60,363 nucleotides of DNA, from the NCBI GenBank assembly GCA_934169415.1, contig CAKPNP010000002.1:1-60363 (forward strand), written 5' to 3'. The notes under the pieces were generated by a model. That model had not been told where the DNA came from, made no database searches, and worked only from the letters and a program-made list of their open reading frames with translations. The number at the start of each line of letters is the position of its first letter. Position 1 is the stretch's first letter. This document shows positions 1 through 60,363 of the stretch, piece after piece. Position numbers and translations under genes: made by a program. Origin of the DNA: an uncultured Bacilli bacterium. Lineage in GTDB: Bacteria > Bacillota_I > Bacilli_A > RF39 > UBA660.

Positions 1-222
1 AAATATGGAACGGTTTGGAATGATTATACAAGATATCATTTAGGAGATGCAACAACAGAAACAAAAGGATGGAATGGGGACTATATGGGTATTGTTTATG
101 ATCTTTCTTCTTGGTTTACTCGTGGTGGTCATTATGGTCGTGGCAATAGTGGTGGAATTTTTGCTTCATTATCTCAGAGTGGATATCCAACTAGTTTTTC
201 AACTCGTGCAGTTTTAAGATAA
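1..222 (+). CDS. C-terminal fragment of a CDS truncated by the window edge; function unknown
   Basis: Frame 1 is open from nt 1 to TAA 220-222 (...WFTRGGHYGRGNSGGIFASLSQSGYPTSFSTRAVLR*). A hairpin terminator follows. Confidence 0.5.
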   Translation, partial: KYGTVWNDYTRYHLGDATTETKGWNGDYMGIVYDLSSWFTRGGHYGRGNSGGIFASLSQSGYPTSFSTRAVLR

Positions 223-229
223 TCAGAAA

Positions 230-259
230 ATAAGCAAATAAGCATTATTGCTTATTTTT
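230..259 (+). terminator. Rho-independent terminator
   Basis: ATAAGCAA, 10-nt loop, TTGCTTAT stem, followed by a T-run. Confidence 0.6.
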
Positions 260-354
260 AGTTTATAATATAAAGAAATTTGAATAAGAATTGATAATTT
301 AACCTTTAAACATTCTATTTATTTAATTCTACTTTTAGTTCCTTTAAAAAAATG

Positions 355-378
355 TATATAAATTATATAATTTATATA
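355..378. promoter_or_regulatory. 10-bp inverted repeat, candidate operator of the downstream XRE regulator
   Basis: TATATAAATT-atat-AATTTATATA ends just upstream of the AAGGAGGA RBS of the CDS at 391. It is AT-only, so chance occurrence is possible. Confidence 0.25.
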
Positions 379-390
379 AAGGAGGATACT

Positions 391-1053
391 ATGAATCAAG
401 AAAAAATAGGAAAATTTATTTCAGAATTAAGAAAAGAAAAAGGTCTAACACAAGAACAACTAGCAGAAATATTGCATGTTTCAAATAAATCTGTTAGTAA
501 ATGGGAAAATGCAAGGTGTATACCAGATTTATCTTTATTTGAACCTATATGCAAAGAATTTAATATAACTATAACAGAATTATTAAATGGAGAACGTTTA
601 AATGAAAAAGAAAAAATTGATAAGATAGATAAAGGTTTGATTGATATAATTAGTCTTATTATAAAACCCGTCAAAGTTATCTTAAAATTTCTTATAATAA
701 CTTTAGCTTTTTTAATATTTTTACTTATAATTTATATATTAATAGAAGGATATAATAGTAAAAAAGTGTATTTAAAAGATGATGAATATGATGTTACAAT
801 ACTATGTAGAACAGATGGAATTTTTGACGATCATATTTTAGTTGATTTAACAAGTCGAGGTGGATATAATATTTCTGTTGATACAGTAACATTAGATGAT
901 GAAATTTATATTAAAGCATATACAGAAAAGAGGGATTATAAACACAAAAAAAGAATTAATAACTCACCTGGTATTCAAATGCTAATAGATATTAAAAAAA
1001 TAAAGATTATAAAGTATATAAGAATTCAGAACTTTTATATGATAGTATTTTAA
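391..1053 (+). CDS. XRE-family helix-turn-helix regulator with a transmembrane anchor and extracytoplasmic C-terminal domain
   Basis: MNQEKIGKFISELRKEKGLTQEQLAEILHVSNKSVSKWENARCIPD is an XRE-type HTH. A hydrophobic helix follows (ILKFLIITLAFLIFLLIIYILI). Start moved from ORF-track 352 to ATG 391 behind AAGGAGGA. Confidence 0.75.
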   Translation: MNQEKIGKFISELRKEKGLTQEQLAEILHVSNKSVSKWENARCIPDLSLFEPICKEFNITITELLNGERLNEKEKIDKIDKGLIDIISLIIKPVKVILKFLIITLAFLIFLLIIYILIEGYNSKKVYLKDDEYDVTILCRTDGIFDDHILVDLTSRGGYNISVDTVTLDDEIYIKAYTEKRDYKHKKRINNSPGIQMLIDIKKIKIIKYIRIQNFYMIVF

Positions 1054-1120
1054 ATATAGAAAAATGTACAGATTAATATCAAAAAAAAATTAAAATCATA
1101 TTATATACTAGGTGATTATA

Positions 1121-1498
1121 ATGGATTTTAATAATGAAATATTTACTTATATTTTAAAACAATACATGAAAGGTAAAAAAGATAGTTTAATTTTTATATT
1201 AATGTACTTAAGAAATCTTATATTAGATAAAATTATTAAATATAATTTAGACAGTGGTTATGTTGATATTATAGTTAATATGATAGTAGAAGGAATCGAT
1301 AATTACTCGTTTGAAAAAGCTATTCCATTTTCTAAATATATAGATTATTATTTAGATATTAGATTACATATATATATAAGTGATAATAAAAATAAAGAGG
1401 ATATTATATATGATGAATATATAAAAAATTATATAAACATCTTAAAGTCAGATATTACAGGCAAAGAAATAGATAAAACTTTAATAAAAATGATTTAA
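1121..1498 (+). CDS. hypothetical protein (125 aa)
   Basis: ATG 1121 lies 6 nt after AGGTG (ORF-track GTG 1112 sits inside the RBS). No recognisable motif. Confidence 0.45.
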   Translation: MDFNNEIFTYILKQYMKGKKDSLIFILMYLRNLILDKIIKYNLDSGYVDIIVNMIVEGIDNYSFEKAIPFSKYIDYYLDIRLHIYISDNKNKEDIIYDEYIKNYINILKSDITGKEIDKTLIKMI

Positions 1499-1573
1499 AA
1501 GTCTTGCATTTGTTATTAAAAAATGATATTCTTTAATTGTAGCAGGATAGCTACTTACATAGGAGGTAAACAA

Positions 1574-1846
1574 ATGTCAAAACAAGATTTAGTAAATTTT
1601 ATAGCTGAAGAAGCTGGACTTACAAAAGCTGACGCTACTCGTGCTTTAGATGCTATGCAAAAAGGTGTAACAGAAGGATTAAAAAATGAAGGTAAAGTTA
1701 CTTTAACTGGTTTCGTTACATTCCAAGCTAAAGCAAAAGAAGCTAAAGTTGGTAGAAATCCAAAAACTGGTGAAGCTGTTAATATTCCTGCAAAAACAGC
1801 TGTTACAATTAAAGCTGGTTCTAAATTAAAAGAAGCTTTAAACTAA
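1574..1846 (+). CDS. hup: DNA-binding protein HU
   Basis: 90 aa: MSKQDLVNFIAEEAGLTKADATRALDA...GRNPKTGEAVNIPA. ATG 1574 follows AGGAGG and a strong terminator lies downstream. Confidence 0.95.
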   Translation: MSKQDLVNFIAEEAGLTKADATRALDAMQKGVTEGLKNEGKVTLTGFVTFQAKAKEAKVGRNPKTGEAVNIPAKTAVTIKAGSKLKEALN

Positions 1847-1849
1847 TTT

Positions 1850-1875
1850 AAACTGTTAACTGTTTAACAGTTTTT
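1850..1875 (+). terminator. Rho-independent terminator of hup
   Basis: AAACTGTTAA-ctgt-TTAACAGTTT 10-bp stem plus T-run. Confidence 0.8.
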
Positions 1876-1906
1876 ATTTTTGTGATAAAATATATTTGGT
1901 GATTTT

Positions 1907-2449
1907 ATGTTTATACATCCGTATAGTGATAAAATAATAGAAAAATTAAGAAATGAAAATTTTTGTGGGATACCATTATCTATAGTTTTGTTATCAAGTA
2001 AAATGTGTAAAGGGTATTGTCATTACATGTCAGCACAATTAACTAAGGTATTACCTAATTTTAAATATGTTACTGCAGATATAACATATGGTGATGAATT
2101 AATTAATCATACATGGGTTGAAGTTGATAATACAGTATATGATGTAACTGACTCTGGTACTTGGGATAAAGAAATATATTATGCTATTTATAAACCTAAA
2201 ATAATTAGTGTATATGATGAAAATAACATTAACACTTCTAACTTATATAAAATGGGTATTTCGCTTGGAAATGATAAATATGATATTGATATAGAACTTC
2301 TTTTAGCTATAATTAAATTATCAGAAAAAGAATCAGAATTTTATGATTTACTTTTAAGAGAAATTGAGTTATATAGAAAAAATAATAATATGACCAAGGA
2401 ATATTATCTACCTTATTTAGAAAAGCAATCTAAAAAAATATTTGGATAG
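1907..2449 (+). CDS. hypothetical protein with a transglutaminase-like Cys/His/Asp signature
   Basis: KGYCHYMSAQL ... NHTWVEVDNTVYDVTD resembles the transglutaminase-core pattern (C ... HAWVEV ... D). RBS is GGTGAT. Confidence 0.5.
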   Translation: MFIHPYSDKIIEKLRNENFCGIPLSIVLLSSKMCKGYCHYMSAQLTKVLPNFKYVTADITYGDELINHTWVEVDNTVYDVTDSGTWDKEIYYAIYKPKIISVYDENNINTSNLYKMGISLGNDKYDIDIELLLAIIKLSEKESEFYDLLLREIELYRKNNNMTKEYYLPYLEKQSKKIFG

Positions 2450-2453
2450 TAAT

Positions 2454-3116
2454 ATGTATGAAGTTGCTTTAGATGTATTAAAAAAAATTAATGAAAATAA
2501 TTTAGAGGCTTATATAGTAGGTGGATATGCAAGGGATAAATATTTAGGCATAGAGTCTTTTGATATAGATATTACAACACAGGCTAAATATGATGATTTA
2601 ATTTTAATATTTGGAAATAATATAGTAAAAAAAGGTTTTTTAAGTTACTCTTTATCATATAAAAATTATGAATTTGATATAACTTCATTTAGAAAAGAAA
2701 TAAGTTATTCTAAAAATAGATTTCCTAAAGTTATATATACCGATTCATTTATAATGGATTTAGGAAGAAGAGACTTTGTTATTAATACATTATGCATTGA
2801 TAAAAACGGAAAATATATAGATTTAATGGGGGCTAAAGAAGATTTGGATAACAAATTAATTAGATGTGTTTTAAACAGCAATAAAAAAATAAGTGAAGAT
2901 ATTTTAAGAAGTTTAAGAGCTGTTAGGTTTGCAACTATTTTAAATTTTAAGTTAGATGATGAACTATTTAATTCAATAAAAAAGTATGGATATTTATTAA
3001 GTAATTTATCTAATAAAAGAAAAGAATTTGAATTAAATAAAATACTTAATAGTAAGAATAAAGATTATGGCATTAATTTATTAAAAGAATTAGATATTTT
3101 AAAATATTTAAACTAA
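2454..3116 (+). CDS. cca: class II tRNA nucleotidyltransferase / poly(A) polymerase family protein, head and neck only (220 aa)
   Basis: Catalytic motifs are present: GGYARDKYLG, FDIDITT, RRDFVINTLC, EDILRSLRAVRFA. The ORF ends right after them and gpmI follows. The start could also be TTG 2442. Confidence 0.8.
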   Translation: MYEVALDVLKKINENNLEAYIVGGYARDKYLGIESFDIDITTQAKYDDLILIFGNNIVKKGFLSYSLSYKNYEFDITSFRKEISYSKNRFPKVIYTDSFIMDLGRRDFVINTLCIDKNGKYIDLMGAKEDLDNKLIRCVLNSNKKISEDILRSLRAVRFATILNFKLDDELFNSIKKYGYLLSNLSNKRKEFELNKILNSKNKDYGINLLKELDILKYLN

Positions 3117-3148
3117 AAAGGTGTTATAATAATATGGGAGATGATTAT

Positions 3149-4618
3149 ATGAAACCAATAGTACTTGCAATAATGGATGGAGTAGGATTAAGAGATGAAA
3201 GTTTTGGTAATGCTTATAAATTAGCTGATACGAAAACTCTCGATTACCTATTTAATAAATATAATAGTTCTAAACTAGAAGCAAGTGGAGTAGAAGTAGG
3301 ACTTCCTCTTGGTCAAATGGGAAATAGCGAAGTAGGACACTGTAATATAGGTGCTGGTAGAATAGTTTATCAAGCAATACAAAGAATAAATAATGATATA
3401 GCAAATGGTACTTTTAAAACAAAAGAAAATTTATTAGAAATGATAGAGTATGTTAAAAAAAATAATTCAAGATTACATTTGATGGGATTAGTATCTGATG
3501 GTGGAGTTCATTCTTCATTAAGTCATATTCAAGCATTAATTGATTTATGTGATTCTAATAATATAAAATTTTATTTACACGTATTTACAGATGGAAGAGA
3601 TACTTTAAAAAATAGTAGTTTAAGTTATATAAATAAATTAGATTTAAAAAGTGGTGTAATTGCTACTGTTTCTGGTAGATATTATGCTATGGATAGAGAT
3701 AATAGATATGATAGAGTAAAAAAATGCTATGATGTTTTAACTGGAAATAGTACTGTTAAATATGATTCTATTGATTCTGCAATTAATAAAAATTATGAAA
3801 ATGATGTTACAGATGAATTTATAATTCCTGGGATAATTGATGAATCTGGAACTTTAAGAGAAAATGATGGAGTTATATTATTTAATTTTAGACCAGATAG
3901 AAATAGAGAAATAGGTTCTAGTTTATCTAATAAAGATTTTAAAGGTTTTGAAGTTAATAAAACATATAAGGTTTTAACTATGATGCCTGTAAGTGATGAA
4001 GTTATAAATAAAACTATATATGATCTTGAAGAAGTTGATAACACTTTAGGTGAATATATTTCTAAGAAAGGTTTAAAACAATTAAGAATAGCAGAAACTG
4101 AAAAGTATGCACATGTTACTTATTTCTTTGATGGTGGTAAAGAATTAGATTTACCTAATTGTGATAGAATTTTAATCCCGTCACCTCGTGTAGCTACATA
4201 CGATTTAGCACCTAGTATGAGTGCTATTGAAATAACTGATAAATTAATACCTATAATGGGTAATTATGATTTAGTTATTTTAAACTTTGCTAATGGTGAT
4301 ATGGTAGGACATACTGGAGTTTTAAAAGAGGCTATTAAAGCTATGGAAACTGTTGATAGTTGTATTAAAAGAATATATGATGAAATAGTTAAATTAGATG
4401 GTACATTAATAATTACAGCGGATCATGGAAATTGTGAAGAAATGATTGATTCTTCTGGGAATATATTAACTAGTCATACAACAAATAAAGTTCCATTTTT
4501 AATAACTAGAAATTATGATTTAAAAGATGGTAAACTATCTGATATAGCTCCAACTATATTAACACTTTTGAATCTTGAAATTCCAAGTGAAATGACTGGT
4601 AATGTTTTAATAAAATAG
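3149..4618 (+). CDS. gpmI: 2,3-bisphosphoglycerate-independent phosphoglycerate mutase
   Basis: MKPIVLAIMDGVG, GNSEVGHCNIGAGR, ITADHGNCE. ATG 3149 lies 8 nt after GGAG (alternative ATG 3134). Confidence 0.95.
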   Translation: MKPIVLAIMDGVGLRDESFGNAYKLADTKTLDYLFNKYNSSKLEASGVEVGLPLGQMGNSEVGHCNIGAGRIVYQAIQRINNDIANGTFKTKENLLEMIEYVKKNNSRLHLMGLVSDGGVHSSLSHIQALIDLCDSNNIKFYLHVFTDGRDTLKNSSLSYINKLDLKSGVIATVSGRYYAMDRDNRYDRVKKCYDVLTGNSTVKYDSIDSAINKNYENDVTDEFIIPGIIDESGTLRENDGVILFNFRPDRNREIGSSLSNKDFKGFEVNKTYKVLTMMPVSDEVINKTIYDLEEVDNTLGEYISKKGLKQLRIAETEKYAHVTYFFDGGKELDLPNCDRILIPSPRVATYDLAPSMSAIEITDKLIPIMGNYDLVILNFANGDMVGHTGVLKEAIKAMETVDSCIKRIYDEIVKLDGTLIITADHGNCEEMIDSSGNILTSHTTNKVPFLITRNYDLKDGKLSDIAPTILTLLNLEIPSEMTGNVLIK

Positions 4619-4632
4619 TATATAACTTTTAT

Positions 4633-4662
4633 AAAGTACGATTGATAAAATTGTACTTTTTT
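4633..4662 (+). terminator. Rho-independent terminator of gpmI
   Basis: AAAGTAC, 13-nt loop, GTACTTT plus T-run. An extended -10 (TGtTATAAT, 4662-4670) for dus follows. Confidence 0.6.
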
Positions 4663-4686
4663 GTTATAATTAACTAGGTGATTTTA

Positions 4687-5649
4687 ATGTTTAAAATAGG
4701 CAACGTAGAGATAAAAAATAATGTTATTCTAGCTCCTATGGCAGGAATATGTGATAGTGCAGAAAGAAGAATTGCTAAAGAGTTTGGTGCAGGATTAGTA
4801 GTATGTGAGATGGTATCAGATAAAGCAATATATTATAATAGTAAAAAAACTATTGATATGCTCTATATGCGTGAAGAAGAAAGACCAATTTCACAACAAA
4901 TATTTGGTTCTGATGTTGATTCTTTTGTATATGCCGCAAAATACATAGAAGAACATATGCATCCTGATATAATCGATATAAATATGGGGTGTCCAGTACC
5001 TAAAGTTGCTATTAAAAGTCAAGCTGGTAGTGCCCTTTTAAAAAATCCAGATAAGGTTTATGAAATAGTTAAAAAAGTAGTAGAGGCAGTTAAAGTTCCA
5101 GTTACTGTAAAAATCAGAAGTGGATGGGATAGTAATTCGATAAATGCAGTAGAGATTGCTAAAATAGTTGAAAAAGCTGGTGCTAGTGCTATAACTGTTC
5201 ATCCAAGAACAAGAGCTCAAGGATATACTGGATTATCTGATTGGAGTATAATAAAAGCTGTAAAAGAAAGTGTTAAGATACCTGTAATAGGTAATGGTGA
5301 TATTAAGACTTGTTATGATGCTAAAAGAATGATTTTAGAAACTAATTGTGATGCAGTTATGATAGGCCGTGGGGCAATAGGTAACCCTTGGCTTATTAGA
5401 CAGTGTCTTGAGTATTTATCAGGTAATTTAGTTACTTATCCTACTAAAGATGAAATACTGGATTTATTATTAAAACATTTAGAATATTCATTAGAATATA
5501 AAACCGAAAAAAATGCAATACTTTCTTTAAGAACACAGATTGGTTATTATTTAAAAGGTTTTAACAAAGAATATAAAAACAGATTTATGAAAGTAGAAAC
5601 TAAAGAAGAATTTATAGCTTTAGTAGGTGAGATTAGAAATGATATTTAA
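4687..5649 (+). CDS. dus: tRNA-dihydrouridine synthase
   Basis: LAPMAGICDSAERRIAKEFGAG, DINMGCPV, HPRTRAQGY. ATG 4687 follows AGGTGA. It lies upstream of lysS as in B. subtilis. Confidence 0.9.
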   Translation: MFKIGNVEIKNNVILAPMAGICDSAERRIAKEFGAGLVVCEMVSDKAIYYNSKKTIDMLYMREEERPISQQIFGSDVDSFVYAAKYIEEHMHPDIIDINMGCPVPKVAIKSQAGSALLKNPDKVYEIVKKVVEAVKVPVTVKIRSGWDSNSINAVEIAKIVEKAGASAITVHPRTRAQGYTGLSDWSIIKAVKESVKIPVIGNGDIKTCYDAKRMILETNCDAVMIGRGAIGNPWLIRQCLEYLSGNLVTYPTKDEILDLLLKHLEYSLEYKTEKNAILSLRTQIGYYLKGFNKEYKNRFMKVETKEEFIALVGEIRNDI

Positions 5650-6196
5650 AAGATTTTGTGCATACTTAATTGATATTTTAATAATATTTAGTTTAACTTT
5701 TTTTATAGATACTACGTTTAAAAACGAATATGATTTAGAATTATCTATATTAAATCAAAGATTATTTGAAAATAGAATTGATAAAAAAGAATACTTTGAA
5801 AGTTATAAACATCTAATACATGAAAGTGATAAAAAAGATATTGGTGTAAATATAGCATCAACTGTAATCATTATAATATTTACAGTACTTATTCCATATT
5901 GTATGAATACTACTATAGGATATAAAATATTTAAATTAAAAATATGTAGTGATAATGTATTAACTAAAAATGATTTGATTGGCAGAAGTGTTTTACTATA
6001 TGGATTAGGCTTTATGTTATTTATGTTTATGATACTTTATATACCAAATGATAATATTTATTTTATTTTAATAAATTTATTTTCATTTTTACAACTTTTA
6101 GTAGTAATTATAAGTGCTTTTATGGTATTATATAGTTATAAACATTTATCTATTGCTGATAGATTTACAAATACGAGAATTGAGGAGATAAAATGA
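5639..6196 (+). CDS. RDD-family integral membrane protein
   Basis: Several hydrophobic helices and a C-terminal ADRFTNTRI motif. ATG 5639 follows AGGTGA. Its TGA stop overlaps the lysS ATG. Confidence 0.65.
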   Translation: MIFKRFCAYLIDILIIFSLTFFIDTTFKNEYDLELSILNQRLFENRIDKKEYFESYKHLIHESDKKDIGVNIASTVIIIIFTVLIPYCMNTTIGYKIFKLKICSDNVLTKNDLIGRSVLLYGLGFMLFMFMILYIPNDNIYFILINLFSFLQLLVVIISAFMVLYSYKHLSIADRFTNTRIEEIK

Positions 6197-7668
6197 GAGA
6201 ATTAAGTGAACAAGAAATAGTTAGACGTGAAAAACTATCTGAGATTGCTAAGGTATGTAATCCATATCCTGACAAATATAAGAGAACTCACTATTTAAAA
6301 GATGCTAAATTTTTAGCTGATGGAGTTAGTGATGTTAGTGTAGCAGGCAGAATAATATTCACAAGAAAAATGGGAAAATTAAGTTTTGTTAGAATTAGAG
6401 ACTTAGAAGGGGATTTACAATTAGAATTTAAAATTGATGAAGTAGGTCCTGAAAATTATGAATTCTTTAAAAAACAAATAGATTCTGGAGATTTTATAGG
6501 TGTAACTGGTGAAATGTTTACAACACAAACAGGTGAGAAAACTCTAAGAGTTAAAACTTTTAAATTTTTAGGTAAAGCTCTAAGACCATTACCAGAAAAA
6601 TTCCACGGTTTAAATGACACTGAAATGAAATATAGACAAAGATATGTTGATTTAATATCAAACGAAGAATCTAGAAATGTATTTTTAGGTAGAAGTAAAT
6701 TTTATGCATTTGTCCATAAATTTTTAGGTGAAAATGGATTTTTACAAGTTGAAACACCAATTATGCAAACAGCAGTATGTGGTGCTGCAGCTAAACCCTT
6801 TTTTACACATCATAATGCGCTAGATTTAGATATGAATCTTAGAATAGCACCTGAAACTTATTTAAAACAATTAATAGCTGGTGGATTTGATAAGGTATAT
6901 GAAGTTGCTAAATGTTTTAGAAATGAAGGGATGGATAAAGAACATCTACAAGAATTTACTCAAATAGAATGGTATGCTTCATATTGGAATTTTGAAGATA
7001 ATATTAACTTTTATCAAAAATTTATAAAAAATTTATTATTAGAATTAAAAGGAACTACTACTATAGAATATCAAGGTAATTTATTAGATTTTGGTAAGGA
7101 AAATTGGGATAGAATTAACTATGTAGAAGAAATGAATAAAGTATTTGGTTTTGATTTCTTATCAATTACTGATCCAACAGAATTAAAAAATAAGATAATT
7201 GAAAATAATTTATTTAGTAGTGAAGATTTAGAAGAATATAAATCACTTAGTCAAATAATAGATTTTGTATATAAAAGAAAAATAAGAGAAAATATAATTC
7301 AACCAACAATTTTATATAATTATCCAGCAGTTTTAATCCCACTAGCTAGAAGAAATGATAATGATTCTAGAGTTATAGATGTATTCCAAGTTGTAGCTTG
7401 TGGAACAGAGTTATGTAAAGCATATTCTGAATTAGTAAATCCAGAAATTCAAAGAAAGAATTTTGAAGAACAAGCTAAAGCTAAAATGCAAGGTGATGAT
7501 GAAACTATGGATTTAGATGAAGATTTTATGGATGCTATGGAACAAGGAATGCCTCCAATTTCAGGTTTAGGTTTTGGAATTGATAGATTAATGATGTTAA
7601 TATATAATCAAGATTCAATAAGAGATGTTGTATTATTCCCAACTATGAAACCTGTGGATAAAAAGTAG
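6193..7668 (+). CDS. lysS: lysine--tRNA ligase (class II)
   Basis: OB-fold N-terminus, CFRNEGMD motif 2 region, GLGFGIDRLMML motif 3, RBS GAGGAG. Confidence 0.95.
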   Translation: MRELSEQEIVRREKLSEIAKVCNPYPDKYKRTHYLKDAKFLADGVSDVSVAGRIIFTRKMGKLSFVRIRDLEGDLQLEFKIDEVGPENYEFFKKQIDSGDFIGVTGEMFTTQTGEKTLRVKTFKFLGKALRPLPEKFHGLNDTEMKYRQRYVDLISNEESRNVFLGRSKFYAFVHKFLGENGFLQVETPIMQTAVCGAAAKPFFTHHNALDLDMNLRIAPETYLKQLIAGGFDKVYEVAKCFRNEGMDKEHLQEFTQIEWYASYWNFEDNINFYQKFIKNLLLELKGTTTIEYQGNLLDFGKENWDRINYVEEMNKVFGFDFLSITDPTELKNKIIENNLFSSEDLEEYKSLSQIIDFVYKRKIRENIIQPTILYNYPAVLIPLARRNDNDSRVIDVFQVVACGTELCKAYSELVNPEIQRKNFEEQAKAKMQGDDETMDLDEDFMDAMEQGMPPISGLGFGIDRLMMLIYNQDSIRDVVLFPTMKPVDKK

Positions 7669-7677
7669 GTGATTAAA

Positions 7678-9702
7678 TTGAAAAAAGTATTTTATAGTTT
7701 AGCTATTTTCTTAAGTATATTTATAATAAATGTAAATGTAGTTAAAGCTGAGAAATATGTTTGTGTATATACATATACAGAAAATGGCAAAAATTTAACT
7801 TATTATGTAGATATGAATGATGAGTCTACAGAGTCTCCTAAAGTAAAAGTTTTCTCAACAATTTCTAAAGAAAATAGTTTAGACGGTGAGCAACATACAA
7901 AAAGTGGAACTAAGTGGAGTATACAAAACTGGGAAAACGCAGATGGTGTAGTATCCCCTTCAATATCATTTAAAGAAAGTAATGGAACTTGTCCTAGTTA
8001 TTTGGTGTATAGACCAAATGCTGATGGTAACAAAGATTATTTATATTTTTCAACAAGCATAGTAAGTGTAAATGGGTATTATACTTTTAAACCAATAAGT
8101 AATATACCAGATTGTACTTATGTTGGGCAAACTAATGATGATCATTCTAGTATATTACCAGGTGCAGTTTTAAATGTGTGGTATAACAATGGAAGTTTAA
8201 TATATAATTTAACTGCTACTGATAAATTTTATAATTATGATCAAAATTATGATATAAATACTGGTTCATTTAAAGAAAACAGTGAATTAAAACAGTATAT
8301 AATAAAAACATTTTCTAACAAGAAGAAAAATGGGGATTATACATTAGAATCAAATGGTGGTATAAATGTTAATTTTTCTAATAGAAATAGTTTCATTACT
8401 GAATATAAGCAATCATATTTAGAAACAAATAAAGAAAATGGCAACTGTCCAACTATGCCATTTACCTTTTCTGATTATACATATTCATTTACAGTTGATG
8501 CAGGAGATTCATCAAGCCCTAATCCACATTTTGAATTTGAAAAAATGGATTTTGAAAATAACATCACAAAAGAAGATATATTAACTTGTGGCCCATATAG
8601 AAAAACTATTTTAGGTGAAAAAACTAACTTAGATAATGTGATTATTGATTTCTATTTTAAAAAAAATAAATTAACTAACTCATATAGTTATTCATATTAT
8701 ATTGAAAATTTAAATGGTAAAGAATATAGAGATGAACAAACTTTAAATGATCCATATAGTTCCTCTTATACAAATCTTATTTTATATTATGCAAGTAGTT
8801 ATTATCATTTTGGAATTAGTGCGGAATCTTATGGAAAATATATTTCAGCACTTGATAATGGTTCATGTCCTAATCAAAATGATGTTAATCTTGATTACTC
8901 AGATCCTAGAGCTATGTATTTGACTTTAAAAAAAAGTGATAAGACAGATACATATGATACTACATTTAGGGAATATTTAGGAGGACTTAAGAATCCATTA
9001 AGTATATATGCACCAAAGGCATTAGATTATACTTTAACTGTTGGAGGTTTACCTACAATATTAAGTAGTATAGATGCAAATGATAAATTTTGTACTTCTA
9101 CTGAATGTGCTTCTAATGCAGGACAATATACAATAATAGCAATAGAAAAAATTAAAAAATATTGTTCAAGTGTATACAGGTATGAATCTAATAACACTGT
9201 TAAAAAGGCTGAATGTACATCTTTTACTAATTTCTTAAATAATCTTGTAAATGATGGAGTTTTGAGTTTAGATGATATAAGTACAGGATGTGGATTTGTA
9301 ACAGGAGGTTTATCTAAAGAAATAAATAAAATATTTAATATTATTAAAGTAGCAGGACCATTACTTGCTGTATTACTTGGAATGATTGATTTTGCTAAAG
9401 CAGTTGCATCTGGTGATGCAAATAAAGAAATGAAAGATGCAAGTAAGAGATTTATAAGAAGATTAATAGCAGCAGCTTTATTGTTTATTGTTCCAACTTT
9501 ACTAGCATTCTTAATTAATATATTTATAGGTGATAAATTAGAAGAGGATGTATATTGTGATTTATTTGATAATACTATAAGTAATGGTAGACCTACAGGT
9601 GGCAATATTAATCATGGTACTTCAACAGGTGGTGCTTCAGGCGGTACTTCAAGTGGTAGTTCAGGTGGAATTTCCTCTCCAAATATAAATAGATTGGATT
9701 AG
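7678..9702 (+). CDS. secreted Cys-rich protein with a C-terminal two-helix membrane hairpin and a Gly/Ser/Thr tail
   Basis: TTG 7678 follows AGGTGAT. Signal peptide KKVFYSLAIFLSIFIINVNVVKA. NGxCP recurs three times. The C-terminus reads VAGPLLAVLLGMIDFAKAV...LIAAALLFIVPTLLAFLINIF followed by GGNINHGTSTGGASGGTSSGSSGG. Confidence 0.7.
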   Translation: MKKVFYSLAIFLSIFIINVNVVKAEKYVCVYTYTENGKNLTYYVDMNDESTESPKVKVFSTISKENSLDGEQHTKSGTKWSIQNWENADGVVSPSISFKESNGTCPSYLVYRPNADGNKDYLYFSTSIVSVNGYYTFKPISNIPDCTYVGQTNDDHSSILPGAVLNVWYNNGSLIYNLTATDKFYNYDQNYDINTGSFKENSELKQYIIKTFSNKKKNGDYTLESNGGINVNFSNRNSFITEYKQSYLETNKENGNCPTMPFTFSDYTYSFTVDAGDSSSPNPHFEFEKMDFENNITKEDILTCGPYRKTILGEKTNLDNVIIDFYFKKNKLTNSYSYSYYIENLNGKEYRDEQTLNDPYSSSYTNLILYYASSYYHFGISAESYGKYISALDNGSCPNQNDVNLDYSDPRAMYLTLKKSDKTDTYDTTFREYLGGLKNPLSIYAPKALDYTLTVGGLPTILSSIDANDKFCTSTECASNAGQYTIIAIEKIKKYCSSVYRYESNNTVKKAECTSFTNFLNNLVNDGVLSLDDISTGCGFVTGGLSKEINKIFNIIKVAGPLLAVLLGMIDFAKAVASGDANKEMKDASKRFIRRLIAAALLFIVPTLLAFLINIFIGDKLEEDVYCDLFDNTISNGRPTGGNINHGTSTGGASGGTSSGSSGGISSPNINRLD

Positions 9703-9708
9703 AAAAAT

Positions 9709-10239
9709 ATGAAATTATATGTTATAAGGCATGGTGAAACTCTAGAGAATTCTAAAGACTGTTTAGTCGGAAGAATAAACAGTGGATTAGATGAAAATGG
9801 AATTTTACAAGCTAAAAAAGTAAAAGAATATTTTAAAGATAAAAATATAGACTTAATAGTATCATCACCTTTAGATAGATGCAAACAAACCGCAGAAATA
9901 ATAAGTGATGGTAATATCAAAATAGAATATAGTGATAAATTATTAGGCCGTGATCATGGAGAGTTTACAGGAGCTAAAAAATCTTCTATAAACTTTTCTG
10001 ATTATTGGAATTATAATAAAGATATCAAATATGAAAAGGCTGAATCAGTTAGAGATTTATACAATAGAGTAGCATTATTGGTAGATGACTTAAAAAAATA
10101 TGGTGATAAAAATATTATAATTGTTACACATAGTGGAATAATGAGAGTATTATATTATTATTTTAAAGGAATTCCAGCTGATGGAGTTCTAGGTGAAATA
10201 ACGATTCAAAATTGTGAAGTATTTGAATATAATTTATAA
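9709..10239 (+). CDS. histidine phosphatase (phosphoglycerate mutase-like) family protein
   Basis: The MKLYVIRHGETLEN RHG motif and a later VTHSG histidine motif. Confidence 0.85.
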   Translation: MKLYVIRHGETLENSKDCLVGRINSGLDENGILQAKKVKEYFKDKNIDLIVSSPLDRCKQTAEIISDGNIKIEYSDKLLGRDHGEFTGAKKSSINFSDYWNYNKDIKYEKAESVRDLYNRVALLVDDLKKYGDKNIIIVTHSGIMRVLYYYFKGIPADGVLGEITIQNCEVFEYNL

Positions 10240-10253
10240 AGAAAGAAGGATTT

Positions 10254-11441
10254 ATGAAAGTATTATCGGTAAATGCTGGAAGTTCATCATTGAAATTTCA
10301 AATGTATGAAATGCCAGAAGAAAAAGTTTTAATTTCAGGAGTTTTTGAAAGAATTGGAATTGATGGAAGTTTTTACACTATTAAATATAATGGTGAAAAA
10401 TTAAAAAGAGAAGTTAGATTAAAAACTCATGTCGATGCTGTTGAATATTTAGTAGAAGAATTAATTAAAAATGGTGTCATAAAACAATTAGATGAAATAA
10501 AAGCAATTGGACATAGAATTGTTCATGGAGGCGCTAAATACAATAAATCAGTAATAATAACTGATGAAGTTATAAAGGATATCGAGGATTTAATTCCTTT
10601 AGCACCACTTCATAATAAAGCGCATTTAATGGGAATAAGAGCATTTATAAAAGAAATACCTAATGCTTTAGAAGTCGCTTGTTTTGATACAGCTTTCCAT
10701 CAAACTATAGATGAAGAAAGATATTTATATGCTGTTCCAAATGAATGGTATACAAAATATGGAATTAGAAAATATGGATTTCATGGAATGAGTCATAAAT
10801 ATGTTTCAGAAAGATTAACTGATATTTTAGATAAAAAATATTCTAATATTATTGTTTGTCATTTAGGTAATGGTGGATCTGTTTCAGCAGTAAGAGATGG
10901 TAGATGTGTTGATACATCTATGGGATTTACTCCAAATGCAGGTATAGTAATGGGTTCACGTTCAGGTGATATTGATTACAGTATCATTCCATATATTATG
11001 AAAAATACAGGACTTTCAATAGAAGAAGTTGATACTATTTTAAATAAAAAAAGTGGTATGTTAGGTATTAGTGATATAAGTAGTGATTTTAGAGATATAG
11101 AAGCTAAAATTAGTGAAAATGATCATAAAGCTAAAATGGCACATTATTTATTTGTAAATTCTGTTGTTAGCTATATAGCTAAATATTATGTTGAGTTAGG
11201 TGGCGTTGATGCAATTGCATTTACAGCAGGTGTTGGTGAAAATTCAGCTCATGTTAGAAGAATGATTCTTGATAGATTAACTTGTTTAGGTATAAAAATC
11301 GATAAAGAATTAAATGAAGAAATGAGATTTGGAAAAGAAGGCTTAATTACTAAGGAAGATTCAAGTGTTCCATGTTATGTAATTCCAACTGATGAAGAAG
11401 TTATGATTGCTCGTGATTCATACTCATTTATAGAAGGCTAA
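10254..11441 (+). CDS. ackA: acetate kinase
   Basis: MKVLSVNAGSSSLKFQ, GHRIVHGG, FTAGVGENS. Confidence 0.95.
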   Translation: MKVLSVNAGSSSLKFQMYEMPEEKVLISGVFERIGIDGSFYTIKYNGEKLKREVRLKTHVDAVEYLVEELIKNGVIKQLDEIKAIGHRIVHGGAKYNKSVIITDEVIKDIEDLIPLAPLHNKAHLMGIRAFIKEIPNALEVACFDTAFHQTIDEERYLYAVPNEWYTKYGIRKYGFHGMSHKYVSERLTDILDKKYSNIIVCHLGNGGSVSAVRDGRCVDTSMGFTPNAGIVMGSRSGDIDYSIIPYIMKNTGLSIEEVDTILNKKSGMLGISDISSDFRDIEAKISENDHKAKMAHYLFVNSVVSYIAKYYVELGGVDAIAFTAGVGENSAHVRRMILDRLTCLGIKIDKELNEEMRFGKEGLITKEDSSVPCYVIPTDEEVMIARDSYSFIEG

Positions 11442-11455
11442 AAGGCCTTTTTTTG
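11434..11455 (+). terminator. weak Rho-independent terminator of ackA
   Basis: AAGGC-6 nt-GCCTT followed by T7. The stem is short. Confidence 0.4.
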
Positions 11456-11509
11456 TGGACTAAATTTTTTAAATATAGTATAATAGTTTTGGTAGAAAGA
11501 GTGATTTAT

Positions 11510-12457
11510 GTGAATCATAAAAAAATACTAAAAGCAATAAAAAAATATAATAATATTATAATAGCTCGTCATGTTGGAGCTGATCCTGATGCACTTGGAA
11601 GTAGTGTAGGATTAAAGGAAATAATCAAGTATAATTTTCCAAATAAAAACGTTTATGTTGTTGGAAATTCATCTAGTAGATTTAAGTATTTTGGAGCAAT
11701 GGATAAAAATGTTAAAACTGATGAAAGCCTATTAATTGTTACAGATACTCCTGATAGGAAAAGAGTAGATGGAGTAAATCCTGATGATTTTGAATTTAAA
11801 ATTAAAATTGATCATCATCCATTTATAGAAAAGTTTTGTGATATAGAATATATAGATGATACAGCATCATCAGCAAGTCAAATGATTATTGAATTTGCAT
11901 TTAAATCTAACTTAAAAATTCCTAAAAGTGCTGCAGAAAAATTATTTATGGGAATAATTGGAGACACTAATAGATTCTTGTATAATTATACTACTGTTAA
12001 AACATTTGATTTAGTATCTTCTTTAATAAAAAAAACAGGTATAGATTTTGTTTCATTATATCCACAGATGTATTCTAGAAATTTAAATGATTTAAAATTC
12101 AATGCCTATATAACAACAAATATGATAGTAACAGAAAATAAACTTGCTTATATAAAGTTAGATGAAAAAACTTTAAAAGAACACAATGTTGATGCTTCAA
12201 CAGCAGGTAATTTAATTAATAATTTTGATAATATTGAAGAAATATTGGTGAGTATTTTTTGTTCTTATGATTCAGTTAATAATTATATTAAATGTTCTAT
12301 AAGATCTCGTGGTCCAGTTATAAATGTTATAGCTTCACAATTTAATGGTGGTGGACATGCCTTAGCAAGTGGCGCTAAGTTAAAGAGTTTTGAAGAATGT
12401 GACGAATTAATAAAAAAATTAGATCAGGCTTGCTTAGAATACGTTAATAATATATAA
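11510..12457 (+). CDS. nrnA: DHH/DHHA1 phosphoesterase (NrnA-type oligoribonuclease / pAp phosphatase)
   Basis: HVGADPDALGS, KIDHHPF (DHH) and GGGHALASGA (DHHA1). GTG 11510 lies downstream of a TAGTATAAT -10 and a purine-rich RBS. ORF-track TTG 11453 sits in the ackA terminator. Confidence 0.85.
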   Translation: MNHKKILKAIKKYNNIIIARHVGADPDALGSSVGLKEIIKYNFPNKNVYVVGNSSSRFKYFGAMDKNVKTDESLLIVTDTPDRKRVDGVNPDDFEFKIKIDHHPFIEKFCDIEYIDDTASSASQMIIEFAFKSNLKIPKSAAEKLFMGIIGDTNRFLYNYTTVKTFDLVSSLIKKTGIDFVSLYPQMYSRNLNDLKFNAYITTNMIVTENKLAYIKLDEKTLKEHNVDASTAGNLINNFDNIEEILVSIFCSYDSVNNYIKCSIRSRGPVINVIASQFNGGGHALASGAKLKSFEECDELIKKLDQACLEYVNNI

Positions 12458-12478
12458 TAGATACTTAAAGGTGATAAT

Positions 12479-13597
12479 ATGGAGTTAAATAAAAAAAATA
12501 TTAAAATTATTATTTTACTTATTATGTTTACAGTATTATTTGTTTATGTAGTTAAAAATATTCCTTTTATATTAGGTATAGTAATGAAAATAATAAATGT
12601 TTTCTTTCCTTTTATATTGGGATTATGTTTTGCATTTGTTTTAAATGTAATAGTTTCATTAATAGAAAATAAATTAAAAAAAATTAAAAAATTAAATAAT
12701 AAAACAAGAAGGATAATTTCAATTACTATATCTATGTTAATAGTATTACTAGTTATATCGTTTGTATTAGTTTTAGTAATTCCAGATTTAATAGATGCTT
12801 TAACCCAGCTTATAAATACATTGCCTATAGCTTTAACTAATTTAGATAAGTATTTAACTAATCTTGTTAAAGATTATCCAGATTTAAAAAATTACATTGA
12901 TTCAATTAATTTTGATAATATAACTTCTAATTTAGTTAATTTTGTAACTGGTAGTATGGATGTACTATTATCTAATTCAATTAATTTTATATCAAATATA
13001 ATATCTAGTATAACGTCATTTGTAATGGGAATTGTATTTTCGGTTTACATTTTAGCTCAAAAAGAAACATTAGCTTTACAAGTAAAAAAAGTAATGAAAG
13101 CCTATTTAAGTGAAAATGTTAATAATAAAATTTTCGAAATATTAGATATATCAAATAAAACTTTTTATAATTTTATAACAGGACAGTGTTTGGAAGCTTT
13201 AATATTAGGTACTATGTTTTTAATAGCTATGACAATATTTAAATTTCCTTATGCGCTTGCTATATCTTCACTTATTACAGTAACTGCCTTAATACCAATA
13301 TTTGGGGCTTTAATTGCAAGTATATTTGGGGTAATACTAATAGCTGTAACATCTCCAGTACAGGCGTTTTGGTTCTTTGTGATGTTCCAGATAATACAAC
13401 AAATTGAAAATAATTTGATATATCCTAAAGTAGTAGGTAAAAAGGTAGGATTACCTGCTTTATGGGTAATGTTAGCAGTATTAGTAGGGGGCAATTTATT
13501 TGGATTATTTGGAATGCTTGTAAGTGTACCAGTATCAAGTATTTTATATTCTATATTTAAAACTAAAGTAAATGAAAGGGTTAACAATGATCGATAA
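12479..13597 (+). CDS. AI-2E (PerM/UPF0118) family transporter
   Basis: About 8 TM helices and a conserved C-terminal IENNLIYPKVVGKKVGLP block. RBS AGGTGAT. Confidence 0.85.
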   Translation: MELNKKNIKIIILLIMFTVLFVYVVKNIPFILGIVMKIINVFFPFILGLCFAFVLNVIVSLIENKLKKIKKLNNKTRRIISITISMLIVLLVISFVLVLVIPDLIDALTQLINTLPIALTNLDKYLTNLVKDYPDLKNYIDSINFDNITSNLVNFVTGSMDVLLSNSINFISNIISSITSFVMGIVFSVYILAQKETLALQVKKVMKAYLSENVNNKIFEILDISNKTFYNFITGQCLEALILGTMFLIAMTIFKFPYALAISSLITVTALIPIFGALIASIFGVILIAVTSPVQAFWFFVMFQIIQQIENNLIYPKVVGKKVGLPALWVMLAVLVGGNLFGLFGMLVSVPVSSILYSIFKTKVNERVNNDR

Positions 13598-14216
13598 GGT
13601 AATATCATTAATAAAAAGTGAACCTTTTAATATACCTCCTATATTAATTAAAAATTATAGAAAATTAAATATAACAGATTCTGAATTTATTTTAATAATA
13701 TATTTAATTAATACTGATTCAAGTTTTAATCCTAAATTAATAGCAAAAGATTTAAATTTTACTTTAAACGAAGTAATGGACCTAGTTAATTCATTAGTTG
13801 AAAAAGATATATTAAAAATTGATATTGTTAATAATAAGGTTATGGAAGAAATTATTAATTTAGATGAATTATATAATAAAATATCTTTTTTAGTAGTTAA
13901 TGGCGAGACAAAAAAAGAAAAAACAAATATATTTGATAAATTTGAAAGTGAATTTGGTAGAACTTTATCTCCTCTTGATTATGAAATTATTTCGGATTGG
14001 CAAAAGGATTTTAACGATGAAATTATTCTTCTAGCTCTTAAAGAGGCTGTATTTAATGGAGTTACAAATTTAAGATACATAGATAAAATCATTAGAGATT
14101 GGGATAAAAAAGGTATAAAAAATGAAAAAGATGTTTTAAATGATAAGAAAAAATATAAAGAAAAAAAACAAAATAAATTATTTGATTATGATTGGTTAAA
14201 TGAAAGAGATAATTGA
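13587..14216 (+). CDS. dnaD: DnaD-domain replication initiation protein
   Basis: C-terminal DnaD/DnaB_2-type repeat FESEFGRTLSPLDYEIISDW...LRYIDKIIRDWDKKGI. It precedes nth as in B. subtilis. Confidence 0.8.
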   Translation: MIDKVISLIKSEPFNIPPILIKNYRKLNITDSEFILIIYLINTDSSFNPKLIAKDLNFTLNEVMDLVNSLVEKDILKIDIVNNKVMEEIINLDELYNKISFLVVNGETKKEKTNIFDKFESEFGRTLSPLDYEIISDWQKDFNDEIILLALKEAVFNGVTNLRYIDKIIRDWDKKGIKNEKDVLNDKKKYKEKKQNKLFDYDWLNERDN

Positions 14217-14802
14217 TTATTTAAATGAAATTATACCTGATCCTAAATGTGAATTAAATTATAATAAAGATTATGAATTATTAATTGCTACTATGTTAAG
14301 TGCTCAAACTACAGATAAAAGAGTAAATGAGGTAACTAATATTTTATTTAATAAATATAAAAATTTAGAGGAATTAAGAAATGCTTCAGTAACAGATATA
14401 AAAGAAATTATAAAACCACTTGGTACATATAATAAAAAAGCATTAAATATAATAGGAATAGCTAATAAATTAAAGGAATCTAATGATATTGTTCCAAATG
14501 ATAGAGATTTCTTAGAAAAATTACCTGGTGTTGGTAGAAAAACTACTAATGTTGTTTTAAGCAATATATATAATGAACCATATATAGCAGTAGATACTCA
14601 TGTACAAAGGGTAAGTAAAAGACTTGGTATAACTAAAAGTGATGATGTTTTAGTAACTGAAAAAAAATTATATAAATTTTTTAAAGGTGAAAATTATTGT
14701 AGATTACATCATCAATTATTATTATTTGGCAGATACTATTGTAAGGCTATAAAACCTAGTTGTGATAGTTGTAAATTAAAAAATATATGTAAAAGGAGTT
14801 AA
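14200..14802 (+). CDS. nth: endonuclease III
   Basis: HhH-GPD LPGVGRKTTNVVL and the CX6CX2CX5C cluster CKAIKPSCDSCKLKNIC. Confidence 0.9.
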   Translation: MKEIIDYLNEIIPDPKCELNYNKDYELLIATMLSAQTTDKRVNEVTNILFNKYKNLEELRNASVTDIKEIIKPLGTYNKKALNIIGIANKLKESNDIVPNDRDFLEKLPGVGRKTTNVVLSNIYNEPYIAVDTHVQRVSKRLGITKSDDVLVTEKKLYKFFKGENYCRLHHQLLLFGRYYCKAIKPSCDSCKLKNICKRS

Positions 14803-14832
14803 TTGTATTTAATTCTTTTTTATTGGTATAAC

Positions 14833-14857
14833 AAAAAAGACCTTTTAAAGTCTTTTT
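14833..14857. terminator. bidirectional terminator between the convergent nth and ponA
   Basis: A-run, AAAGAC, 8-nt loop, GTCTTT, T-run. Confidence 0.6.
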
Positions 14858-17777
14858 ATTTTACATTAATTATTTGAGTTAATGTATTAGTATAATTTCC
14901 ATATACTATTTTATATTTAATCGTATATGTATCAGCAGTAGTAGTAGTAATTTTAAATGTATCATCAAATTCACTTTTATCACTACCTCTAATTATAGTT
15001 TTAGTTATTTTAGCTTTATTAGTTACATCAGTTATACCATTTTCAAGTACAATAACTGGTTTTTTAGATTCAGTGTAAGTATCACCAATTTTTAATGTTA
15101 TAGTAGAACTTTCACTTAATTCAGAAGTTATTACGTTTCCTTCTACTACTAATTCACTACCACTGGATCTATTATCTTTAAATATTGTATATGCTGTTTT
15201 AACAACTATATTTCCATTGGCATTAAAATCATATGACGTTTTATCAGTAGTACCTATAAGTGTTAAAGTGCCGTCTTGTGCTTTTTCATATATTTCATAA
15301 ACAATAGTTCCTATATTAGTATTATTGTAATTAATTCTTTCTTGAATTCTTTCGTTTCTTGTTTTTTCATTTGTATATAATTTAGTAAATAATTTATTAA
15401 TATATTCACTATCTATAAAGTTAGGTGTTTTAATAGCATCCCAAGTAATTTTACCATCACTATATTTTAAATTAGTTACATTTGATAATTTTGAATATCT
15501 ATCAGATGTTTGTGTAGGTTCAGTACCTTTTTTAAAATATGCTGTTGTTTTCATATTACTTGGTGTATATTCACTAGGTAACATTGCAGTAGGTAAGTCT
15601 TTTTCAACTTCTACTTTTACAACACTACTAGGCATAGTCCAAGTGGATTTTTTTGTATAAACAGCTTTAGCTATAGCTTGGAAAACATTTTTATGATCTG
15701 ATTTACTCATTGTTAGATAGTAATCTTTATATAGTTCATCGTATCCATACCATAACGAAATTACATATGAATTATTATAACTCATTATCCATCTATCTCT
15801 TATAGCATTACTAGGATAACCATAATTATTAATTACTGTACGTGTTAAGTTAGTAGTACCTGTTTTACCACAATAATTAACTCCATTTACATATTTTCCT
15901 ATTGCATAAGAACCTGTATCTTCTAATACTGAAGTAATCATGTAAGCAGTAGATTCACTCATCACTCTTTTTTTAGTAGGTTTAACTTCTTCTTCTTCAT
16001 TAGTTTCTATATAAACAATTTTAGTAACAGTATGTGGTTCATTATAATATCCGCCGTTAGAGAATGCTGCATAAGCTCCAGCCATAGAAAGAGGGGATTC
16101 ACCTGGTTCATATCCACCTAATGCATGTGATTCATGAACCATGCCAGATGAATCAACTTCAGGAGATAAACCTAAATTAGTAACAAAATTTTTAATATTA
16201 CTATTTTTAACTGATTGAAAAGCTTTAATTGCTGGAATATTTCTAGATTGCATTAAAGCATCATGTAATGTATTAGTACCAATAAATTTGTAGTCAAAAT
16301 TTACAAGTTCACCACCATCTGAATATGAATATGGTTCATCAGTAAATATAGTATAAGTTGATCCATTATTATATTCAATGTAAGGACCGTAATCATATAA
16401 TGGTTTAGCGGTAGAACCTATTTGTCTATTTATATCAGTAGCACGGTTTGTTCCTAATGCAACATAATTTCTACCAGCACCAAGTGCTCTAATAGAACCA
16501 TCATTTACATCGAGAACAACTGAACCTGCTTGTATTTTTTCATCAACCCATTTATATGTTTTGCCACTAAATACGTCGTTCATATTATTTTGCATGTCTC
16601 TATCCATTGTTGTATATATTTTTAAAGGTGTTTTATATGGATCAACACCAAATCTATTCATAACTTCACTGGCTGCTGTATCTATAAATGATTGATAATT
16701 ACTGCTGTCTTCTTTTTTTTCTACAAGTAATTTATCAACAGAAAGTTCTAGTGCCATATCATATTCTTCCTTTGTAATATAGCCATGTCTTAGCATAAGA
16801 TATAAAACAGTTTGTCTTCTTTCTTCACATTCTGTAGGATTAGTGTAGGGTTCATATCCAATAGGCGCTTGAAACATACCTGCAATCATTGCTGATTCTG
16901 ATAGGTTTAATTCGCTTGCATGCTTATTAAAGTATGTAAGACTTGCTTGTTCTACACCAGATATATGATATCCTAAAGTATTTGAGTTAACATAAAATTC
17001 TAATATTTCTTCTTTAGTATAATGTGTTTCTATTTTAAATACTGCCATATAAATATCTGAAAATTTACGTATAATTCCTTTAATTCCTTCATCTTCTCTA
17101 GAAGTATAGGTATTTTTAGATACTTGCATAGTAAGAGTAGAAGCACCACCGCCACCTTTACCTAGAACTTGTGATATTGAAGCTTTTATAAATCTTGGTA
17201 GGTCAACTCCACTGTGTTGGAAGAATCTAGAATCTTCTGTAGCAATAATTGCATCTATTAAAGATTCTGATAATTCATCATAAGTAACATTTACTCTAAT
17301 TTCAGCTCCACCGATTTTACCAATTTCATTTTCATCTTTATCATATAGTACAGATGATTCTTTAGTATATAATAAGTTAGGATCAAAATCAGGTGCCGTA
17401 ACTATTATATACCCCATAAATGTTGCAAATAAGATAAGAAGTATTATCATACAACAAACTATTATAATTAAGAAGGTTTTAAGCTTATCTTTTGCAGTAG
17501 ATTTTTTTCTTTTTTTAGGCATTAAAATTAAATATGCCATAATATCAAGGATAATAATTACTATTAATGATTCTTTAAAACCAACAGTAAATGAACCTAT
17601 TAATAGTAATAATATACTTACTGTAGTTATTATTATTGGTTTAATATTAGATTTTACTAATTTCATAATTCCATTATTTTGCTCATTTTTATTAACTTTA
17701 TTATTAATTTTGTTATTTATTTTATTATTAACTTTATTTTTAGTGTTGTTTTTTCTAACATTGTTATTTTTTTTCAT
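14856..17777 (-). CDS. ponA: bifunctional class A penicillin-binding protein (PBP1A type)
   Basis: GT51 motif EDSRFFQHSGVD. Transpeptidase motifs STAKP (SxxK), SRN and KTGTT. N-terminal Asn/Lys-rich tail plus a TM helix. The ATG overlaps the recU TGA. Confidence 0.95.
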   Translation of the reverse strand: MKKNNNVRKNNTKNKVNNKINNKINNKVNKNEQNNGIMKLVKSNIKPIIITTVSILLLLIGSFTVGFKESLIVIIILDIMAYLILMPKKRKKSTAKDKLKTFLIIIVCCMIILLILFATFMGYIIVTAPDFDPNLLYTKESSVLYDKDENEIGKIGGAEIRVNVTYDELSESLIDAIIATEDSRFFQHSGVDLPRFIKASISQVLGKGGGGASTLTMQVSKNTYTSREDEGIKGIIRKFSDIYMAVFKIETHYTKEEILEFYVNSNTLGYHISGVEQASLTYFNKHASELNLSESAMIAGMFQAPIGYEPYTNPTECEERRQTVLYLMLRHGYITKEEYDMALELSVDKLLVEKKEDSSNYQSFIDTAASEVMNRFGVDPYKTPLKIYTTMDRDMQNNMNDVFSGKTYKWVDEKIQAGSVVLDVNDGSIRALGAGRNYVALGTNRATDINRQIGSTAKPLYDYGPYIEYNNGSTYTIFTDEPYSYSDGGELVNFDYKFIGTNTLHDALMQSRNIPAIKAFQSVKNSNIKNFVTNLGLSPEVDSSGMVHESHALGGYEPGESPLSMAGAYAAFSNGGYYNEPHTVTKIVYIETNEEEEVKPTKKRVMSESTAYMITSVLEDTGSYAIGKYVNGVNYCGKTGTTNLTRTVINNYGYPSNAIRDRWIMSYNNSYVISLWYGYDELYKDYYLTMSKSDHKNVFQAIAKAVYTKKSTWTMPSSVVKVEVEKDLPTAMLPSEYTPSNMKTTAYFKKGTEPTQTSDRYSKLSNVTNLKYSDGKITWDAIKTPNFIDSEYINKLFTKLYTNEKTRNERIQERINYNNTNIGTIVYEIYEKAQDGTLTLIGTTDKTSYDFNANGNIVVKTAYTIFKDNRSSGSELVVEGNVITSELSESSTITLKIGDTYTESKKPVIVLENGITDVTNKAKITKTIIRGSDKSEFDDTFKITTTTADTYTIKYKIVYGNYTNTLTQIINVK
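17691..17738 (-). repeat. 4 tandem copies of a 12-nt unit inside the ponA 5-prime end
   Basis: Plus strand reads ATTAACTTTATT / ATTAATTTTGTT / ATTTATTTTATT / ATTAACTTTATT, encoding NKVN-NKIN-NKIN-NKVN. Confidence 0.8.
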
Positions 17778-18337
17778 TTGTTTGTATCACTCCTTATATC
17801 ATCTATTATTTTAAGATAATCTAAATATGGTTTAAACCCTTCTTTTATAACATATCCTTTTTCTTTGAAATATTCGATTGGAATTGATTTTCTTTTACTT
17901 GTATTTAAGAAATCATTTAAACATTCTATAGTAAGTAGGTAAGTTTCACCTTTAAGTACAAATCTTACTATAATAAATCCTATTCCACCACAATCTTTTA
18001 TTTGATTTAAATGTTTAATTTGATGAGCGTGTATATTTGCAAGTGGAAAATATTCTTTTCTGGTTTCTTTGGCTTCAAAATCAATATACATTCCCTTATA
18101 AACACCATTATAATCAGTTGTAGATGGAGTTTTAAAATGAGCTTCAGTGATGATTGCATCAACTCTTGACTTATAATCTACCTTATTAATAGTTATTGGA
18201 GTAGGTTTTTTATAAATCACTGCAATATTATTATCCCTATAGTAAATATTAGTTTCATTTATATCAGTTTCTAAATTCATTCCTCTATTACTAGTACTTA
18301 GCTTGTATTCTTTTTTTATGCCATTTGGATAATTCAT
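17774..18337 (-). CDS. recU: Holliday junction resolvase RecU
   Basis: GMYIDFEAKET catalytic block. recU-ponA are translationally coupled as in Bacilli. Confidence 0.9.
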   Translation of the reverse strand: MNYPNGIKKEYKLSTSNRGMNLETDINETNIYYRDNNIAVIYKKPTPITINKVDYKSRVDAIITEAHFKTPSTTDYNGVYKGMYIDFEAKETRKEYFPLANIHAHQIKHLNQIKDCGGIGFIIVRFVLKGETYLLTIECLNDFLNTSKRKSIPIEYFKEKGYVIKEGFKPYLDYLKIIDDIRSDTNK

Positions 18338-18476
18338 TTTACCACCATTATCATTATACTATAAAATTTTAAAAAATACTATCTATTTATAGTGTTTAAA
18401 TTGTCAAATTAATTCTAGTTTTGTCGAAACTAATGAAATTATTTTATATATATGTTTTAATAATTTTGGTGATATT

Positions 18477-18584
18477 ATGAACGATATTTTTAATATGATA
18501 GATGAAATGATAGATGATGTTGATATGATTAAACTTTCTATATTATTTAACAAAAAATTTGAGTATATTGACAAAAAGTATTAA
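18477..18584 (+). CDS. possible small acidic protein (35 aa)
   Basis: GGTGAT RBS then ATG 18477: MNDIFNMIDEMIDDVDMIKLSILFNKKFEYIDKKY*. No homology evidence, and the gpsB promoter lies in its 3-prime end. Confidence 0.25.
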   Translation: MNDIFNMIDEMIDDVDMIKLSILFNKKFEYIDKKY

Positions 18585-18597
18585 TTTGTTATATAAT
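18568..18597 (+). promoter_or_regulatory. sigma-A type promoter of gpsB
   Basis: TTGACA (18568-18573), 18-nt spacer, TATAAT (18592-18597). Confidence 0.5.
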
Positions 18598-18615
18598 TTT
18601 TCTGGGTGAGTAGTT

Positions 18616-18939
18616 ATGTATCAAGATAGAATTATGCTTACAGTTAAGGATATATTTGAAAAAGAATTTAAAATAGATACTAGAGGTTATAGACCTCAAG
18701 AAGTAGATAAATTCTTAGATCTTGTTATGCGTGACTATGAAGAGTTTACAGCAATAAATAAAGAGTTAGCAATAGAAGTTAAAAATCTAACTAACGATAA
18801 TTTAAAGCTTAAACAAGAAATTAGAAATTTAAGAACAAAATTAGATGCTATAACAAGTGAAACTGAAAGTGGAACTAATAGTGTTGATGTTCTAAAAAGA
18901 TTATCTAATTTAGAAAAAATAATATATGGAAAAGAATAA
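18616..18939 (+). CDS. gpsB: cell-cycle protein GpsB (DivIVA-domain)
   Basis: FEKEFKIDTRGYRPQEVDKFLDLVMRDYEEF matches the GpsB/DivIVA N-terminal domain. A coiled-coil C-terminus follows. It lies next to rnpB as in B. subtilis. Confidence 0.85.
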   Translation: MYQDRIMLTVKDIFEKEFKIDTRGYRPQEVDKFLDLVMRDYEEFTAINKELAIEVKNLTNDNLKLKQEIRNLRTKLDAITSETESGTNSVDVLKRLSNLEKIIYGKE

Positions 18940-19281
18940 TACTTGACAAACGCTATAGAAATATAGAGGAAAGTCCATGCTTGCACTGTCCTGAAATGGC
19001 AGTAGTGATTGTGCTTAGGGAAAAAATAACCTAAGGTAGTTTATTAACTAACGGCGATGAAGTAATTCCTAAATGGATTATTGTAATCATAAAGTGCCAC
19101 AGAGACGATTATTCTAGTAATAGATGAAATGAAACGAGGTAAACCCCGCAAGCAAGAAACCCAAATTATGGTAGGGGAGTTTAAAATAGGGAATTAGTAA
19201 CTTATTTTAGAACTAGTAATACTAGTAGATAGATGTTTGTCACTCTCAATTGAGTACAGAACATGGCTTATAAGTATTATT
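18935..19281 (+). ncRNA. rnpB: RNase P RNA, bacterial type B
   Basis: Universal blocks GAGGAAAGTCCATGC and ACAGAACATGGCTTA are present, with AAACCCAAAT and GTGCCACAG between them. The P1 helix pairs AATAATACTT (18935-18944) with AAGTATTATT (19272-19281). Ends are good to about +/-10 nt. Confidence 0.9.
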
Positions 19282-19309
19282 TTTTTTTATTAATTATGAG
19301 GTGAATTTA

Positions 19310-19786
19310 ATGAATGAAATTGGAGAAAAATTGAAATCTGCCCGTGAGGGAATGGGGGTTAGTATAGATGAAGTATCCCAGGATTTGAAATTGGAGCCAA
19401 GTAAAATAGAACTTCTTGAAAGTGGGGATGTTTCTTCATTTCAGGATATAGCGTCTATAAAATATTTTATAAGAGATTATTCTAAATATTTAGGTTTAAA
19501 TAAAGATGATTTGGTAGATGAATTTAACGAATATTTATTTGATTATACATCAAAATTATCTTTAGAAGATATAAAAAAAGAAAGTAAAAATAAAAAATTA
19601 GAAGAAAATAGGATTAGATCTCCTTATACAATTGAAAGAAAAAATGATACTTTATTTCAAATTATTGCTTATATTTCTATAATTTTACTTATAGGAATAA
19701 TAATATTTTTGCTTTATTCAATTGCTAAGCCTAAGGATAAAGTAGATAATTTAGTTTATGGAGGTTTTTATGAACGTAGCAAATAA
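19310..19786 (+). CDS. rodZ: RodZ-like HTH protein with a membrane anchor
   Basis: IGEKLKSAREGMGVSIDEVSQDLKL HTH plus TM helix IIAYISIILLIGIIIFLLY. ATG 19310 follows AGGTGA. It lies upstream of pgsA as ymfM does in B. subtilis. Confidence 0.65.
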   Translation: MNEIGEKLKSAREGMGVSIDEVSQDLKLEPSKIELLESGDVSSFQDIASIKYFIRDYSKYLGLNKDDLVDEFNEYLFDYTSKLSLEDIKKESKNKKLEENRIRSPYTIERKNDTLFQIIAYISIILLIGIIIFLLYSIAKPKDKVDNLVYGGFYERSK

Positions 19787-20363
19787 AATAACTATTTCAA
19801 GAATAGTTCTTACTATTTTAATTATTTTTATACTTTTGTTTCCATTAGATACATTAGGTATAACACAAACTAAATTATTTATTAATGAATTGATTGTTAT
19901 AGATATAAAATATTTAATAGCAGGATTTTTATTTATTATAGCTTTTATAACTGATATAATAGATGGTAAGGTAGCACGTAAAAAAAATATGGTTACTGAT
20001 TTAGGTACAATGCTAGATTCGATAGCAGATAAATTTTTAGTAAATTCTATATTGATAATTTTATCTAGTCAAGGAATTATTAATCCATTAATTACATTAA
20101 TAATTGTTACAAGAGATATAATTGTAGATGTAATTAAGTATATGGTAGCTAGTAAGCGTCATGTTGTATCTTCTATAAAATCATCTAAGTATAAAACTAT
20201 ATTTTTAATGATTGGTATTATATTAACTTTATTTGGTAATTTACCATTTGAATTACTTAATATTCAAGTTTCTGATATTATACTAATAATAGCAACTGTT
20301 TTATCTGTTTATTCTTGTATACAATACTATCAAATAAATAAAAATGATATTTTCGATAACTAA
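19770..20363 (+). CDS. pgsA: CDP-diacylglycerol--glycerol-3-phosphate 3-phosphatidyltransferase
   Basis: CDP-alcohol phosphatidyltransferase motif DIIDGKVARKKNMVTDLGTMLDSIADK. ATG 19770 follows GGAGG. Confidence 0.9.
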   Translation: MNVANKITISRIVLTILIIFILLFPLDTLGITQTKLFINELIVIDIKYLIAGFLFIIAFITDIIDGKVARKKNMVTDLGTMLDSIADKFLVNSILIILSSQGIINPLITLIIVTRDIIVDVIKYMVASKRHVVSSIKSSKYKTIFLMIGIILTLFGNLPFELLNIQVSDIILIIATVLSVYSCIQYYQINKNDIFDN

Positions 20364-20463
20364 AATAAAAAAAATTTTAGTTTTTTTTAAGAAAAAAAAG
20401 GATTTTAGAGATTTTTTTCGTATATAATTAGTAGAGGGTAATTTAAATATATTATAAAAAAAA

Positions 20464-20477
20464 CGAACTTTAGTTCG
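20464..20477. promoter_or_regulatory. LexA (Cheo/SOS) box upstream of recA
   Basis: CGAACTTTAGTTCG is a perfect match to the Gram-positive CGAAC-N4-GTTCG consensus, 8 nt upstream of the recA -35. Confidence 0.7.
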
Positions 20478-20485
20478 ATTTTGTA

Positions 20486-20514
20486 TTGACTTTTATATTT
20501 TTATCATTTATAAT
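20486..20514 (+). promoter_or_regulatory. recA promoter
   Basis: TTGACT, 17-nt spacer, TATAAT (20509-20514). Confidence 0.6.
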
Positions 20515-20536
20515 TATTATAGTTTTAGGAGGATAT

Positions 20537-21553
20537 ATGACAAAAACAAATGACAAAACTTTAGATCAAGTTTTACAAGATATAGAAAAACAATTTGGTA
20601 AAGGTTCTATAATGAAGCTTGGCGATAATGAAAAAATAGAAACTGATGTTATTCCATCTGGTTCTATATCACTTGACTTAGCACTTGGAATAGGTGGTTA
20701 TCCAAAGGGAAGAATTATAGAAATATATGGTCCAGAATCAAGTGGTAAGACAACTTTTGCACTTCATGCTATAGCTGAAGCTCAAAAAAAAGGTGGAAGA
20801 TGTGCTTTTATAGATGCAGAAAATGCTTTAGATCCACAGTATGCTAAAAATTTAGGGGTAAATATTGATGAATTATTATTATCACAACCTGATAATGGTG
20901 AACAAGCTTTAGAAATAACAGAAGCATTAGTTAGAAGTGGTTCAATTAGTGTTATCGTAATAGATTCAGTAGCTGCATTAGTTCCACAAGCTGAAATAGA
21001 AGGTGAAATGGGAGATTCGCATGTTGGCCTACAAGCAAGATTAATGAGTCAAGCATTAAGAAAATTAGCAGGTGTTATCAATAAAACCAATACTGTTGCA
21101 ATATTTATAAACCAATTAAGAGAAAAAGTAGGTGTTATGTTTGGTAATCCAGAAGTTACACCAGGTGGTAGAGCACTTAAATTTTATTCTTCAGTAAGAC
21201 TTGAAATAAGGAGATCTGAGGCAATTAAACTTGGAACAGATATAGTTGGTAATAAAACATCAATTAAAGTTGTTAAAAATAAAATGGCTCCACCTTTTAA
21301 ATCATGTAGTGTTGATATAATGTATGGTGAAGGTGTATCACATGAAGGCGAATTAGTTGATTTAGCAAGTGAAGTTGGAATTATTGCTAAAAGTGGTGCA
21401 TGGTATTCTTATAATGGCGAAAAAATAGGGCAAGGCAAAGAAAATGTTAAAGAACTATTTAAGAAAAATAAAGAATTATGTGATGAAATAGATGCTAAAG
21501 TAAGAGAATACTATGGCTTAAAAGCTAATAAACCTGTTAAAAAAGAAGTATAA
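20537..21553 (+). CDS. recA: recombinase RecA
   Basis: GPESSGKTT Walker [31 protein letters not shown] 20537 follows AGGAGG. The ORF-track TTG 20486 is the -35 box. Confidence 0.97.
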
Positions 21554-21563
21554 TTTAAATATA

Positions 21564-21592
21564 AAAAAGAATTGCAATTTTGCAATTCTTTT
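21564..21592. terminator. bidirectional terminator shared by recA and the convergent ATPase gene
   Basis: A-run, AAGAATTGCAA / TTGCAATTCTT stem, T-run. It abuts the minus-strand stop at 21591-21593. Confidence 0.8.
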
Positions 21593-23339
21593 ATTTCCAT
21601 GTTTGTAATATATCACAGTTACTACTTGATGGAAGTGGATCTGGTAATTTCATTCTAACAATCATAGGAATTTTAAATGCTCTACCAAATGCCATACAAG
21701 TACCAGGTTGTAAGCTTTTTTGTTTTTCTACAATTTCATTACTTATATTAGGTAACATTTTTTGTATATATTCAACATCAAGTGGATGCGTAATTTTAAA
21801 TATTAAAAAGTTAGCAACTTGTGATACAACTGTATCAGATAATTCAACTGGTCTTTGTGATATCAAACATAACAATATACCATATTTTCTTCCTTCTTTG
21901 GCAACTCTATCAAATATGTTATAACCAAGTAAGTATGTATCATTATCATTTTGTACATATCTATGTGCTTCTTCTAGGAAGATATGAAATGGTAATACTG
22001 CTCTATTAGGTAAGTTTTTAACATAATTAAATAACATTTTTATAAATGATTTAGTTACGAATTTAGTAAACCAATCTTCTACATCTTCTAAGTTAAAGTT
22101 AATTACTTGTGCTTTTTGATTATTTGAGCTTATTAGTGATGCAATAAATTGATCTTTGGTCATATAAGAAGAAACATCGAAATAAGTGGAATATTCACTA
22201 ATTAATATTGAATGTAGTCTTACTTTAAGTGAGATAGCGCTATCGTATTGTTTTTCATTTTTAAGTAGTCCCTCTGATATCATAGTAAAATTTAGAGCTT
22301 TTTCTAAATCTAATAAAGTAAAATAATAGTTATTATTATCTTGATATTGTTCTAAAGTTTCATCTATAAAACTTGATACGTATTCACTTAATAAAACACT
22401 TTCTGAAAAGTTTCCTTTATCATTAATTAAAAAACATTCTCTAAATTTTCTTGTATATCCAGCACCTTGAATAACAGCTTCAGGATTAAATTCATTAGTA
22501 GTACATGTATTAAATATATTAAATATATCATTTTTCTTACTACTTGCTGTTTGATTTGTATATAAAATATTCATTATAGCACTTGCTATTAAATGATTTT
22601 TATATTTAGTTGCCATTTCACCAGAAGATGCAAATATTCTAACTAGTTTAAGCATACGTTCTATTATTGGCATTTGTGCATGATTAGTAGCATTTAATAA
22701 TAATGCAATATCATCTATATCTAAAAGCCAAAGTGGTATTTGTAATTTTTCACCCATTGTATCATTTTTATTAGTAGTATAATATTTAAATTTATAATTT
22801 GGATTAATTTGGCTAAAATTAGTAAATGCATTATGATATTCTCCATATGTATCAAATATAAATATATTTGCTTTATAAGGTATAAAATCAGGTGTTGTGA
22901 ATATATTTTGTAAAAGTCTTGCAACACCACATGATTTACCACTTCCACTGTTACCAAAAATAGCTAAGTGGTTTGAAAAAAAGTCGTTTATATCTATATT
23001 TATAGGGTATCCATCATATAATGCACTTGTACCTAAATTAAATGTAGTATTACTTTTTTCACCCATTATTATTTTAAGTTCATCACTATTTATAAGTCTA
23101 ATTTTAGCTTCCATAGTAGGCTTTCTAATAACACCACCAATAAATCTATTGTTTTCTATTTCTCCTAAAAATTTAATTCTTATAATATTTTTTTCTATAT
23201 CTTCTATTTCTCCTAATACTTTTTTATTAGAATCTTCAAATATAACATGCATATTCATAATATTAGTTGATACTTTTATATTATCAGAAACTAATACATG
23301 TGCAGTTGTATTATTCATATATATTATTTTACCCAACAT
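21591..23339 (-). CDS. HerA/FtsK-superfamily (DUF87-type) ATPase with an N-terminal HAS-barrel-like domain
   Basis: Walker A FGNSGSGKSCG, Walker B FHIFLEEAHRY, arginine-finger region LISQRP. ATG 23339 lies 6 nt after GGAGGGG (ORF-track TTG 23354 is inside the RBS). Confidence 0.8.
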   Translation of the reverse strand: MLGKIIYMNNTTAHVLVSDNIKVSTNIMNMHVIFEDSNKKVLGEIEDIEKNIIRIKFLGEIENNRFIGGVIRKPTMEAKIRLINSDELKIIMGEKSNTTFNLGTSALYDGYPINIDINDFFSNHLAIFGNSGSGKSCGVARLLQNIFTTPDFIPYKANIFIFDTYGEYHNAFTNFSQINPNYKFKYYTTNKNDTMGEKLQIPLWLLDIDDIALLLNATNHAQMPIIERMLKLVRIFASSGEMATKYKNHLIASAIMNILYTNQTASSKKNDIFNIFNTCTTNEFNPEAVIQGAGYTRKFRECFLINDKGNFSESVLLSEYVSSFIDETLEQYQDNNNYYFTLLDLEKALNFTMISEGLLKNEKQYDSAISLKVRLHSILISEYSTYFDVSSYMTKDQFIASLISSNNQKAQVINFNLEDVEDWFTKFVTKSFIKMLFNYVKNLPNRAVLPFHIFLEEAHRYVQNDNDTYLLGYNIFDRVAKEGRKYGILLCLISQRPVELSDTVVSQVANFLIFKITHPLDVEYIQKMLPNISNEIVEKQKSLQPGTCMAFGRAFKIPMIVRMKLPDPLPSSSNCDILQTWK

Positions 23340-23474
23340 ATATTTCCCCTCCAATTATTCTTATATAATTATACAATATTTTTCTCTTTTTTCCAACATA
23401 TTTTTTTCTTGATTAAATTTTATTTAAATGATAAAATAGTTTTAGAGGTAAAACTCTATAGATGGAGGGTATTT

Positions 23475-25028
23475 ATGGATATGGTACTTTTCTCCATTTT
23501 ATTTAGTTTAATAGGACTTTTTGTTGGAAGCACAATAATGATTCTGTTTAATTATTTTAAAATAAATTCAGCTTCAAAAAAAGCAGTTGAAATAGTAGAT
23601 AAAGCATCACATGATGCTGAAAAAATTAAAAGAGATTATTTACTTGAAGCAAAAGAAGAAACTCATAGATTAAAACTTGAATTAGATAAAGAAGTTAAAG
23701 ATAAAAAACAAGAAATAAAAGAATCTGAAGATAGATTATTATTAAGGGAAAATAATATTGATAAAAGAGATCAAACTTTACAAAATCGTGAGTTGATGCT
23801 TGAAGAAAGAGAAAATAATTTAACTAATAAACAAAAAGACTTGATAGAAGAAAAAGATAAAGTGGAAGAAATAAAAAGAGAACAAGTAGAATTACTTGAA
23901 AACATTGCTGGTTATTCAAAAGAACAAGCAAGACAAATAGTACTTGAAAAAGTAGAAGAAATGATGAATTTAGAAATTTCACAGTACATAAAAGAAAGAG
24001 TAGATGAAGCATCGCTAGAAGTTGATAAAAAAGCTAAATCTTTACTTGTATCTTCTATGCAAAAATATGCTGCAGATGTTTCACAAGATCAGACTGTAAC
24101 AGTTGTAACTTTGCCAAATGATGATATGAAAGGTAGATTAATTGGTAGGGAAGGAAGAAATATAAGATCAATAGAAGCTGTAACCGGTGTTGATTTAATA
24201 ATTGATGATACACCTGAGGCAATAGTATTATCTAGTTTTGATCCATATAGAAGAGAAATTGCACGTGTTACAATAGAATCTTTGATTAAAGATGGTAGAA
24301 TTCATCCTGGAAGAATTGAAGAAATCTATGATAAAGAATCACGTGAGATGAAAAATAGATTGTTAGAGTATTCTTCTTCTGCGTTATTTGAACTAGGACT
24401 TACCAAAATTGATCCGGAACTTCAAGAATTAATAGGTAAATTACATTTTAGAACAAGTTATGGTCAAAATGTTTTAACTCATTCTTTAGAAGTTGCACAT
24501 TTAGCCGGTATTATGGCAAGTGAACTTGGAGAAAATGTAACGTTAGCTAAAAGAGCAGGACTTTTACATGATATTGGTAAATCAATAGATCATGAAGTAG
24601 ATGGAAGTCATGTTGAACTAGGTGTTATGTTAGCTAAAAAATATAAAGAATCTGATGTAGTTATCAATGCTATAGCTTCTCATCATGGTGATACCCCTGC
24701 TACTTCAATTATTTCAGTTTTAATTTCTATTGCAGATAGCTTGTCAGCATCTAGACCTGGAGCTAGAAATGATTCATTAGAAAATTATGTTAAGAGATTA
24801 CAAGAACTTGAAAGTATTGCAAATGTAATACCTGGTGTTGAAAAGTCATATGCTATGCAGGCAGGACGTGAACTTAGAGTTATAGTAAAACCAGAGGAAG
24901 TTAATGATGCTGTAAGTTATAAAATAGCTCGTGATATTAAAAATAAAATAGAAGAAACATTACAATATCCTGGTACTATAAAGGTTGTTGTAATAAGAGA
25001 AACTAGAGTACAAGAGGAAGCAAAATAA
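23475..25028 (+). CDS. rny: ribonuclease Y
   Basis: N-terminal TM helix, KH domain GRLIGREGRNIRSIE, HD domain LLHDIGK. ATG 23475 follows GGAGGG. The ORF-track upstream extension is non-coding. Confidence 0.95.
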   Translation: MDMVLFSILFSLIGLFVGSTIMILFNYFKINSASKKAVEIVDKASHDAEKIKRDYLLEAKEETHRLKLELDKEVKDKKQEIKESEDRLLLRENNIDKRDQTLQNRELMLEERENNLTNKQKDLIEEKDKVEEIKREQVELLENIAGYSKEQARQIVLEKVEEMMNLEISQYIKERVDEASLEVDKKAKSLLVSSMQKYAADVSQDQTVTVVTLPNDDMKGRLIGREGRNIRSIEAVTGVDLIIDDTPEAIVLSSFDPYRREIARVTIESLIKDGRIHPGRIEEIYDKESREMKNRLLEYSSSALFELGLTKIDPELQELIGKLHFRTSYGQNVLTHSLEVAHLAGIMASELGENVTLAKRAGLLHDIGKSIDHEVDGSHVELGVMLAKKYKESDVVINAIASHHGDTPATSIISVLISIADSLSASRPGARNDSLENYVKRLQELESIANVIPGVEKSYAMQAGRELRVIVKPEEVNDAVSYKIARDIKNKIEETLQYPGTIKVVVIRETRVQEEAK

Positions 25029-25062
25029 TTATATTATTAATTCATCTTATAACTCATTAAAT

Positions 25063-25089
25063 AATTGGCTAAATATAGCCAATTTTTTT
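25063..25089 (+). terminator. Rho-independent terminator of rny
   Basis: AATTGGCTA-aata-TAGCCAATT plus T7. Confidence 0.8.
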
Positions 25090-25122
25090 ATTTATTATGA
25101 TATAATTGTAAAAGGTGATAAT

Positions 25123-27699
25123 ATGGAAAAAATTATTTTAGTAGATGGAAATAATTTGTTATTTAGAAGTTATTATGCTACTGCTTATAATGGAAACTTT
25201 ATGAAAAATTCAAAAGGTATACCAACTAATGCAATATTTGGATTTGCTAATATGATGAATAAAATAATTAGTGAGGAAGCTCCAACTTATATAATGGTTG
25301 CTTTTGATAAGGGGAAAACATTTAGACATGATAAATATGATTTTTATAAGGGTGGTAGAATAGAAACACCAAATGAGTTAAAAATTCAATTTCCGCTTGC
25401 TAAAGAATTACTTATCAATATGGGAATAAAATATTATGAAATTGATAATTATGAGGCTGATGATATAATAGGTACGTTTGCTAAATACTGTTGTAATGAT
25501 ACTAACTTTATAGGTACTATTATAAGTAGCGATAAGGATTTATTACAATTAATTAGTAATGACGTTGACATAAAATTATTAAAACAAAAAGATTATATTA
25601 GATATAATTTAGAAACATTTAAATCAGATTATGGAATAGAACCAATTAATATAATTGATTTAAAGGCATTAATGGGAGATAATTCTGATAATATACCAGG
25701 TGTAAAAGGAATAGGTGAAAAAACAGCTTTAAAATTATTACAAGAATATAAAACTTTAGATGGAATATATGATAATATTGATGCAATAAAAGGTGCTACA
25801 CAGAATAAATTGATAACTTATAAAAATGATGCTTATATGAGTTATGAGATTGCAACTATTTACAAAGATGTTCCAATAGATATTAATATAGATGATTTAA
25901 AATATACTGGTCCAACAGATAAATTAAATGATTTTTATGGAGAATTAGAATTTTACTCATTTATAAAAAAAGATGTAACAAAAGAAAGTAGCATTGATGT
26001 AAAAATAGTAAACGATTTATCTAATATAGAATTAGGTGATGATGTGGCTATATATCTAGAAATACTTGGTACGAATTATCACTCTAGTGAAATTATAGGA
26101 ATCTCATTATGTGATGATAAAAATTTATATTATATAGATTTTGATAATATAAAAGATCTTAATATATTGTCTGGTAAAAAATTATATACTTATGATTATA
26201 AAAAGCTATATGTTTCACTTAAATGGAAAAATATTAAAATACCTAAAGTTTTAGATGATTTAATGATTTCCTCATCATTACTTGAATATAATGTAAAAGA
26301 TGATATAGCATATTTAGCTAATGAACTTGGTTATTCTATATCTTTTTATGAAACTATATATGGAAAAAATAATAAATTAAGTATTCCTTCTCTAGATGTA
26401 AGAGCTAATAATATAGCAAGTAAAGCTAAATTCATATTTGATAAAAAAGATTATTTTAAAGATGAAATAAATAAACAAAATATTTCTATGTTATATAATG
26501 ATATTGAAATGCCATTAGTAACAGTATTAGGTGATATGGAATATAATGGTGTATATGTTGATAAAAATATTTTAGAGGAGTTAAGAGGTGAATTTACTAA
26601 TAAATTAAATACTTTATCTAGTAATATTTATGAAATGGCTGGTATTGAATTTAATATATCAAGTCCATCACAATTAGGAGAAGTGTTATTTGAAAGATTA
26701 AATTTGCCTCATGGTAAAAAAGGAAAAAATGGATATTCTACTGCAGTTGATGTTTTAAATAAACTAAAGGGTATTCATCCTATAATAGACCTTATTATGG
26801 AATATAGAACTATATCTAAATTATATTCAACATATGTTGAAGGATTAGAAAATAATATTATGTCTGATGGTAAAGTTCACACAATATATACACAAACATT
26901 GACACGTACTGGACGATTATCTAGTATTGAACCCAATTTACAAAATATACCAGTTAGATCAGAGTATGGTAAATTAATTAGAAAAGCTTTTATACCAAGT
27001 GCTGAGTCTGTTATATTAAGTGGAGATTATTCACAGATAGAACTTAGAATTTTGGCTCATTTTTCTAAAGTACCTTCATTAATTGAGGCTTTTAATAATG
27101 GTGTTGACATACATGCTAAAACAGCCTCTGATATATTTGGTGTTGATATCGATTCTGTAACTAAAGTACAAAGAAGAATAGCTAAGGCTGTAAATTTTGG
27201 CATCATATATGGAATAAGTAGTTTTGGTTTATCTGAAAATTTAAGCATTACTCCAAAAGAAGCTAGTAAATTCATAGAAAATTATTTATCTACTTATCCT
27301 GGAATTAAAGAATATATGGATAAAACTATTGAACTAGCTAAAAAAGAAGGATATGCAGTTACAATGTTTAATAGAAAAAGGACTATACAGGAATTATACA
27401 ATACTAACTATATGATTAGACAGTCTGGAGAAAGAATGGCACTTAATACTCCAATACAAGGTACAAGTGCAGATATAATAAAAAAAGCTATGGTTTTAAT
27501 TCATAATGAAATGATTAGACAAAATTTAAAGTCAAAATTAATAATTCAAGTACATGATGAACTTGTATTTGATTGTAAAATAGATGAGTTAGAAAAAATA
27601 ACTAGTATTATGAAAAATGTAATGGAAAATGTTTGTGAGTTAAACGTTCCATTAAAAATAGATGTTTCATACGGTAATAACTGGTATGAAGCTAAATAA
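25123..27699 (+). CDS. polA: DNA polymerase I
   Basis: 5-prime nuclease N-terminus ILVDGNNLLFRSYYA. Polymerase motifs DYSQIELRILAH, RRIAKAVNFGIIYG, QVHDEL. Confidence 0.95.
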   Translation: MEKIILVDGNNLLFRSYYATAYNGNFMKNSKGIPTNAIFGFANMMNKIISEEAPTYIMVAFDKGKTFRHDKYDFYKGGRIETPNELKIQFPLAKELLINMGIKYYEIDNYEADDIIGTFAKYCCNDTNFIGTIISSDKDLLQLISNDVDIKLLKQKDYIRYNLETFKSDYGIEPINIIDLKALMGDNSDNIPGVKGIGEKTALKLLQEYKTLDGIYDNIDAIKGATQNKLITYKNDAYMSYEIATIYKDVPIDINIDDLKYTGPTDKLNDFYGELEFYSFIKKDVTKESSIDVKIVNDLSNIELGDDVAIYLEILGTNYHSSEIIGISLCDDKNLYYIDFDNIKDLNILSGKKLYTYDYKKLYVSLKWKNIKIPKVLDDLMISSSLLEYNVKDDIAYLANELGYSISFYETIYGKNNKLSIPSLDVRANNIASKAKFIFDKKDYFKDEINKQNISMLYNDIEMPLVTVLGDMEYNGVYVDKNILEELRGEFTNKLNTLSSNIYEMAGIEFNISSPSQLGEVLFERLNLPHGKKGKNGYSTAVDVLNKLKGIHPIIDLIMEYRTISKLYSTYVEGLENNIMSDGKVHTIYTQTLTRTGRLSSIEPNLQNIPVRSEYGKLIRKAFIPSAESVILSGDYSQIELRILAHFSKVPSLIEAFNNGVDIHAKTASDIFGVDIDSVTKVQRRIAKAVNFGIIYGISSFGLSENLSITPKEASKFIENYLSTYPGIKEYMDKTIELAKKEGYAVTMFNRKRTIQELYNTNYMIRQSGERMALNTPIQGTSADIIKKAMVLIHNEMIRQNLKSKLIIQVHDELVFDCKIDELEKITSIMKNVMENVCELNVPLKIDVSYGNNWYEAK

Positions 27700-27708
27700 G
27701 GTGATTAA

Positions 27709-28566
27709 ATGGTTAGCAAAATAATGCTTGTAAGTGTAATTGTTAATATTATACTTTCAATTGTAAAAATAATATTTGGTGGTATTTTTAAGTGTAGTAG
27801 TTTAATTGCTGATGGAGTTCATTCATTTAGCGATTTAATAACTGATTTTATATCTATATTAGGTAGTAAATTATCACTTAAACCAGCTGATAGTAAACAT
27901 CCTTTTGGACATGGTAAAATAGAGTATGTAACAAGTATTATAATATCTATAGTAATTATATCATTAGGATTTTTACTTATAATTAATTCATTTAATAAAG
28001 AAATTATAATACCATCATTAGTAGTTAGTTTAGTATCTTTAGCTACAATAGTGTCTAAATATATATTATCTAATTACATATATAAAAAAGGATTAAAACT
28101 TAAAAATAATATTTTGATAGCATCAGGACTTGAAAGTAAGTCTGATGTTTTATCATCAATAGTAGTATTTATATCAATTATATTAATGCAATTATCTAAT
28201 TATATTAAAATATTTAAATATAGTAATCTAATAGCTACAATTATAGTTGCATTATTTATAATTAAAACAGGTTTTAATATATTAAAAGAAAATTTAAGTA
28301 TGATACTAGAATCTCAAGTAACTGATAAAGAATATATAGAAAATATAAGAAAAATAATATTAAAAGAAAATGATGTTTTAAATATAAGAAATTTGTATAT
28401 TTTAATTAATGGACCTTATTATAAATTAATATCTAATATAAATATGAATGATGATATTACTTTAAAACATGCACATGATATAATTGAAAAAATAGAACAA
28501 GATTTAAAAAAATATGATAATAAAATAAAGTATATATTTATACATATGGAACCGAGTGAGTATTAA
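27709..28566 (+). CDS. cation diffusion facilitator family transporter
   Basis: Six TM helices, HSFSDLITD, FGHGKIEY, C-terminal cytoplasmic domain. Confidence 0.85.
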   Translation: MVSKIMLVSVIVNIILSIVKIIFGGIFKCSSLIADGVHSFSDLITDFISILGSKLSLKPADSKHPFGHGKIEYVTSIIISIVIISLGFLLIINSFNKEIIIPSLVVSLVSLATIVSKYILSNYIYKKGLKLKNNILIASGLESKSDVLSSIVVFISIILMQLSNYIKIFKYSNLIATIIVALFIIKTGFNILKENLSMILESQVTDKEYIENIRKIILKENDVLNIRNLYILINGPYYKLISNINMNDDITLKHAHDIIEKIEQDLKKYDNKIKYIFIHMEPSEY

Positions 28567-28574
28567 ATTTTATA

Positions 28575-28603
28575 TTGACATGCATAATAGTATTTGTTAA
28601 AAT
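28575..28603 (+). promoter_or_regulatory. promoter of the T-box leader
   Basis: TTGACA, 17-nt spacer, TAAAAT. Confidence 0.5.
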
Positions 28604-28609
28604 TAATTA

Positions 28610-28802
28610 TGTAAAACGTTTTGAAATTAAGTAATAAATAAGAACTTATAGAGAGTCAAATATAGCTGGAAATTTGATAGTTACTGTTTATGAAATCTAC
28701 TTCAATATAGTGAATTAATAAATTCCGGGTAATACCGTTATCTAAAATTAAGACCAAAGTAGGATGGCACCGTGTTAATCACTCCTACATTATGGTCTTT
28801 TT
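28610..28802 (+). promoter_or_regulatory. T-box riboswitch leader, serine specifier
   Basis: AGAGAG GA-motif, distal AGCTGGAAA, and a specifier-loop context GAAA-TCT-A (TCT at 28696-28698). The T-box sequence is AAAGTAGGATGGCACCGTG (28757-28775). A terminator ends in GGTCTTTTT, and serS lies downstream. Confidence 0.85.
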
Positions 28803-28819
28803 GTGTTAGGAGATTAATT

Positions 28820-29251
28820 ATGGATATAAAAGATTTTGAAAGCCTAGAAACTGACGAAATAAAATTGGAACTGACTATAGGTTCTATAGATAAGAAATTT
28901 TTTTATTATAAAATTTTTGATATTAATTCTAACTATATTGGAAATTGTGGTATAAGATTAAATAGTGATGAATATTTAGGAAATATTGAGTATGAAATAT
29001 TTTCTTTATATAATGGTAATAATTATGCATATAAAGCTTGTAAATTATTATCAGCTATAGCTAGTTGCTATAATATTAATAGTTTAATTATAACTGCTAG
29101 CCCAACTAATATACCTTCTATTAAGACTATAAAAAAATTAGGTTCAAAGTTTATTATTCGTAAAAGCGTTCCCAAATCACATAGATTATATAAAACATCT
29201 GAATATGTAAATATATATAAGTGGGAATTAGAGAAAGGAAAAAGTATATGA
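28820..29251 (+). CDS. GNAT-family N-acetyltransferase-like protein (143 aa)
   Basis: ATG 28820 lies 7 nt after AGGAG. YNGNNYAYKACKLLSAIAS and IKTIKKLGSKFI resemble the GNAT acetyl-CoA-binding core and C-terminal strand. The ORF-track GTG 28772 lies inside the T-box terminator. Confidence 0.6.
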   Translation: MDIKDFESLETDEIKLELTIGSIDKKFFYYKIFDINSNYIGNCGIRLNSDEYLGNIEYEIFSLYNGNNYAYKACKLLSAIASCYNINSLIITASPTNIPSIKTIKKLGSKFIIRKSVPKSHRLYKTSEYVNIYKWELEKGKSI

Positions 29252-30534
29252 TAGATATAAAATTAATAAGAGAAAATAAAGAATTAGTAAAGGAAAACAT
29301 TAAGAAAAAATTTCAAGATCATAAATTACATTTAGTAGATGAAGTATATGATTTAGATATTAAATTTCGTAATGTAAAACAAGAAGGAGATAATTTAAGA
29401 AGTTTAAAAAATACTAAAAGTTCATTAATAGGAAGTTTAATGAAAGATAATAAAAAAGAAGAAGCTAATTTATTAAAAGAAGAAATATCATCTATTAGTG
29501 ATAGAATAAAAAAGTTAGAATTAGAACAATCAGAATTAGAACAACAAATTAAAGAAAAAATGATGGTAATACCTAATATTATGGATTCTTCTGTTCCAAT
29601 AGGTGAGGATGATACTCATAATGTTGAATTAGAAAAATTTGGAGAACCAATAGTTCCAGATTATGAAATTCCATATCATGCTGATATTATTGATGCTTTA
29701 AATGGATTAGATAAAGAATCAGCTGGAAGAACAAGTGGAGAAGGATTTTATTACTTACTTGGAGATATAGCTCGTATGCATGAAGCACTTCTTGCTTACG
29801 CTAGAGATTTCATGATAAATAAAGGTTTTACTTATTGTATTCCTCCTTTTATGATTAGAAGTGATGTAGTAAAAGGCGTTATGTCATTTGAAGAAATGGA
29901 TGCAATGATGTATAAAATAGAAGGAGAAGATTTATATTTAATTGGTACTAGTGAACATTCTATGATAGGCAGATTTAAAGATCAAATTGTAAAAGAATCT
30001 AGCTTGCCAATTACTTTAACTTCATACTCACCTTGTTTTAGAAAAGAAGGGGGATCTCACGGGTTAGAAGAAAGAGGTTTATATAGGGTTCATCAATTTG
30101 AAAAACAAGAAATGATAGTTTTATGTAAACCAGAAGAAGCAATGGATTGGTATAATAAAATGTGGAAGTACACAGTTGAATTTTTTAGAAGCCTAGATGT
30201 TCCAGTTAGAACACTTGAATGTTGTAGTGGAGATTTAGCTGATTTAAAAGTAAAATCTTGTGATGTTGAAGCATGGAGTCCAAGACAAAAGAAATATTTT
30301 GAAGTTGGTTCATGTTCTACTTTAGGAGATGCACAAGCTAGGCGTTTAGGAATCAGAACTAAAGGAGAAAACGGTACATATTATGTAAATACTTTAAATA
30401 ATACTGTAGTTGCAACTCCTCGTGGTTTAATTGCTGTAATTGAAAATAATTATTTGAATGATGGTTCTATTAGAATTCCTTTGGCTTTAAGACCTTATAT
30501 GGGTGGTAAAGAAATTATTAAAATAAATAACTAG
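29248..30534 (+). CDS. serS: serine--tRNA ligase
   Basis: N-terminal coiled-coil arm, TSEHSMIG, FRKEGGSHG, GSCSTLGDAQARRLGIR. The ATG at 29248 overlaps the GNAT stop. Confidence 0.95.
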   Translation: MIDIKLIRENKELVKENIKKKFQDHKLHLVDEVYDLDIKFRNVKQEGDNLRSLKNTKSSLIGSLMKDNKKEEANLLKEEISSISDRIKKLELEQSELEQQIKEKMMVIPNIMDSSVPIGEDDTHNVELEKFGEPIVPDYEIPYHADIIDALNGLDKESAGRTSGEGFYYLLGDIARMHEALLAYARDFMINKGFTYCIPPFMIRSDVVKGVMSFEEMDAMMYKIEGEDLYLIGTSEHSMIGRFKDQIVKESSLPITLTSYSPCFRKEGGSHGLEERGLYRVHQFEKQEMIVLCKPEEAMDWYNKMWKYTVEFFRSLDVPVRTLECCSGDLADLKVKSCDVEAWSPRQKKYFEVGSCSTLGDAQARRLGIRTKGENGTYYVNTLNNTVVATPRGLIAVIENNYLNDGSIRIPLALRPYMGGKEIIKINN

Positions 30535-30557
30535 GATATGTTAAAAACATATCCTTT
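30533..30557 (+). terminator. terminator of serS
   Basis: AGGATATGTT-aaa-AACATATCCT 10-bp stem with a short T-run. Confidence 0.55.
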
Positions 30558-30579
30558 GGCGTATAGGTAGGTGATTAAA

Positions 30580-31824
30580 TTGAAACGTGAAGTAGATTCT
30601 TTTTATGTTTTAGAAAATAATAATTATAATACTATTACAATAGAATTTATATATCCAGTAAAATATGATAGTTCACATATGTTTGATAATAGTATATTTA
30701 TGCAAATAGTTATGAATTCTTCTTATAAATATAAGAATGAACAAGAATTTAAATTGGAAAAAATTAAAAGATTAATTATATCTTGTTCAGTTAATGAAAT
30801 GGTTTTACACAATAATTTATATATTAAATTTTCTTTGACAGTTCCAAGTCCTGATAAAATAAAAGATTTTAATTTAGATAATGCTTTTGAATTCTTTTAT
30901 GATATGATATATTCTCCAAATGTATCAAATGGAATGTTTGATGAAACACAGTTTGAAAGAGAAAAAAATTATATTGCATCAGATATTAATAGTTCATTAA
31001 AAAATAAAAGAGTAAGCAGTTATCAAAAATTTATATGTTGTGTTGATGATACTGGAGATTTAAAAAATAATGAACTAAATAATATTGATTTAATTTATAA
31101 ATCCAATCCAAAAGATTTATATGAATATTATAAAAATATTATTATAGATAATACTCCTATATGTATTTTTTATGGCGATATTTCTTATTTATCTGCTAAA
31201 AAACTATACAATAGATATTTCAATATTAAAAAAATTACAATTGATGAAGATTATGATTGTTATATGAAATTAAGTAAAACACCAAATTATATTGAAGAGT
31301 CGTTTGATTATAATCAATCTATTTTATATACTTGTTATAAAGTTTTAGATATGGATGTTAATGATAAAAGAAATTTAAAACTACTCCTTGATATTTTAGG
31401 TAGTAATTCAACAAATTTAATACTAAAAAAATTAAGAGATGAGAAAAAACTTATTTATTCCTATAATTTAAGTGGTTCTAAAAAAGGTATATTTTATATT
31501 GAAACTTATATAAATAAATCTAATAAAGAAAATGTTTTAGCATCTATAAATGAAATTATGGATGTTATAAAAGATGAAAAAATAATTAAAGAATCTGTTG
31601 ATAGGATAATAAAAAAATTAGAGTATGATATAGTTGAATTAAAGGATTCTAAATATTATTTACTTGATAAGTTTATATATAATTTATTAGATATTGATGA
31701 GTCTAAAGAGGAAATGTATGAATATTATAAAAATTTAGATATAAAGCAATTTGAAAAATTTTTATCTAGAGTAAAACTAGATACAGTTTATTTTTTTAGA
31801 GGTGAAAAAAATGAAAGAAAATAA
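30580..31824 (+). CDS. M16 (insulinase/pitrilysin) family protein, non-catalytic partner
   Basis: TTG 30580 follows AGGTGAT. The size and pairing match the downstream HxxEH subunit, as with ymfF/ymfH. No HxxEH motif is present. Confidence 0.65.
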   Translation: MKREVDSFYVLENNNYNTITIEFIYPVKYDSSHMFDNSIFMQIVMNSSYKYKNEQEFKLEKIKRLIISCSVNEMVLHNNLYIKFSLTVPSPDKIKDFNLDNAFEFFYDMIYSPNVSNGMFDETQFEREKNYIASDINSSLKNKRVSSYQKFICCVDDTGDLKNNELNNIDLIYKSNPKDLYEYYKNIIIDNTPICIFYGDISYLSAKKLYNRYFNIKKITIDEDYDCYMKLSKTPNYIEESFDYNQSILYTCYKVLDMDVNDKRNLKLLLDILGSNSTNLILKKLRDEKKLIYSYNLSGSKKGIFYIETYINKSNKENVLASINEIMDVIKDEKIIKESVDRIIKKLEYDIVELKDSKYYLLDKFIYNLLDIDESKEEMYEYYKNLDIKQFEKFLSRVKLDTVYFFRGEKNERK

Positions 31825-33061
31825 AATTTGTACGTTACCTAATGGATTAAAAATTGTTTTATATAAAGATTCAACAAAAAGCTCATGCTATGCTGAATTA
31901 ATAGTTAAATATGGAGCTATTAATAATGAATTTATTTTAAATAATGAAAAATATAGTTTAAGTGATGGAATTGCACATCTTTTAGAACATGTATTAATTG
32001 AACATAGTATATTTGGTAATTCTAGAAATTATTTTCATGATAATTATGTAAAATCAAATGGAGAAACTTCTTTTAAAACAACTAATTATTATATTAAAAC
32101 AGTACATGATTTTTTCTCATATTTAGAAAAATTAATTAAAATTGTAAATATTCCAAATTTTAATAGAAGTGATATTGAAACATCAAAAAGTGCTATATAC
32201 GAGGAAATAGGTTCTTTACTTGATAAAAATTATTATTATTTATCCAAATTAGAAAAAGATTGTTTATTTGAAAATATAAGAATTAATTCTATACTTGGTA
32301 GTGTAGACGAAGTAAAAAATATAACGTATGATACTTTAAAAATGTGCTATGATATTTTTTATCAACCTCAGAATCAAATTTTAGTAGTTTCAGGTAATAT
32401 TGATATAGAAGAGGTAGTTAAATTTGTTACAAAAGTATACGATGAAATAAAGAAAGAACATATAGAATATAAAATACCAGAATTAAAAGAAAAAAATGAA
32501 GTTGTTAAATCAGATGGAGAAATTTATAGAGATACAGGCGATGATTATGTAAGAATCGACTATAAAATAAATATTTCCTCATTTAAACCATACGATAGAG
32601 TAAAATTAACGTTTTATCTTAATTATTTTTTATCTTATAATTTTAATGAAACATCAGATACATATAAAAAACTAATCGAAGATAAAATATCTATATATAA
32701 TATTGAATATAACTATGATTTTATGGGTGATTTTTTAATTATAAGTATTAGTTCACATGTACTTAATATATCTAAATTTGTTGATTTAGTAATAAATGTT
32801 ATGAAAAATAAAAATATTAATGAAGAATATTTTAATATACAAAAGAAAAGAGAAATTATTAATTTAATTTTAAGAGAAGAAAATTATATTAAAATGACTG
32901 ATTCATTTATAGATAATATATTAACCTTTAATTATTATGATATTGATAAATTAGATGATATTATAAGTCAAACGTATGATGATTATAAGAAAACTATAGA
33001 ACTTTTAAATTTTGATAATTATTGTGTACTTAAAATGTTAATGAAAGGCAGTTTGAGTTAA
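31811..33061 (+). CDS. M16 family zinc peptidase
   Basis: GIAHLLEHVLIE carries the HxxEH zinc motif. ATG 31811 follows AGGTGA and overlaps the upstream gene. Confidence 0.8.
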   Translation: MKENKICTLPNGLKIVLYKDSTKSSCYAELIVKYGAINNEFILNNEKYSLSDGIAHLLEHVLIEHSIFGNSRNYFHDNYVKSNGETSFKTTNYYIKTVHDFFSYLEKLIKIVNIPNFNRSDIETSKSAIYEEIGSLLDKNYYYLSKLEKDCLFENIRINSILGSVDEVKNITYDTLKMCYDIFYQPQNQILVVSGNIDIEEVVKFVTKVYDEIKKEHIEYKIPELKEKNEVVKSDGEIYRDTGDDYVRIDYKINISSFKPYDRVKLTFYLNYFLSYNFNETSDTYKKLIEDKISIYNIEYNYDFMGDFLIISISSHVLNISKFVDLVINVMKNKNINEEYFNIQKKREIINLILREENYIKMTDSFIDNILTFNYYDIDKLDDIISQTYDDYKKTIELLNFDNYCVLKMLMKGSLS

Positions 33062-33063
33062 TT

Positions 33064-34284
33064 ATGGCAGAATATATTAATGAAATTTTAAATAGTTACA
33101 ATTTAAATTTAGAACATACAATAAATATTATTTTATCACAGCCACATTCATGTCCATATTGTGGAGGAATGCTGTCTTTAGGCACTTGCAAGTATTGTGG
33201 TAATAAAAATGAATTACTAGAAGATAGTATATTAAAGTTAAATTGTCCCTTAAAAACCTTACTTAATATATTTGAAAATTTAAATATTACAGATATAGGA
33301 ATAAATCATTTATTTAATAATTTATTAAAATTAGATAAATATAATATTGATATAGTAAAAAAGTTAATAGATAAATTTAATTATAAAAATAAAATTCTTG
33401 ATACACTTAAGAAAGACAAAGCTACAGATATAGAAAAAGAGTATTTAAATTGTTTAGTTGATTTAAATGATCCTAAACTAAATGTATCTTTATGTGATGC
33501 ATTTACAATATCAGCAGTATCTGGTAAAAAATGTGTTGATTATGATACATTTAAAAAAATATTTACAAATTACGTAGAAGATGTATTAGGAGAGTACATA
33601 GGAAAATCTCACTGTATAGTAGAAGAAAATCTAATGGCATATGGTAGAGAGGTTAATGGTCTTGCTTCTGGTAATGATATTGCAATAAACGATAAAAACT
33701 TAAAAGATTTGTATGATGGAAAATCAATTCAATTTATAGAAACACTTTTTCATGAGATGCGTCATACTGTTCAACATAAAATATACCGTGATGGTCTAAC
33801 TAATGATTACGTATTAAATATGATTAAAGATGAAATTTTAAGTAAGAATGAAAAATATTATATGGATAATTATGATAGGGTTTTATTAGAGTTAGATGCG
33901 GAATATAACGGTATGGAGAGTACAATTAACTATTTTAAACACTATAAAATAGATTTGGAAGTATTTAGGTATTATGAAGAAAAAATGAAAGAAATAAAAG
34001 AAAAAATGAGTGATAAAACAAGAATAGTAGATGGTACTTTAAGAAACCTTGATGATATTTTTAATGAATATATTAAAGATAAGCCAGATTTATTAAATGA
34101 ATATAAACAATTAAATTATATATATAAAGTAGATAATGGAATTGTTGTAGAAAAAAGTTTTGATGAAATGATTAGTGATTATAATCATTTGATGGAATCT
34201 AATAATGATGAAAATGTAAGATTAGTATATAAAGAATTACTAAGTAAAAAAATTGATTGTGATACTAATATAAAACATATATGA
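33064..34284 (+). CDS. zinc-ribbon plus HExxH metallopeptidase-like protein (406 aa)
   Basis: N-terminal CPYCGG...CKYCGN ribbon and an internal TLFHEMRHTVQH motif. No TM helix or signal peptide. Confidence 0.6.
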   Translation: MAEYINEILNSYNLNLEHTINIILSQPHSCPYCGGMLSLGTCKYCGNKNELLEDSILKLNCPLKTLLNIFENLNITDIGINHLFNNLLKLDKYNIDIVKKLIDKFNYKNKILDTLKKDKATDIEKEYLNCLVDLNDPKLNVSLCDAFTISAVSGKKCVDYDTFKKIFTNYVEDVLGEYIGKSHCIVEENLMAYGREVNGLASGNDIAINDKNLKDLYDGKSIQFIETLFHEMRHTVQHKIYRDGLTNDYVLNMIKDEILSKNEKYYMDNYDRVLLELDAEYNGMESTINYFKHYKIDLEVFRYYEEKMKEIKEKMSDKTRIVDGTLRNLDDIFNEYIKDKPDLLNEYKQLNYIYKVDNGIVVEKSFDEMISDYNHLMESNNDENVRLVYKELLSKKIDCDTNIKHI

Positions 34285-34288
34285 TAAT

Positions 34289-34326
34289 AAAAAAACATTT
34301 AGATTATTTTAATTTAAATGTTTTTT
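34289..34326. terminator. bidirectional terminator
   Basis: AAAAACATTTA, 13-nt loop, TAAATGTTTTT 11-bp stem between convergent genes. Confidence 0.7.
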
Positions 34327-34661
34327 AGTCATGTTTTATTACTGAATCACATTTAGCACAATCAAATATTGGATATTTATTATATTTAATTAAATCTTTT
34401 ATTAAGGAATATGGGATTTCTGTTTCATATTTACAATTATCACATTTATATTTAATAAATTTAGGTGTATTTTCTTCATCTATACATAATTTATACATAT
34501 CAATACCCAATATTAATGATATACGCCAAAGTGCACCTAATGAAAATGTTTGATTTTTTTTACTTTCAAGACCAGATACAAAAGATGATGAATAACCTAT
34601 TTTTTCAGCTAATTGTTCTTGTGTTAACTTTTTTTCTTTTCTGTATTTTTAGTATTTCCAA
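34325..34661 (-). pseudogene. XRE-family HTH plus C-terminal zinc-ribbon regulator whose reading frame is broken in an A7 tract
   Basis: On the minus strand, TTG 34661 gives MEILKIQKRKK, runs into A7 (34629-34635) and stops soon after. The adjacent frame is open from 34648 and encodes KLTQEQLAEKIGYSSSFVSGLESKKNQTFSLGALWRISLILGIDMYKLC plus a CDNC...CAKC ribbon, ending at TAA 34325-34327. That frame has no ATG/GTG/TTG before 34510. Loss of one A would fuse both parts. Confidence 0.6.
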
Positions 34662-34779
34662 TTTGCTTACATATTATTATCTAATAAAAAATAATAAAAT
34701 TTGTATTACTATTTATACAAGTATTTTTGACAAAATTAGTTAAAATATGTAAAAGTATTTGTGTAAATATTATAAATTA

Positions 34780-34788
34780 TGGTATAAT
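34780..34788 (+). promoter_or_regulatory. extended -10 promoter element of the T7SS operon
   Basis: TGgTATAAT lies 23 nt upstream of ATG 34812, with the GGGAGGGG RBS between them. Confidence 0.45.
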
Positions 34789-34811
34789 TAGTATAGAATA
34801 GGGAGGGGCTT

Positions 34812-35063
34812 ATGAACAAATATCTGATTACATTTGTAGTTCCTTGTATAGAAATGCAATTTGATGCTTATATTCCTATTAATAAAAAAATAGGAACACT
34901 TAAAAAATATGTATTGTCTTCCTTAATGCAATTATCAAATGGTGCATATAGGCAAACTTCATCTATTACATTTATTGATAAGGAAACTGGTATTATCTTT
35001 GATAATAATATTTTGATTAAGGAATCTTCTATTCAAAACGGAACTAAAATAGTAATTATTTAG
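34812..35063 (+). CDS. esaB: YukD/EsaB-like ubiquitin-fold T7SS protein
   Basis: 83 aa with a beta-grasp pattern (FDAYIPINKKIGTLKKYVL ... IQNGTKIVII). It is the first gene of a WXG100/EssC operon. Confidence 0.7.
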   Translation: MNKYLITFVVPCIEMQFDAYIPINKKIGTLKKYVLSSLMQLSNGAYRQTSSITFIDKETGIIFDNNILIKESSIQNGTKIVII

Positions 35064-35076
35064 AGGAGGTGAAACG

Positions 35077-35367
35077 ATGAATTCAACACGTTTACATGTA
35101 TCAGAAAATGCTTCAAATATAGGTGCACAAATAGTTTCAAAATCTGAATCTTTAGTTGAATTATTAGGTAAAGTTGAGACTACTAATACTGAAATACAAG
35201 AGGCCTGGGCTGGAAAAGATGCTACAGATTATTCTGCAAGATTAACAGAACAATGTGTAGAAATCAAAAAATTATTTGAAACAGCTATAGCTACAGGTAA
35301 TGCTTTACAAAGTGCTGCAAAAGCATATATGGATGCTCAAAGTGCTAATAGTACTTATGGTGCATAA
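35077..35367 (+). CDS. esxA: WXG100 family T7SS substrate (EsxA-like)
   Basis: 96-aa helical hairpin with a central EAWAGKDA (W-x-G). RBS GGAGGTGA. Confidence 0.85.
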   Translation: MNSTRLHVSENASNIGAQIVSKSESLVELLGKVETTNTEIQEAWAGKDATDYSARLTEQCVEIKKLFETAIATGNALQSAAKAYMDAQSANSTYGA

Positions 35368-35381
35368 GAAAGGAGAAAAAA

Positions 35382-35678
35382 ATGACTGATATAAATTATG
35401 TTAAATTAGAAGAATGTGCAACTAAATTAACTGGTTTAAATAGAGAAATTAAGGATCTTGCAGATGACATGAATGGTAATTTATTTTCAAAAATTGGTAT
35501 TGATGGAGAAGATTGGGGAGGAGAAGCTGCTGAAACAGCTAGACAAACTCTTAATCAATTATATGCAAGATTAATGGATGTTGTTTCTATAATAGATGCT
35601 GATGTTAAAAATATAAATACAGTAGTTGCAAATTATAAAAATGTTGATCAAACATTTGGACAAGTATTTAATCAATAG
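35382..35678 (+). CDS. WXG100 family T7SS substrate (second paralogue)
   Basis: 98 aa with a central EDWGGEAA (W-x-G). RBS AAGGAG. Confidence 0.85.
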   Translation: MTDINYVKLEECATKLTGLNREIKDLADDMNGNLFSKIGIDGEDWGGEAAETARQTLNQLYARLMDVVSIIDADVKNINTVVANYKNVDQTFGQVFNQ

Positions 35679-35699
35679 TCTCTAGAAATAGAGTCTTTG

Positions 35700-35731
35700 A
35701 CAAATAGATAACTTATAAGTTATCTATTTGT
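35700..35731 (+). promoter_or_regulatory. perfect 14-16 bp stem-loop between the esx pair and the rest of the operon
   Basis: ACAAATAGATAACTTA/TAAGTTATCTATTTGT palindrome with no T-run after it (GAGAGAGGG RBS follows). Candidate attenuator or mRNA-stabilising/processing hairpin. Confidence 0.5.
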
Positions 35732-35745
35732 GAGAGAGGGTTATT

Positions 35746-36039
35746 ATGGTTAATGTAGATAAAGACGGTATAAGACTAACTGCTAATAACATGCTGGAAT
35801 GTATAGAAGAATATAAAAATGAAATATCTGAATTTGTAAATATAATTAATGATTTAAATGATGCTTGGAATGGAAATATAGATGCTAGTAATTGCATAAA
35901 TAATATGAATAAACTATATTTAGAAAATTTAAGTGTCTTGTATCTTAAATTGCAAGAATATCAGGTATATTTACAAAATATACCTGGTTTATATGATTTA
36001 TTAGATGAAATATATGTTAGTAAGAAAATAAATATTTAG
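35746..36039 (+). CDS. divergent WXG100-like small helical protein
   Basis: 97 aa with a central DAWNGNID (W-x-G). Confidence 0.65.
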   Translation: MVNVDKDGIRLTANNMLECIEEYKNEISEFVNIINDLNDAWNGNIDASNCINNMNKLYLENLSVLYLKLQEYQVYLQNIPGLYDLLDEIYVSKKINI

Positions 36040-36047
36040 GAGGATTT

Positions 36048-36368
36048 ATGGCAGTCAATGTTAATTACCAAAAGTTTAATGCGTGTATAGAAAATCTTAT
36101 GAAATTAAATGACAAAGTTTATGAAAATTTAAATAACTATGTAACTCTTGGTACATCTTTAGAAAAAAAATCCATATGGAATGGAATTGTATCAGAAAGT
36201 TATATGAATAATATTAGTTTATTACAATATGAAATAGAAGAAATACGTACTCAAATTTTAAATATGATTTCACAAATGCAAAGTAATTACAATCATTATA
36301 AAAGTACAGATCAATTCTTTAATGAGACGTTTTCAAATATTTTTTCACAAATTTCTAAAGCAAGGTAA
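36048..36368 (+). CDS. divergent WXG100-like small helical protein
   Basis: 106 aa with a central SIWNGIVS (W-x-G). RBS AGGAGGA. Confidence 0.65.
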   Translation: MAVNVNYQKFNACIENLMKLNDKVYENLNNYVTLGTSLEKKSIWNGIVSESYMNNISLLQYEIEEIRTQILNMISQMQSNYNHYKSTDQFFNETFSNIFSQISKAR

Positions 36369-36370
36369 TT

Positions 36371-36877
36371 ATGAATTTAAATAGTATAAATGTTGAACTT
36401 CTAAAAAAAGCAATTAATGATTGCATTAATTCTATAAATAAAAGTTCTAGTGAAAAAATTTGTACAAGCATTATGGATTCATCTATTTGGATAAATGATT
36501 GCAAAAGTGAGTTAAAAAATGGATTAGAAAAATTTGAAGACATTTACAAAAAACTTTTAGATACATTAAATTCTTATAAAGATAATGTGATTCCTAAAAT
36601 TGAAAAATATCAAGAATACGTTTTGAATAATACTAATTTGTCTAATGAAATAGAAGAATTAAAAAAGAAATTATATTATGAAGAAAATGAGGAATATGAA
36701 GATTGGGATAATATTGGAACATTTGATGAACCAATAAATGTAGTAGTGAAAAAAACAAGAACAGTAACTAAAATTGATAATACAGTTAAAAATTTAATAG
36801 AATCCAAAGAAAATGAAATAAAAAATAATAGGGAATCTATGGAAAATATAGAAAGAATAATCATGAATTTTATTTAA
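36371..36877 (+). CDS. helical T7SS accessory protein candidate (168 aa)
   Basis: Predicted all-helical. A degenerate SIWINDCK sits at the WXG position, followed by an acidic coiled-coil tail. It lies immediately upstream of the giant cargo gene. Confidence 0.5.
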   Translation: MNLNSINVELLKKAINDCINSINKSSSEKICTSIMDSSIWINDCKSELKNGLEKFEDIYKKLLDTLNSYKDNVIPKIEKYQEYVLNNTNLSNEIEELKKKLYYEENEEYEDWDNIGTFDEPINVVVKKTRTVTKIDNTVKNLIESKENEIKNNRESMENIERIIMNFI

Positions 36878-36900
36878 GTAATAGAAAGGGTTGAAGTACT

Positions 36901-46100: not shown

Positions 46101-47786
46101 GTTAAATCAAATGGTGAGGAATTAATAAATATTGTTAAATACTTACAAGATCAAGCAGAAAGTTTAAATATTGTAACGACTCCTTTATGGTTAGAAAAAA
46201 TCAAAGATTCTATAAGAATAGAAGATTTAGCTTTAAAATATAAATATACTAAGGAAAATTTTGTTATTAATCCAATAATAGGAGAATATGATGTACCTAA
46301 AAAACAAGAACAAAGGTTACTAACGCTTCCTATATCAAAAGAAGGAAATACATTAGTTTATGGTGCAAGTGGTTCTGGTAAAGAAAATTTTGTAACAACC
46401 TTAATATATTCTTCTATGTTATATTATAGTGCTAAAGAATTAAATTATTATATAGTAGATTATGGTTCAGGATCTCTTAATATATTTAAGGATTCTAGTA
46501 TAGTTGGTGATATAGTAACACCTGATGATACTGATAAGCTATCTAATTTATTTAAATTACTACAAACTAATATTGATGAAAGAAAAAAATTATTTCAAGA
46601 TTATAACGGGGATTATTATAACTATTGTAAAAATAGTGGTTCTACATTGCCATCTATTATAGTAATTATAAATAACTTTGAAGCATTTACAGAATTATCA
46701 AACAAATATGAAGATATTTTAAATAGTATTACAAGAGATTGTAATAAATACGGAATATATTTTGTGATTTTATCAAATACTCCAAATGGTGTAAGATTCA
46801 AATTAAAACAAAACTTTAGTTTAATTTATGCATTATCGCAAAATAATGACGATGATTTTACTACGATATTAGGTAATATTTATAAAACTTATCCAAGTAA
46901 GATATTCGGACGTGGAATATTTAAAACTGATGATGTTTATGAATTTCAAACTTGCTTGGTAACTGAAAAAGATGATATACCTAGATTTATTAAAGCTAAA
47001 TGTATGGAATATAGAAAAAATAGTACCGTATTTGCAAATAAAATACCTATGCTTCCAAAGTGTGTTACTTATAATGATATAGCAACGTATTTGGATAGCA
47101 AAAATTATATAATAGGTTTAAATAAAGAAAATTTAGAAATAAAAGAATACGATTTTAATAAAAATGCTGTTTCTATTATAACTGGAACTGATATTAATCA
47201 AACAGAAAATTTAGTTAATCCACTTATAAATCAAATAGTATATAAAAAGATATCTACATTATTAGTTATAAATGCAACAGATTATGATATAAAAAATAAA
47301 TTTAATTATAAATATGTTGATTTTGATTTTGATTCTATATTTTCTGAGTTGATGAATTATTTAGATAAACAGGAAGAAATAATAAAAAATTCTAGTAATA
47401 AAAATATATTTAGTAATACGAAAAAATTGCTATGTATGATAATAGGGATTGATCAATTTAAATCAAGTTTAAGTGATGAAAATAAATCTAAGTTTAACAA
47501 TTTATTTACTAAAGCTAAAAGTTTAGGCACAATCAAATTTATAATTGTAGATAGTATTGATAAGATTAAAAAATTTGAGTTTGAAACTTGGTATAAAGAA
47601 TGCGTTAATACAAATTATGGAGTTTGGGTAGGCAATGGTATAAATGATCAATTTAGTATTAAAATTAATCAAAAAATACCAGAAATGAAAGAATTAATAC
47701 CAAATAACTTCTGCTTTGTCATAACAAGAGGTAAGGCAGATTATGTAAAATATGTTGAAAGATTTGACATAAGCAGCAAGAATTAG
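43182..47786 (+). CDS. essC: T7SS FtsK/SpoIIIE-family ATPase EssC
   Basis: FHA-like N-terminal region and two TM helices (LLTIGPMLTMSMTSLVSGYVAV, ALPSIIMCVAMFASIFIWPTI). P-loops GSTGSGKSE and GASGSGKEN plus a degenerate third ATPase domain. FIICDEFAEL Walker B. Confidence 0.92.
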   Translation: MRVSLIKNDKKIDLILPEQISGSYWITDLDKSGNRKNLISIEAVDNTWHLVSNDDIYVMNNNLIEPYKTLVNNEFTILKNKETNENIILYCSSVLQKYNCYDINSYIEDGFNIGPLGVISSPVLNNVNIVVRKEHDDIVIINDGSKAPIYVNDVRLEGKRKLKNADIVFTQGVMFFIVKKQDVKNVYYLYLNNVDINISAKLTMTKLVDNQSDTVEEKDEIDIPLYEDSDYFHKTPRFIPKIKTLNLSVDAPPSKQEDKDQSILLTIGPMLTMSMTSLVSGYVAVNNVLSGSSTIKSALPSIIMCVAMFASIFIWPTISRRVEARNRKKKEKERQKKYGAYIESKKLDIQKAIDQQSSILNNNYPSIKDCEQIVLNKYTTLWQRRIEDDDYLVINLGVGSYPMKIDIKYPEEHFSLFQDNLKDMVQSLGAEPKLLPNVPIIYSLYDNYITGIIGSYSETSKYLKNVILQCVTHHSYDNLKIVIFTDEEKQKDYEYLSFLPHLFTDDKELRLYATNNDEYKEICYYLDREFNKRSELTKELTKEDLDYTYLIITDSFKAIRNYDVINNIIKSKKNLGFSIVILDKNITDLPTECKSFISIKDGTGEMHANDYYIKPLKFEYDKKLVIDYDKIVNKLANIPIERQLSKDGKLPNKLGFLEMFDVGKIEQLNSINRWKNNNPILNLQAPVGYGKNTEKISIDLHEKYHGPHGLIAGSTGSGKSEFIITYILSMAVNYHPYEVQFILIDYKGGGLAGAFENKVTGLKLPHLVGTITNLDANEIKRSLASIESELKRRQSLFNKAREISGESTIDIYKYQKMYRDKIVNVPISHLFIICDEFAELKTQQPDFMQQLISTARIGRSLGVHLILATQKPSGVVDPQIWSNTRFRVCMRVQEKSDSNEVIKCPDAAYLKQTGRFYFQVGYNEVFVLGQAAWAGGKYIPREKVKKNIDTNINFINNIGYIYKNIETKEKEINVKSNGEELINIVKYLQDQAESLNIVTTPLWLEKIKDSIRIEDLALKYKYTKENFVINPIIGEYDVPKKQEQRLLTLPISKEGNTLVYGASGSGKENFVTTLIYSSMLYYSAKELNYYIVDYGSGSLNIFKDSSIVGDIVTPDDTDKLSNLFKLLQTNIDERKKLFQDYNGDYYNYCKNSGSTLPSIIVIINNFEAFTELSNKYEDILNSITRDCNKYGIYFVILSNTPNGVRFKLKQNFSLIYALSQNNDDDFTTILGNIYKTYPSKIFGRGIFKTDDVYEFQTCLVTEKDDIPRFIKAKCMEYRKNSTVFANKIPMLPKCVTYNDIATYLDSKNYIIGLNKENLEIKEYDFNKNAVSIITGTDINQTENLVNPLINQIVYKKISTLLVINATDYDIKNKFNYKYVDFDFDSIFSELMNYLDKQEEIIKNSSNKNIFSNTKKLLCMIIGIDQFKSSLSDENKSKFNNLFTKAKSLGTIKFIIVDSIDKIKKFEFETWYKECVNTNYGVWVGNGINDQFSIKINQKIPEMKELIPNNFCFVITRGKADYVKYVERFDISSKN

Positions 47787-47799
47787 TTTCTTGCTTTTT
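47775..47799 (+). terminator. Rho-independent terminator of the T7SS operon
   Basis: AGCAAGAA-ttagt-TTCTTGCT plus TTTT, overlapping the essC stop. Confidence 0.75.
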
Positions 47800-47833
47800 A
47801 TATTATAAAAATGCTATAATTGTATGGGGGAAA

Positions 47834-48796
47834 ATGTTATATATGACAAAAGAGCAACTATTAAAAATAAATGTAGTTTTGGAAGATTATTTAAATTATT
47901 TATATAAAGTTAATCCTTTATTACTTAATAATATAAATTTTTTTGAAAATCTATTTTATCCATTTGAATTTGAATGTAATATAAAATTGAAGTTTAAAAA
48001 TATTAGTGCAACTGAAACATTTAAATTAGTTTTAGAATTCTATAAAAAATATTATAAAGAAGATATAGATTATATAAAAGATTTATTTGATAAAGGATTT
48101 TTTAGTATTTCTTATGCATCTGAAACTACAAAAGATTCTTGTCAATATGGCAAATTTATTGATTTTGTGTTTTATTCTAAAACTATAGATTTAAATATGG
48201 TTGCGCATGAATTAAGACATTTATTAAATAGTCCAGAAACAAGGAGAAATTGTGATAATGATGCATTAACAGAAGGTTTATCTTTGTTTGATGAATTATT
48301 ATTTTGTGATTTTTTAAAAGATAAAATAGGTATTGATGAAGTAAAAAATTTAGAACTGTTTAATTTTTATAAGTCATATGATTATATGATAAATTCATAT
48401 ATGGTATTACATTTATTAAATATTAAAAATAATTATAGTTATTTAAATGAAAAAAATTATATTGAATATTTTAATTCTACAAAAGAAGAGTATAATAGTG
48501 TTTGTTCATATTTTTTAAATAAATATAATTCATACGAAGATATTACATTGCATACAGACTTTTTTTATGGATTTGGTAATTTTATTTCGCATTATATATT
48601 TAATAAATTTAAAGAAAACCCAGAATTTTTAAATAAGTTTAAAAAATTAAATAGTTTAGTAAAAGAAAATAAAAGTGTTTCAGAATGTTTAAATGCTATT
48701 GATATAGATATAACAAGTATTAACATAATATCTGATTTAAGAAATGTAATATATGAATATATAAAAGATAATATAGAAATAAATAAAATTAAATAA
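47834..48796 (+). CDS. HExxH (gluzincin-like) metallopeptidase-like protein (320 aa)
   Basis: VAHELRHLLNS...ALTEGLSLFDE (HExxH plus a downstream Glu). It has its own extended -10 (TGcTATAAT, 47812-47820). No terminator separates it from the next two genes. The start could be ATG 47843. Confidence 0.6.
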   Translation: MLYMTKEQLLKINVVLEDYLNYLYKVNPLLLNNINFFENLFYPFEFECNIKLKFKNISATETFKLVLEFYKKYYKEDIDYIKDLFDKGFFSISYASETTKDSCQYGKFIDFVFYSKTIDLNMVAHELRHLLNSPETRRNCDNDALTEGLSLFDELLFCDFLKDKIGIDEVKNLELFNFYKSYDYMINSYMVLHLLNIKNNYSYLNEKNYIEYFNSTKEEYNSVCSYFLNKYNSYEDITLHTDFFYGFGNFISHYIFNKFKENPEFLNKFKKLNSLVKENKSVSECLNAIDIDITSINIISDLRNVIYEYIKDNIEINKIK

Positions 48797-48819
48797 AATA
48801 TTATTTAATGGAGGTACTT

Positions 48820-50181
48820 ATGGATAAATATAATGAATTAAGAAGCTTATATGATGAATTTATTTATGAAAGTTATGATATTGTAGATAATGTAGACAGT
48901 TATAAAATTATTTATAATTTTGAAATCAAAGGATTAACTAAATTTAATCCTACTATAGAAATATCAAAAAAATATCTAAATGAATTTGATGATAATATTA
49001 ATAATCTTATATTTCATATAGGTTTAGTAGAATTAATTAGTTACTGGAAATGTAGTTGTCCAAAAAATGTAATTATTAAATGTGGGTATATAAATGAAGA
49101 ACAAATAAAATTCTTTAAAAAGCTTTATTATTATGGACTTGGTGAATTTTTCTATGTAAATAAAATAGATACTACAATAGATGATTTTATGAATATAACG
49201 GTTTTATGTGATAAAAAGGAAATAAAAAAATCTACTCGTAAGTTAGATGGATGTTTAATTCCAATTGGTGGTGGTAAAGATTCTTGTGTTTCATTAGAAA
49301 TATTATCAGGATATAACAATAAGTGTTTTATGATAAATCCAAAAAGTCCAATGTTAGAATGTGCTAAAATAAAGGGTTATGAAATGGATGATATTGCTAT
49401 TATAAAAAGAACAATTGATAAAAAATTAATTGAATTAAATAGTTTGGGATATTTAAATGGGCATACACCGTTTTCTGCTTATGTTGCATTTTCTAGTTAT
49501 TTAATGGCATATTTAACTGGTAAAAAATACATAACATTATCAAATGAGGGAAGTGCTAATGAATCTACTGTAATAGGAACTAAAATAAATCATCAATATT
49601 CAAAAACTTATGAATTTGAATCAGATTTTAATAATTATACTAAGAAATTCTTTAATATAGATATTATGTATTTTAGTTTTTTAAGACCATTAAGTGAATT
49701 GCAAATTGCAATGTTATTTAGCCAGTATAAAAAGTTTCATAAGGTATTTAAAAGTTGCAATGTAGGTAGTAAAAGTATTCCTTGGACTTGGTGTTGTAAT
49801 TGTGCTAAATGTATGTTTGTTTATATCATTTTAAGTCCATTTTTAAATAAAGATGAACTAGTAGAAATATTTAATGAAGATTTATATGATAAAGAAAGTC
49901 TTTTAAATTATTTTATTGAGTTAACAGGTAATAGTTTAACTAAGCCATTTGAATGTGTTGGAACGACACGTGAAGTTAGATTTTGTATAAGCTATGTAAT
50001 AAAAAAACTAATAAGTGAAAATAAAAAATTACCTTATTTATTAAATTATTACTATGAAAATTATGAATTATCTGATACGTCTGTTGATATATTAGAAGAA
50101 TTTAATTTGGAAAATAATTTACCAGAAAAATTTACTTATATGTTAAAAGAGGAGTTAGAAAAATGTATAACAAAATTATAG
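48820..50181 (+). CDS. PP-loop (N-type ATP pyrophosphatase-like) protein; candidate MurL-type UDP-MurNAc-L-Ala-L-Glu epimerase
   Basis: IPIGGGKDSCVS resembles the SGGxDS PP-loop. There is a Cys cluster, CNVGSKSIPWTWCCNCAKC. ATG 48820 follows GGAGG. The 3-prime end overlaps the MurD-like gene by 19 nt. Confidence 0.45.
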   Translation: MDKYNELRSLYDEFIYESYDIVDNVDSYKIIYNFEIKGLTKFNPTIEISKKYLNEFDDNINNLIFHIGLVELISYWKCSCPKNVIIKCGYINEEQIKFFKKLYYYGLGEFFYVNKIDTTIDDFMNITVLCDKKEIKKSTRKLDGCLIPIGGGKDSCVSLEILSGYNNKCFMINPKSPMLECAKIKGYEMDDIAIIKRTIDKKLIELNSLGYLNGHTPFSAYVAFSSYLMAYLTGKKYITLSNEGSANESTVIGTKINHQYSKTYEFESDFNNYTKKFFNIDIMYFSFLRPLSELQIAMLFSQYKKFHKVFKSCNVGSKSIPWTWCCNCAKCMFVYIILSPFLNKDELVEIFNEDLYDKESLLNYFIELTGNSLTKPFECVGTTREVRFCISYVIKKLISENKKLPYLLNYYYENYELSDTSVDILEEFNLENNLPEKFTYMLKEELEKCITKL

Positions 50182-51512
50182 AAAAATTAAAAAATAAAAA
50201 TGTAGCAATATTGGGATTTGGAAAAGAGGGTAAATCTACTTATAATTTTATAAGAAGACACCTTGATTTAAAATTAACAATATTAGATAAAGATAAAGAA
50301 TTAATTAATAAAAATCAGTTTTTAGCTGATGATAAAAATTTAGATTTTGTACTTGGGAGTACATATTTAGATAATTTATCTAGATTTGATATAATTATCA
50401 AGTCTGCTGGTGTTAGTCTAAAGGACATTGATACAACTGATTATTTAGATAAATTAACTAGTCAATATGCACTTATATTAGAAGATACTGATCTTTTTAC
50501 AATTGGTGTTACAGCATCTAAAGGCAAAACTACAACTACAACATTAATATATAATATTATATCTAAACAAAGAGATAACGTATATTTATTAGGTAATATG
50601 GGTAATCCTCCATTAGACTATATAGAAAGTTTTAATAAAGATAGTATACTTGTTATAGAACTTGCAGCTTTACAATTAGAATATGTAAGAAAATCTTGTA
50701 ATATTTCATGTATATTAAATTTATTTTTGGAGCATTTAGATTATTTTGGTGATAAAGATAAATATTTTAGGGCTAAATTAAATATTTGCAAGTATCAAAA
50801 TGAATCAGATTATTTGATATATTCTATGGATAATGAAACTTTATTAAATTATGTAAGTAATATGGATATAAAATCTAAAAAAGTATCTGTTTCTCTAAAT
50901 GATAGTAGTGATATTAAATTAGTTGATAATAAAGTATATTATAATGATACTTTATTGTATATTGATGACAATAAAAGAAAATTATTGGGTAATCATAATC
51001 TAGAAAATATTATGTTTGCTTTAGGGGTAGTTAAAATATTAAATTTAGATATACCTGATGCAGTTAATACTATAAACTCATTTTCTCCTATTGAACATAG
51101 GATGGAATTTGTAGGAACATATAATGATATTAAATTTTATAATGATTCTATAGCTACAATACCTGAGGCAACAATTAATGCAATAGAAGCTATAGGAGAT
51201 GTTGATACATTAATATTTGGTGGAATGGATAGGGGAATAGATTATAACAAATTTATAGATTATTTAAATAATAGTAATATATCTAATTTTATTTGCTTAC
51301 CTGATACCGGATATAAATTAGCTCCTAGCTTAACTAAAAATGTATATATGATAGAAGAAATGGATGAAGCTGTTAAAATAGCTTATAAAGTAACAAAAAA
51401 AGGAAGTTCATGCTTACTTTCTCCAGCGGCTTCAAGTTATAACAAATATAAAAATTATATAGAAAAAGGTTCTTTATATAAAGAATGTGTAAAAAAGTAT
51501 AAAGAAAAATAG
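50163..51512 (+). CDS. murD: MurD-family UDP-N-acetylmuramoyl-L-alanine--glutamate ligase (possibly L-Glu-adding MurD2 type)
   Basis: VAILGFGKEGKS Rossmann N-terminus, GVTASKGKTTTTT P-loop, NLFLEHLDYF, GNHNLEN, PIEHRMEF. NDSIATIP stands where canonical MurD has NDSKATN. Confidence 0.8.
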   Translation: MYNKIIEKLKNKNVAILGFGKEGKSTYNFIRRHLDLKLTILDKDKELINKNQFLADDKNLDFVLGSTYLDNLSRFDIIIKSAGVSLKDIDTTDYLDKLTSQYALILEDTDLFTIGVTASKGKTTTTTLIYNIISKQRDNVYLLGNMGNPPLDYIESFNKDSILVIELAALQLEYVRKSCNISCILNLFLEHLDYFGDKDKYFRAKLNICKYQNESDYLIYSMDNETLLNYVSNMDIKSKKVSVSLNDSSDIKLVDNKVYYNDTLLYIDDNKRKLLGNHNLENIMFALGVVKILNLDIPDAVNTINSFSPIEHRMEFVGTYNDIKFYNDSIATIPEATINAIEAIGDVDTLIFGGMDRGIDYNKFIDYLNNSNISNFICLPDTGYKLAPSLTKNVYMIEEMDEAVKIAYKVTKKGSSCLLSPAASSYNKYKNYIEKGSLYKECVKKYKEK

Positions 51513-51531
51513 ATAAATTACTTATCTATTT
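51507..51531. terminator. bidirectional terminator overlapping the ends of murD and the RNase J gene
   Basis: AAATAGATAA-attac-TTATCTATTT. Confidence 0.65.
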
Positions 51532-53164
51532 CCATAATAACGGGTAGAACAATAGGGCGTCTACCTGTTTTTTCATTTGCTAGATTTGATATTTCTTGTA
51601 TAAGTCCCAATTTAATTTCATTAATTGAAATATTATTTTTTAATTTATTTGTTATAAAATATTTAGATTTATTTTCAAATTCATGAATTAAGTCAGTATT
51701 ATCATTAACAAGTACAAAACCTCTTGTATTAATAGAAGGCGTTGTAATAAGTTTATTTTTACTCATTGTAATAGTGATAATCACAATACCATCTTGACTC
51801 ATTATTTTTCGCTCTCTCATTATTGTATTATCAACATCACCAACACGATTTCCATCTACATAAGCATCAGCAGCATGAATACTTTCTGTTTTATTTATTA
51901 CACCATTATTCATACTAAGAACATCTCCATTAGAAAGTACAAATGTGTTTTCTTTAGCTACATTACACATTATTGCAATATCAGCATGTTTACGTAACAT
52001 TCTGTATTCCCCATGTATTGGCATTACATATTTAGGTTTCATTAATCTAATCATTAATTTTAATTCTTCTTCATTAGCATGACCTGAAGTATGTACATCA
52101 GATAGTGAAGTATTAGTATATACTTTCACACCTTTTAAATATAGTTTGTTAATTGTTCTTGAAATACTCACTTGATTTCCTGGAATTGCAGAGGATGAGA
52201 ATACAACAACATCATCAGATTTTAATTTAATTTGTTTATGTGTTCCATTTGCTATTCTTGAAAGTGCAGCAAGTGGTTCTCCTTGACTACCTGTACAAAG
52301 TAGGCACACTTTATTATCTGGCATTGTATTAGCTTCTTCCGGTGTTATGAATATTTCTTTATTTTTTATATATCCACCTTCTATAGATATTTCTATATTG
52401 TTATTCATACTTCTACCAAATATAGCTATTTTTCTATCCATCATCTTACAGGTATCAACTATATGTTTTAATCTATATATATTAGATGCAAATGTTGCAA
52501 TAATAATTCTGCTATTATGTTTTTTAAATACTTCTTTTAATGCTTCATCAACTTTAGATTCACTTGTTGAAATACCAGGATTTAGCGCATTTGTTGATTC
52601 ACTCATTAAAAGTGTTACTCCTTCTTCACCAATACGTGCCATTTTATGAATGTTAGCCATTGGTCCTATTGGAGTAAAATCAAATTTAAAATCTCCTGTT
52701 TCTACTATTGTACCATTTGGTGTACGTACTAAAATTCCATGAGAATCAGGAATAGAGTGAGTTGTCATAAAAAACTCAACAGTTAAATTTTTAAATTTAA
52801 TAATTGATTGTTCATTATACGCATATAAATTTTTATAGTCAATTGAACGTTCTTCAAATTTTTTCTTAATTAATCCTATTGCTTGATTAGGTGCATATAT
52901 TGCAGGTATATTTACATTTTGAACTAAAAATGGTATAGCCCCTATATGATCTTCATGACCATGAGTTATAAATAAAGCTTTAATTTTTCTTTCATTTTTC
53001 TTTAAAAATGTAAAATCAGGTATTACATAGTCAATACCTACAACATCATCTGGAAAAGTAACTCCGGCATCTATTATTATTATTTCATTTTCATGCATTA
53101 CACAATACATGTTTTTACCAACTTCTCCAAGACCACCTAAAGCAAATACTTTAGTATCTTTCAT
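51518..53164 (-). CDS. rnj: ribonuclease J
   Basis: Metallo-beta-lactamase/beta-CASP with GGLGEVGKNMY and HGHEDHIG. The 548-aa length is typical. Confidence 0.93.
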   Translation of the reverse strand: MKDTKVFALGGLGEVGKNMYCVMHENEIIIIDAGVTFPDDVVGIDYVIPDFTFLKKNERKIKALFITHGHEDHIGAIPFLVQNVNIPAIYAPNQAIGLIKKKFEERSIDYKNLYAYNEQSIIKFKNLTVEFFMTTHSIPDSHGILVRTPNGTIVETGDFKFDFTPIGPMANIHKMARIGEEGVTLLMSESTNALNPGISTSESKVDEALKEVFKKHNSRIIIATFASNIYRLKHIVDTCKMMDRKIAIFGRSMNNNIEISIEGGYIKNKEIFITPEEANTMPDNKVCLLCTGSQGEPLAALSRIANGTHKQIKLKSDDVVVFSSSAIPGNQVSISRTINKLYLKGVKVYTNTSLSDVHTSGHANEEELKLMIRLMKPKYVMPIHGEYRMLRKHADIAIMCNVAKENTFVLSNGDVLSMNNGVINKTESIHAADAYVDGNRVGDVDNTIMRERKIMSQDGIVIITITMSKNKLITTPSINTRGFVLVNDNTDLIHEFENKSKYFITNKLKNNISINEIKLGLIQEISNLANEKTGRRPIVLPVIMEIDK

Positions 53165-53310
53165 AAAACTCCTTTCTTTATAAGAATCTAGCGTCTTTAA
53201 TTATACTCTTAATTTTATAATTTGTAAAGATTATATTTTTATGTGTAAAATAGTGTTAATATTATGTACGTATATATATTATTTATGCTATAATTTAAAT
53301 AGGTGATTAT

Positions 53311-53415
53311 ATGTCTAAGATAGAAGTAGAATACGAAGGAGAAATATTAGAATTTGAAACAGAAGTGGATCCCGCTTCAATTGAAACTAACGAAGAGGTA
53401 AAAGAAAATGAATGA
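53311..53415 (+). CDS. possible small acidic protein (34 aa) translationally coupled to the next gene
   Basis: Extended -10 TGcTATAAT (53286-53294), AGGTGAT RBS, ATG 53311: MSKIEVEYEGEILEFETEVDPASIETNEEVKENE*. Its stop overlaps ATG 53408 (ATGAATGA). Confidence 0.35.
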   Translation: MSKIEVEYEGEILEFETEVDPASIETNEEVKENE

Positions 53416-55531
53416 AAGAATTAAAGAAATAGATAAATTTTTAAAACAGATAACTAAATTATACATGGATAATCCGAATTTATCTATAAATGCAGATACA
53501 ATATATAGTTTTTTAGTATCTAGTGGGAAAGAAAAAAAAACAATTAAACAATATCATGAAGGTTGGATAGAATATTTTAAAAATACACCTAACATCGATG
53601 TATATGAATGGGATAGGGATAATGGATATTTTTGTGAGTTCGAAAATTTAGGGATAAATAGAGAGTATACAGACCATATAAAATTATACATACCAGTAAG
53701 TAGTGAAAATATTGATAAAATAGCTAAAGACTTGTTTAATTATTTAGCTTCTAAAAACGTATATCATCAATCAAAAATCGGTTCAATTGAAAGACGTGAT
53801 GATATAGTAGTTAGACTTGAAAATGCAACTGATATTAAAGTTGTAGAAGAATATGTTAATAATAACCCTGATATAAAAAAGAGTAGTATAGATAAAATAC
53901 CATTTAATTTTACAAGTAAATACATATCATATGCTATGGATGGACATACAAGTTATAATGTATTAGTTTGCTCTTATATAAAAAGTTATTTAGAAAATAA
54001 AAAAAGGAATAATCTTTTAAATCTTAAATCAGTATCTTATGAAGATTTTAAAAATTACTCTACTGCAATATATGAAAATTGTTTTGGGGAAAATTATACC
54101 AGAGAAAATTACAATTGGTTTATAAGTACTTTTGAATGTGCTAGGTATGTCTTAAAAGAACCATTTAATACCCAATTTCAAAATCTATCAAATTGTTCTA
54201 ATATACTTATAAATGCTCTTAATACAAATGATTTAAATGTTTTTTATGACATCGTTAAAAAGAGTCAGAAAAATGCTATAAACGTTAAAGATGTTGTAAA
54301 AGCATGTTTTGCTGAAATGGTAAATACGTATGGAGTAGAAAAAGCTAAAATAAATTTTGAACAATATATTAAAACTCATAATGAGAATTATATTCCTATT
54401 CCTTATTTAGATGCTATAAAAATTATAGAATCATCTGCACTAAAAAAAGAGTATGATAGTATAAAGGGTAGTTATAAAGCTAAAGATAATTATGAAGTAG
54501 TAAAAGAATGTTTTAATTATATGATTAATAAATATAAAGAAGAAGGGTATATAGGTTTTGTAAATAGGGTTAATACATATTTAACAACTAATAATATTAA
54601 TTTATTTTCAAGAGAATATAGAAGTTCTATACAAGGAATGGGAAAAGAAGAATTTATTAGAAATATTAATAAAGTAAGAGAAGAATATGTAAAAAACAAT
54701 AATATGAATACAAAACCAAATAGTAATGTTATTGATGAATTATATAAATCCATAATTGACAGAACTAATTCTTTAGGTATAAAATGTGACGTTAAAAATA
54801 CAAATGGTAAAATCGAAATATATGTAGGAAGTTATTCTATATTTTTAAAGTTATATAATGATTCACTATTATTCACTTTAAATGACGGTGAAAAAGATAA
54901 AACTATAGGATATGATATAAATCCTACAAACATAGATATAATATTATCGAGATGTTTAAATGTTATAAGTAATGAAAATTTAAATAAAGAAAAATCTAAT
55001 AATAATTCTATAGATGTTACTAGCACGTTAGTTAATAGTATAGATACTACTGTAAAAAAACATAATACTAATTTAGATGATAAGACACTTAAATATTTAC
55101 GTGTTGATGCTATTAGAAAAATCATGCCTGATATGTTGAATGATAATTATAATAAAATAACTAGAGAATTAGACGCTAGATCTAATTTAGAAGCCATTGG
55201 AAGTAATGCTATAAGTGTTGATTTAATTAAAGCTTGCATTATAAATAAAACAGCTAAATTTAGTTATAAATCAAGTTTTAGTAAAGAAGAAATAGATAAT
55301 ACAATTTCTAACGTTTTATATCAAGTGGAAAATGGAAATATAGAAAATGCATTATTATTTCTAAAAGATTCAAAAATACAACAAATTTTAATTGAAAATT
55401 ATGCATATACTTCATCATATACTACAAAAGAGCAAAGAGATATAATATATGATTCATCTAATATTAAAAATAAAGATTTATTAGTGTCTACTCAAAATGA
55501 GTATATATTAAATAATCAAAAAACTTATTAA
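53408..55531 (+). CDS. large hypothetical protein (707 aa), cytoplasmic
   Basis: Long uninterrupted ORF with no TM helix or signal peptide and no motif I can name with confidence. Confidence 0.7.
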   Translation: MNERIKEIDKFLKQITKLYMDNPNLSINADTIYSFLVSSGKEKKTIKQYHEGWIEYFKNTPNIDVYEWDRDNGYFCEFENLGINREYTDHIKLYIPVSSENIDKIAKDLFNYLASKNVYHQSKIGSIERRDDIVVRLENATDIKVVEEYVNNNPDIKKSSIDKIPFNFTSKYISYAMDGHTSYNVLVCSYIKSYLENKKRNNLLNLKSVSYEDFKNYSTAIYENCFGENYTRENYNWFISTFECARYVLKEPFNTQFQNLSNCSNILINALNTNDLNVFYDIVKKSQKNAINVKDVVKACFAEMVNTYGVEKAKINFEQYIKTHNENYIPIPYLDAIKIIESSALKKEYDSIKGSYKAKDNYEVVKECFNYMINKYKEEGYIGFVNRVNTYLTTNNINLFSREYRSSIQGMGKEEFIRNINKVREEYVKNNNMNTKPNSNVIDELYKSIIDRTNSLGIKCDVKNTNGKIEIYVGSYSIFLKLYNDSLLFTLNDGEKDKTIGYDINPTNIDIILSRCLNVISNENLNKEKSNNNSIDVTSTLVNSIDTTVKKHNTNLDDKTLKYLRVDAIRKIMPDMLNDNYNKITRELDARSNLEAIGSNAISVDLIKACIINKTAKFSYKSSFSKEEIDNTISNVLYQVENGNIENALLFLKDSKIQQILIENYAYTSSYTTKEQRDIIYDSSNIKNKDLLVSTQNEYILNNQKTY

Positions 55532-55554
55532 AAAGACTATGGTCTTTTTTTTTT
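55531..55554 (+). terminator. Rho-independent terminator
   Basis: AAAAGAC-tatg-GTCTTTT plus a long T-run. Confidence 0.65.
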
Positions 55555-55582
55555 AATATGATATAATTAAGTAGGTGATTAT

Positions 55583-60363: not shown

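Follow-up and report, generated by a model that had tools for sequence, protein, structure and literature searches.

The question raised by this locus is whether a type VII secretion system (T7SS) can do without the membrane proteins that usually accompany its ATPase. T7SS components have yet to be sorted into those that make the channel and those that act as scaffolds or regulators. Membrane partners of EssC/EccC are needed in all experimentally characterised T7SS (PMC9436818, PMC12637312), which counts against reading this locus as a reduced machine. In the window, by which we mean the whole stretch of 60,363 nucleotides that was analysed, the segment 34812-47786 had been described from its letters as a type VIIb (T7SSb) operon with no EssA, EssB or EsaA in cis. 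This segment is a genuine T7SS operon of an uncultured small-genome gut bacterium, and its gene content, relatives and strain-level variation are used here to ask what kind of T7SS it encodes.

Layout of the operon and its EssC and YukD proteins

Nine intact open reading frames, all on the + strand and separated by gaps of only 2-67 nt, were found at the coordinates claimed earlier. The claim that they form a single operon is upheld by this tightly packed string, with a TGnTATAAT element upstream and a terminator at the essC stop codon. The features are, in order:

34325..34660, - strand: XRE-HTH / zinc-ribbon regulator, divergent, N-terminally disrupted in the window
34780..34788, + strand: extended -10, TGgTATAAT, read from the sequence
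34800-34808, + strand: ribosome-binding site AGGGAGGGG, read from the sequence
34812..35063, + strand: YukD/EsaB-like (TsxB) ubiquitin-like protein, 83 aa
35077..35367, + strand: WXG100 protein 1, 96 aa, W-A-G
35382..35678, + strand: WXG100 protein 2, 98 aa, W-G-G
35746..36039, + strand: WXG-like helper 3, 97 aa, W-N-G
36048..36368, + strand: WXG-like helper 4, 106 aa, W-N-G
36371..36877, + strand: conserved helical protein of 168 aa, family c4
36901..42636, + strand: polymorphic toxin candidate, 1911 aa, TTG start, with a conserved N-terminus and a variable C-terminal part
42644..43162, + strand: soluble protein of 172 aa, directly downstream of the toxin candidate, probable cognate immunity protein
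43182..47786, + strand: EssC-type (TsxC) FtsK/SpoIIIE ATPase, 1534 aa
47775..47803 (stem 47775-47795), + strand: intrinsic terminator-like hairpin and T-run, overlapping the essC stop codon

The extended -10 is statistically indistinguishable from the AT-rich background, and a scan for the promoter consensus was uninformative in this 24% GC DNA (133 sites observed versus 136 expected). A candidate second promoter consists of TTGACA at 34727-34732 with TAAAAG 17 nt downstream. The terminator hairpin has an 8-bp stem with 3 GC pairs and is followed by the tail TTTTTATATT. The divergent regulator is intact in the conspecific contig L002, where it has 127 aa and matches Pfam HTH_19/HTH_3, whereas the copy in the window has a stop codon ahead of the HTH and no start codon until past it. 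The membrane proteins found in the rest of the window are housekeeping ones (PBP1A, a RodZ-like protein and RNase Y). A match to T4SS_pilin had suggested that 352-14800 might be a conjugative element, and this idea was dropped because the neighbouring genes are housekeeping genes.

The identity of the ATPase is clear. It passes the cut-off of the EssC equivalog model TIGR03928 (988 bits versus 778.4, E 6.9e-297) and matches the YukB structure 9QKS in a PDB search with an E value of 7.4e-120. The protein is full length, has the domain order degenerate tandem FHA, two transmembrane (TM) segments, DUF and ATPase domains, and carries a canonical Walker A motif in D1 (GSTGSGKSE). Its hydrophobic segments lie at residues 263-281 and 297-315, and it is alone among the operon products in exceeding a hydropathy of 1.4 over a 19-residue window, in agreement with the earlier statement that EssC is the sole product with convincing TM helices. 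Full-length EssC at 50-60% identity is found in dozens of genomes; an identity look-up with the exact EssC sequence of the window found no record.

The assignment of the 83-aa protein as YukD-like also holds. An HMM of 23 clostridial YukD-type proteins recognises it (E 1.9e-17, 59.7 bits), and 11 of the 47 members of its family match Pfam YukD (PF08817). The protein itself has no direct Pfam match and no PDB match, and a PDB search with the YukD profile found no YukD.

WXG proteins, toxin candidate and exchange between strains

Both members of the WXG100 pair give matches below the curated cut-offs. The first has E values of 0.023 for PF06013 and 5.8e-4 for TIGR03930, and the second has 5.3e-5 and 1.4e-4, respectively, in addition to 4.8e-7 for NF035934; with PF06013 the pair scores 23.8 and 15.4 bits against a cut-off of 27.3, and TIGR03930 also remains below its own. 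Their membership of the WXG100 family is accepted because they fall in a BLAST cluster (c0, 144 members) together with members that score above the Pfam threshold for WXG100, and they carry the W-A-G and W-G-G motifs. The sequence-only reading was right about this pair and too low in its count, since a W-N-G motif is found in the 97- and 106-aa proteins as well, which brings the WXG-motif proteins to four rather than two. The 97-aa protein belongs to the same cluster, is syntenic in relatives and has a conserved C-terminus (...YDLLDEIYVSKKINI), while the 106-aa protein matches PF06013 with an E value of 0.047 and its fourth position is kept in relatives. These two proteins are candidate Lap-like partners of the toxin.

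The 168-aa protein occurs in 20 of the 41 related loci and its family alignment contains a conserved Trp. A search for homologues returned near-identical proteins only. The AF2 model (pLDDT 86.7) predicts a helix, a beta-hairpin and a helix; Foldseek against PDB folds found nothing significant (best match prefoldin beta, E 0.4), and the family profile found nothing meaningful in the PDB. No hydrophobic segment was detected by hydropathy, and two relatives have an inserted LysM domain.

The giant protein consists of an N-terminal helical domain of ~95-130 aa, a Gly/Ala-rich middle and a variable C-terminal part, with three weak hydrophobic segments near 1.3. The N-terminal domain is common to 22 large proteins of related loci, with Y66, Y76 and E84 invariant. 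The giants of relatives are mosaic, range from 648 to 2866 aa and have one to four segments with hydropathy above 1.5. Pfam LXG (PF04740) matches neither the giant nor any of 23 N-terminal domains, and the N-terminal profile found nothing meaningful in the PDB, solved LXG structures included; an AF2 model of this domain made without an alignment was unusable (pLDDT 40). The middle and C-terminal regions have no PDB match. The C-terminal region contains Cys and His residues and has no family matches, and a weak match to Tox-ART-HYD1 covers residues 1002-1078 (E 0.012). The 172-aa protein has no family match in Pfam or NCBIfam, and the protein at its position differs among relatives. The locus thus shares with LXG polymorphic toxins a conserved N-terminus, a variable C-terminal part and an adjacent, co-varying small gene, and the 172-aa protein is probably the cognate immunity protein.

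Comparison with contig L002 separates the operon into parts of very different conservation. EssC is 99.5% identical between the two strains, and the YukD-like protein and the 168-aa protein are both 100% identical. By contrast, the members of the WXG100 pair are only 36% (96 aa) and 32% (98 aa) identical, and the helpers are 79% (97 aa) and 74% (106 aa) identical. The toxin candidate is 97% identical over residues 1-853 and diverges thereafter, and the 172-aa protein is 72% identical while the genes that flank it there are at least 99.5% identical. Two cassettes have thus been exchanged between near-identical strains, one being the WXG100 pair and the other comprising the C-terminus of the toxin and the immunity gene. 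The conservation of EssC, YukD and the 168-aa protein alongside diversifying cargo fits a toxin-delivery locus in active use. [quoted passage not shown]

Search for membrane partners and the reading proposed

The absence of EssA, EssB and EsaA in cis, which was the main claim made for this operon, was confirmed with two sets of models. The curated Pfam and NCBIfam models (EssB PF10140 and TIGR03926; EsaA TIGR03929; EssA PF10661 and TIGR03927) find no match at E<=0.1 among the nine products of the operon. No homologue of the three was recognised among the other membrane proteins of the window either, where TIGR03929 has no match and the lone TIGR03926 match is a 15-bit one to the RodZ-like protein. 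Our own EssA, EssB and EsaA HMMs were searched against 21,005 six-frame open reading frames of at least 30 aa from the window and 83 loci. No EssA or EssB was found at E<=1, and the EsaA model gave a single EsaA/YhgE-like match in a locus outside the clade (L042). A very divergent partner could escape these HMMs because they are weak, being built from five canonical T7SSb loci with five sequences each, and the matching canonical EsaB HMM reaches the YukD of the clade only marginally, at E values of 0.004-0.17.

The comparison across relatives, which had been suggested together with the claim, found the reduced gene set conserved in 41 related loci. Together these span about 795 kb, with a median flank of about 10 kb to either side, and in 23 of them both flanks reach 5 kb or more. 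The genes seen in these loci encode YukD, WXG proteins, the 168-aa family, DUF4176, a variable giant, a small variable protein and EssC. No homologue of EssA, EssB or EsaA was found in them, and no conserved membrane gene travels with the module, the genomic context of which varies among the loci. HMMs for PP2C, kinase, DUF6382-FHA and T7SSe membrane proteins gave no credible match in the clade; those of families c6, c3 and c26, which correspond to TseD, TseF and TseJ, gave none in the window or the close clade and are present in T7SSe-like loci. The relatives of group B alone have a P-loop protein (c8) after essC, possibly TsfV-like and with no family match. The chromosome of one relative measures 1.49 Mb, and the genomes are small.

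Several candidates were discarded in the course of this search. Seven families of neighbours (c25, c17, c18, c19, c20, c24 and c34) were rejected as hidden T7SS membrane parts by their identities, which are TilS, FtsH, ParA, ParB, an AbgT-type transporter, signal peptidase I and ribosomal protein L19. Matches of the c7 HMM in L017 and L020 run through the Ig-like (Big_2-type) repeats of surface proteins, and for this reason c7 is not a conserved component. An Agathobacter rectalis plasmid locus (L088), which has YukD, a split FHA/EssC and no annotated EssB, was rejected as a clade member because it is nearer to canonical T7SSb (37% identity to B. mycoides) and is interrupted by an integrative element.

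On balance, we lean towards reading the locus as a complete and probably functional T7SS, of a reduced and so far undescribed variant built on EssC and YukD. Gene content, homologies, conservation and the swapping of cassettes between strains are demonstrated here, whereas secretion, a channel free of partners and the toxin and immunity roles are inferred. EssC and YukD would be the only dedicated machine parts of the module. In B. subtilis, YukB subunits touch directly and form a central channel, and YukD binds YukB extensively (PMC12637312). The two TM helices of each EssC subunit could likewise form a channel in a hexamer, with YukD clamping the FHA and DUF regions as in the B. subtilis core unit. 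The substrates would be the WXG100 pair (96 and 98 aa) and the 1911-aa polymorphic toxin, the latter targeted via its family-specific N-terminal helical domain with the aid of the 97- and 106-aa proteins and possibly of the 168-aa protein, and the 172-aa protein would provide immunity. The lineage appears to stand closer to T7SSe, the type regulated by kinase and phosphatase, than to T7SSb. The fact that neither accessory set is found and that the phosphothreonine-binding residues of FHA2 are lost points to evolutionary reduction. We put forward more tentatively, as an idea that falls somewhat short of an even chance, that in this walled small-genome gut lineage EssC and YukD are the sole dedicated machine parts and descend by reduction from a phosphorylation-regulated T7SSe-like ancestor.

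A split locus, with further EssB-, EsaA-, EssA-like or lineage-specific membrane components encoded elsewhere in the chromosome, would reconcile this operon with all characterised T7SS, which require such partners (PMC9436818, PMC12637312). EssC retains the tandem FHA region, the docking site of EssB in T7SSb (in S. aureus, EssB is recruited by FHA2; PMC9436818), and inspection covered the 60 kb of the window and about +/-10 kb around essC in relatives. However, FHA2 is degenerate, the genomes are small, accessory genes adjoin essC in canonical T7SSb and in the T7SSe-like loci examined, and the module never includes a membrane gene in 41 loci of varied context. We regard a split locus as unlikely, with an appreciable chance of being right.

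It is improbable that a partner lies unrecognised in cis, with the scaffold or envelope-spanning role of EssB/EsaA taken by the 168-aa protein or by the giant through its hydrophobic Gly/Ala-rich region. The 168-aa protein has no hydrophobic segment, its modelled fold matches none of EssB, EsaA and EssA, and it is missing from the group B loci and several others; its presence in 20 loci, its complete identity between strains whose WXG pair was swapped and the peptidoglycan-binding LysM insert of two members would suit such a role. As for the giants, the hydrophobic segments seen in relatives are set against their variable length and mosaic, cargo-like make-up. Finally, a decaying or non-functional remnant, to which the disrupted regulator and the absent accessory genes might point, is very improbable, given that all nine reading frames are intact, EssC is full length in dozens of genomes, and EssC, YukD and the 168-aa protein stay nearly invariant between strains while the cargo cassettes diversify.

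If the more tentative idea of EssC and YukD as sole machine parts is true, the locus would be the natural minimal T7SS translocon, and export across a Gram-positive envelope could do without accessories of the EssB/EsaA/EssA or kinase type. Toxin delivery by EssC, YukD and WXG100 proteins, in a lineage where no further partner is conserved, would show what the minimal machine consists of, and would offer a compact gene set for reconstitution and structural work.

Comparison with known T7SS types

The label "type VIIb" is only partly appropriate. The operon shares an EssC-type ATPase and a free-standing YukD with T7SSb, but its EssC falls outside the T7SSb group. The identity to canonical T7SSb EssC (Listeria, Bacillus, Limosilactobacillus and Enterococcus) is 23-27%, whereas it is 35-38% to T7SSe-like EssCs and 35-41% when other low-GC EssCs are included. 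In a neighbour-joining tree, built on references outside T7SSf, T7SSg, T7SSi and T7SSj as were these identities, it is separated from canonical T7SSb EssC, and its score of 988 bits on TIGR03928 is about half of the 1886 bits of a canonical EssC. In addition, eight non-b variants (T7SSc-j) also lack EssA, EssB and EsaA (Garrett et al. 2024, PMC11217815). The notion of a T7SSb that has lost parts is therefore not borne out.

Nonetheless, the resemblance to T7SSb (S. aureus Ess, B. subtilis Yuk/Yue) is broad: an EssC with tandem FHA, two TM, DUF and ATPase domains, a free-standing YukD/EsaB, WXG100 proteins, a DUF4176 gene (here in relatives), and a large toxin with small helical partners and an immunity-like gene downstream. 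The operon differs in having no EssB/YukC, EsaA/YueB or EssA/YueC encoded with essC, four WXG-motif genes versus one esxA, and a toxin N-terminal domain that is not Pfam LXG.

T7SSe (PMC11217815) supplies the closest EssCs outside the low-GC groups, and likewise has two non-identical WXG100 genes, a YukD-like TsxB and FHA domains on the ATPase. The operon lacks the kinase TseD, the PPM phosphatase TseF, the DUF6382-FHA protein TseJ and the membrane proteins TseH/I/K, and its YukD gene precedes essC instead of following it. The FHA2 motifs GR / SxxH / STNGT, conserved in the T7SSe-type loci L053-L077, read GPL / LNNVN / DGSKAP in the window, where the phosphothreonine-binding residues are degenerate, and FHA-family HMMs match T7SSe EssCs and not those of the window's clade.

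T7SSg of Acetivibrio and Paenibacillus is near-minimal, with two WXG100 proteins, a ubiquitin-like protein, an ATPase and one further component (PMC11217815), which makes a reduced machine more plausible. By its description, used here in place of a reference sequence, it shares this simple set with the operon and differs in that TsgC is without FHA domains, which the EssC of the window has. No DUF5050 beta-propeller (TsgL) is found among the operon products, and no adjoining Tad pilus genes were seen: the neighbours covered by the scan or by a matched orthologue are housekeeping genes.

The LXG/Lap modules (Streptococcus intermedius Tel) are similar in their small WXG-like genes, conserved helical N-terminus, variable C-terminus and co-varying small gene, and unlike in that the toxin candidate has no detectable similarity to PF04740 or to solved LXG structures. 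A new point is that, in the loci examined, the window's clade of uncultured gut Bacilli/Mycoplasmatota-related MAGs also has none of the accessories (kinase, phosphatase, FHA and membrane proteins) known from T7SSc-j. It extends the RefSeq-based T7SSa-j catalogue (PMC11217815) to uncultured gut Bacilli, a group unsampled by that survey.

Operon and its products

The operon is real. Nine open reading frames follow one another on the forward strand from 34812 to 47786, spaced by 2-67 nt in a window of 24% GC, and the first ATG is preceded by a strong ribosome binding site. A signal was recognized at each end:

34780-34788, forward strand: TGgTATAAT element (extended -10), read from the sequence
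47775-47795, forward strand: terminator hairpin spanning the essC stop codon, the sole good one on this strand

Because the DNA is so AT-rich, a promoter consensus scan of the window could not discriminate (133 sites versus 136 expected).

EssC exceeds the TIGR03928 cut-off (988 bits versus 778.4), matches B. subtilis YukB of PDB 9QKS (E 7.4e-120) and carries two hydrophobic segments (residues 263-281 and 297-315); no convincing one was found in any other operon product. The 83-aa YukD-like protein has no direct Pfam match; it is detected by an HMM based on 23 YukD-type proteins of clostridia (E 1.9e-17), and 11 of the 47 members of its wider family match Pfam YukD. The 96-aa (WAG motif) and 98-aa (WGG) proteins give weak WXG100 matches in Pfam and NCBIfam and fall in a cluster with proteins above the Pfam WXG100 threshold, and the 97- and 106-aa proteins also bear W-N-G motifs. 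The sequence-only reading, which had proposed a single operon from extended -10 to terminator, a YukD-like protein with a WAG/WGG pair of WXG100 proteins, and EssC as the only product with convincing transmembrane helices, is borne out on these points.

The 168-aa protein (family c4) is predicted to fold as helix, beta-hairpin and helix (pLDDT 86.7), and fold comparison of this model gave no significant match. In two relatives, the hairpin region contains a LysM insert (locus L003, 3775-4362; locus L038, 4982-5554), and such a peptidoglycan-binding insert hints that c4 acts at the wall or outside the cell.

Divergent from the operon (34325-34700, reverse strand) lies an XRE-HTH and zinc-ribbon regulator, which is intact (127 aa) in L002, the contig of a conspecific strain. 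In the window, it is probably a pseudogene, given that the reading frame is stopped ahead of the HTH and offers no start codon until past it. The operon is flanked by two HExxH proteins of 406 aa (33064-34284, zinc ribbon and HEMRH) and 320 aa (47834-48796, HELRH), without family matches and conserved only in L002. Among the window's products are PBP1A, MurD and a RodZ-like protein. At 48808-51512, a MurL-type epimerase gene lies immediately upstream of murD and overlaps it (the Pfam MurL_N and MurL_epimerase_C matches were made on the identical L002 orthologue), and this pair suggests a MurD2/MurL route to peptidoglycan D-Glu in this Bacilli lineage. At 7669-9702, a 677-aa secreted Cys-rich protein ends in a two-helix hairpin with a match to T4SS_pilin (PF18895, E 3.9e-5); its gene stands alone amid housekeeping genes, with no other conjugation genes seen.

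Toxin and WXG100 variation between strains

The N-terminal domain of the 1911-aa protein (~95-130 aa, with Y66, Y76 and E84 invariant) is common to 22 large proteins of related loci, and Pfam and PDB searches gave no match to LXG. A Gly/Ala-rich mid region is shared with several related giants, the protein being otherwise mosaic.

L002 has flanking genes 94-100% identical to those of the window. The toxins are 97% identical through residue 853 and divergent beyond, and the 172-aa protein encoded downstream is 72% identical, as expected of a polymorphic toxin and a putative cognate immunity gene. Divergence of the canonical WXG100 pair (window 35077-35678, L002 2267-2881; 36% and 32% identical, 48-62% in nucleotides) was unexpected; c4 is invariant between the same two strains. 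Given that YukD (100%), c4 (100%) and EssC (99.5%) are nearly unchanged, the WXG100 pair is a cassette that was swapped without a change of EssC.

EssA, EssB and EsaA and the conserved module

Curated Pfam and NCBIfam models exist for EssA, EssB and EsaA alike, and none matched any operon product at E<=0.1. Outside the operon the window is housekeeping, its remaining membrane proteins being PBP1A, RodZ-like, RNase Y and similar; the lone EssB match, of 15 bits, falls within the RodZ-like protein. Five canonical plasmid-borne T7SSb loci (Listeria, two of Bacillus mycoides, Limosilactobacillus and Enterococcus), all with the order esxA-esaA-essA-esaB-essB-essC, served as reference. HMMs built from them were run on 21,005 six-frame ORFs (>=30 aa) of the window and 83 loci; those for EssA and EssB gave no match at E<=1, and that for EsaA gave a single EsaA/YhgE-like match, which lies beyond the clade in a clostridial MAG. 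These HMMs are weak, the sister EsaB HMM detecting the clade YukD only at E 0.004-0.17.

EssC relatives number in the hundreds, every one metagenomic, and a scan of species-representative genomes yielded 80 essC loci, for all of which ORFs were called and clustered. The close ones (48-61% EssC identity) belong to gut MAGs labelled "uncultured Bacilli/Tenericutes" and to Candidatus Faecisoma, placed by NCBI in Mycoplasmatota incertae sedis; one is a complete chromosome (OW818670.1, 1.49 Mb). The 41 close loci amount to 795 kb, with a median of ~10 kb either side of essC, and show two principal arrangements. The window belongs to group A, which comprises YukD, two to four WXG proteins, c4 (~160 aa), DUF4176 (PF13780, missing from the window), a giant and a small protein, both variable, and EssC. 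Group B comprises a 200-aa WXG-like protein, YukD, a 130-aa protein, a ~460-aa toxin that carries a phage-lysozyme domain, EssC and a P-loop protein of 347 aa. No conserved membrane protein adjoins essC in either group, and the surrounding genes vary among loci, so that the reduced module is the unit that stays together. Recurrent membrane neighbours were rejected as T7SS parts by identity (FtsH, an AbgT-type transporter, signal peptidase I), and other recurrent neighbours (TilS, ParA/ParB, ribosomal protein L19) are housekeeping as well. The comparison across relatives and both sets of models thus uphold the proposal that EssA, EssB and EsaA are missing in cis: their absence is real and conserved.

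The group B protein encoded right after essC (L009, L013, L019, L022, L027-L029, L033, L039 and L057) is conserved, 347 aa long, and combines a P-loop-like motif with a receiver-like N-terminus; it has no match in Pfam or NCBIfam and may be the counterpart of TsfV of T7SSf. Two unrelated genomes have an LtaS-type lipoteichoic acid synthase gene beside the T7SS locus (L001, 970-3012; L073, the gene preceding c11 and essC), which may be coincidence. An Agathobacter rectalis plasmid (L088, NZ_CP143948.1, 7426-11854) has YukD ahead of a stand-alone FHA ORF and a shortened essC. In the 8 kb upstream no EssB, EsaA or EssA is annotated, and an integrative element adjoins the locus on its downstream side; this EssC is closer to canonical T7SSb (37% to B. 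mycoides).

In B. subtilis the core unit combines YukB, YukC and YukD in a 1:2:1 ratio; its YukB subunits touch one another directly and make up the central channel, with YukD as a clamp on the FHA and DUF regions of YukB (PMC12637312); in S. aureus, EssB is recruited by FHA2 (PMC9436818). We infer that EssC and YukD of this lineage would be enough for a membrane channel, that the EssC ATPase domains would recognise the WXG pair as well as the toxin and its small helical partners, and that the 172-aa protein would shield the producer. An alternative, which we consider rather unlikely, is a split locus with partners encoded elsewhere in the genome; the sequence scanned was the window and ~10 kb flanks of relatives.

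Relation to described type VII systems

The T7SSb label of the sequence-only reading is not apt. The window EssC is 23-27% identical to canonical T7SSb, 35-38% to T7SSe-like and ~40% to other low-GC groups, and in a neighbour-joining tree without bootstrap (80 aligned EssCs, T7SSf, T7SSi and T7SSj references not included) T7SSb stands apart from all other EssCs. Passing TIGR03928 is no proof of T7SSb membership, given that Listeria EssC scores 1886 bits while T7SSe-type EssCs (1043-1100) and the window (988) also pass.

More distant EssC matches (33-41%) come from Lachnospiraceae, other Clostridia, a Paenibacillus and a Bacillus MAG. In the last (L056) the order is essC-yukD-WXG-WXG, then membrane proteins, DUF6382-FHA, a PP2C phosphatase and a Ser/Thr kinase; this gene set, assigned by Pfam scan in L056 and by BLAST clusters in the other distant loci, is that of T7SSe or the related T7SSj of Garrett, Higginson and Palmer 2024 (PMC11217815). 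HMMs of all T7SSe accessory families gave nothing credible in the window or close clade; two matches to cluster c7 were rejected, the alignment running through Ig-like repeats of surface proteins. The phosphothreonine-binding residues of FHA2 (GR, SxxH, STNGT) are kept in T7SSe-type EssCs, partly kept in some clade members and replaced in the window, which fits a loss of phospho-regulation along with the kinase and phosphatase.

None of the eight non-b variants described has EssA, EssB or EsaA (PMC11217815). That survey was limited to RefSeq (PMC11217815), and therefore these MAG lineages could not have been sampled; our literature search found no paper describing this gene arrangement. With T7SSf, T7SSi and T7SSj sequences standing outside the comparison, the operon looks like a further reduced, undescribed variant relative to the published ones.
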